Origin: Cyanophora paradoxa CCMP329
Taxonomy: Eukaryota; Plantae; Glaucophyta
Direction of reading: 5' to 3'
DNA length: 52,072 nt
Assembly (NCBI GenBank): GCA_004431415.1
Contig: QPMI01000539.1
Location: 1 to 52,072 of the forward strand
Positions 1 to 52,072 of this stretch are shown here, piece after piece. A program made the translations under genes and the position numbers. A model generated the notes under the pieces. That model had not been told where the DNA came from. It did not search any database and saw only the letters and a program-made list of their open reading frames with translations. The number at the start of each line of letters is the position of its first letter. Position 1 is the first letter of the stretch.

Positions 1-188
1 ACCATGGCCTTTAACCGCACCGTGCTGGTCCGCGGCGCCCGCGCCGTCGTCGGGTTCTTTGGAGAAAGCTACGACGATTTCAACGCCCAGTCGCGCGACC
101 TCTACGGCAAATGCACGCGCACCCTCACGTTCCTCGACGACTCGCGCTGCATCCAGCAGATGTCGGCCTCGGAGCTCGCCGCGATCCC
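1..188 (+). pseudogene. Truncated inverted copy of the hypothetical gene at 22474-23088 (MAFNRTVLVRG...ELAAIP)
   Basis: Bases 1-188 are the reverse complement of 23091-22904, then the sequence switches via CCC microhomology to a direct match with 23618 onward. Confidence 0.9.
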
Positions 189-720
189 GGTAATCGGACG
201 AGCTCTGTGCAGGGGGGAGGAGGTCCAGGGGGGTAGAGCGGCGGGCAAGGCGTCTCGGTCCGCCCTTTTGTTCGTCTTGCCCCCATCTCCCCCCCTCTTT
301 CACCGTACCCCCTTTTCACACTCCCCCCGTCCCGCTCCCCGCATTGCCCGGTAATCGGACGAGCTCTGTGCAGGGGGGAGGAGGTCCAGGGGGGTAGAGC
401 GGCGGGCAAGGCGTCTCGGTCCCGCCCCTTTGTTCGTCTTGCCCCCTCTCCCCCCTCTTTCACCCCCCGCACCCTCTCGTCGGCTACCGTACCCCTTTTC
501 ACACCCTCCCCGTCCCGCTCCCCGCATTGCCCGGTAATCGGACGAGCTCTGTGCAGGGGGAGGAGGTCTAGGGGGTAGAGCGGCGGGCAAGGCGTCTCGG
601 TCCCGCCCCTTTGTTCGTCTTGCCCCCTCTCCCCTCCTCTTCCACCCCCTCCCCCCCCGCACCTTTTCGTCGGCTACCGTACCCCCTTTTCACACTCCCC
701 CCCGCGCAGAGCTCGGCCAT
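187..720 (+). repeat. Tandem repeat family L (~160-185 bp units, 3 copies) containing ATCGGACGAGCTCTGTGCAGGGG
   Basis: Units start at ~187, ~349 and ~531 and end with an inverted copy of the core (cccgcgcagagctcggccat). Confidence 0.9.
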
Positions 721-964
721 TTCCCGCTTCTATGTGGAGAAAGGGGGCTACCGCAACCTCAAGGGCACAGCGACGAGGCGCGCAAGGAAAAAAAAACCGC
801 ACCGATCCCGGGTACGCGTCCCCCACCCCTCTAATATAATTCAAATACAATTCAAATTCGGTACGAGATATATATATGTTATATAACGCCCTGCGCAGGC
901 CACAGGGGTACGTATATATACACACACATACAAGGGCAAGGCGCGAGGCGCGGCGCGCGCCGGC

Positions 965-1573
965 TCACGCGCTCGGCGCGGCGCCGTCTCGATCGGGCGG
1001 GGAGAGCCAGGCGGGATCGACGAAGCGCGCGCAGAGGGCCCGCGGGAGGGCCGGGTCCAGCCCCGCGGCGGCCTCGGCGAGCCGCGCCGCGTAGGCCTCG
1101 CGACCGGCCTCGTAGAGGCGCCGGTGCGCCGCCGCGAGCGGCACGATCTCGAGGCCCGGGTCGGCGCGGCAGAGGGGGCACCGGAGCGGCGCGATCGGGA
1201 GGAGGCAGCCGAGGCAGAAGACGTGCCGCACCCGAGGCGCGTCGGGCGGCACGGGAGCTGGAGGCAGACGGCGCACACGGCGTCGTCGTCGAGCGCGGCG
1301 CGCGCGGCGGGGCGCCACAGGTTGCTCGTGCATGTCCAGGCGACGTGGGCGGCGCGGCCGACCGCCTCGTAGCGCGCCAGGGCGCCGGCGTCGCGGGTCG
1401 GGTCGCCCCGCGGGCGCCTCGACGATCTCGCTCACGATGCGGCTGGACTTGACGCCGAGCGCGAGCGGCGCGGCGATCACGCCCCGGGCGGCGTCGTAGG
1501 CGTGCCCGTCCAGATACTTCCACCGTCCGAGGTCGTAGGTGCGCTCGGGCGCGGGCGCAGCGGCAGAGGCCAT
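965..1573 (-). CDS. C3HC4 RING-finger protein, copy 1 (internal frameshifts in this assembly)
   Basis: Duplicate of 24407-25018; single-base losses in G/C runs scramble the middle of the translation. Confidence 0.75.
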   Translation of the reverse strand: MASAAAPAPERTYDLGRWKYLDGHAYDAARGVIAAPLALGVKSSRIVSEIVEAPAGRPDPRRRRPGALRGGRPRRPRRLDMHEQPVAPRRARRARRRRRVRRLPPAPVPPDAPRVRHVFCLGCLLPIAPLRCPLCRADPGLEIVPLAAAHRRLYEAGREAYAARLAEAAAGLDPALPRALCARFVDPAWLSPPDRDGAAPSA

Positions 1574-4500
1574 TCCGAGGGTGCTGGCGGGGGTACGGGG
1601 GGAGCCGGGCCGGTGTGGGGCACCCTCTACCTCCTAGGAGAATTCCCCGGGGGTATTTAGCCGTTTGACCTCCCCTCCCCCCCGTACCCCCTCCCTCACC
1701 TTGCCCGCTACCCCCCAATCCTCCCTTCTCTCCCTCCTTCCCCTCTACGCTCTTGCCCCCTTCCCCTCACGCCATCCCCCAGAGGGACGGGATTGGAGGA
1801 CACGACACCATCACGGGAGGCGACGGCGGCGGCGACGGGAGGGGAGGCCAGTAGCCCAACCTACTGGGGCTGGCAAGCTAGCTAGATACGAAACCCTCGA
1901 ACCTTTCGTTCATTTTGCATCGTTTCTAAAACACAGCATGCGACGATCCTCAGTAGTATCTAGTCGGAGAGATGTATTGGGCGATGTGAAACTCATTGTA
2001 GTTGTACATGTGTTGTGTGCGAATGCAAGAGATTGAAATCTCCCTTGCCCCGCTCTGCGCTCTTGCCCCTTCCCCCCCCCACCCCACCCACCCTCTCCAT
2101 CCCCTCCCCTCTCGCCGATTCGGCCCAACGGACCGAATCGAGCGACTCGGCGGCCGGCGGCGCTCCAACGCATAAAAGAGAGGCGCCATGCGGTCGGGGC
2201 GTCAGTCTCGACTGCACGATGAAACGCCCGGCGGACCACGATGCGTCCGAGGGTCCCACCGGCGACCGAACCGGAGTAGCACCGCCGGCGGTGCCACCGT
2301 GCAACGCAGCGGCACAAGTCACGATCAAGCGCGAGGGGGCGGCACCGCAGGCGGTGCCGCCGTGCGCCGCCGCGGCGCAGGCCAAGCGCAAGGGGGCGGC
2401 ACCGCCGGCGGTGCCGCTGCCGCCAAGGAGGGCGCCGGCGCCGATGCAGAGGGCGACCTCGAGATGGAGGACAAGGCGCCGGCGGGCGCGACCGCGCCGC
2501 CCTCGGGCGCGCCCCTCCCCGCCCCGCCGCGAACCAGATCGTGCGGACCACGGTCCTCGTCAAGAGCAACCCGCGCAAGGGCGCCGCGCGCGACGCGATC
2601 TTTGCCGTCCCTGGCAGCCCGCCGACGTGGAGAGGCTCGAGTCGCCGGTCGCGCGCCGCGCCGTCGTCCAGATCTCGCCCCAGATCCTCGTCGAGCACGC
2701 GGGCGGCGCCCGGCGCACCCTCCGCGCGTTCAACGTCTTTGACTTTGACGTCCCCAACATCCGCTTCCCGAGGCGCTGGAGGGCGGCTCGCTCGGGAGGG
2801 AGCAGCTGAAGAACGCCAAGAAAGAGTACCTCGCCGGCGTGCTGGCGCGGTGCGAGACCCTCGCCCAGTACTGGACCGAGGTCCCCGAGATCCTCGGCGT
2901 CGCCCGCCGCGCGCGCGACTTTGCCCGGGCCCTCCAGGCGCGCGGCGTCGCCGTCCTCGTCGTCTTCTCGGGCCTTAAGGGCTTCCACGTCTACGTGCGC
3001 GACGCCGACCTCGTCGCGGCGGTCGAGGGGCCCGGCGCCGCCGTGTACGCCAAGGAGGACCTCGACCAGTGGTGGGGCATCGTGCGCGCCAAGCTCAAGC
3101 GGCTCGAGGAGGACTCGGCGGCGGCGCTGCGCGACCCGTCGGTCCCGCAGGGGAGAAGAGCCGCCTCCGCCGCTCCTTCTGGTCCAAGGCCACGCGCGCC
3201 GCTGGCCCGCGGCGCGTCCCCGGCATGTACAAGGCGGGACGGTGGGAGGGGCGCGAGGCCTTTGAGCGCGTCGTCGTCCCGTTTGCGGAGGAGCGCGGGA
3301 TCGGGGCGATGGTGGAGCAGCTGGAAAGGGAGGGCGTCCTGGACCTCGCGCCGTTCCGCGTCAACAGCGGCTGCCGCTCCGACGAGCACCGCCACGGCTG
3401 GACCTCCTACTACCCCGTGGCGGTACCCCTGGAGGCCGTCGACGACGCGGCGATCGCGGCGACGGTCCGCCTGCACGCCACGCGGCCCGACCCGCTCCTC
3501 GTCGCGTGGAACAGCGACGAGTGGCGCTGGCTGCGCGAGCTCGCGCGCGAGATCGCCCCAAGCACACCCTCCACGTGGCGGCCCCCGCGGACGGCGCCCG
3601 CCCTCCGCCGCCCAAGCGCCCGCGCGCCCCCCGGGCCCCGGCCGCCGCCGACGCTCGATCGGGAGGGCGAGAAGGAGGAGGAGGAGGAGGAGGGCGGGAA
3701 TGCGGAGGACGGGGACGCCGAGGACGAGGCGACGATCAGCGAGGGCGTGGTGGAGCGCCTCGGGCTCCTCGCGTGCGGGGCGGGGCGCGGGCGGGGCTGG
3801 AGCGCCGCCCCGGCCGCGGCCGCGGCGGCCGCGGCGGCCCCTCGATCTCCCACTTTGTTTCGCCGCCCGACGCGGACGGGGGCGAGCTCTGCCCCCACGG
3901 CCGGGACCACGAGCGCGTGGAGACGAGCATGTGGGTGGCGGAGAGCGGCATCCCCGGCGTCCTCGCCGCGACGGCGCACTGCTACTCGCTCCGCTGCGCC
4001 GGCGAGCCGCTCCTGGGCGCCCTCGCGTGGGCCCAGCCGGGCGCCTTTGGCGGCGCCTCGACCCTCGCCCAGGCCGACGCGGCGCTCCTGGGGCTCCACG
4101 CCACCGTCGCCCGCATCGCCGACCGGAGCCTCCAGCTCGCGGAGAGGCTCGCGCGCGCGGCGGCGGCGGCGGCGGCGGCAGAGGCGCAGGCGGCAGCGGC
4201 GGCGGCAGAGGGGGAGGGGGCAGGGGGACGGGCCCCAGGACGGCGCGCGCGGGGCGGCGCCGGCGCCGGCCGCCCCCGCCCTCCCGCAGCGGCCGGCGGG
4301 GGCGCTGCCCCCGTCCGCGTCGCCTCGCACGTCGAGGGCCGCTCCTACTTTGTCCGCGTCCCCTGCTGGAGCTGCGGTCACCGCAAGGGGAAGCTCTTCA
4401 TCGACCAGACGAGCGGGGAGGCCGAGGAGCGCGGTCAGGTGCGCGTCCGGGCGTGCGGCGCGGCGGCGTGCGGCGGGCGCTGGGCCTGCGGGCCGCTGGA

Positions 4501-7499
4501 GCTCGGCGAGGACGACGCGACCGAGCTCCGCCTCGCCGAGGACGAGGTGGACATGTTCTCCCTCCGGCTCTTCCCCGAGCAGGCCAAGTCCATGGGCGCC
4601 GGCACCTTTGGCGCGACGGCCCGCAACCCGTACTGGGCGGAGCTCCCTCAGGCGCCGTCGACTACCTCGATGCCGTCGTCGCGTGGCTGCGCACGCTCGG
4701 CGCCGGCGCGGCGCTCCCTCCGACGGCGGCCCCGAGCGGCGCGTCCGGCCCCGCGGCGTCGGGCCCCCGGGCTCCTTTCCCCTCGAGGACGGCGCGACCG
4801 GCGGGCCGGCGGCGCGGCTGCGCGCCATGCTGCCGGACCTCGCGACGTGGCGCGCTGCCCTCCGCCTCCCCGAGCTCTCCCGGCCCCTCGCGATCCCGGC
4901 GGACTTTGATCCCGTCGCCCGACGCTGGATCGACATCGACGAGCCGGCGGGCCCGGGGGCCCAGCGCTTCTGCAGCCCGGCCCCCATCCTCGCGCGCCTC
5001 GACGGCGGGAGGAAGACGATCTTTGTGCGGGCAGAGACCGGGAGCGGCAAGACGGAGACGTGCGTGGGGGGCCGCGAGGGCGCGGCGGGGCCGGGCCCCC
5101 GGGGGATCCTGCAGGCGGTGCTGGACGACCCGACGCTCGTGGGGCTCCCCAGCGTCCCCGGCGCGCCGCCCCGCGTCCTCTACGTGACGGCGGGGCGAGT
5201 TCAGCCCGACATCCTCGTCAAGGACCCCCGCTTCGCGGCCCTCTCCTACCCCTCGGCGTCGGGCGAGCGCGTGCCGGTCGCCTGGACCGTCTACAAGGAG
5301 GCCCGCCCCGAGGAGCTCGCCGACGCCTCGTTCGTCATGTGCACGGTGCAGAGCGGCCGCCGGCTCGAGGGCGACTTTGACGTCGTCATCGTCGACGAGG
5401 GGGCGCGGGCCCTCACGACCCTCACGACGGGCGGGCCGTTCAAGGGGCCCGAGCACCACGCGCAGACGGTCGCCTGGTTCGACAGGGCGCTGGAGGCGCC
5501 GGCGCTCGTGATCGTCGCCGACGCCGACCTGCTGGACGAGGACGCCGCCCTCTACGCCGCGCGCCGCCCGGGGCGGACGTCATCTCGTACCTCAAGCGCG
5601 GCAGCAACGACGCGCGCCTGCGCTGGACGGCCATCGACATTCGCTACGCCGCCGCCGTGATCGCCGCCAAGCTCCTCGCCGGCGAGGTCGGCTACATCGC
5701 CTGCTCGACGCGGCGCGCCCTCTGGGAGATCGAGTCCATCGTGCGGCGCCACATGCGGCTCTCCGGGCGCCGCTGCGAGTTCCTGTACGCCGACGCGGAC
5801 CGGCGCGCGAGGCAGACGATGACGGACTCGGACTACGTCTGCTCCGCCCTCTGCTACGCTTCCAACTACGCGATGCCCAGGGCACCGACTTTTCCAGCGG
5901 GCCGCCCGCCAACTTTGTCGCCTACATCGAGGAGGGGCGGACCGCCGACGTCAACGCCGGCTTTCAGCTCGTCCGCCGCCGCCGTCACGTGATCGGGCCC
6001 GACGCCTTTTTCTTCTGCCGGTTCCCCCGCAAGGCCCCCCTCCCCGACCGGCAGGGGCGGCCCCTGCACGCCCCCGTCGACTGGCGGGCGATCTACGGCG
6101 AGCTGGTGGACTCGGTGCGCGCGTGGAACGAGCGGCTCCCCGCGGAGAGGCGCGTGGCGACCGAGGAGCACTACCTCCGCGTGCGGGCCGTCCGCACGGC
6201 GCTCCGGAACGCGACGCACGCGTGCCCCATGCTGGCGTTTCACCTGAAGCTCCGCTCGCTCGGCAACGAGGGCCTCTACGTGTACCCCCTGCCCCAGCCC
6301 CGAAGAAGCCCAAGGGCGGCGCGCGCGCGGGCCCGAGCGCGCCGGCGGCGCCGGCGGCGGGGGCCTCCCCTGGATGCCGGAGGGGTACTCGGACTCTGCC
6401 GTCCCCCTGGCGGCCGAGGTCGAGGCGCGCGAGCGGCTCCTCCCATCGTCGCCGCGCCGCGGCTGCTGGGCTACGACTGCGCCAAGGCGATCCGGGGGCC
6501 ATGGAGTACGGGACGTCCACGGTGGAGGTCTCCGACGCGGCGCGGCGCGCCTGGAAGCGCGAAAAGGCCGCCGCGCGCTTCGGGCTGCGGCCCGAGCAGG
6601 TGGGCGTCGCCGAGGTCCGCCTCTCGGAGCAGAGCCCGCCGGCGGAGATCTTCCGCCTCTCCAAGCGGTTCGCCCTCGACACCCTCCCGTACCTCGCCTC
6701 GGGGCGGCCCCCGACGAGGAGAGCGCGACGCTCCTCCCGGACCACCGCGAGCGGCGCCGCCCCTTTGAGAGCGCCCTGCGGCTCTTTGAGCTGCTCGGCG
6801 CGCGCGTCCCGCCCGGCGGCGGCGCGGCGGCGGCGGCGAGCGACGTCGCGGCCGGCCTCCGTTACCTCTTCTGGGCGACGTGGGAGGGGCCGGAGGACTG
6901 CGGCGCGGCGCGCCTGCGCGGGCTCGGCGAGGCGATCGAGGAGGGTGGCATCTTTACCGACGGGCCCCTCGGGCGGCTCTTTGCGGACGCCTGCCGCGCG
7001 GCGTGGGAGCGGATCGCGATCCCCTACTCGCCGATCGCCGCGTACCGCGCCGACGCCCTCCGCTGGCAGTGCGCCGAGCTCTGGCAGCTCGAGTGCCTCC
7101 GCCCGGAGAAGCGCAACAAGGGGGCCGCCCCTCCCCCGATCGGGGACTGCGCGCGGCGCCTCCTGCACGACCTCGTCGTCCACGCCGCGGAGCAGCTGGG
7201 CCTCGGCGTGCTCGTCGCGGCGGCCGACGCGCGGCGCGTGGTGCGGGGCGGCGCGCGCAGGACCGTCAAGCGCACGCGCTACTGCTTCGACCCCGAGACC
7301 GTCCTCCTCGGCCTGCGCCTCTACGGGCGCGATCGGGACGGCCGCGGGGACGTCCCGCCCGACGCGACGCTCGGGGCGCTCCTGGCGGCCGGCGTGCGCT
7401 CCCTCCAGATCGCGCTCGTCCAGGATCCAAAGTCCAAGCTCCGGGCGGCGGGCGCGGGCGGCGGCGGCGGCGAGGGCGGCGAGGGTGGCGCCCCGGGCG

Positions 7500-7536
7500 T
7501 ACCCCGGCACTTTTGGCTCACCCACGCATTGCGTCG
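7500..7536 (+). repeat. Left TIR TACCCCGGCACTTTTGGCTCACCCACGCATTGCGTCG
   Basis: Exact reverse complement of 17174-17210. Confidence 0.97.
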
Positions 7537-8087
7537 AAATTTGAGTCATTTTTCGACGCAGTGCTCCGAAATTTCACGCAATGCTTGAAAATGCGTCGGG
7601 GTTTCAAGCAGCGCTTGAAACCCCACGCAGTGCGACGCAGCTGCCCGAAACTTCGAAGCACCGCGACTGCGCCAAATTCCCACTGCGTCTGGCTGCGTCG
7701 AGCGATGCAGCCTCAGGGCCTGGCAGCGCTAGCAGGCGCTATAGCTAGTACTAGTAGCTCGTAACCCATGCGGATTGCGGATTCAATGATTGCAGCGCGC
7801 GCGCTCGGGATCCACTGGGGCAGATCCGAGTGCGCGGGCGGATTGCAGCGCGCGCGCGGCTGTACCAGTACCGCAGTACTAGTATATACGTACGTGCATG
7901 CTTAGTTTGCTCGCGCTTCTGGGCCGCTGGGCCGCGGCCGGGCCACAGCGGCGACAGGCCCGTGGCCAGCTATTGTGAATCTGTGGCATGCGCTGTTCAT
8001 AAAAAGATGATGAACTGGAAGTATACAGGCTGTCCGGGATCCGAAATCTATCACACGCACCAGCCCCTGAAGCCCGAATCCGAGCGC

Positions 8088-10604
8088 TAGCTAGTTGCCG
8101 AGAAAACGAAAACTAACTGCAATCAGCTGCCGAACAGCGGGAAGTGCTGCTGTCCTGCCTGCAGCATCGTCCGCCGGCGGCACAGGCAGAATGCGCCCTC
8201 GCCGCACTCGCTGCGGCAAGTCACCGCGCTCGCTGCGCTCAGAATAAGCGGACTCCTAGCTTAAAGAGAGAAGTGGGAAGCAAGGGGACGTCTGCGCACC
8301 GAGGAGAGGGTAGCAGTCCCGCTTCCTCCGCATCCAGCATCCCTTGCCCGTGCCCGACGTCGAAGGCAGAGCGCTCGCTGCGCACGGAGAGGAATGTCAA
8401 TCTAATGAAAAGAGAATGCGCGCCGATTAACAGACCGCACCTGCGGCCGAGCGCCCACACCATGGACTGGAAGAGCGCCTCCTCTGGCCAAAAGGGCGGA
8501 GGCGTTGATGGCGCTCGCCGCGCTGCGGCATCACGGTCAGCGCGCGGATCGAACGAAGATAAGCGAGTGGTGACCGGCAAACGGACCGCTGTGCACCACA
8601 GCAGGGTGAGTGAGCAGCAGGCCGGCTCGCGCCGCGTCCGGGCCGGTCCGGCATCCCTCGACCGCGATGCCGAAGCTGCGTTCGGAGCGTCAACCGAAAG
8701 AAGAGAAGAATGCGCGCCGGCAAACGACCGCACCTGCCGCACCTGCGCCCCAGCGGCCGCAAGCACAAGAACTCCGAGGCCGCGGCCGTCCAGAAGCCAC
8801 GCGTCCGAGAACGGCACCCGCTCCGCTGCGCACGCGGCCGGCGTCACAAAAACATCAACGCGAGAGTAGCGGAAACAAGAGCGAGCACCTGGCCTGCGGG
8901 AGAAGACGCTAGGCGAACTGGATGGTGGTGCTCTGCTCGCGCGGGCCAGTCACCCCGTTCCTGGACCGCCAGCGGAATGAGGGATTGGGGCAAAGGAGAT
9001 GAAACGAAAAAGCACCTTGCTTCGCATCGGCAGCCGCCTTCTCCTTTTTGCGCGAGCCGACCAAAAGAAGGAACACTTGGCGGCGGCGGCCGGGCTAAGA
9101 ATGCAGATCAAGGGCGCTTGAAGAGGCAAGAACGACGCGTACACGAGCGCTCTTCGCCACGAGCGGGCGCCCGCCGCCCTGGGGCAGCGCTCTGCTTTTG
9201 AAATCAGGCCGGCGACAGGCGGGGGACGCGAGAGGATGCAAGTAGGCACCTTCGAACGTCGTTCGCGCTCGAGGCTCGTCAAGTTCGCGGCAGCTGTGCG
9301 GACTCCGTTTGACCTGTTTGAAATTGTGGAGTAAGGGAGACCAGGATGCGCTGCGGTGGAGAGCCCAGCGCCGACGCACCGAGATTGCATTGCGTCCCGT
9401 GCTGGAGGCCGCAGCCAGTTCTTGCCCTGCGTGCTCTTCAAAGTGCAAGGCCGGAATTCGGGGTACACAGCTGTTGGGCGAAAGCGGCAGCGACACCAAC
9501 AGCGATATCGATCGAGGATGCTTGAGGTTGCCCTTCGGCTCAGCTTTCCGAGGAAGCCTGAGCGGTCCCATGCTCCTTCGCAGCTCGCTCGGCCGCGGTG
9601 CCGAGCACGTTGGCGGAAGCTCGCAGATGCGGCGCGCGGCCCTTTCGTTAGCTATAGCTAGGCGCATGTGGCCCGTGTTCTCGCAGCTGCATGTCTATGC
9701 CCTGGCGTGGCCGTGTTTCCGTGCGGCGCCGCGTTCACGGCCTGCCTTCCTCCCACAAACCGACGACGTGCGTCTATGCCGTGCCCTCCGCGTTCCACGC
9801 GTGACGTACAGCTCACTCGATTTCGCAGGGATCGCCGGCGGTGAGCCCCGTCGGCCCAGTTGGTTGGCCCTGCGCCCAAGCCGAGCCAAGGTGCGGCGGC
9901 CGCCTGGCCGGGAACGGGGGGACAGGCGAACTGCCGCACGCTTCTCGCTGTTGATCTCTCCTTCGTAGCGGGCGATGGAGTGCCGGCACGCCGCTGGCGG
10001 CGAGCGCGCCCTGCCGAGCGCGTCGCCATCGCCGGGGGTGGGCCACCGGACCATAGCTTTGCGTCAGCGGCGCGCGAACGCATGTCTCACGATTCTTGCT
10101 TGCGTTCCAGGCGCTGGATCGCGCGCGCCGTCTCCAGGCTCCGAATTCTGGACCCCTCTTCCACAGCTTGGTGAGGCTCAGGCCTAGACGAGGTGAGTTG
10201 AGCGGTCTGTGTGCGTACGCGTCGCTGACAAGGCGCTCCTGTCGCGCAGGATGATCGAGTCCCGGGGCGATGGTCGGAGGGAGCGGAGGGCGGCAGCATG
10301 GATTGCACGGCGGGGCGTAGGATCGGCGGGCGGCGGCCCGGGGCGCACGCCTCGCGCGCCGCCGGCTGCCCGCCCGCCCCGGCCCGCCCCGGCGCCGTCG
10401 CTTCGCCCGCCCCGGCGCCTTCGCCCCGCTCCGCCCCGTCGCTTTCGCCCCGCCCCGCAGAGTCGGTGCGCCGTGCTGAGCGCCCTGCCCGGCACAGCCC
10501 GGCCTGCCTGCTGCTGACGCCCTCGCAGCTCTCGAGGATTTTGAATTTTCGGGGCGTCCCGCTGCCGCGGGAGAGGATCTTCGAGCGCCCCGCCGCCCCC
10601 GCCG
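8088..10604 (+). repeat. Left arm of ~2.5-kb internal inverted repeat
   Basis: Reverse-complement match to ~14178-16585 (e.g. ctagttgccgagaaaa / ttttctcggcaactag; gagaggatcttcgagcgcccc / ggggcgctcgaagatcctctc). Near-identical in the middle, more diverged with indels at the outer end. Confidence 0.92.
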
Positions 10605-10639
10605 TCCTCAGGGGACAGCGCCGGGGGTCGCGGAAGCTC

Positions 10640-11030
10640 AGCAGGCGGCGGCGCGGCTCACCTGGCGGGGCGGAGGCGCGGCGGGCGGCGGCACGGCTCG
10701 CCGGGAGGGGCGGCGGCGCGGCGGGCGGCGCGCAGCTCGCCGGGCGGGGCGAGGGTGCGGCGGGCGGCGGCGAAGCTCGGCGGGCGGGGCGCGGGAGCGG
10801 CGGGCGGCGGCGCGGCTCGCCAGGCGGGGCGGAGGCGCGGCGGGCGGCGCCGCGGCTCGCGGGGCGGGGCGGAGGCGCAGCGTGCTGCGGCCCGGCTCGC
10901 CGCACGGGGTGGAGGCGCGGCTGGCGGCGGCGCGGCTCGCCAGGGGGGCGGAGGCGCAGCAGGCGGACAGGACGGCAGGCGCGGCGGGCGGCGGCGTGGC
11001 TCGCGGGGCGCCGCGGTGGCGCGACGCGGC
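10640..11030 (+). repeat. GC-rich ~39-bp minisatellite (GGCGGGGCGGAGGCGCGGCGGGCGGCGGCGCGGCTCGC-like)
   Basis: Degenerate tandem copies read directly. Confidence 0.85.
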
Positions 11031-11084
11031 TTCGATTCGTGATCACTGATCATGAGCGTGATGATCTCTTGTCATTCAATTTAA

Positions 11085-13320
11085 ACAGATCCGAGGCTGC
11101 GCTGCCCTGCAACTTGGCACAAATGAAGTGTTGGCAATTGGGCCCACTATTGCTTGGCGAGGCACCAGCACCTTTTCAGCGCTTGCCACTATTAAAATCA
11201 AATCTAGCGCCTTTGATATAGTCCAGGTACGCTTCTCCAGTCAGTGAAAAGGCCGGGATCTTTTCCTGGCTTCATGATCAATTCTCATGATCATCATGAA
11301 CACTGCATGCATGGGTGCTCAGATCCTCACTGCGAGCCAAATTGAAACTCGGGGCCCATATTGCATACGCCCGCGAGCATGCTGTTGGGGGTTCTCGAGG
11401 GCGCTGGATTTGATTATGAAGTCGGTTGAAGACAGATCCGAGGCTGCGCTGCCCTGCAACTTGGCACAAATGAAGTGTTGGCAATTGGGGCCCACTATTG
11501 CTTGGCGAGGCACCAGCACCTTTTCAGCGCTTGCCACTATTAAAATCAAATCTAGCGCCTTTGATATAGTCCAGGTACGCTTCTCCAGTCAGTGAAAAGG
11601 CCGGGATCTTTTCCTGGCTTCATGATCAATTCTCATGATCATCATGAACACTGCATGCATGGGTGCTCAGATCCTCACTGCGAGCCAAATTGAAACTCGG
11701 GGCCCATATTGCATACGCCCGCGAGCATGCTGTTGGGGTTCTCGAGGGCGCTGGATTTGATTATGAAGTTGGTTTAAGACAGATCCGAGGCTGCGCTGCC
11801 CTGCAACTTGGCACAAATGAAGTGTTGGCAATTGGGGCCCACTATTGCTTGGCGAGGCACCAGCACCTTTTCAGCGCTTGCCACTATCAAAATCAAATCT
11901 AGCGCCTTTGATATAGTCCAGGTACGCTTCTCCAGTCAGTGAAAAGGCCGGGATCTTTTCCTGGCTTCATGATCAATTCTCATGATCATCATGAACACTG
12001 CATGCATGGGTGCTCAGATCCTCACTGCGAGCCAAATTGAAACTCGGGGCCCATATTGCATACGCCCGCGAGCATGCTGTTGGGGGTTCTCGAGGGCGCT
12101 GGATTTGATTATGAAGTCGGTTGAAGACAGATCCGAGGCTGCGCTGCCCTGCAACTTGGCACAAATGAAGTGTTGGCAATTGGGGCCCACTATTGCTTGG
12201 CGAGGCTGTTTTAGGAGGTTTTATACGTCCCAGTAGACCTTAGCAACCTTCCCGTAGCGTACCAGCAGCAGGCGAGCAGGCTGTCACGTTGCAAGAGAAA
12301 GCTGCTAATCACAGACTACTGTGTACCCTAGGACACGGCTACCGGAAAGTATCAAGCTAGAGTCAGAAAAAGTAGCTAGGGTCGCATCTTCGTACAGGGG
12401 TACAGTGACTCAGGAAATCGCGAGAAGCCGCGGGTCAAGTCACGGTACTACTGCGAACGAAGTGCAAACGAAGCACTAACGGCTAGGAAACCCTATCGGC
12501 AACAAGGCACCAGCACCTTTTCAGCGCTTGCCACTATTAAAATCAAATCTAGCGCCTTTGATATAGTCCAGGTACGCTTCTCCAGTCAGTGAAAAGGCCG
12601 GGATCTTTTCCTGGCTTCATGATCAATTCTCATGATCATCATGAACACTGCATGCATGGGTGCTCAGATCCTCACTGCGAGCCAAATTGAAACTCGGGGC
12701 CCATATTGCATACGCCCGCGAGCATGCTGTTGGGGGTTCTCGAGGGCGCTGGATTTGATTATGAAGTTGGTTTAAGACAGATCCGAGGCTGCGCTGCCCT
12801 GCAACTTGGCACAAATGAAGTGTTGGCAATTGGGGCCCACTATTGCTTGGCGAGGCACCAGCACCTTTTCAGCGCTTGCCACTATTAAAATCAAATCTAG
12901 CGCCTTTGATATAGTCCAGGTACGCTTCTCCAGTCAGTGAAAAGGCCGGGATCTTTTCCTGGCTTCATGATCAATTCTCATGATCATCATGAACACTGCA
13001 TGCATGGGTGCTCAGATCCTCACTGCGAGCCAAATTGAAACTCGGGGCCCACATTGCATACGCCCGCGAGCATGCTGTTGGGGTTCTCGAGGGCGCTGGA
13101 TTTGATTATGAAGTTGGTTTAAGACAGATCCGAGGCTGCGCTGCCCTGCAACTTGGCACAAATGAAGTGTTGGCAATTGGGGCCCACTATTGCTTGGCGA
13201 GGTACAAGCACCTTTTCAGCGCTTGCCACTATCAAAATCAATTCTAGCGTTTTTGATATAGCCTAGATACGCTTCTCCAGTCAGTGAAAAGGCCGGGATC
13301 TTTGCTGGGCCTCATGATCA
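11085..13320 (+). repeat. 347-348-bp tandem satellite (5 full + 1 partial unit), much lower GC than flanks
   Basis: acagatccgaggctgcgctgccc recurs at 11085, 11432, 11779, 12127, 12777 and 13124; the fourth unit is lengthened by a 302-bp insertion. Confidence 0.95.
12207..12504. mobile_element. 298-bp solo LTR (TGTT...AACA) with 4-bp TSD AGGC
   Basis: Insert splits cgaggcaccagc of one satellite unit; AGGC at 12203-12206 and 12505-12508; TG...CA ends; no longer TIR. Confidence 0.85.
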
Positions 13321-13354
13321 TGATCAGTGATCATGATCATCATGAGCACTACAC

Positions 13355-13960
13355 CGCCTGGCGACCCGCGCCACCGCCCGCCGCGCCTCCGCTCCGCCCC
13401 GCGAGCCGCGCCGCCACCCCTGAGCCCCGCCCCGTCCGACGAGCCGCGTCGCCGCCCGACGCGTTTCCGCCCCGCCCCGCGAGCCGCGGCGCCGCTCGCC
13501 GCGCCCCCGCCCCGCCCGGCGACCCGCGCCGCCGCCCGCAGCGCCTCCGACCTGCCCGGCGGGCCGCGCCTCCGCCCGCCGCGCCTCCGCCCCGCCCCGC
13601 GAGCCGCGGCGCCGCCCGCCGCGCCTCCGCCCCGCCCCGCGAGCCGCGCCTCCGCCCGCCACGCCTCCGCCCTGCCCGGCGAGCCGCGCCTCCGCTCGCC
13701 GCGCCTCCGCCCCGCCCGCGAGCCGCGGCGCCGCCCGCCGCGCCCCCGCCCCGCCCCGCGAGCTGCGCCGCCACCCGCTGAGCCCCCGCCCTGCCCGGAA
13801 AGCCGAGTCGCTGCCCGACGCGCCTCCGCCCCGTCCGGCGAGCCGCGTCGCCGCCCGCCGAGCCTCCGTCCCGCCCCGCGAGCTGCGCCGCCGCCCCCGC
13901 GCCCCCGCCCCGCCCAGTGAGCCGCGCCGCCACCCTGCCCGGAGAGCCGCGCTCGCCGCG
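13355..13960 (-). repeat. Same ~39-bp minisatellite in inverted orientation, longer array
   Basis: Repeated gcgagccgcg..gccgcccgccgcgcctccgccccgccc is the reverse complement of the 10640-11030 unit. Confidence 0.85.
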
Positions 13961-14177
13961 TCTCCCACCTGGCCGGAGGGAGCTGTGCCACCACCCGCTG
14001 TCTCGCTGAACCCGCCAGGCAAGTTAAGCGGGGGAGAGAGGGGGAGGGAGGGAGAGCCGTGGGCGAGGGGAGGGCATACTCCGAGGGCGCTTCGGCGCGG
14101 CGGCGGCAGGGCTCTTGCGGCCGCGGGGTGCACAGGCAGCCGCGAGGGCGGGCGCGGGGCGCTTGTCGTTGTGCGGC

Positions 14178-16585
14178 GCGGCGGGGGCGGCGGGGCGCTC
14201 GAAGATCCTCTCCCGCGGCAGCGGGACGCCTCGAAAATTCAAAATCCTCGAGAGCTGCGAGGGCGTCAGCAGCAGGCAGGCCGGGCTGTGCCGGGCAGGG
14301 CGCTCGGCACGGCGCACCGTCTCTGCGGGGCGGGGCGAAAGCGACGGGGCGGGGCGGGGCGACGGCGACGGGGCCGGGCGAAGCGACAGCGCCGGGGCGG
14401 GCCGGGGAGCCGGCGGGGCTGCACGGGGCTGCACGGGGCGTGCGCCCCGGGCCGCCGCCCGCCGATCCTACGCCCCGCCGTGCAATCCATGCTGCCGCCC
14501 TCCGCTCCCTCCGACCATCGCCCCGGGACTCGATCATCCTGCGCGACAGGAGCGCCTTGTCAGCGACGCGTACGCACACAGACCGCTCAACTCACCTCGT
14601 CTAGGCCTGAGCCTCACCAAGCTGTGGAAGAGGGGTCCAGAATTCGGAGCCTGGAGACGGCGCGCGCGATCCAGCGCCTGGAACGCAAGCAAGAATCGTG
14701 AGACATGCGTTCGCGCGCCGCTGACGCAAAGCTATGGTCCGGTGGCCCACCCCGGCGATGGCGACGCGCTCGGCAGGGCGCGCTCGCCGCCAGCGGCGTG
14801 CCGGCACTCCATCGCCCGCTACGAAGGAGAGATCAACAGCGAGAAGCGTGCGGCAGTTCGCCTGTCCCCCGTTCCCGGCCAGGCGGCCGCCGCACCTTGG
14901 CTCGGCTTGGGCGCAGGGCCAACCAACTGGGCCGACGGGGCTCACCGCCGGCGATCCCTGCGAAATCGAGTGAGCTGTACGTCACGCGTGGAACGCGGAG
15001 GGCACGGCATAGACGCACGTCGTCGGTTTGTGGAGGAAGGCAGGCCGTGAACGCAGCGCCGCACGGAAACACGGCCACGCCAGGGCATAGACATGCAGCT
15101 GCGAGAACACGGGCCACATGCGCCTAGCTATAGCTAACGAAAGGGCCGCGCGCCGCATCTGCGAGCTTCCGCCAACGTGCTCGGCACCGCGGCCGAGCGA
15201 GCTGCGAAGGAGCATGGGACCGCTCAGGCTTCCTCGGAAAGCTGAGCCGAAGGGCGTCCTCAAGCATCCTCGATCGATATCGCTGTTGGTGTCGCTGCCG
15301 CTTTCGCCCAACAGCTGTGTACCCCGAATTCCGCGGCCTTGCACTTTGAAGAGCACGCAGGGCAAGAACTGGCTGCGGCCTCCAGCACGGGACGCAATGC
15401 AATCTCGGTGCGTCGGCGCTGGGCTCTCCACCGCAGCGCATCCTGGTCTCCCTTACTCCACAATTTCAAACAGGTCAAACGGAGTCCGCACAGCTGCCGC
15501 GAACTTGACGAGCCTCGAGCGCGAACGACGTTCGAAGGTGCCTACTTGCATCCTCTCGCGTCCCCGCCTGTCGCCGGCCTGATTTCAAACGCAGAGCGAT
15601 GCCCCAGGGCGGCGGGCGCCCGCTCGTGGCGAAGAGCGCTCGTGTACGCGTCGTTCTTGCCTCTTCAAGCGCCCTTGATCTGCATTCTTAGCCCGGCCGC
15701 CGCCGCCAAGTGTTCCTTCTTTTGGTCGGCTCGCGCAGAAAGGAGAAGGCGGCTGCCGATGCGAAGCAAGGTGCTTTTTCGTTTCATCTCCTTTGCCCCA
15801 ATCCCTCATTCCGCTGGCGGTCCAGGGAACGGGGTGACTGGCCCGCGCGAGCAGAGCACCACCATCCAGTTCGCCTAGCGTCTTCTCCCGCAGGCCAGGT
15901 GCTCGCTCTTGTTTCCGCTACTCTCGCGTTGATGTTTTTGTGACGCCGGCCGCGTGCGCAGCGGAGCGGGTGCCGTTCTCGGACGCGTGGCTTCTGGACG
16001 GCCGCGGCCTCGGAGTTCTTGTGCTTGCGGCCGCTGGGGCGCAGGTGCGGCAGGTGCGGTCGTTTGCCGGCGCGCATTCTTCTCTTCTTTCGGTTGACGC
16101 TCCGAGCTCAGCGAGCGCTGCGCCGTCGCGGCGACCGCGTTCCGGGCGCTCTCAATCTCGGTGTGGGCGCTCGGCGACAGGTGCGGTCTGTTTATTGGCG
16201 CGCGTTCTCTCTTCTTTTGATTGAGATTCCTCTCCGTGCGCAGCGAGCGCTCTGCCTTCGACGTCGGGCACGGGCAAGGGATGCTGGAAGCGGGGACGGG
16301 CCTCCTGCTCTCTCCTTGCTGCGGTGCGCAGACGTCCCCTTGCTTCCCACTTCTCTCTTTATGCTAGGAGCCCGCTTATCCTGATGCGCGCAGCGCAGCG
16401 AGCGCGGCGACGTTCCGCAGCGAGTGCGGCGAGGGCGCATTCTGCCTGGGCCGGAGGCGGGCTGCTGGCGATCGGCTGGGCATGCGCAGGCGGCGGACGA
16501 TGCCGCAGGCAGGACAGCAGTACTACCTGCTGTTCGGCAGCTGATTGCAGTTAAAACGTTAGTTTTCCTTTTCTCGGCAACTAGC
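14178..16585 (-). repeat. Right arm of internal inverted repeat
   Basis: See left arm; mirrored ORFs in the track (e.g. 9658-10083 minus vs 14705-15127 plus). Confidence 0.92.
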
Positions 16586-17173
16586 GCGGGGGACGACGCC
16601 GCTTGCAGGTCATTGCGTATTGTGTAAAGCCCTTACAGCCTAAGTTGCAGGCGGGGCAGATTGGGGCAGATGAGCTCGAGGGCGCCCGCGCACGATCGGC
16701 CACGAGGCCGCTAGCTGTTTCACAGTGTGCGCACATCTACACGAGGGCGCCGCGCGGGCTCGGGATTGGCCCCCACGAGGGCGCTGAGCTGTGTGCGCAT
16801 GCGCACATGTACTACGGTACGACCTAGGGGCGCCGGCGCCACGCGTACGCGTGCCCCGTCGAGCTTGACGACCGACTCTCTCTCTCGGCGAGCTCGCCGA
16901 GTCGAGCCGCGTCGAGCTCAGGCCCATAGCAACGAGCTCGACGACCGTCGACCGGTACCGGCCACGCTGCTGGCTATAGCTACGTATACGCCGGCGCAGT
17001 GCGTCGGACACTGCGTCCAGCTGCGTCGAGCGGCGCAGTGCGTCAAACTTCGAGTGCGTCGAGCGACGCAGTTTCGTGAAACTTGGCGCACTGCTTGAAA
17101 CTGCGTGGAGATTTCGAGCAGTGCTTCATTTCCGACGCAATGCTTGAAATTCCCACGCAATGCTTGAAATTTC

Positions 17174-17210
17174 CGACGCAATGCGTGGGTGAGCCAAAAG
17201 TGCCGGGGTA
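17174..17210 (-). repeat. Right TIR
   Basis: Exact reverse complement of 7500-7536. Confidence 0.97.
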
Positions 17211-18244
17211 CCGGGCGCGCCGGCAGAGGCGGGGGCCCGCCCCCGCCCGAGCGACGCGGCGCAGCGCGTCTTCCGGCTCCTCAAGTCGGGCGTGCACTCG
17301 GCGGTCTTCTTCTCGCAGGCGGCGCGCGCGGTCCTCGGCGAGGACGCCGCCCGCTGCTGGCGCGGGGCCGGCGACGGGGAGGAGGAGGGGACGGGCCTCC
17401 CGCGCGTCGCCCTACGCAGAGGTCCTGGCGCGCGCCGCCGCCTCCGAGGCCCCCGAGGCCCTCGCCCCGATCGCGCCGCCCCTCGGCGCCGGCGCCGACC
17501 CGACCGTCGCGGCGCTCTGCGCGCGGGACCTGGCGCGCGCCGCCCTCGCGATGGACGACGGGGCGGCGCGGGATGGCCTCGGCTTCCCCGCCGCGGAGGA
17601 GTCTCCCGCCCTCCCCACCGAGGACGCGACCTGGCTCCTCTGCCGCCTCGCCGAGGCCGCCGGCGCCCCCGCCCAGCGCGCCTCGGAGTGGTGCCCCATC
17701 GTGGAGGGGCGGGAGGGGCCGGACCCCTGCGTCGGGTTTGCGTACACGTCGATCTTTGCGCGGGACCTCCCCCAGGAGCGCCGCACGCTCCCCTCGTCCG
17801 GAATCGACGTGGCGCGCACGGGCTCCGACACCTCGGGCATCAGCCTCTTCGTGGACGGCGCGGCGCGGCTCCTGCCCGAGGACCTCGCGCGCCCGCGCGT
17901 CGCCCGCGGGCCGCGCTCGTGCGGGGCGAAGATGCTCCTCTTCGTACCCCGCTCCACCTTTCAGCACTTTGGCGTACCCCTCTTGGCCCTTCCCCCCGCC
18001 CCCCCCCGGCACCTACCCCCGCTCCCCTGCGTGAATGCGAAATTCGATGCGCGGCCTCGCCGAGTCCTTTGAAAGCGCGCCGCTGCGTTTTTGCTTTCTC
18101 CCGACTTGGTTTTTTTTTGCCCGCCGCTCTTTCGCTCGAATCGGGCCCTCGGCGTCGATAAAAGCCCTCGCCCGCGCCGCTGCGCTCACTCTCTTCTCCT
18201 CCTCTTTCGCAGGTCACGAACATTAACTGGACTCTACGGCGACG

Positions 18245-20054
18245 ATGGCCACCAACGCAAACCTCGCCACGATGACCGCTGCCGGCGCGCCCCGCCTCGT
18301 CGAGAAACCCTTTGTCCACGGCGCCGCGGAGAGCGAGTTCTGCAAACGGATGGAATCCCTCCCGGCCGACCTGTCCGAGGCGATCCTGAACTACCTCGGG
18401 CGCGAGGACCGCCTCAAGATGCTCACCGTGTGCCAGCAGTCCCGCTCCTTTGCGATCGGCACCTCGGACGTCTCCAGCGGCTGGTTCGACGCCCTCGCCG
18501 TCGACGACGCGCTCGCCCTGCTGCTCGGAGGGCCCGGCGCGTCGCGCGGCGCCCGCCTCCGTCTCATCGCGGGGCGCGGTCGCGGGGCGGAGATCCCGAT
18601 CCCGTCGCGCCTCGGCGGCCTCGACGCGACCTTTGCCCTCCCGACAGAGCCCGGGAGCGAGGGCCGCTGGGTGTGCATCCTCTTCCCCCGGCGGCGGCGG
18701 CGGCGGCGGCCGAGGACCTCGCCCCGCGAGGCGCCATCGTCCGCTACGGGCCGGGCGGGTTCGGCGACGCCCTGCAGATCCCGGCCGGGTTCCCCATCCG
18801 CGACTTTGCTCGCGGTTCCGTCTCCATTGCCGGCGACGGGACGATCGTGCTCGGCGGCGAGCGCGGCTGGCTCGTCTGGTCCGCCGACGGCGGCGTCTCG
18901 ACCGTCGACGTCGGCGCGGCGGTCGCCGGCGTGGTGGCGTGCCGCCCCTCTCCCGACGCCTCGCGCGTCGCGATCTGCAGCGTCGCCGGCGACGGCGGCT
19001 CCGCGGGCGGCCGCGTCCTCGTCCGCTTCGTGGGCTCTGGCGAGTCTGCAGAGGGCGCCGCCGCGGCGCCCGCGGCCGACGCCGGCCCCTGCACTCGACA
19101 GCGGCGCGCGCGCGGCTCTCCCACGAGCTCGCCGAGGTGGACGGCTCCGGGGACCCCTCGGCCCTCGGCGACTGGAGCGACGTGCCCCTGCACGAGTGCG
19201 ACGCGAGCCTGACGTGGAACGCGCGCGGCAACGCCGTGCTGGTGCGGGTCAAGGTGTTGCGCAGCGGTATGGAGATGGGCGGTGCGGACGAAGTCGACAT
19301 GATGGAGGACGATTCCAGCGTCGACGAACCCGCCGCCCGCGAGGAGGCCTTTGTCGAGTTCATCGCATCGGTGCGGCTCTCGGGCGGCGCTGCGCGCCAG
19401 GGCTGGTGGATCGTCTGCGGCGCCGAGCCCGCAGAGGCCTTTGCCGTCGGTCTGGGCGAGAACTGGCTCCTCCACGCGGCTCGGAACGTGGGCAGCATCC
19501 GGAGCGCGTCCATGTACATGTACTACCTCGCTGGCAGCGGCGCTGGTCGCCCCACCATGATCGAGCTGCACATGCCCTGCGAGGGCAAGTCGTACGGCTG
19601 CGTCACGCCCGTCGGCGACTGGAACTTCATCTACCAGGCCGCCGGCCAGTTCGAGTTCGAAGGAACCGGCGTCGATCGCCCCTTTCTCGTCTCCGTGACG
19701 CCCTACGCCCGCGACCTGGAGTATTTCGAGGTACCCGTGGCCAGCGGCCTGCTGGACGCGCGCTCCATCCGCCCGCTGGGAGCCGTCGGACTGCACGGCG
19801 TGGCGGCGCTCGCGTTCGGAGAGGACCAGGACGCCCCCGCGCCGTTCAGCGTCGTCCGGTACATCCAGTGGTCGGAGATCGGGAGGCTGACGGGTCAGGG
19901 CGGCCCGTTTGCGGCGTCGATCAGCACCCATCTGCAGCACAACACGTTTAAGCCGACCTGCGAGTGGCTGCGCGACCGCTACTGCACCGTCGAAGGCGAA
20001 CGGCACAACTACACGCTCACGTTCTTCCCCGGCGACTCGCAGCCTACCGTATAG
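18245..20054 (+). CDS. F-box protein, copy 1 (homopolymer frameshifts)
   Basis: Duplicate of 31998-33809. Confidence 0.75.
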
Positions 20055-20501
20055 TACGCTGCACGTGTGACCCGCTAGCGCTGAGCGGCGCACCGTGCAC
20101 TCTCGTGTGCGTTTTTCTCCCGCGCCGCCGATTCTCAGAGTCTTCTCGTTCGATATCGATACTAGTACTATGATAGCTATATAGTGTCTTCTGTGGTTCA
20201 CATGTACATGCGATTAATCCAAGTTTGTTTTGCGTGCTCCTTTGCGCCACGGTGGGCCGGGGCGCGGGGCCGGGGCGGGCGAGGGCAGATGGACGGCCGC
20301 GGGGCCCAAGTGAGCGGGGCTGGCCATGGGGGCGGCGGGTGGGGGGCGAGGGGGTACCCTCTGGCGCACCGAGTTGGTTGAGCGCAGCAATGTAGAGGGG
20401 CCCGATTCAAACAAAAGGGTCCTCTGGTCTCCCAAAACGACGAGCAGGTGCGCGATGCGGCCATTCTTTCACATCGTCAAGAACCGAGAACAAGCTCAAG
20501 T

Positions 20502-21068
20502 ATGGCCGCCGCCCAGCCCTGCCAGCACCCTCGTCGCAGCGTCCTGATCGACATGGGAGAGCTGGTCAGCGACTTTATCCACTACAACTACGACGACGAG
20601 GACCGCAACCTCTACGACAGCGACATCGTCGCCCTCGCGACCAAGGCCAAGGGCGGCAAGGTCCCGCGCGCGAGACGGACGACGCGCTCCAGACGCTCCG
20701 GCCGACCGCGGAGCGCATCCTCCCATCGTGACGGGCCTGTTCGCGGCGAGCGCCAAAAAGTATTCGGAGGGTCTCGTCCAACTCGAGAACGTGCTCGGGC
20801 GCGCCTTTGCGGACCGCGTCGACGCGATCTTGGCCCCGCGCGCACGCGCCGCCCAGGGCCCGCTGGCCACCTCCTCCGATCTAGATCTGGCGTACGTCGT
20901 CTTTCCCGTGGAGCTCTGGTTCGAGCTGCTGTCGTGCCAGGGAGTCGACATTTTGCACCTGGACCTGTACGAGCGCGTCGTCCTCGGGATGGTCCCCTTT
21001 TCCTCACGATGCTCCGCACCGGCAAGATTCGCGCCGCCGCCGGCAATGTTCTGTCGGCGATCTCGTGA
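20502..21068 (+). CDS. Hypothetical protein, copy 1 (homopolymer frameshifts)
   Basis: Duplicate of 34260-34829. Confidence 0.65.
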   Translation: MAAAQPCQHPRRSVLIDMGELVSDFIHYNYDDEDRNLYDSDIVALATKAKGGKVPRARRTTRSRRSGRPRSASSHRDGPVRGERQKVFGGSRPTRERARARLCGPRRRDLGPARTRRPGPAGHLLRSRSGVRRLSRGALVRAAVVPGSRHFAPGPVRARRPRDGPLFLTMLRTGKIRAAAGNVLSAIS

Positions 21069-21420
21069 GCAGAGAGTATATTGTGCCGAGCGCATCAAAA
21101 GTGCGTGGAGTTTTTTGTGCACGTGTACATGTGCGGTGTGGGACTGAGAATCGAACCGAGACGCGCGCACGCGCGCGTGCTCTCGTTTCCGGCTTTACGC
21201 ATAACCGTGGGAGCCAGCTCGAGCTAGTGGACGTACAGGCTCAATGCACGCGGGGCTCTCGAGTGGGGTCGCTGCAGTTTGGCGCGCGCGGCGCCGGCGC
21301 CGGCCCCAGAGCGCGCGTGAGGGCATTTTCGTGATCAAGAATGTTTTTTTTCTCTTTCAAACAATCGACATGCGGTTGCGAGGTGCCTGGGGGATTTTCG
21401 AACCCTGCCGCCGTCGCCTC

Positions 21421-21714
21421 GTAGAGCCGCGATCGGCCGAGCTCTGTGCAGGGGGGGCAAGGGGGGGAGGGGCGGAGCGGACGGGGGTACGGATCAAGGT
21501 GAGCGTCCGGTATCGCCCTACCCTCGGCGGCAGCGGCCCCCTGCGCAGAGCTCGGCCGATTACGGGGCGAGAGAGAGGGCGAGAACAGGCAGAGGGGTAC
21601 GCACCTGTGCGGCCGCCGATCATAGAGCCGCTATCGGCCGAGCTCTGTGCAGGGGGAGAAAGAGGGGGAGGGCGGAGCGGGCGGGGGTACGGATCAGGAA
21701 GCGTCCGGCATCGC
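21421..21714 (+). repeat. 1.5 units of the ~200-bp palindromic repeat, truncated at the duplication junction
   Basis: Matches 35181-35474, then switches to unique sequence. Confidence 0.9.
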
Positions 21715-21994
21715 GCACCCTCTCGACCCGGTCCAACTTTTTTTTGATTTTCCGAGAGTCCGCCCAGCTCGCCATTTGAGGTTCACAGAACGTTTCATGC
21801 AACGGCCGTGGCCCGTGAGTGCGCCCGAACCTCTGCGTTCGCGATCGGCGCCCGAACCCCGGGCGGCGCCGCGCCGGCGCGGTGCCACGGTGGACCGTCG
21901 ACCGACCGTCGGACGTCGAGGCGTCGTCGACGCCGGACGAGCGGCGAGCGCGCGATTTTTTTCAAGCCTTTGCCCCGCGCTGCCGGCGCCGCCG

Positions 21995-22295
21995 GCACCG
22001 CGGGCGGTGCTCTGGCTCTGCGCATGCGCTAGCGCTCGCGCGAGCGCTTGCAAACTGGCCCCTGCGGCACCGCGTGCGGTGCTGTCGCAGTTTTTTTCTG
22101 GACGAAAAAACCGATGGGCCGCCGGCACCGCCGGCGGTGCTGGAGCTCGGTTCTTCCGGATCCGGCACCGCAGGCGGTGCCGGCGCAAGCGGGGCACTTG
22201 CAAACTGGCCCCTGCGGCACCGCGTGCGGTGCTGCGGCAGTTTTTTTTCAGTACTAGTCTGGCGCGCGCCGGCACTGCGGCACCGCCGGCGGTGC
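21995..22295. promoter_or_regulatory. Cluster of six 16-bp palindromes GCACCGC-NN-GCGGTGC (candidate iterons / operator / recombinase arm sites)
   Basis: Copies at 21995, 22067, 22125, 22165, 22217 and 22280, with invariant arms and variable centre (GG, GT, CG, AG, GT, CG), interspersed with T/A tracts. Function is inference. Confidence 0.65.
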
Positions 22296-22473
22296 TGCGG
22301 CTTTGCAGGGTACTGCGTGCGGCCGCGGTGCGCATGCATATGCATATGCTCGTACGTCTATACTGTCTTGGGTACGTGAATCCTTTTCATTCTGGTACGC
22401 AAGGATGACTAAACACAGATCCGATGATCATGATCAGCATCAACACAGATCCGATGATCATGATCATGACAGC

Positions 22474-23088
22474 CTACATGCGGGGCAAGGCAAAGGCGGC
22501 GTGGGCGTGGATCTCCTGGATGCGGAGCAGGTCGCGGGCCAGCGGGAGGACCTCGATCATCGCCTCGTACAGGCGCCCGTCGTTGTCATAGTCATAGTCG
22601 TCGTCGCTGGGGAGCACGCGCGCGGAGAGGGCGCGCCACTCGACCTGCAGGCGCCGGACGGCCTGCGGCAGCCCGCCGCGCTCCGCGGCGCAGTCGAGCA
22701 CGGTCCGCTCGAGGAGCGGGGCGTCGACGGGACCGCCGCCCGCCGTGCCCGCGACGGCGAGGCGGGTGCCGGTGAGGAGCGTCGCGCGGTTCACGGCGGC
22801 AAGGAGCGCGGCGCGCTTGGTCGCGACGATGTGCCCGGAGGTGGTCGCGACCCCGGGCAGGAGCTGCCGGTACATCTGGCGGAGGGCCGCGACCTCGCCG
22901 TCGGGGATCGCGGCGAGCTCCGAGGCCGACATCTGCTGGATGCAGCGCGAGTCGTCGAGGAACGTGAGGGTGCGCGTGCATTTGCCGTAGAGGTCGCGCG
23001 ACTGGGCGTTGAAATCGTCGTAGCTTTCTCCAAAGAACCCGACGACGGCGCGGGCGCCGCGGACCAGCACGGTGCGGTTAAAGGCCAT
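22474..23088 (-). CDS. Hypothetical protein (~204 aa from MAFNRTV...)
   Basis: Protein-like composition, GC3-biased codons, good ATG context (accATGG); no family recognised. Confidence 0.7.
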   Translation of the reverse strand: MAFNRTVLVRGARAVVGFFGESYDDFNAQSRDLYGKCTRTLTFLDDSRCIQQMSASELAAIPDGEVAALRQMYRQLLPGVATTSGHIVATKRAALLAAVNRATLLTGTRLAVAGTAGGGPVDAPLLERTVLDCAAERGGLPQAVRRLQVEWRALSARVLPSDDDYDYDNDGRLYEAMIEVLPLARDLLRIQEIHAHAAFALPRM

Positions 23089-23319
23089 GGTGTAGCGGGT
23101 TGGATCCGTTGCGAGGGTGAGTGCGAGTGCGGCGCGGGCTTGGGCGGCGGCGCGCTCCACCCGCCGCGCCGTACCGATTCAACTAATTTTGCAGAGCCGG
23201 AGACGCCTTCATCTGTTTCGGCGCCTCGTCGGCGCGGGCCTACCCCCCTCGGCTGCGCAGGCGTGCACGGGGGGGTGGCGCGGCTGCCCCGGGTGCTGCG
23301 GGGGTACGCGCCCCCGCCC

Positions 23320-24215
23320 GCGGAGGAGGTCTAGGGGGGGTAGAGCGGCGGGCAAGGCGTCTCGGTCCCGCCCCTTTGTTCGTCTTGCCCCCCTCACCCC
23401 CCTCTTTCACCCCCCCCGCACCCTCTCGTTGGCTACCGTACCCCATTTTCACACTCTCCCCCCGCACAGAGCTCGGCCATTTCCCGCTTCTATGTGGAGA
23501 AGGGGGGTACCGCGACCTCAAGGGCACGGCGAGAGGTAGGTGAGCGAGTCGATCCGGAAGCAGTACCTCCGTGCACGGCGTCGGCCGGTACGCGCCCCCG
23601 TCCCGCTCCCCGCATTGCCCGGTAATCGGACGAGCTCTGTGCAGGGGGGAGGAGGTCCAGGGGGGTAGAGCGGCGGGCAAGGCGTCTCGGTCCGCCCTTT
23701 TGTTCGTCTTGCCCCCATCTCCCCCCCTCTTTCACCGTACCCCCTTTTCACACTCCCCCCGTCCCGCTCCCCGCATTGCCCGGTAATCGGACGAGCTCTG
23801 TGCAGGGGGGAGGAGGTCCAGGGGGGTAGAGCGGCGGGCAAGGCGTCTCGGTCCCGCCCCTTTGTTCGTCTTGCCCCCCTCTCCCCCCCTCTTTCACCCC
23901 CCCGCACCCTCTCGTCGGCTACCGTACCCCCTTTTCACACCCTCCCCGTCCCGCTCCCCGCATTGCCCGGTAATCGGACGAGCTCTGTGCAGGGGGGAGG
24001 AGGTCTAGGGGGGTAGAGCGGCGGGCAAGGCGTCTCGGTCCCGCCCCTTTGTTCGTCTTGCCCCCCTCTCCCCTCCTCTTCCACCCCCCTCCCCCCCCCG
24101 CACCTTTTCGTCGGCTACCGTACCCCCCTTTTCACACTCCCCCCCCCGCGCAGAGCTCGGCCATTTCCCGCTTCTATGTGGAGAAAGGGGGCTACCGCAA
24201 CCTCAAGGGCACAGC
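23320..24215 (+). repeat. Tandem repeat family L, copy 2
   Basis: Units at ~23322 (partial), 23619, 23781 and 23967; the block cagagctcggccatttcccgcttctatgtggagaa...acctcaagggcac occurs twice (~23460 and ~24146). Confidence 0.9.
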
Positions 24216-24406
24216 GACGAGGCGCGCAAGGAAAAAAAAACCGCACCGATCCCGGGTACGCGTCCCCCACCCCTCTAATATAATTCAAATACAATTCAAA
24301 TTCGGTACGAGATATATATGTTATATAACGCCCTGCGCAGGCCACAGGGGTACGTATATATACACACACATACAAGGGCAAGGCGCGAGGCGCGGCGCGC
24401 GCCGGC

Positions 24407-25018
24407 TCACGCGCTCGGCGCGGCGCCGTCTCGATCGGGCGGGGAGAGCCAGGCGGGATCGACGAAGCGCGCGCAGAGGGCCCGCGGGAGGGCCGGGTCC
24501 AGCCCCGCGGCGGCCTCGGCGAGCCGCGCCGCGTAGGCCTCGCGACCGGCCTCGTAGAGGCGCCGGTGCGCCGCCGCGAGCGGCACGATCTCGAGGCCCG
24601 GGTCGGCGCGGCAGAGGGGGCACCGGAGCGGCGCGATCGGGAGGAGGCAGCCGAGGCAGAAGACGTGCCCGCACCCGAGGCGCGTCGGGCGGCACGGGAG
24701 CTGGAGGCAGACGGCGCACACGGCGTCGTCGTCGAGCGCGGCGCGCGCGGCGGGGCGCCACAGGTTGCTCGTGCACGTCCAGGCGACGTGGGCGGCGCGG
24801 CCGACCGCCTCGTAGCGCGCCAGGGCGCCGGCGTCGCGGGTCGGGTCGCCCCCGGCGGGCGCCTCGACGATCTCGCTCACGATGCGGCTGGACTTGACGC
24901 CGAGCGCGAGCGGCGCGGCGATCACGCCCCGGGCGGCGTCGTAGGCGTGCCCGTCCAGATACTTCCACCGTCCGAGGTCGTAGGTGCGCTCGGGCGCGGG
25001 CGCAGCGGCAGAGGCCAT
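24407..25018 (-). CDS. C3HC4 RING-finger protein (putative E3 ubiquitin ligase), 203 aa
   Basis: CAVC-x11-CGHVFCLGC-x8-CPLCR canonical RING-HC. Confidence 0.9.
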   Translation of the reverse strand: MASAAAPAPERTYDLGRWKYLDGHAYDAARGVIAAPLALGVKSSRIVSEIVEAPAGGDPTRDAGALARYEAVGRAAHVAWTCTSNLWRPAARAALDDDAVCAVCLQLPCRPTRLGCGHVFCLGCLLPIAPLRCPLCRADPGLEIVPLAAAHRRLYEAGREAYAARLAEAAAGLDPALPRALCARFVDPAWLSPPDRDGAAPSA

Positions 25019-25622
25019 TCCGAGGGTGCTGGCGGGGGGTACGGGGGGGAGCCGGGCCGGTGTGGGGCACCCCTCTACCTCCTAGGAGAATTCCCCGGGG
25101 GGTATTTAGCCGTTTGACCTCCCCCTCCCCCCCCGTACCCCCCCCCTCACCTTGCCCCGCTACCCCCCAATCCCTCCCTTCTCTCCCTCCTTCCCCTCTA
25201 CGCTCTTGCCCCCTTCCCCTCACGCCATCCCCCAGAGGGACGGGATTGGAGGACACGACACCATCACGGGAGGCGACGGCGGCGGCGACGGGAGGGGAGG
25301 CCAGTAGCCCAACCTACTGGGGCTGGCAAGCTAGCTAGATACGAAACCCTCGAACCTTTCGTTCATTTTGCATCGTTTCTAAAACACAGCATGCGACGAT
25401 CCTCAGTAGTATCTAGTCGGAGAGATGTATTGGGCGATGTGAAACTCATTGTAGTTGTACATGTGTTGTGTGCGAATGCAAGAGATTGAAATCTCCCTTG
25501 CCCCGCTCTGCGCTCTTGCCCCCTTCCCCCCCCCCACCCCACCCCACCCCCTCCATCCCCTCCCCTCTCGCCGATTCGGCCCAACGGACCGAATCGAGCG
25601 ACTCGGCGGCCGGCGGCGCTCC

Positions 25623-25632
25623 AACGCATAAA
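25623..25632 (+). promoter_or_regulatory. AACGCATAAA TATA-like motif upstream of the primase-helicase
   Basis: Identical 10-mer also lies upstream of TFIIB and GIY-YIG on their coding strands. Confidence 0.55.
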
Positions 25633-25674
25633 AGAGAGGCGCCATGCGGTCGGGGCGTCAGTCTCGACTGCACG

Positions 25675-28600
25675 ATGAAACGCCCGGCGGACCACGATGC
25701 GTCCGAGGGTCCCACCGGCGACCGAACCGGAGTAGCACCGCCGGCGGTGCCACCGTGCAACGCAGCGGCACAAGTCACGATCAAGCGCGAGGGGGCGGCA
25801 CCGCAGGCGGTGCCGCCGTGCGCCGCCGCGGCGCAGGCCAAGCGCGAGGGGGCGGCACCGCCGGCGGTGCCGCTGCCGCCCAAGGAGGGCGCCGGCGCCG
25901 ATGCAGAGGGCGACCTCGAGATGGAGGACAAGGCGCCGGCGGGCGCGACCGCGCCGCCCTCGGGCGCGCCCCTCCCCGCCCCCGCCGCGAACCAGATCGT
26001 GCGGACCACGGTCCTCGTCAAGAGCAACCCGCGCAAGGGCGCCGCGCGCGACGCGATCTTTGCCGTCCCCTGGCAGCCCGCCGACGTGGAGAGGCTCGAG
26101 TCGCCGGTCGCGCGCCGCGCCGTCGTCCAGATCTCGCCCCAGATCCTCGTCGAGCACGCGGGCGGCGCCCGGCGCACCCTCCGCGCGTTCAACGTCTTTG
26201 ACTTTGACGTCCCCAACATCCGCTTCCCCGAGGCGCTGGAGGGCGGCTCGCTCGGGAGGGAGCAGCTGAAGAACGCCAAGAAAGAGTACCTCGCCGGCGT
26301 GCTGGCGCGGTGCGAGACCCTCGCCCAGTACTGGACCGAGGTCCCCGAGATCCTCGGCGTCGCCCGCCGCGCGCGCGACTTTGCCCGGGCCCTCCAGGCG
26401 CGCGGCGTCGCCGTCCTCGTCGTCTTCTCGGGCCTTAAGGGCTTCCACGTCTACGTGCGCGACGCCGACCTCGTCGCGGCGGTCGAGGGGCCCGGCGCCG
26501 CCGTGTACGCCAAGGAGGACCTCGACCAGTGGTGGGGCATCGTGCGCGCCAAGCTCAAGCGGCTCGAGGAGGACTCGGCGGCGGCGCTGCGCGACCCGTC
26601 GGTCCCGCAGGGGGAGAAGAGCCGCCTCCGCCGCTCCTTCTGGTCCAAGGCCACGCGCGCCGCTGGCCCGCGGCGCGTCCCCGGCATGTACAAGGCGGGA
26701 CGGTGGGAGGGGCGCGAGGCCTTTGAGCGCGTCGTCGTCCCGTTTGCGGAGGAGCGCGGGATCGGGGCGATGGTGGAGCAGCTGGAAAGGGAGGGCGTCC
26801 TGGACCTCGCGCCGTTCCGCGTCAACAGCGGCTGCCGCTCCGACGAGCACCGCCACGGCTGGACCTCCTACTACCCCGTGGCGGTACCCCTGGAGGCCGT
26901 CGACGACGCGGCGATCGCGGCGACGGTCCGCCTGCACGCCACGCGGCCCGACCCGCTCCTCGTCGCGTGGAACAGCGACGAGTGGCGCTGGCTGCGCGAG
27001 CTCGCGCGCGAGATCGCCCCCAAGCACACCCTCCACGTGGCGGCCCCCGCGGACGGCGCCCGCCCTCCGCCGCCCAAGCGCCCGCGCGCCCCCCCGGGCC
27101 CCCGGCCGCCGCCGACGCTCGATCGGGAGGGCGAGAAGGAGGAGGAGGAGGAGGAGGGCGGGAATGCGGAGGACGGGGACGCCGAGGACGAGGCGACGAT
27201 CAGCGAGGGCGTGGTGGAGCGCCTCGGGCTCCTCGCGTGCGGGGCGGGGCGCGGGCGGGGCTGGAGCGCCGCCCCGGCCGCGGCCGCGGCGGCCGCGGCG
27301 GCCCCTCGATCTCCCACTTTGTTTCGCCGCCCGACGCGGACGGGGGCGAGCTCTGCCCCACGGCCGGGACCACGAGCGCGTGGAGACGAGCATGTGGGTG
27401 GCGGAGAGCGGCATCCCCGGCGTCCTCGCCGCGACGGCGCACTGCTACTCGCTCCGCTGCGCCGGCGAGCCGCTCCTGGGCGCCCTCGCGTGGGCCCAGC
27501 CGGGCGCCTTTGGCGGCGCCTCGACCCTCGCCCAGGCCGACGCGGCGCTCCTGGGGCTCCACGCCACCGTCGCCCGCATCGCCGACCGGAGCCTCCAGCT
27601 CGCGGAGAGGCTCGCGCGCGCGGCGGCGGCGGCGGCGGCGGCAGAGGCGCAGGCGGCAGCGGCGGCGGCAGAGGGGAGGGGGCAGGGGGACGGGCCCCCA
27701 GGACGGCGCGCGCGGGGCGGCGCCGGCGCCGGCCGCCCCCGCCCTCCCGCAGCGGCCGGCGGGGGCGCTGCCCCCCGTCCGCGTCGCCTCGCACGTCGAG
27801 GGCCGCTCCTACTTTGTCCGCGTCCCCTGCTGGAGCTGCGGTCACCGCAAGGGGAAGCTCTTCATCGACCAGACGAGCGGGGAGGCCGAGGAGCGCGGTC
27901 AGGTGCGCGTCCGGGCGTGCGGCGCGGCGGCGTGCGGCGGGCGCTGGGCCTGCGGGCCGCTGGAGCTCGGCGAGGACGACGCGACCGAGCTCCGCCTCGC
28001 CGAGGACGAGGTGGACATGTTCTCCCTCCGGCTCTTCCCCGAGCAGGCCAAGTCCATGGGCGCCGGCACCTTTGGCGCGACGGCCCGCAACCCGTACTGG
28101 GCGGAGCTCCCTCAGGGCGCCGTCGACTACCTCGATGCCGTCGTCGCGTGGCTGCGCACGCTCGGCGCCGGCGCGGCGCTCCCCTCCGACGGCGGCCCCG
28201 AGCGGCGCGTCCGGCCCCGCGGCGTCGGGCCCCCGGGCTCCTTTCCCCTCGAGGACGGCGCGACCGGCGGGCCGGCGGCGCGGCTGCGCGCCATGCTGCC
28301 GGACCTCGCGACGTGGCGCGCTGCCCTCCGCCTCCCCGAGCTCTCCCGGCCCCTCGCGATCCCGGCGGACTTTGATCCCGTCGCCCGACGCTGGATCGAC
28401 ATCGACGAGCCGGCGGGCCCGGGGGCCCAGCGCTTCTGCAGCCCGGCCCCCATCCTCGCGCGCCTCGACGGCGGGAGGAAGACGATCTTTGTGCGGGCAG
28501 AGACCGGGAGCGGCAAGACGGAGACGTGCGTGGGGGGCCGCGAGGGCGCGGCGGGGCCGGGCCCCCGGGGGATCCTGCAGGCGGTGCTGGACGACCCGAC

Positions 28601-31600
28601 GCTCGTGGGGCTCCCCAGCGTCCCCGGCGCGCCGCCCCGCGTCCTCTACGTGACGGCGGGGCGAGTTCAGCCCGACATCCTCGTCAAGGACCCCCGCTTC
28701 GCGGCCCTCTCCTACCCCTCGGCGTCGGGCGAGCGCGTGCCGGTCGCCTGGACCGTCTACAAGGAGGCCCGCCCGAGGAGCTCGCCGACGCCTCGTTCGT
28801 CATGTGCACGGTGCAGAGCGGCCGCCGGCTCGAGGGCGACTTTGACGTCGTCATCGTCGACGAGGGGCGCGGGCCCTCACGACCCTCACGACGGGCGGGC
28901 CGTTCAAGGGGCCCGAGCACCACGCGCAGACGGTCGCCTGGTTCGACAGGGCGCTGGAGGCGCCGGCGCTCGTGATCGTCGCCGACGCCGACCTGCTGGA
29001 CGAGGACGCCGCCCTCTACGCCGCGCGCCGCCCGGGGGCGGACGTCATCTCGTACCTCAAGCGCGGCAGCAACGACGCGCGCCTGCGCTGGACGGCCATC
29101 GACATTCGCTACGCCGCCGCCGTGATCGCCGCCAAGCTCCTCGCCGGCGAGGTCGGCTACATCGCCTGCTCGACGCGGCGCGCCCTCTGGGAGATCGAGT
29201 CCATCGTGCGGCGCCACATGCGGCTCTCCGGGCGCCGCTGCGAGTTCCTGTACGCCGACGCGGACCGGCGCGCGAGGCAGACGATGACGGACTCGGACTA
29301 CGTCTGCTCCGCCCTCTGCTACGCTTCCAACTACGCGATGCCCCAGGGCACCGACTTTTCCAGCGGGCCGCCCGCCAACTTTGTCGCCTACATCGAGGAG
29401 GGGCGGACCGCCGACGTCAACGCCGGCTTTCAGCTCGTCCGCCGCCGCCGTCACGTGATCGGGCCCGACGCCTTTTTCTTCTGCCGGTTCCCCCGCAAGG
29501 CCCCCCTCCCCGACCGGCAGGGGCGGCCCCTGCACGCCCCCGTCGACTGGCGGGCGATCTACGGCGAGCTGGTGGACTCGGTGCGCGCGTGGAACGAGCG
29601 GCTCCCCGCGGAGAGGCGCGTGGCGACCGAGGAGCACTACCTCCGCGTGCGGGCCGTCCGCACGGCGCTCCGGAACGCGACGCACGCGTGCCCCATGCTG
29701 GCGTTTCACCTGAAGCTCCGCTCGCTCGGCAACGAGGGCCTCTACGTGTACCCCTGCCCCAGCCCCGAAGAAGCCCAAGGGCGGCGCGCGCGCGGGCCCG
29801 AGCGCGCCGGCGGCGCCGGCGGCGGGGGCCTCCCCTGGATGCCGGAGGGGTACTCGGACTCTGCCGTCCCCTGGCGGCCGAGGTCGAGGCGCGCGAGCGG
29901 CTCCTCCCCATCGTCGCCGCGCCGCGGCTGCTGGGCTACGACTGCGCCAAGGCGATCCGGGGGCCATGGAGTACGGGACGTCCACGGTGGAGGTCTCCGA
30001 CGCGGCGCGGCGCGCCTGGAAGCGCGAAAAGGCCGCCGCGCGCTTCGGGCTGCGGCCCGAGCAGGTGGGCGTCGCCGAGGTCCGCCTCTCGGAGCAGAGC
30101 CCGCCGGCGGAGATCTTCCGCCTCTCCAAGCGGTTCGCCCTCGACACCCTCCCGTACCTCGCCTCGGGGGCGGCCCCCGACGAGGAGAGCGCGACGCTCC
30201 TCCCGGACCACCGCGAGCGGCGCCGCCCCTTTGAGAGCGCCCTGCGGCTCTTTGAGCTGCTCGGCGCGCGCGTCCCGCCCGGCGGCGGCGCGGCGGCGGC
30301 GGCGAGCGACGTCGCGGCCGGCCTCCGTTACCTCTTCTGGGCGACGTGGGAGGGGCCGGAGGACTGCGGCGCGGCGCGCCTGCGCGGGCTCGGCGAGGCG
30401 ATCGAGGAGGGTGGCATCTTTACCGACGGGCCCCTCGGGCGGCTCTTTGCGGACGCCTGCCGCGCGGCGTGGGAGCGGATCGCGATCCCCTACTCGCCGA
30501 TCGCCGCGTACCGCGCCGACGCCCTCCGCTGGCAGTGCGCCGAGCTCTGGCAGCTCGAGTGCCTCCGCCCGGAGAAGCGCAACAAGGGGGCCGCCCCTCC
30601 CCCGATCGGGGACTGCGCGCGGCGCCTCCTGCACGACCTCGTCGTCCACGCCGCGGAGCAGCTGGGCCTCGGCGTGCTCGTCGCGGCGGCCGACGCGCGG
30701 CGCGTGGTGCGGGGCGGCGCGCGCAGGACCGTCAAGCGCACGCGCTACTGCTTCGACCCCGAGACCGTCCTCCTCGGCCTGCGCCTCTACGGGCGCGATC
30801 GGGACGGCCGCGGGGACGTCCCGCCCGACGCGACGCTCGGGGCGCTCCTGGCGGCCGGCGTGCGCTCCCTCCAGATCGCGCTCGTCCAGGATCCAAAGTC
30901 CAAGCTCCGGGCGGCGGGCGCGGGCGGCGGCGGCGGCGAGGGCGGCGAGGGTGGCGCCCCGGGCGCGCCGGCAGAGGCGGGGGCCCGCCCCCGCCCGAGC
31001 GACGCGGCGCAGCGCGTCTTCCGGCTCCTCAAGTCGGGCGTGCACTCGGCGGTCTTCTTCTCGCAGGCGGCGCGCGCGGTCCTCGGCGAGGACGCCGCCC
31101 GCTGCTGGCGCGGGGCCGGCGACGGGGAGGAGGAGGGGGACGGGGCCTCCCGCGCGTCGCCCTACGCAGAGGTCCTGGCGCGCGCCGCCGCCTCCGAGGC
31201 CCCCGAGGCCCTCGCCCCGATCGCGCCGCCCCTCGGCGCCGGCGCCGACCCGACCGTCGCGGCGCTCTGCGCGCGGGACCTGGCGCGCGCCGCCCTCGCG
31301 ATGGACGACGGGGCGGCGCGGGATGGCCTCGGCTTCCCCGCCGCGGAGGAGTCTCCCGCCCTCCCCACCGAGGACGCGACCTGGCTCCTCTGCCGCCTCG
31401 CCGAGGCCGCCGGCGCCCCCGCCCAGCGCGCCTCGGAGTGGTGCCCCATCGTGGAGGGGCGGGAGGGGCCGGACCCCTGCGTCGGGTTTGCGTACACGTC
31501 GATCTTTGCGCGGGACCTCCCCCAGGAGCGCCGCACGCTCCCCTCGTCCGGAATCGACGTGGCGCGCACGGGCTCCGACACCTCGGGCATCAGCCTCTTC

Positions 31601-31786
31601 GTGGACGGCGCGGCGCGGCTCCTGCCCGAGGACCTCGCGCGCCCGCGCGTCGCCCGCGGGCCGCGCTCGTGCGGGGCGAAGATGCTCCTCTTCGTACCCC
31701 GCTCCACCTTTCAGCACTTTGGCGTACCCCTCTTGGCCCTTCCCCCCCGCCCCGCCCCGGCACCTACCCCCGCTCCCCCTGCGTGA
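25675..31786 (+). CDS. ~2000-aa fusion: archaeo-eukaryotic primase (AEP) + Zn fingers + UL9/origin-binding-protein-like SF2 helicase + unknown C-terminus (several apparent sequencing frameshifts)
   Basis: AEP motif I FNVFDFD (~26197), motif II FSGLKGFHVY (~26428), motif III VLDLAPFRVNSGCR. Zn-like CPHGRDH...HCYSLRC and CWSCGH...CGAAAC. Helicase TIFVRAETGSGKT (~28500), RVLYVTAGR, CTVQSGRRL-FDVVIVDE (~28850), VIVADAD, YIACST, NYAMPQGTDF, FQLVRRRR follow the order of herpes UL9 motifs (recalled: VVRAPMGSGKT, YDVLVLDE, QSLGRVR). Several frame breaks are repaired by the sister copy. Confidence 0.85.
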
Positions 31787-31997
31787 ATGCGAAATTCGAT
31801 GCGCGGCCTCGCCGAGTCCTTTGAAAGCGCGCCGCTGCGTTTTTGCTTTCTCCCGACTTGGTTTTTTTTTGCCCGCCGCTCTTTCGCTCGAATCGGGCCC
31901 TCGGCGTCGATAAAAGCCCTCGCCCCGCGCCGCTGCGCTCACTCTCTTCTCCTCCTCTTTCGCAGGTCACGAACATTAACTGGACTCTACGGCGACG

Positions 31998-33809
31998 ATG
32001 GCCACCAACGCAAACCTCGCCACGATGACCGCTGCCGGCGCGCCCCGCCTCGTCGAGAAACCCTTTGTCCACGGCGCCGCGGAGAGCGAGTTCTGCAAAC
32101 GGATGGAATCCCTCCCGGCCGACCTGTCCGAGGCGATCCTGAACTACCTCGGGCGCGAGGACCGCCTCAAGATGCTCACCGTGTGCCAGCAGTCCCGCTC
32201 CTTTGCGATCGGCACCTCGGACGTCTCCAGCGGCTGGTTCGACGCCCTCGCCGTCGACGACGCGCTCGCCCTGCTGCTCGGAGGGCCCGGCGCGTCGCGC
32301 GGCGCCCGCCTCCGTCTCATCGCGGGGCGCGGTCGCGGGGCGGAGATCCCGATCCCGTCGCGCCTCGGCGGCCTCGACGCGACCTTTGCCCTCCCGACAG
32401 AGCCCGGGAGCGAGGGCCGCTGGGTGTGCATCCTCTTCCCCCCGGCGGCGGCGGCGGCGGCGGCCGAGGACCTCGCCCCGCGAGGCGCCATCGTCCGCTA
32501 CGGGCCGGGCGGGTTCGGCGACGCCCTGCAGATCCCGGCCGGGTTCCCCATCCGCGACTTTGCTCGCGGTTCCGTCTCCATTGCCGGCGACGGGACGATC
32601 GTGCTCGGCGGCGAGCGCGGCTGGCTCGTCTGGTCCGCCGACGGCGGCGTCTCGACCGTCGACGTCGGCGCGGCGGTCGCCGGCGTGGTGGCGTGCCGCC
32701 CCTCTCCCGACGCCTCGCGCGTCGCGATCTGCAGCGTCGCCGGCGACGGCGGCTCCGCGGGCGGCCGCGTCCTCGTCCGCTTCGTGGGCTCTGGCGAGTC
32801 TGCAGAGGGCGCCGCCGCGGCGCCCGCGGCCGACGCCGGCCCCCTGCACTCGACAGCGGCGCGCGCGCGGCTCTCCCACGAGCTCGCCGAGGTGGACGGC
32901 TCCGGGGACCCCTCGGCCCTCGGCGACTGGAGCGACGTGCCCCTGCACGAGTGCGACGCGAGCCTGACGTGGAACGCGCGCGGCAACGCCGTGCTGGTGC
33001 GGGTCAAGGTGTTGCGCAGCGGTATGGAGATGGGCGGTGCGGACGAAGTCGACATGATGGAGGACGATTCCAGCGTCGACGAACCCGCCGCCCGCGAGGA
33101 GGCCTTTGTCGAGTTCATCGCATCGGTGCGGCTCTCGGGCGGCGCTGCGCGCCAGGGCTGGTGGATCGTCTGCGGCGCCGAGCCCGCAGAGGCCTTTGCC
33201 GTCGGTCTGGGCGAGAACTGGCTCCTCCACGCGGCTCGGAACGTGGGCAGCATCCGGAGCGCGTCCATGTACATGTACTACCTCGCTGGCAGCGGCGCTG
33301 GTCGCCCCACCATGATCGAGCTGCACATGCCCTGCGAGGGCAAGTCGTACGGCTGCGTCACGCCCGTCGGCGACTGGAACTTCATCTACCAGGCCGCCGG
33401 CCAGTTCGAGTTCGAAGGAACCGGCGTCGATCGCCCCTTTCTCGTCTCCGTGACGCCCTACGCCCGCGACCTGGAGTATTTCGAGGTACCCGTGGCCAGC
33501 GGCCTGCTGGACGCGCGCTCCATCCGCCCGCTGGGAGCCGTCGGACTGCACGGCGTGGCGGCGCTCGCGTTCGGAGAGGACCAGGACGCCCCCGCGCCGT
33601 TCAGCGTCGTCCGGTACATCCAGTGGTCGGAGATCGGGAGGCTGACGGGTCAGGGCGGCCCGTTTGCGGCGTCGATCAGCACCCATCTGCAGCACAACAC
33701 GTTTAAGCCGACCTGCGAGTGGCTGCGCGACCGCTACTGCACCGTCGAAGGCGAACGGCACAACTACACGCTCACGTTCTTCCCCGGCGACTCGCAGCCT
33801 ACCGTATAG
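31998..33809 (+). CDS. F-box protein with beta-strand-rich C-terminus, 603 aa
   Basis: N-terminal ESLPADLSEAILNYLGREDRLKMLTVCQ fits the F-box consensus LPxxxxxxILxYLxxxDxxxxxxVC; intact ORF. Confidence 0.75.
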   Translation: MATNANLATMTAAGAPRLVEKPFVHGAAESEFCKRMESLPADLSEAILNYLGREDRLKMLTVCQQSRSFAIGTSDVSSGWFDALAVDDALALLLGGPGASRGARLRLIAGRGRGAEIPIPSRLGGLDATFALPTEPGSEGRWVCILFPPAAAAAAAEDLAPRGAIVRYGPGGFGDALQIPAGFPIRDFARGSVSIAGDGTIVLGGERGWLVWSADGGVSTVDVGAAVAGVVACRPSPDASRVAICSVAGDGGSAGGRVLVRFVGSGESAEGAAAAPAADAGPLHSTAARARLSHELAEVDGSGDPSALGDWSDVPLHECDASLTWNARGNAVLVRVKVLRSGMEMGGADEVDMMEDDSSVDEPAAREEAFVEFIASVRLSGGAARQGWWIVCGAEPAEAFAVGLGENWLLHAARNVGSIRSASMYMYYLAGSGAGRPTMIELHMPCEGKSYGCVTPVGDWNFIYQAAGQFEFEGTGVDRPFLVSVTPYARDLEYFEVPVASGLLDARSIRPLGAVGLHGVAALAFGEDQDAPAPFSVVRYIQWSEIGRLTGQGGPFAASISTHLQHNTFKPTCEWLRDRYCTVEGERHNYTLTFFPGDSQPTV

Positions 33810-34259
33810 TACGCTGCACGTGTGACCCGCTAGCGCTGAGCGGCGCACCGTGCACTCTCGTGTGCGTTTTTCTCCCGCGCCGCCGATTCTCAGAGTCTTC
33901 TCGTTCGATATCGATACTAGTACTATGATAGCTATATAGTGTCTTCTGTGGTTCACATGTACATGCGATTAATCCAAGTTTGTTTTGCGTGCTCCTTTGC
34001 GCCACGGTGGGCCGGGGGCGCGGGGCCGGGGCGGGCGAGGGCAGATGGACGGCCGCGGGGCCCCAAGTGAGCGGGGCTGGCCATGGGGGGCGGCGGGTGG
34101 GGGGCGAGGGGGTACCCTCTGGCGCACCGAGTTGGTTGAGCGCAGCAATGTAGAGGGGCCCGATTCAAACAAAAGGGTCCTCTGGTCTCCCAAAACGACG
34201 AGCAGGTGCGCGATGCGGCCATTCTTTCACATCGTCAAGAACCGAGAACAAGCTCAAGT

Positions 34260-34829
34260 ATGGCCGCCGCCCAGCCCTGCCAGCACCCTCGTCGCAGCGT
34301 CCTGATCGACATGGGAGAGCTGGTCAGCGACTTTATCCACTACAACTACGACGACGAGGACCGCAACCTCTACGACAGCGACATCGTCGCCCTCGCGACC
34401 AAGGCCAAGGGCGGCAAGGTCCCCGCGCGCGAGACGGACGACGCGCTCCAGACGCTCCGGCCGACCGCGGAGCGCATCCTCCCCATCGTGACGGGCCTGT
34501 TCGCGGCGAGCGCCAAAAAGTATTCGGAGGGTCTCGTCCAACTCGAGAACGTGCTCGGGCGCGCCTTTGCGGACCGCGTCGACGCGATCTTGGCCCCGCG
34601 CGCACGCGCCGCCCAGGGCCCGCTGGCCACCTCCTCCGATCTAGATCTGGCGTACGTCGTCTTTCCCGTGGAGCTCTGGTTCGAGCTGCTGTCGTGCCAG
34701 GGAGTCGACATTTTGCACCTGGACCTGTACGAGCGCGTCGTCCTCGGGATGGTCCCCCTTTTCCTCACGATGCTCCGCACCGGCAAGATTCGCGCCGCCG
34801 CCGGCAATGTTCTGTCGGCGATCTCGTGA
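34260..34829 (+). CDS. Hypothetical protein (189 aa, helical)
   Basis: Intact ORF with protein-like composition (MAAAQPCQHPRRSVLIDMGELVSDF...); no family recognised. Confidence 0.7.
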   Translation: MAAAQPCQHPRRSVLIDMGELVSDFIHYNYDDEDRNLYDSDIVALATKAKGGKVPARETDDALQTLRPTAERILPIVTGLFAASAKKYSEGLVQLENVLGRAFADRVDAILAPRARAAQGPLATSSDLDLAYVVFPVELWFELLSCQGVDILHLDLYERVVLGMVPLFLTMLRTGKIRAAAGNVLSAIS

Positions 34830-35180
34830 GCAGAGAGTATATTGTGCCGAGCGCATCAAAAGTGCGTGGAGTTTTTTGTGCACGTGTACATGTGCGGTGT
34901 GGGACTGAGAATCGAACCGAGACGCGCGCACGCGCGCGTGCTCTCGTTTCCGGCTTTACGCATAACCGTGGGAGCCAGCTCGAGCTAGTGGACGTACAGG
35001 CTCAATGCACGCGGGGCTCTCGAGTGGGGTCGCTGCAGTTTGGCGCGCGCGGCGCCGGCGCCGGCCCCAGAGCGCGCGTGAGGGCATTTTCGTGATCAAG
35101 AATGTTTTTTTTCTCTTTCAAACAATCGACATGCGGTTGCGAGGTGCCTGGGGGATTTTCGAACCCTGCCGCCGTCGCCT

Positions 35181-38100
35181 CGTAGAGCCGCGATCGGCCG
35201 AGCTCTGTGCAGGGGGGGCAAGGGGGGAGGGGCGGAGCGGACGGGGGTACGGATCAAGGTGAGCGTCCGGTATCGCCCTACCCTCGGCGGCAGCGGCCCC
35301 CTGCGCAGAGCTCGGCCGATTACGGGGCGAGAGAGAGGGCGAGAACAGGCAGAGGGGTACGCACCTGTGCGGCCGCCGATCATAGAGCCGCTATCGGCCG
35401 AGCTCTGTGCAGGGGGAGAAAGAGGGGGAGGGCGGAGCGGGCGGGGGTACGGATCAGGAAGCGTCCGGCATCGCCCTACCCTCGGCGGCAGCGGCCCCCT
35501 GCGCAGAGCTCGGCCGATTTACGGGACAAAGGGCGCGAGAACTAAGCAGAGGGGTACGCACTCTCCCGACGCCGCTCATAGAGCCGCGATCGGCCGAGCT
35601 CTGTGCAAGGGGGGCAAGGGGGAGAGGGGCGGAGCGGGCGGGGTACGGATCAGGAAGCGTCCGGCATCGCCCTACCCTCGGCGGCAGCGGCCCCCTGCGC
35701 AGAGCTCGGCCGATTACGGGACGAGAGCGAGGGCGAGAACAGACAGAGGGGTACGCACCGCTGCCGCCGCCGCTCATAGAGCCGCGATCGGCCGAGCTCT
35801 GTGCAGGGGGGGCAAGGGGGAGAGGGGCGGAGCGGACGGGGGTACGGATCAGGAAGCGTCCGGTATCGCCCTACCCTCGGCGGCAGCGGCCCCCTGCGCA
35901 GAGCTCGGCCGATTACGGGGCGAGAGAGAGGGCGAGAACAGGCAGAGGGGTACGCACCTGTGCGGCCGCCGATCATAGAGCCGCTATCGGCCGAGCTCTG
36001 TGCAGGGGGAGAAAGAGGGGGAGGGCGGAGCGGGCGGGGGTACGGATCAGGAAGCGTCCGGCATCGCCCTACCCTCGGCGGCAGCGGCCCCCTGCGCAGA
36101 GCTCGGCCGATTTACGGGACAAAGGGCGCGAGAACTAAGCAGAGGGGTACGCACTCTCCCGACGCCGCTCATAGAGCCGCGATCGGCCGAGCTCTGTGCA
36201 AGGGGGGCAAGGGGGAGAGGGGCGGAGCGGGCGGGGTACGGATCAGGAAGCGTCCGGCATCGCCCTACCCTCGGCGGCAGCGGCCCCCTGCGCAGAGCTC
36301 GGCCGATTACGGGACGAGAGCGAGGGCGAGAACAGACAGAGGGGTACGCACCGCTGCCGCCGCCGCTCATAGAGCCGCGATCGGCCGAGCTCTGTGCAGG
36401 GGGGGCAAGGGGGAGAGGGGCGGAGCGGACGGGGGTACGGATCAGGAAGCGTCCGGTATCGCCCTACCCTCGGCGGCAGCGGCCCCCTGCGCAGAGCTCG
36501 GCCGATTAGGGGGCGAGGTAGACAGAGAGGGGTACGCACCTCTGCCGCCGCCGCTCATAGAGCCGCGATCGGCCGAGCTCTGTGCAGGGGGAGGAAGAGG
36601 AGGGGGGGGGGAGCGGGCGGGGGTACGGATCAGGAAGCGTCCGGCACCGCGCAGCCCTGGCGGCAGCAGTCCCTGCGCAGAGCTCGGCCGATTAGGGGGC
36701 GAGGTAGACAGAGAGGGGTACGCACCTCTGCCGCCGCCGCTCATAGAGCCGCTTTCGGCCGAGCTCTGTGCAGGGGAAGGAAGAGGGGGAGGGGGGGAGC
36801 GGGCGGGGTACGGACCAAGGTGAGCGTCCGGTATCGCACCCTACCCTCGGCGGCAGCGGCCCCCTGTGCGCAGAGCTCGGCCGATTACGGGACGAGAGAG
36901 AGGGTGAGAAATAGACAGAGGGGTACGCACCGCTGCCGCCGCCGATCATAGAGCCGCTTTCGGCCGGGCTCTGTGCAGGGGAAGGAAGAGGGGGAGGGGC
37001 GGAGCGGGCGGGGGTACGGATCAGGAAGCGTCCGGCACCGCGCAGCCCTTGGCGGCAGCAGTCCCTGCGCAGAGCTCGGCCGATTAGGGGACGAGGTAGA
37101 CAGAGAGGGGTACGCACCTCTGCCGCCGCCGCTCATAGAGCCGCGATCGGCCGAGCTCTGTGCAGGGGGAGAAGAGGGGGGAAGGGGCGGAGCGGGCGGG
37201 GGGTACTGATCAGGAAGCGTCCGGCACCGCGCAGCCCTTGGCGGCAGCAGCCCCTGCGCAGAGCTCGGCCGATCACGGGACGAGGTAGACAGAGAGGGGT
37301 ACGCACCTCTGCCGCCGCCGCTCATAGAGCCGCGATCGGCCGAGGGCATTTTCGTGATCAAGAATGTTTTTTTTCTCTTTCAAACAATCGACATGCGGTT
37401 GCGAGGTGCCTGGGGGATTTTCGAACCCTGCCGCCGTCGCCTCGTAGAGCCGCGATCGGCCGAGCTCTGTGCAGGGGGGGCAAGGGGGGGAGGGGCGGAG
37501 CGGACGGGGGTACGGATCAAGGTGAGCGTCCGGTATCGCCCTACCCTCGGCGGCAGCGGCCCCCTGCGCAGAGCTCGGCCGATTACGGGGCGAGAGAGAG
37601 GGCGAGAACAGGCAGAGGGGTACGCACCTGTGCGGCCGCCGATCATAGAGCCGCTATCGGCCGAGCTCTGTGCAGGGGGAGAAAGAGGGGAGGGCGGAGC
37701 GGGCGGGGGTACGGATCAGGAAGCGTCCGGCATCGCCCTACCCTCGGCGGCAGCGGCCCCTGCGCAGAGCTCGGCCGATTTACGGGACAAAGGGCGCGAG
37801 AACTAAGCAGAGGGGTACGCACTCTCCCGACGCCGCTCATAGAGCCGCGATCGGCCGAGCTCTGTGCAAGGGGGCAAGGGGAGAGGGGCGGAGCGGGCGG
37901 GGTACGGATCAGGAAGCGTCCGGCATCGCCCTACCCTCGGCGGCAGCGGCCCCCTGCGCAGAGCTCGGCCGATTACGGGACGAGAGCGAGGGCGAGAACA
38001 GACAGAGGGGTACGCACCGCTGCCGCCGCCGCTCATAGAGCCGCGATCGGCCGAGCTCTGTGCAGGGGGGCAAGGGGGAGAGGGGCGGAGCGGACGGGGG

Positions 38101-40550
38101 TACGGATCAGGAAGCGTCCGGTATCGCCCTACCCTCGGCGGCAGCGGCCCCCTGCGCAGAGCTCGGCCGATTACGGGACGAGAGAGAGAGGCGAAAAACG
38201 GACAGAGGGGTACGCACCGCTGCCGCCGCCGCTCATAGAGCCGCGATCGGCCGAGCTCTGTGCAGGGGGGGCAAGGGGGAGAGGGGCGGAGCGGACGGGG
38301 GTACGGATCAGGAAGCGTCCGGTATCGCCCTACCCTCGGCGGCAGCGGCCCCCTGCGCAGAGCTCGGCCGATTACCGGACGAGAGCGAGGGCGAGAACAG
38401 ACAGAGGGGTACGCACCGCTGCCGCCGCCGCTCATAGAGCCGCGATCGGCCGAGCTCTGTGCAGGGGGGCAAGGGGGAGAGGGGCGGAGCGGGCGGGGTA
38501 CGGGCCAAGGTGAGCGTCCGGTATCGCGGCCTACCCTCGGCGACAGCGGCCCCCTGCGCAGAGCTCGGCCGATTACCGGACGAGAGAGAGGGCGAGAACA
38601 GACAGAGGGGTACGCACCGCTGCCGCCGCCGCTCATAGAGCCGCGATCGGCCGAGCTCTGTGCAGGGGGGGCAAGGGGGAGAGGGGCGGAGCGGGCGGGG
38701 TACGGACCAAGGTGAGCGTCCGGTATCGCGCCCTACCCTCGGCGGCAACGGCCCCCTGCGCAGAGCTCGGCCGATTACGGGACGAGAGAGAGGGCGAGAA
38801 CAGACAGAGGGGTACGCACCGCTGCCGCCGCCGATCACAGAGCCGCTATCGGCCGAGCTCTGTGCAGGTGGAGAAAGAGGGGGAGGGCGGAGCGGGCGGG
38901 GGTACGGATCAGGAAGCGTCCGGCATCGCCCTACCCTCGGCGGCAGCGGCCCCCTGCGCAGAGCTCGGCCGATTTACGGGACAAAGGGCGCGAGAACTAA
39001 GCAGAGGGGTACGCACTCTCCCGACGCCGCTCATAGAGCCGCGATCGGCCGAGCTCTGTGCAAGGGGGGCAAGGGGGAGAGGGGCGGAGCGGGCGGGGTA
39101 CGGATCAGGAAGCGTCCGGCATCGCCCTACCCTCGGCGGCAGCGGCCCCCTGCGCAGAGCTCGGCCGATTACGGGACGAGAGCGAGGGCGAGAACAGACA
39201 GAGGGGTACGCACCGCTGCCGCCGCCGCTCATAGAGCCGCGATCGGCCGAGCTCTGTGCAGGGGGGCAAGGGGGAGAGGGGCGGAGCGGACGGGGGTACG
39301 GATCAGGAAGCGTCCGGTATCGCCCTACCCTCGGCGGCAGCGGCCCCCTGCGCAGAGCTCGGCCGATTACGGGACGAGAGAGAGAGGCGAAAAACGGACA
39401 GAGGGGTACGCACCGCTGCCGCCGCCGCTCATAGAGCCGCGATCGGCCGAGCTCTGTGCAGGGGGGGCAAGGGGGAGAGGGGCGGAGCGGACGGGGGTAC
39501 GGATCAGGAAGCGTCCGGTATCGCCCTACCCTCGGCGGCAGCGGCCCCCTGCGCAGAGCTCGGCCGATTACCGGACGAGAGCGAGGGCGAGAACAGACAG
39601 AGGGGTACGCACCGCTGCCGCCGCCGCTCATAGAGCCGCGATCGGCCGAGCTCTGTGCAGGGGGGGCAAGGGGGAGAGGGGCGGAGCGGGCGGGGTACGG
39701 GCCAAGGTGAGCGTCCGGTATCGCGGCCTACCCTCGGCGACAGCGGCCCCCTGCGCAGAGCTCGGCCGATTACCGGACGAGAGAGAGGGCGAGAACAGAC
39801 AGAGGGGTACGCACCGCTGCCGCCGCCGCTCATAGAGCCGCGATCGGCCGAGCTCTGTGCAGGGGGGGCAAGGGGGAGAGGGGCGGAGCGGGCGGGGTAC
39901 GGACCAAGGTGAGCGTCCGGTATCGCGCCCTACCCTCGGCGGCAACGGCCCCCTGCGCAGAGCTCGGCCGATTACGGGACGAGAGAGAGGGCGAGAACAG
40001 ACAGAGGGTACGCACCGCTGCCGCCGCCGATCACAGAGCCGCTATCGGCCGAGCTCTGTGCAGGTGGAGAAAGAGGGGAGGGCGGAGCGGGCGGGGTACG
40101 GATCAGGAAGCGTCCGGCATCGCCCTACCCTCGGCGGCAGCGGCCCCCTGCGCAGAGCTCGGCCGATTTACGGGACAAAGGGCGCGAGAACTAAGCAGAG
40201 GGGTACGCACTCTCCCGACGCCGCTCATAGAGCCGCGATCGGCCGAGCTCTGTGCAAGGGGGGCAAGGGGGAGAGGGGCGGAGCGGGCGGGGGTACGGAT
40301 CAGGAAGCGTCCGGCCCTTGGCGGCGGCAGTCCCTGCGCAGAGCTCGGCCGATTACGGGACGAGGTAGACAGAGAGGGGTACTCACCTCTGCCGCCGCCG
40401 CTCATAGAGCCGCTATCGGCCGAGCTCTGTGTAGGGGGAGGAAGAGGGGAAGGGGGGAGCGGGCGGGGGTACGGACCAAGGTGAGCGTCCGGTATCGCCC
40501 TACCCTCGGCGGCAGCGGCCCCCTGCGCAGAGCTCGGCCGATTACGGGAC
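35181..40550 (+). repeat. ~200-bp tandem array (roughly 26 units) with internal inverted repeats and higher-order structure
   Basis: Unit catagagccgcgatcggccgagctctgtgcagggg...cccctgcgcagagctcggccgat...gaggggtacgcaccgctgccgccgccgct. Periods of ~593 and ~1197 bp; array restart at ~37342 duplicates flank 35080-35180. Confidence 0.95.
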
Positions 40551-40884
40551 AAGGGTGCGAGCGTGGGCAGCCATAGGGGTACGTAAGGTTTCGCTACGGC
40601 GGAAACGACAGATCCGGCAAAGGTCGAGCTCGTATCGGGCGGCCGTGCACGGGCATCTCACACGCGCCCGGCAAGTCGATCCGCGCGCCGACGCCGCCCG
40701 CCACCGGGAAGCCCGCACCGTACCCCCAAGCGCCAGAAAAAGGACCGATTCGCGCGACTCGGTCCCGACAAACGCATAAAGGGCCTCGCCCGCCGCCGTC
40801 GCGGTACTGCGGGCCGCCCCACCGCGCCCCTGATACGCAGCACATCGACAGCGCGCGCACCGACTCGCTGAGCGGGGGTGGAAC

Positions 40885-41333
40885 ATGTGCCGCGAGGGCC
40901 AGCTGGTCACGACGCGCGACGGGGACGTGGTGTGCGATGCCTGCGGCGCGGCCGAGGCGGTCGTCGGGGCCCTGGGGGGCAGCGAGAAGCCGGGGGCCGA
41001 CGAGAGCCCGCCCGCGTCGCCCCGCGAGCCCTCGCGGTCCGAGGTCCGCATGGGGCGGCTCCTGGAGGGCGCAGCGTCGGCGCTGGGCCTCGCCGAGGCG
41101 GCGGTCCACGAGGCGCGGCTGCTGCTGGCGGACCGCGGGCTGCTGAGGGGCAGGAAGAGCGAGATTATCGTCGCCGGCGCGCTCTACTACGCGGCGGCCT
41201 CGGCCGGCGCCCCGCGCACCGTCGACGACGCGCTCGGCTGGCACCCCGACCTGCGCACCCGCCGCGCGGCGCTCGTCAGGATGGTCCGCGCGATCCACCG
41301 CCGCCGCGGCGTCGGGCGCATCCCCCGCGCGGC
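40885..41333 (+). pseudogene. 3'-truncated duplicate of the TFIIB-like gene
   Basis: Identical to 43249 onward up to ...GRIPRA, then jumps back into the array (2364-bp duplication). Confidence 0.88.
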
Positions 41334-42914
41334 GGCCGATTTACGGGACAAAGGGCGCGAGAACTAAGCAGAGGGGTACGCACTCTCCCGACGCCGCTCA
41401 TAGAGCCGCGATCGGCCGAGCTCTGTGCAAGGGGGGCAAGGGGGAGAGGGGCGGAGCGGGCGGGGTACGGATCAGGAAGCGTCCGGCATCGCCCTACCCT
41501 CGGCGGCAGCGGCCCCCTGCGCAGAGCTCGGCCGATTACGGGACGAGAGCGAGGGCGAGAACAGACAGAGGGGTACGCACCGCTGCCGCCGCCGCTCATA
41601 GAGCCGCGATCGGCCGAGCTCTGTGCAGGGGGGGCAAGGGGGAGAGGGGCGGAGCGGACGGGGTACGGATCAGGAAGCGTCCGGTATCGCCCTACCCTCG
41701 GCGGCAGCGGCCCCCTGCGCAGAGCTCGGCCGATTACGGACGAGAGAGAGAGGCGAAAAACGGACAGAGGGGTACGCACCGCTGCCGCCGCCGCTCATAG
41801 AGCCGCGATCGGCCGAGCTCTGTGCAGGGGGGCAAGGGGGAGAGGGGCGGAGCGGACGGGGGTACGGATCAGGAAGCGTCCGGTATCGCCCTACCCTCGG
41901 CGGCAGCGGCCCCCTGCGCAGAGCTCGGCCGATTACCGGACGAGAGCGAGGGCGAGAACAGACAGAGGGGTACGCACCGCTGCCGCCGCCGCTCATAGAG
42001 CCGCGATCGGCCGAGCTCTGTGCAGGGGGGCAAGGGGGAGAGGGGCGGAGCGGGCGGGGTACGGGCCAAGGTGAGCGTCCGGTATCGCGGCCTACCCTCG
42101 GCGACAGCGGCCCCTGCGCAGAGCTCGGCCGATTACCGGACGAGAGAGAGGGCGAGAACAGACAGAGGGGTACGCACCGCTGCCGCCGCCGCTCATAGAG
42201 CCGCGATCGGCCGAGCTCTGTGCAGGGGGGGCAAGGGGGAGAGGGGCGGAGCGGGCGGGGTACGGACCAAGGTGAGCGTCCGGTATCGCGCCCTACCCTC
42301 GGCGGCAACGGCCCCCTGCGCAGAGCTCGGCCGATTACGGGACGAGAGAGAGGGCGAGAACAGACAGAGGGGTACGCACCGCTGCCGCCGCCGATCACAG
42401 AGCCGCTATCGGCCGAGCTCTGTGCAGGTGGAGAAAGAGGGGGAGGGCGGAGCGGGCGGGGGTACGGATCAGGAAGCGTCCGGCATCGCCCTACCCTCGG
42501 CGGCAGCGGCCCCCTGCGCAGAGCTCGGCCGATTTACGGGACAAAGGGCGCGAGAACTAAGCAGAGGGGTACGCACTCTCCCGACGCCGCTCATAGAGCC
42601 GCGATCGGCCGAGCTCTGTGCAAGGGGGGCAAGGGGGAGAGGGGCGGAGCGGGCGGGGGTACGGATCAGGAAGCGTCCGGCCCTTGGCGGCGGCAGTCCC
42701 TGCGCAGAGCTCGGCCGATTACGGGACGAGGTAGACAGAGAGGGGTACTCACCTCTGCCGCCGCCGCTCATAGAGCCGCTATCGGCCGAGCTCTGTGTAG
42801 GGGAGGAAGAGGGGAAGGGGGAGCGGGCGGGGGTACGGACCAAGGTGAGCGTCCGGTATCGCCCTACCCTCGGCGGCAGCGGCCCCCTGCGCAGAGCTCG
42901 GCCGATTACGGGAC
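41334..42914 (+). repeat. ~200-bp array, duplicated block (~8 units)
   Basis: Same order of unit variants as ~38967-40550. Confidence 0.93.
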
Positions 42915-43248
42915 AAGGGTGCGAGCGTGGGCAGCCATAGGGGTACGTAAGGTTTCGCTACGGCGGAAACGACAGATCCGGCAAAGGTCGAGCTCGTATC
43001 GGGCGGCCGTGCACGGGCATCTCACACGCGCCCGGCAAGTCGATCCGCGCGCCGACGCCGCCCGCCACCGGGAAGCCCGCACCGTACCCCCAAGCGCCAG
43101 AAAAAGGACCGATTCGCGCGACTCGGTCCCGACAAACGCATAAAGGGCCTCGCCCGCCGCCGTCGCGGTACTGCGGGCCGCCCCACCGCGCCCCTGATAC
43201 GCAGCACATCGACAGCGCGCGCACCGACTCGCTGAGCGGGGGTGGAAC

Positions 43249-43923
43249 ATGTGCCGCGAGGGCCAGCTGGTCACGACGCGCGACGGGGACGTGGTGTGCG
43301 ATGCCTGCGGCGCGGCCGAGGCGGTCGTCGGGGCCCTGGGGGGCAGCGAGAAGCCGGGGGCCGACGAGAGCCCGCCCGCGTCGCCCCGCGAGCCCTCGCG
43401 GTCCGAGGTCCGCATGGGGCGGCTCCTGGAGGGCGCAGCGTCGGCGCTGGGCCTCGCCGAGGCGGCGGTCCACGAGGCGCGGCTGCTGCTGGCGGACCGC
43501 GGGCTGCTGAGGGGCAGGAAGAGCGAGATTATCGTCGCCGGCGCGCTCTACTACGCGGCGGCCTCGGCCGGCGCCCCGCGCACCGTCGACGACGCGCTCG
43601 GCTGGCACCCCGACCTGCGCACCCGCCGCGCGGCGCTCGTCAGGATGGTCCGCGCGATCCACCGCCGCCGCGGCGTCGGGCGCATCCCCCGCGCGCCCGA
43701 CTACGTCGACGCGCTCGCCCAGCGCGTGGGGCTGGACGGGGCGGACCTGCGGGCGGCGCGGGAGTACGCGGAGCGGCACCGAGACTCGGGAAGGAGCCCG
43801 ATCGTCGTCGCCGCGGCGGCGTTGGTGGAGGCGGGCGGCGCTTCGACGCGCGAGGCCGCGCGCGCGGCCGGCATTACGACCGTTGGCATCCAGGTCTGCA
43901 TCAAGGCGCTCGCCGCCGCCTAG
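43249..43923 (+). CDS. Compact TFIIB-like transcription initiation factor, 224 aa
   Basis: Zn-ribbon remnant GDVVCDACG; cyclin repeat 1 LRGRKSEIIVAGALYYAA...APRTVDD; repeat 2 SGRSPIVVAAAAL...TREAARAAGIT. Confidence 0.88.
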   Translation: MCREGQLVTTRDGDVVCDACGAAEAVVGALGGSEKPGADESPPASPREPSRSEVRMGRLLEGAASALGLAEAAVHEARLLLADRGLLRGRKSEIIVAGALYYAAASAGAPRTVDDALGWHPDLRTRRAALVRMVRAIHRRRGVGRIPRAPDYVDALAQRVGLDGADLRAAREYAERHRDSGRSPIVVAAAALVEAGGASTREAARAAGITTVGIQVCIKALAAA

Positions 43924-44133
43924 AGGAGAGCAGAGCGTCATCGCGTGTCGCATGTTGCTGTTTTGCGAATACTATGCGAAACTAAATGCCATTTGCGCGT
44001 GCGGGAATGGGGCGGGCGGTGCACCGCCGGATCGAGTTGCGGTCGGGTGGCTCGGCGGCTCGCGGCGGCCCAAGGCGCCTGGGCGCGGCTTAACGCGACT
44101 CTAGAGTCCTATCCACAGCACCGAGACCTATCT

Positions 44134-44430
44134 ATGGCGTCGCTGCCGCTCCAGGTCGCCCGCCGCGACGCCGCGGTCAACCTGCGCCGCGCACGCAGCA
44201 TGCGGGCCGCCGGGCCCGTGGCCGGGAGCCGGAATCTCGCAGTCGCGCAACTAGCAAAAGCCCCGAGAAGAATCTCGCCGCCCGCGCGCGCCGCTCGAAG
44301 CGATCGGGTACTAGTACTGGTACCGAGCCGCCCCCTACCTCGGACTTGGGCGAATCCGAGTCGCCGAGTCCAAAGTCCAACTTTTGCGGCGGCGGCGGGC
44401 GCGCCTAGACTCATCTTTGCCGGCATATAA
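44134..44430 (+). CDS. Possible small Arg-rich basic protein (98 aa)
   Basis: ATG in reasonable context and AT-rich sequence after the stop; composition could also be a GC artefact. Confidence 0.25.
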   Translation: MASLPLQVARRDAAVNLRRARSMRAAGPVAGSRNLAVAQLAKAPRRISPPARAARSDRVLVLVPSRPLPRTWANPSRRVQSPTFAAAAGAPRLIFAGI

Positions 44431-44757
44431 GACCTCTATCAAGTTCATTTAGCTGGGGCAAGCCGCCCGCGGGCCCCGCGAAGGTACTCGTCCAAACCGA
44501 ACGATCAACGCACAGCACGGGAAAAAACCCACGGGTTCGAATGCGCCCGTCTCCTCTTTTTGGAAAAGCTCACACGTCCGCTCGCCTAGCCCTAGTTTTC
44601 TGCCGGCGCTGGCGCTAGAGGCCGCAGCCGCAGTCGCCGCGCATCCGCGAGCTCGCACCCCGCGCGCGTGGCGACGAGCTCCCCGGCCCGCGGCTCGACG
44701 AGCTCTCCGCGGGCTCTCCCGGCTCGTGTAGCGCCTCTGTCGATCGTAGAGAGCCGA

Positions 44758-45366
44758 CTAAGCCGCGTCCGAGGACGGGCTCTCGCCCCCTGCGTCGCCG
44801 CCGTCGGGGTTGACGTGGACGGCGATCTGCGTGCCGCCGCCGGCGCTCCACTCGACGGCGAGCTTCTTCATGGCCTCGATGCGCTTTGCAGAGGATCCGG
44901 TGCGCCCCTTGACCGCCTGCTCGTAACCCTGGGCCAGGCTGCGGTTGGGAAACGGCGCAGCGACGGCGAGGAGCCGCCAGGGCCCGCGGCTCTTGGTGAA
45001 CGAGCCGCGGATGGTGCCGCGCGAGTGCTCCTTGAACCGCCGCGCGAGGCTCGCCGTCTCGCCGCAGTAGAACATCCGGCCGTTGTGCAGCAGGTACACG
45101 ACGTGCTGCTTCTCAAACTGGTGGTGGAACGGCCGGGCCTTGCCGCCGCCGCCACCACCGCCGCCGCCTCCCGCCGCGGCCTTTGCGCCGACGCCGACGC
45201 CGCCGTCGCCCCGCTCCCCGTCGGCGCTCCCCTTGTCCGCGTCGGAATTCGAATCCTCGTTCGTCTCGCCGCCCCCGTCCCGCCGCTCCTGCCGCCCCTC
45301 GCCCCCGCCAACGGCGTGCGCAGACCCTGGTGCGGCCGCGGCCAGCGACGTCGGCTCCGCCTCCAT
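44758..45366 (-). CDS. GIY-YIG endonuclease (SLX1-like), 202 aa
   Basis: VVYLL...FYCGET..LARRFKEH...GSFTKSRGPW...AQGYEQAVK carries the GIY/YIG, Arg, His, PW and catalytic Glu motifs. Confidence 0.9.
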   Translation of the reverse strand: MEAEPTSLAAAAPGSAHAVGGGEGRQERRDGGGETNEDSNSDADKGSADGERGDGGVGVGAKAAAGGGGGGGGGGKARPFHHQFEKQHVVYLLHNGRMFYCGETASLARRFKEHSRGTIRGSFTKSRGPWRLLAVAAPFPNRSLAQGYEQAVKGRTGSSAKRIEAMKKLAVEWSAGGGTQIAVHVNPDGGDAGGESPSSDAA

Positions 45367-45459
45367 GCTCCCGAAGAAAGGCGCTCGCTCTGCTGGTTCG
45401 CGGTGCTGGCAGGTGCGCCCTGCCCCTACACCCCGGGGTGGGGCCCGGCCCGCATCGCT

Positions 45460-48400
45460 TTATGCGTTCAGCAGATGCCCTGCCGGTACAGGAGCCTGCG
45501 GCGACGGCGGGGGAGGCGGCGGCGGCGGGGCGGGGCTGGGCTTGAACCGCTTCGGCGCCCCCCCGCTCGAGGGCTCGACGCGGGCGACGGGGCGGAGGAT
45601 GCCGTCGGGCGGGCGCGCCGTGGGCGGCGCCGGTGCGCAGAGGAGGGCCGGAGGGCAGGGATGCGGGGGGCGCGGCGTGTCGGGTCGTGCGCGCCCGTCC
45701 ATCCCTCGCCGCTCCCCTGCCACGAGCCGTCGCCGACCCCGCTCCCATTTGCAGGATCGGAGCGCAGAGGGCCGGGGGGCGCCGCCCCTCAGCCAGGGGG
45801 CCGCGCCTTGGGCGGCCTCCCGCGCCGCCTCGCGGGCGGGGCGCCCCGCCCGCCGCCGCCGCCCCGCCGCGCGACGACGAGGAGGAAGAGGCCGGCGGCG
45901 GCGAGGACGCCGGCCGCGCAAAGCCCAGGAGCTCCAGCACCCGCTCGGCGCCGGTTCGGATCTCGACGGTGCCGTTGCGGCCCTCGTACTCGACTGGGAA
46001 GAGGGCGCTCACGCCCGTCCACTCGCGAGGTCCGCCCTCCTGGCTCGCCGTCCACGCCCGCCGAACCGCTTCAGCAGGACCAAGCGGGACTCGAACTCGC
46101 CGCTCGGCAGGTCGATCGTCTGGACGAGGCGCGCGTACACCACGTTGGGCAGCGGGCTCGCCGCGTGCGTCGCCAGCGCCGCCACCACCTGCCCCGCCGC
46201 GTACGGCGAGGCCGACCGCCAGCGCAGGTGGTAGAGGGGCGGCGGCGGCCCGCCGCGGGCGCGGCGACGGGGGCGGGAACGGCGCCGCCGCGGCCCGGCC
46301 CGGGGCCCCGCCGGCGGCTGAGGCCACGCCGGTGGCCGCCGCGGATGAGCCCTCGGGAACAGTAGCTCGCGTGGTGCTTGGCCCCGGCCGCGTTCTTGAA
46401 CGCCTCGCGGTGCGTCGGGGGCGGTAAAGGCGGGAGGGCGCGGGGCGCGGGGCGGGCGCGGTCTCACCCGGTCGCAGGGCTCGCAGTAGCGCTGCTCGGC
46501 GATCGCCAGCGCCCGCTCGACGGCATAGTCGGCGTCCCAGGGCCGTCGAGGGCCCCCCGCGCTGCCGGTCCGGCGCCGCTTGGCCTCTTCCGCGCCGGCC
46601 GAGCCGCCCCCGTCCCCCTCGTCCTCTTCCTCTTCCTCCTCCTCCTCTTCCTCTTCCTCTTCGCCAAGTCGAACGAGCTGGAGCTCCCGCCCTTGCCCGC
46701 CGGCTCCGGGCTCGTCGGCGGCGTCTGCGTCTGCGTCGCCGGCGCCGGCGCCGCCTCGCCCCCGTCCTCTTCCTCTTCCTCTTCTCGCGCCCCTCGTTCT
46801 CCTCCCTCGCCGCCTTGTCGCCGCGGCGCCCGCCGCCCGTCCCCGCCCTTGTTCCGCCCACCTCCTCGGCGCGCCGCGCGGGGCGCCGCCGGGCGGGGCG
46901 CGGGTCGGCCGTCGGCCCTCCAGGAGCGGCGGATCGAGCCCGTCGGGCTCTCCCGCGCGCGGCGCCTCTCTCCCCGTGCTTCAGCGCCAGCTGCTCGAGG
47001 TACGCCACCGCCGAGGCCGCCGCGCGCGCGCGGGCCGAGTAGTCGTAATTCTGCGTCGCAGTGATGACGCTGTGCCCCAGCAGCTTGGCTGCGCGGGGAG
47101 TCGCGGTGACGGCGGGCGCAGCGGCGGGGCGCGGGAGCGGGGTACGGCGCACCCGTCCCCTCGACGACGGCGGCGGCGGTGTCGCCGGAGATGCGGTTCG
47201 CGGCGGCCTCGTCCCGCACGTGCGTCGTGATGATGGCGCGGATGGCCTGCGCCGTCACCGGCACGCCCGTGTACTTTTCCGTCACCTGCGGTGCGTGAGT
47301 TTCTCCCCCTTCAGCCCGCCCGCCCCGCGCGCCTTTTTCACAAAGTTGCTCCAGCCGGCGTCGGAGAGGAGCGTTCCCGTCGGGCCGGTGAAGAGCCATC
47401 CCTCGTCGGCGGCGCCCGTCGTCGGCGGGAAGAGGAGGCGGCGGTAGCGCTCGACGTACAAGGTGAGCGGCTCCTGGACAAAACCGGGGATCGGAAAGGT
47501 CATCGCGCCCGCAGTCTTGGCCGTCTTGGACGAGAGGACCGGCTCGGCGCCCCCGACGTCGATTCTCATCTTTGTGAGCGCGATCGCCCACGCGCCCTGG
47601 TCCCGTCGGAGCGTGTGACCGATCCTGCGCAGGGCGCGCGGTGGCCATGGGGGCGGGGCGGGAGGGGCGGCGGAGTGGGGGTACGGCACCTGAGGCGGCG
47701 GACGATGCCGACGCGCGAGGGCGTCGAGACGAGGAGGGAGAGGAGGAGCCCCTCGCGGAGGGCGAGGGCCTTGTCGTACTCGAGCGGCGCACGCTCCGCC
47801 GCCTCGAGCGCGTCCAGCCGCGCCGAGAGGAGCGTCTCGAACGGCACCCAGTTCGGTCCGCGCTCGCGCCACTTGACCCCCTCGCGCTTCTCCTTTCTCA
47901 GCTGGGCGAGCAGGTTGCGGAGGCCGCGGGCGTGGGGCCCCTCGGAGCCCGACGCCGCGCCCGACGTGCGCGCGTGGACAAAGGCGTGGGCCTGGAGCGC
48001 CGCCTGCGTGTACCCCGCCAAGGTGGCCGCCTGCACCTTGCGCTCCCGCGGAGAAACGTGAGGAATCGCATCCACAGGTCGATGAAGTCGACGCGGGCGC
48101 CGGAGAAGAGGTCGAGCGTCGGGGCGCCGTCGATCTTCTCGCGGAGGGCGCAGTACCCCAGGAAGCGCAGCAGCGTCGTCCGCTCGTTGGCCAGCGTCGA
48201 GGAGCGCTCGACGGCGGCGCCGGGGCGGTCGGGGTTGAGGGCCCGGGTACGCCACTCTTCGTACGCGGCGAGCTGCGCCTTGAGCTCCCGCGACTGATCC
48301 TCCTCGCGCAGGCCGTACGGGGCGGCGCGCTCGGCCGACGGCTCCTCGGCGGCCTCGGCGTCGGAGCCCGCGTCGCCCGGCGCCGGCAGCGGCGGCGGCG

Positions 48401-48534
48401 GCGGCGAGCTCGAGGGAGAGGACGACGGGCCGGCGCCGGGATCGCTCCCCTCGCTGCCGGAGCTCGTCGAGCTCTCCCCGAGGTCGACGGCTCGAATCCC
48501 CGCGGCGGCGCCCGGCGGAGCCTGGCGGGACGCT

Positions 48535-48565
<31 letters not shown>

Positions 48566-50261
48566 GGGGCCGCTCCTCGGCGGGGAGGACCACGCGCTCG
48601 GGGTCCGGCAGGGCGTCGGCGTCAAAGAGCGTGATCGACGGGTCGAGGATCATGCTCTCCAGCATCGACCGGTACGCCTGGCGCTTCTCCGCGATAAACT
48701 TGGCGTTGTCCTTGGCGACGGCGTCTGACATGGGGCCCCCGGGGCGGTAGAACATCAGCTCGCCGTGCGCCAGCTCGTCCGACCACGAGAAGCCCGTCGC
48801 CACCTCCAGCGTCGCGCCCTCGGCGAACCAGAGGATCCCTGCCGAGGGCCCTTAAAGGGGCGCGGCGGGGTGGGCGCCGAGGGAGAGGCGCGCACACGGC
48901 CCGCACTGGTACCCGTCCACCTGGAGCCGCCCGCCGCTCGTCTCGTCCACGTACTGGTGCGCGGGAAACGCCGCCTTGGCCGCGTAGACGAGCGACGGGT
49001 CGCAGGGCTCGCCGAGCGAGTCCCAGTACCGCGTCTTCGCCCCGCCGAGCACGAGGAGGGTCCAGTGGCCGCCGCTCGCCGAGCGCTTCTCGGCCCCGCG
49101 GCGCACGAGGCTCGTCGAGACGGGGCAGATGACGGTGCCGCCCCTCGCCACGAGCGACAGTGCGCGCCGCTTACGGCGCTCCTCGCTCGCAGCCGCGTAC
49201 CGGCGGAGGACCGAGGCGAGGATGTCGACGCTCATCGGGTAGAGGGCCCGCACGCGGCCGTTGTTGGCCTTGCGCAGGATGAGGGTGAGCACGTTGGCGA
49301 TGTGCGTGTCCGTGAGCCACTCGCGCGCGCCAAAGATCGGGACGCGGCGCGCAGGCGGGACGGGCGCGGGAACGGCGGCGGCGGCGGCGACGGGGTCGGC
49401 GCCCTCGAGGACGAGCCGCTGGCGCTTGAAGTCGGCGAGGAGGCTCGCGTCGCGCCCCGGTAGGTCCTTCAGGAACATCTCCACGCCGAGCGCGCTGATG
49501 AAGCCCCAGGTGCGGGCAAAGCCGCGCGAGGCCTCGCCCTCGACCTCGGAGCCAAGGCCGGCGTACCGCGTCAGCGTCTGCGTGACGAGGCCGAAGCGCT
49601 CGCGGCCGATGCTCAGCGTCGTCACGTTCCAGCGGTGCGGCCCGTCCCGCGCGAGGTCGGGGAGGCGCTTCTCGATCTCTCGCCGCACGCAGTTTGTGTC
49701 GCGGGAGGAGCCGTAGAGGGCGTCGGCGAGCGAGGCCATCGGCACCCAGAGCTGCAGGTCCGGAACCTCGATCCGCTTGGCGCGCAGCGCGTACATGCGC
49801 TTGCCGCCGACGCGTATGACGTGCAGGTCGAGGCGCGCGAGGGTGCGGGGCCGGCGGCGCTCGTTGGCGGCGTAGAACGAGGCGGCGGCGGCGCGCTTGC
49901 GCTGCTCGTCCGTGACCTCCCAGGCCTCGGCGACCACGTCCAGCACGTAGCGCATCGCCACCATCCGCGGCGGCGACTCGGGCGTGCACTCGCGCCGGCG
50001 GACGGCGCCCAGGGCCTCGAGCAGCAGGATGGCGTTCTCGTCGGGCAGCGGCCGCGTCGGCACTCCGTAGCGCGCGGTGAGGAGGTCCTCGGCCTCGGCC
50101 TCGGGCCGTCGGGGTCGAGGCGCGGCTCGCCGAGGACGCGCGCCAGCTGGGCCGAGCACGCGGCGGGGCCCGCCGTCGTCGGGAGGACGACGAGGCGCTC
50201 CGGCCCCAGGGCCCGCGTACTCGACGAGCTCGTAGGCGTCGTGCACCGTCGGAAAGGACAT
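45460..50261 (-). CDS. Multi-exon gene: Bro-N-like domain(s) - Ulp1/SENP cysteine protease - tyrosine recombinase - acidic linker - C2HC zinc finger - unknown C-terminus (3' end uncertain)
   Basis: Protease: WLTDTHI, GGHWTLLVL, YWDSLG, LQVDGYQCGP|W. YR: STPSRVG (R), SSKT (K), AQAIRAI (R), LLGHS (H), QNYD (Y). Predicted introns 48895-48839, 47689-47625, 47332-47286 (GC-AG), 47152-47089 and 46467-46404 each restore the frame; a 1-bp G-run loss lies near 48045. Confidence 0.8.
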
Positions 50262-50791
50262 TGCGGCGGCGCAACCGATCGCGGGCGGCCGCGTGGGACG
50301 GGCCGCGGGGCAGCGGTGTGGGCCCCGCCAACTCTAGCCCCAAGGAGCAATGGGGCGCTTGGATTTATGTATCTGCCCTGCGCGATTGCGAGCTCGAAGT
50401 AGATAGGGGTACAGTTTTCGGTGCTCTCTGCAGTAAGGGTACAGGCACCGCCCTCTCGCCCTCCCCCCCCCCCCCCCCCCCCTTTTTTTTTGGGGGGACG
50501 GTCGCAGTCGGTTCATCCTGCACGCCACGATGAACAGTGTCACAGTGCTCGAGATTTCGTACCTGTTTTGATTTCAAATTCCCATCTTGGTTTTCAGGTT
50601 TCCCTTCAAAAAAGCTTTGTGAGCTTATAATTAAGCGATCGCAGCTCTAAATGTCTATCTCGAGTCAAATACAGAATAGAGCCCCACCGTGCTGCCATCT
50701 GTATCGTCAGGGAGATCTAGAGCTCGAGGCTATAGCTATAGCTAGTGGTCTGACGAGATCTATAGAGCGAACATCAACATTGATTATATCG

Positions 50792-51250
50792 ATGAGGCTT
50801 CTGTGCTCAGACGGCGAGACGGTCGTGTGCCCGGGGGCCCTGGTCGCTGACAGCGAGCTCCTTGCCGACGTTTCCGAGTGCTCAGATGCTCACACAGACG
50901 CCATCCCCATGCCCATCACATCGACAGTCATCCTCGCGGCGGGCATCGCCCTCAACGACCGCTCGGCCTCCCGACCTTTCGCCTCGCTCCAAGTTCCGCA
51001 CGGCGGGCCCGATTCGCGAGCGGCCCCCGCAATGGCCCTCATCGCCCGCCTCGGTGTCGCCGCAGAGTTTCTTCGCGCTCCAAAGCTCGCACACGCGTGC
51101 GCAAAGCTCTTTGAGGGCGCGATTACGCACGAGAAGGCTCTCGGGGAACTCTGGGAGGATCATGTTCGATTCGCGACCGGCGCCGCCCCGCAGCGGGTTC
51201 GGAAGCGCAAGATAGAGGAGACGGTCCCCTGTAAGAATCAGAGCGATTGA
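50792..51250 (+). CDS. SKP1-like (POZ/BTB) protein, intronless
   Basis: MRLLCSDGETVVC...SELLAD...IPMP.TSTVIL and LGVAAEFL..PKLAHACAK..EGAI resemble the SKP1 POZ and dimerisation motifs; divergent. Membership in the element is unknown. Confidence 0.75.
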   Translation: MRLLCSDGETVVCPGALVADSELLADVSECSDAHTDAIPMPITSTVILAAGIALNDRSASRPFASLQVPHGGPDSRAAPAMALIARLGVAAEFLRAPKLAHACAKLFEGAITHEKALGELWEDHVRFATGAAPQRVRKRKIEETVPCKNQSD

Positions 51251-52072
51251 TCACACGCCATTACACCGCTCAGAGGCCTTTGCACGGCAGTGGGTACCGC
51301 CGGTTCCATGGGCGATGCGAGGGCGCGTCCGGGGGGAGGGGACGGGCCCCGGGCCCCCTAGGGTTATTTTTAGAATCGATCCGGGTTCCGCACCAAAATT
51401 GTTTCTGATGTCTACGAGCCCTCCCAATTGCTTGCGATGCGTTGGTGCGGGGCCCTCATTTTATTTTTCCGGTTTTTTTGCAGGGTTGGGATCTGTATTG
51501 GACCTTTTGCTTTTCTGTTTTGGAAATTTAGAGGGCCGACCGGCACCGCACCTCTTTTGCATCCGAGTGTTTCGTGCATGCACTAACTGCATTTGCGTGT
51601 TGGTGCGGCGCGAACCCAAATTATCGAGGTTGCCGCCTCCAGCCATTTCCATACATGGCCAAGTTTGGATTTTTTTTGTTGGCGCGGCAAGCTCGCTCAT
51701 GATGCAGCATTCAGAGGGGTATGCCCCGTATGTACACTCGCGCGGCGGGCTCTGTTCCTGCTCCTGTCGCGCTGGGGGCGGGCAGGTCGCCGACGGCGTC
51801 CGGCACGCTTTCACTCGTCCGTCCCGCGGATCTTTTTGCGGAGCTGCATGTCCTTGGGCTGGATTTGATGCTGCGCGCCCCGGCGGTTATGTGCCCCTGT
51901 ACGGGGCGCTACAGAGTTTTGGAGGGGTGTGAATATTAATGGGCGGCATATATACCGCTTGGCATGGATCGCGAGGAGGTTGCTCCCCTCGAACGTCTCG
52001 ATGGCGTAACTGCGTCTCGACGATCAGTTGCAGAGGCGGCGTTCTATGAACTTGCAAATTTCGCGAACTGCT

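Follow-up and report, generated by a model that had tools for sequence, protein, structure and literature searches.

A single spliced gene of the glaucophyte Cyanophora paradoxa CCMP329, on the minus strand of the 52,072-nt stretch of DNA analysed here (the window), very probably encodes an Ulp1-class protease fused to a tyrosine recombinase (YR). The predicted product carries, in this order, an N-terminal domain, a clan CE protease, a linker, the YR, a zinc finger, a domain of about 110 amino acids and an AT-hook (Table 1). Exon 1 begins at 50261 and the stop codon lies at 45789–45791; the lower bound of 45460 set by the first-pass annotation was corrected, since it is only where an ORF of a different frame stops. 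The CATAAA hexamer upstream also precedes the GIY-YIG, TFIIB and primase-helicase genes (8 found against 2.8 expected). For the N-terminal domain a BRO-N/KilA-like identity was tried and was unsupported by searches, and structure prediction of exon 1 (AlphaFold, three sequences) gave a pLDDT of 32 and no confident fold. Past the YR, exon 5 runs through an acidic low-complexity stretch with more frame switches into the first half of a C2HC-type zinc finger, which the probable intron 5 interrupts and which is contiguous in paralog P0016. Window exons were searched singly, with scripts checking phase and stops exon by exon; searches across the junctions and fold prediction were done on proteins already in databases.

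Table 1. Predicted features of the protease–recombinase gene and its neighbours (window positions)
Feature	Position	Strand	Remarks
ORF, divergently oriented	50792..51190	+	SKP1-like by eye only
CATAAA, TATA-like	50364..50369	-	about 100 nt upstream of ATG; putative role
Exon 1, N-terminal domain (~300 aa)	49347..50261	-	27-60% identity among paralogs
Exon 1, clan CE protease core	48896..49346	-	profile alignment and catalytic residues
Intron 1	48839..48895	-	57 nt, GT-AG, phase 1, in-frame TAA inside
Exon 2, remainder of catalytic Cys helix and helical extension	48654..48838	-	kept in all paralogs
Exon 2, low-complexity Ala/Ser/Pro/acidic linker	48312..48653	-	114 aa, no Gly-Gly
Exon 2, YR core-binding (SAM-like) domain, first part	48048..48311	-	same frame as protease
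Frame switch at G-run within recombinase	48045..48047	-	likely assembly error; may be a real lesion
Exon 2, rest of core-binding domain and start of catalytic domain	47690..48045	-	first catalytic Arg 47715
Intron 2	47625..47689	-	65 nt, GT-AG
Exon 3, YR catalytic domain	47333..47624	-	Lys 47527
Intron 3	47286..47332	-	47 nt, GC-AG, CTCAC branch-like site
Exon 4	47153..47285	-	Gln 47249 in His slot of H-x-x-R; second catalytic Arg 47240
Intron 4	47089..47152	-	64 nt, GT-AG
Exon 5	46468..47088	-	His 47074, nucleophile Tyr 47047; YR ends near 46960
Probable intron 5	46404..46467	-	64 nt, GT donor, non-standard GAG end; putative
Last exon	45789..46403	-	second finger half, conserved ~110-aa domain, RGRP AT-hook-like motif, stop
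GIY-YIG nuclease gene	44758..45366	-	Pfam E 5e-8; may belong to same element
TFIIB-like gene, intronless	43249..43923	+	near-identical copy on another contig

The two domains had been joined in the first pass by removing a 57-nt GT..AG intron (48895–48839), and this intron is present as described: its length is a multiple of three, it holds a TAA at 48852–48854 and it splits a Trp codon. Its mere existence is weak evidence, since 45% of arbitrary minus-strand stop triplets can be spanned likewise by a frame-preserving GT..YAG stretch of 45–70 nt (4% when a strict donor/acceptor pattern is imposed). At the level of sequence comparison, intron 1 is settled by homology rather than by its splice-site pattern. 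The alignment with paralog P0012 has a gap here that measures exactly 19 codons, which rules out a chance intron, and Cys-Gly-x-Trp-x-Leu runs across the junction in P0012, P0013, P0015, P0018 and the bacterial SnCE1; removal of the intron does complete the catalytic Cys helix, as had been proposed. Read-through of the stop, or a miscalled base in the TAA, was rejected, as either would put 19 additional residues into the helix, which are absent from all relatives. The three further introns of the earlier reading (47689–47625, 47332–47286 and 47152–47089) keep the frame and leave every exon free of stops, and the YR family profile spans the exon pieces end to end (positions 86–208, 207–287, 284–327 and 325–359), so that all four introns are backed by homology. 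The in-frame stop inside intron 1, and the ending of database models P0001 and P0002 within the protease, might suggest a regulated gene with two products, where retention of the intron gives a short product devoid of recombinase and the fusion is minor or never made. This seems very unlikely: a retained intron would truncate the catalytic helix two residues past the Cys and leave an incomplete protease, the matching intron of L001, an independent short-read contig, is placed two codons upstream and has a length not divisible by three, and there is no promoter-like CATAAA between the two domains.

As one spliced gene, the fusion proposed earlier is upheld by paralogs, profiles and L001, although the frame of the window copy itself is interrupted. 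Protease and recombinase stand in one chain in five other C. paradoxa gene models, the fused models sharing 43–94% identity over the core-binding domain; these paralogs are predicted models, several of them mis-spliced or without the His. Paralogous loci are tig00000269_g23672, tig00000836_g4710, tig00021535_g22231, tig00020538_g10388, tig00000179_g13065 and tig00000480_g1293. In L001, eight stop-free exons run from protease to recombinase, separated by seven GT-AG introns of 50–72 nt, none at the intron positions of the window. The fused copies fall on one side of a branch of the tree with a support of 88/100, below the 95% bootstrap mark, and at that level of support the fusion is shown to have arisen once among the relatives sampled.

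No single open frame runs through the window copy, which contains at least six frame switches, including a compensating pair in exon 1 (at about 50208 and 50102–50117) and several more in the 3' third of the gene, among them those near 46057 and 45866. The in-frame run into the YR described in the first pass thus holds through the core-binding domain (48311–48048) but breaks at the G-run at 48045–48047. Between duplicated segments of the window there are 3–6 gap openings per kb and hardly any substitutions, and a 4.5-kb gene is therefore expected to show several false frameshifts; the switch near 48046 is likely an assembly error, which fits such an indel-rich assembly. In an alternative reading the switches are real and the family is no longer mobile, either as a domesticated DNA-targeted deconjugase using the YR as its DNA-binding module or as decaying methylated relics. 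The many spliceosomal introns, gained at differing places from copy to copy, the broken look of several copies and the lack of any element ends found would agree with this; nevertheless, five of the five checkable YR catalytic positions are kept, a near-identical second copy of the window gene exists (P0001), L001 is intact and the indel rate predicts several false frameshifts, so that immobility is considered unlikely.

In the protease, the His-Asp-Cys order, the oxyanion Gln and the Trp after His are all found when the domain is aligned to SnCE1. The codons for His, Asp, Gln and Cys have their first bases at 49067, 49022, 48923 and 48905, and a Trp codon of the core starts at 49319; Asp, Gln and Cys are invariant in paralogs sharing only 36–60% protease identity. 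Searched against the PDB, the protease profile matched SnCE1 (E 5.7e-9), XopD (7e-5) and NopD (1.5e-4), with ChlaDUB also among the best, whereas Ulp1 and SENP1 gave an E of only about 0.08. The Pfam Peptidase_C48 cut-off (PF02902, 20.7 bits) was reached by no copy, the best being P0015 with 16 bits, and Pfam and PHROG scans of the single exons of the window detected neither protease nor YR domain. The label "Ulp1/SENP" used earlier therefore gave the protease class properly but was too narrow, since the closest solved relatives are bacterial CE proteases, and the profiles suggest the broader name of clan CE ubiquitin-like-modifier protease. SnCE1, XopD, NopD and ChlaDUB share the His-Asp-Gln-Cys order and a near-identical motif around the Cys; they are, however, secreted stand-alone effectors, while the Cyanophora protease is a recombinase-fused product of a nuclear algal gene. 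Its C-terminal extension gave no significant alignment with stand-alone proteases. SnCE1 is a tested deSUMOylase, and no activity was seen for four of five Simkania CE proteins (PMC13125535); the substrate of a CE-clan protein is not readable from its sequence, and a SUMO isopeptidase activity is putative. Some CE-clan proteins act as acetyltransferases, and the domain might work mainly in this way, on chromatin or on itself, given the dual activity of its closest solved relatives, SnCE1 and ChlaDUB1 (PMC13125535); the retention of the protease oxyanion Gln and gatekeeper Trp, with no positive evidence for acetylation, makes this highly improbable.

The recombinase keeps the R-K-R-H-Y set intact (R47715, K47527, R47240, H47074, Y47047), the His slot of H-x-x-R being occupied by Gln in the window copy and by Lys or Arg in relatives. 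The family profile matches XerA (E 0.0013), and family members match a PHROG integrase family (E 1.7e-6) and XerD (E 2e-4). The architecture of core-binding plus catalytic domain is present, with the helical domain modelled at a pLDDT of about 90, and the top 43 PDB matches obtained by Foldseek for the P0015 model are all CE-clan proteases or YRs, XerA and Cre included, none being significant alone. By its superfamily signature it is a divergent tyrosine recombinase. Word-indexed searches with two YR pieces of the window returned no matches. As regards the known families, Pfam found neither reverse transcriptase nor RNase H (DIRS/Ngaro) in the fused models or flanking ORFs, and no GCR1_C domain (CryptonF) in the C-terminal parts; no Crypton appeared among 20 YR matches, as far as their sources were looked up, and there was no Gypsy-like DDE integrase (Ginger1), the recombinase being a YR. 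The unfused YR relatives come from one haptophyte and from metagenomes. One of them, in L003, has as neighbours a D5 primase-helicase and another YR, which the family profile also matches (E 4e-10) and which appears, by motif, to be of the type found in Polinton-like viruses (PLVs). A possible OTU domain in the relative L002 was proposed on a motif basis only. Scans of viral contigs and phages found no relatives, a metagenome scan with the YR alignment found nothing, and one with P0015 found stand-alone proteases only, with no YR beside them.

The neighbourhood looks viral, with primase-helicase, TFIIB, GIY-YIG, RING and F-box genes. Part of the 50792–51190 region is common to the window and P0001; an SKP1-like identity for its ORF was read from motifs only, and database searches gave no match. 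Neither terminal repeats nor a target duplication was found around the gene, and no element ends were placed. No capsid or packaging ATPase was detected among the ORFs scanned by Pfam, a scan that is not exhaustive and that divergent capsids escape; moreover, only 1.8 kb of the window lies upstream of the gene, limiting the search for a double jelly-roll capsid, a packaging ATPase and terminal inverted repeats (TIRs). Adenain, I7 and pS273R belong to clan CE too, and the protease could, like them, process a polyprotein, cutting itself off the recombinase or maturing structural proteins of a parent virus. Polintons and large DNA viruses have Ulp1-like maturation proteases among their hallmark genes (PMC4981718), and ASFV pS273R is among the Foldseek matches of the P0015 model, which, with the viral-looking surroundings, speaks for such processing; but the linker of the window has no Gly-Gly and none is conserved across the family, sequence profiles match deconjugases and not adenain or I7, and the scanned ORFs held no capsid gene. 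The self-processing idea of the first pass is thus unsupported, and polyprotein processing as a whole looks quite improbable.

A moderately probable mechanism is that of an integrase with a tethered deconjugating protease, serving a multi-copy element. The gene would be the integrase of a multi-copy element, presumably mobile in Cyanophora and probably derived from a virus or PLV, and one spliced mRNA would encode the whole protein. The recombinase would bind the recombination sites of the element and excise or integrate it via a 3'-phosphotyrosine intermediate, the established chemistry of YRs. The tethered protease would strip SUMO, or perhaps ubiquitin or NEDD8; its targets would be proteins of chromatin, repair or silencing near these sites, or else the recombinase, and transposition may thereby escape repression or proteolysis. 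Local removal of SUMO/NEDD8 by the fusion protein, as first suggested, is plausible. C. paradoxa silences repeats and viral genes through CpG methylation (PMC12344493). A wider and rather doubtful proposal is that these genes belong to an undescribed class of large virus-derived algal YR elements, which would bring along primase-helicase, TFIIB, GIY-YIG, RING, F-box and SKP1-like genes, and in whose YR lineage ubiquitin-family proteases (clan CE in Cyanophora, possibly OTU in L002) may have been recruited more than once to counter silencing while tethered to the recombinase.

Many transposons (MULE, Ginger1, Helitron, Crypton) come with Ulp1- and OTU-type proteases, whose role has been a matter of speculation since 2006. 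In Ginger1 transposases an Ulp1 or OTU domain is encoded in frame (Bao et al. 2010, PMC2836005), so that integrase and protease share one spliced protein, as here, and action on SUMO/ubiquitin during transposition has been proposed for them; in Ginger1, however, the integrase is of the DDE kind, the protease lies at the C-terminus and the element has TIRs and TSDs, whereas the present gene has a YR, with the protease N-terminal to it, and no TIRs were found. In the passages of Kojima and Jurka (2011, PMC3212892) dealing with them, some Cryptons encode C48 besides YR, CryptonS and CryptonF-2_PS of oomycetes thus being, as here, eukaryotic YR elements that also encode the peptidase. That of CryptonS is there "an additional protein", in contrast to the fusion found here, and CryptonF-2_PS is described as having C48 "in addition to a YR", a wording that a fusion might also fit. 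Moreover, the relatives of the Cyanophora YR are haptophyte and metagenomic proteins, not Cryptons, and it lacks GCR1_C. PLVs are reported in Cyanophora and the family profile reaches the PLV-type YR of L003, but PLV proteases are separate maturation enzymes, while here the protease is fused, the gene has spliceosomal introns and no capsid, ATPase or TIR was found. The papers searched gave no report of an in-frame C48–YR fusion, and the Ginger1 and Crypton pairings make the finding less novel than the first pass supposed: this is apparently the first such fusion for tyrosine-recombinase integrases, the pairing itself being known from other transposases.

Since YRs are unrelated to DDE transposases, the fusion represents an independent case of this pairing, and it suggests that protease action is required where recombination takes place. 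A eukaryotic YR family (glaucophyte, haptophyte and metagenomes) comes to light as well, one that Pfam misses and of which no description was found. As C. paradoxa is a culturable alga with a known methylome, the idea is testable.

The fusion gene occupies the minus strand from 50261 down to 45789 and encodes an N-terminal domain, a clan CE protease, a linker, a tyrosine recombinase (YR) and a zinc finger. The four introns claimed in the first-pass annotation agree in position with its junction peptides. Chance alone often places a frame-preserving GT..AG pair around a stop (45% of stop triplets; 4% under a strict pattern), and homology was therefore needed to decide on the introns. Aligning the predicted paralog P0012 leaves exactly 19 codons of the window unmatched at intron 1, the P0013 alignment segments stop at 47689 and 47626, which bound intron 2, and the YR profile spans the window pieces with no hole between them. 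The window exons were analysed one by one, and sequence that crosses a junction was studied in database proteins. Regulated intron retention is a less favoured reading of the gene.

The joining of protease and YR by splicing, also proposed earlier, is borne out by five other C. paradoxa models and a short-read contig, all with both domains in one frame. A search of 1.8 billion representatives with the 88-aa core-binding piece gave 20 matches, headed by the C. paradoxa proteins P0012, P0013, P0014, P0015, P0016 and P0018, and all of these except P0014 carry protease and recombinase within a single chain. Cys-Gly-x-Trp-x-Leu crosses the junction in four of the five, P0016 having an insertion there. 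These fused paralogs are predicted models, but come from separate loci, their core-binding domains being 43-94% identical. The 2.4-kb Logan contig L001 (run ERR10034898), with 68% GC and the intron style of the window gene, is stronger evidence than the predicted models. Removal of seven GT-AG introns (50-72 nt) leaves eight exons without stops; the open frame begins with the N-terminal domain, takes in His, Asp and Cys, and enters the recombinase, where it extends beyond the first catalytic Arg. None of its introns shares a position with those of the window, the post-Cys intron lying two codons earlier, and thus the fused frame was kept while introns moved. We consider the fusion itself highly probable.

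The in-frame passage from protease to YR holds across the linker and the initial portion of the recombinase, but the frame then switches at the G-run 48045-48047, where all paralogs covering the site read straight through. Past 48045, each exon lacks stops in the phase set by its intron. Two further switches, at about 50208 and at 50102-50117, compensate each other, more fall in the 3' third, and the gene ends at 45789-45791 instead of the 45460 first suggested. Its last third encodes an acidic stretch, a C2HC-type zinc finger, a conserved domain of unassigned family and an AT-hook-like motif. The window assembly is indel-rich, since duplicated segments of 7.4, 4.5 and 2.4 kb show 45, 15 and 11 gap openings between copies as against 12, 2 and 0 substitutions, respectively. 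At this indel rate several frame errors are expected per 4.5 kb, and assembly error is therefore the likely cause of the switches; domestication or decay of the family is a further reading. The 7.4-kb and 4.5-kb duplications represent either recent duplication or an assembly artefact.

With regard to the protease, the Ulp1/SENP label stands at the level of the clan only: the profile of the copies best matched SnCE1 of Simkania (E 5.7e-9), then XopD, NopD and ChlaDUB1, but Ulp1, SENP1 and SENP8 only weakly, and no copy reached the Pfam cut-off for C48. SnCE1 is an assayed deSUMOylase with His-Asp-Cys, an oxyanion Gln and a gatekeeper Trp (PMC13125535), all present in the window protease; acetyltransferase activity of the CE domain is a less favoured alternative. 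For the recombinase, the profile matched XerA at E 0.0013, and family members match the PHROG integrase family and XerD. The window retains the catalytic Arg, Lys, Arg, His and Tyr, with Gln in the His slot of H-x-x-R. In the AlphaFold model of P0015 (mean pLDDT 58, with about 90 for the core-binding domain and 77-88 for the protease sheet), the first 43 PDB matches were all CE-clan proteases or YRs (XerA, Cre), although none was individually significant. Attempts to identify the family of the 300-aa N-terminal domain gave no match.

Related YRs occur in Prymnesium polylepis and metagenomes; no such protease was detected in them, though several are fragments and the absence may not hold for every one. 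In a tree, the fused copies group on one side of a branch (support 88/100), as expected if a single fusion had occurred and the family then expanded. At L003:11-5560, two different YR genes lie head to head, adjoining a D5 primase-helicase, one being an unfused relative of the family and the other PLV-type by motif. Stand-alone proteases sharing the Cys motif, on a chlamydia-like contig and GC-rich eukaryote-like contigs, adjoin no YR there and possibly represent the source lineage of the fused domain. Separately, a distant YR relative (L002:9122-12827) runs on into a segment whose motifs (GDC, W, final H) suggest OTU, a reading that found no Pfam or PDB support; it is frameshifted in L002, continuous in the database protein P0033, Tudor-like at its end, and neighbours DNA methylase, chromo and PHD genes.

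Several window proteins are identical or near-identical to C. paradoxa gene models (EukProt), which assigns the window to this glaucophyte alga and not to human DNA or to a virus of animals or crops. GIY-YIG, TFIIB-like, RING, F-box-like and primase-helicase-like genes surround the fusion gene amid satellites and segmental repeats, four genes of the neighbourhood sharing an upstream CATAAA, and this gene set is that of virus-derived elements. Among the window ORFs scanned there was no capsid or ATPase, and no terminal repeat was found, and therefore the element is not delimited. The primase-helicase, TFIIB and GIY-YIG genes are preceded by the 9-mer ACGCATAAA, at a distance of about 90-115 nt from the ATG in the case of TFIIB and GIY-YIG. 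The 9-mer might be a promoter of the element or simply a TATA box. Near the fusion gene, the RING, F-box-like and, by eye, SKP1-like genes make up a small set of ubiquitin-ligase tools. Near-identical copies of the RING and F-box genes occur on other contigs, RING and TFIIB copies lying five gene numbers apart on tig00021583. The primase-helicase-like gene, present twice, is broken by many indels, and a foldback-like unit seems to have been inserted between two copies of the primase-helicase/F-box block.

Features of the window and of related contigs
Feature	Position	Strand	Remarks
Intron 1	48895-48839	-	57 nt, GT-AG, holds TAA
Intron 2	47689-47625	-	65 nt
Intron 3	47332-47286	-	47 nt, GC-AG
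Intron 4	47152-47089	-	64 nt
Probable intron 5	46467-46404		splits C2HC-type zinc finger; acceptor unusual
Stand-alone CE proteases	L010:9371-11470; L011; L013-L018		share Cys motif with fusion protease
Segmental duplication, 7.4 kb	174-7509 and 23605-30973		>99% identity
Segmental duplication, 4.5 kb	17211-21722 and 30959-35483		>99% identity
Large AEP primase and superfamily-2 helicase-like gene	25600-31000, copy 2200-7500	+	Walker A, DE motifs; weak Pfam matches
RING gene	24407-25018	-	
F-box-like gene	31998-33809	+	
SKP1-like gene	50792-51190	+	by eye
Exact 9-mer ACGCATAAA	2168, 25624, 40772, 43136 (+); 45459 (-)		
Satellite	35100-42950, short copy 21320-21720		~200-bp units, higher-order structure
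Tandem duplication, 2.37 kb	38966-41331 and 41333-43695		takes in 5' part of TFIIB gene
Large foldback-like unit	8090-16585		inverted arms ~2.5 kb (98% in core), internal 20/40-bp repeats
Array of 348-bp units	11040-13350		AT-richer, between foldback-like arms

The fusion protein is probably the integrase of an element, its tethered deconjugase stripping SUMO (or ubiquitin/NEDD8) close to where recombination takes place, which would ease silencing, repair or turnover; this account as a whole we moderately favour. In C. paradoxa, repeats and viral genes are methylated and silenced (PMC12344493), which offers a motive, not proof. Self-processing by its own protease, raised earlier beside deconjugation, is less likely, the window linker lacking Gly-Gly and none being conserved in the family. 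On the tests made, the element cannot be filed under Cryptons, DIRS elements or PLVs. In PMC3212892, C48 is described as an additional protein of CryptonS and as present 'in addition to a YR' in CryptonF-2_PS, wording that for the latter fits fused or separate proteins. No in-frame C48-YR protein, nor this YR family, was found described in the literature searched, and the fusion is real and seems not to have been described before. Among DDE transposases, those of Ginger1 have a Ulp1 or OTU domain in frame (PMC2836005); the present fusion works like theirs, yet is not a Ginger1, and it adds a variant to the known transposase-plus-protease theme.
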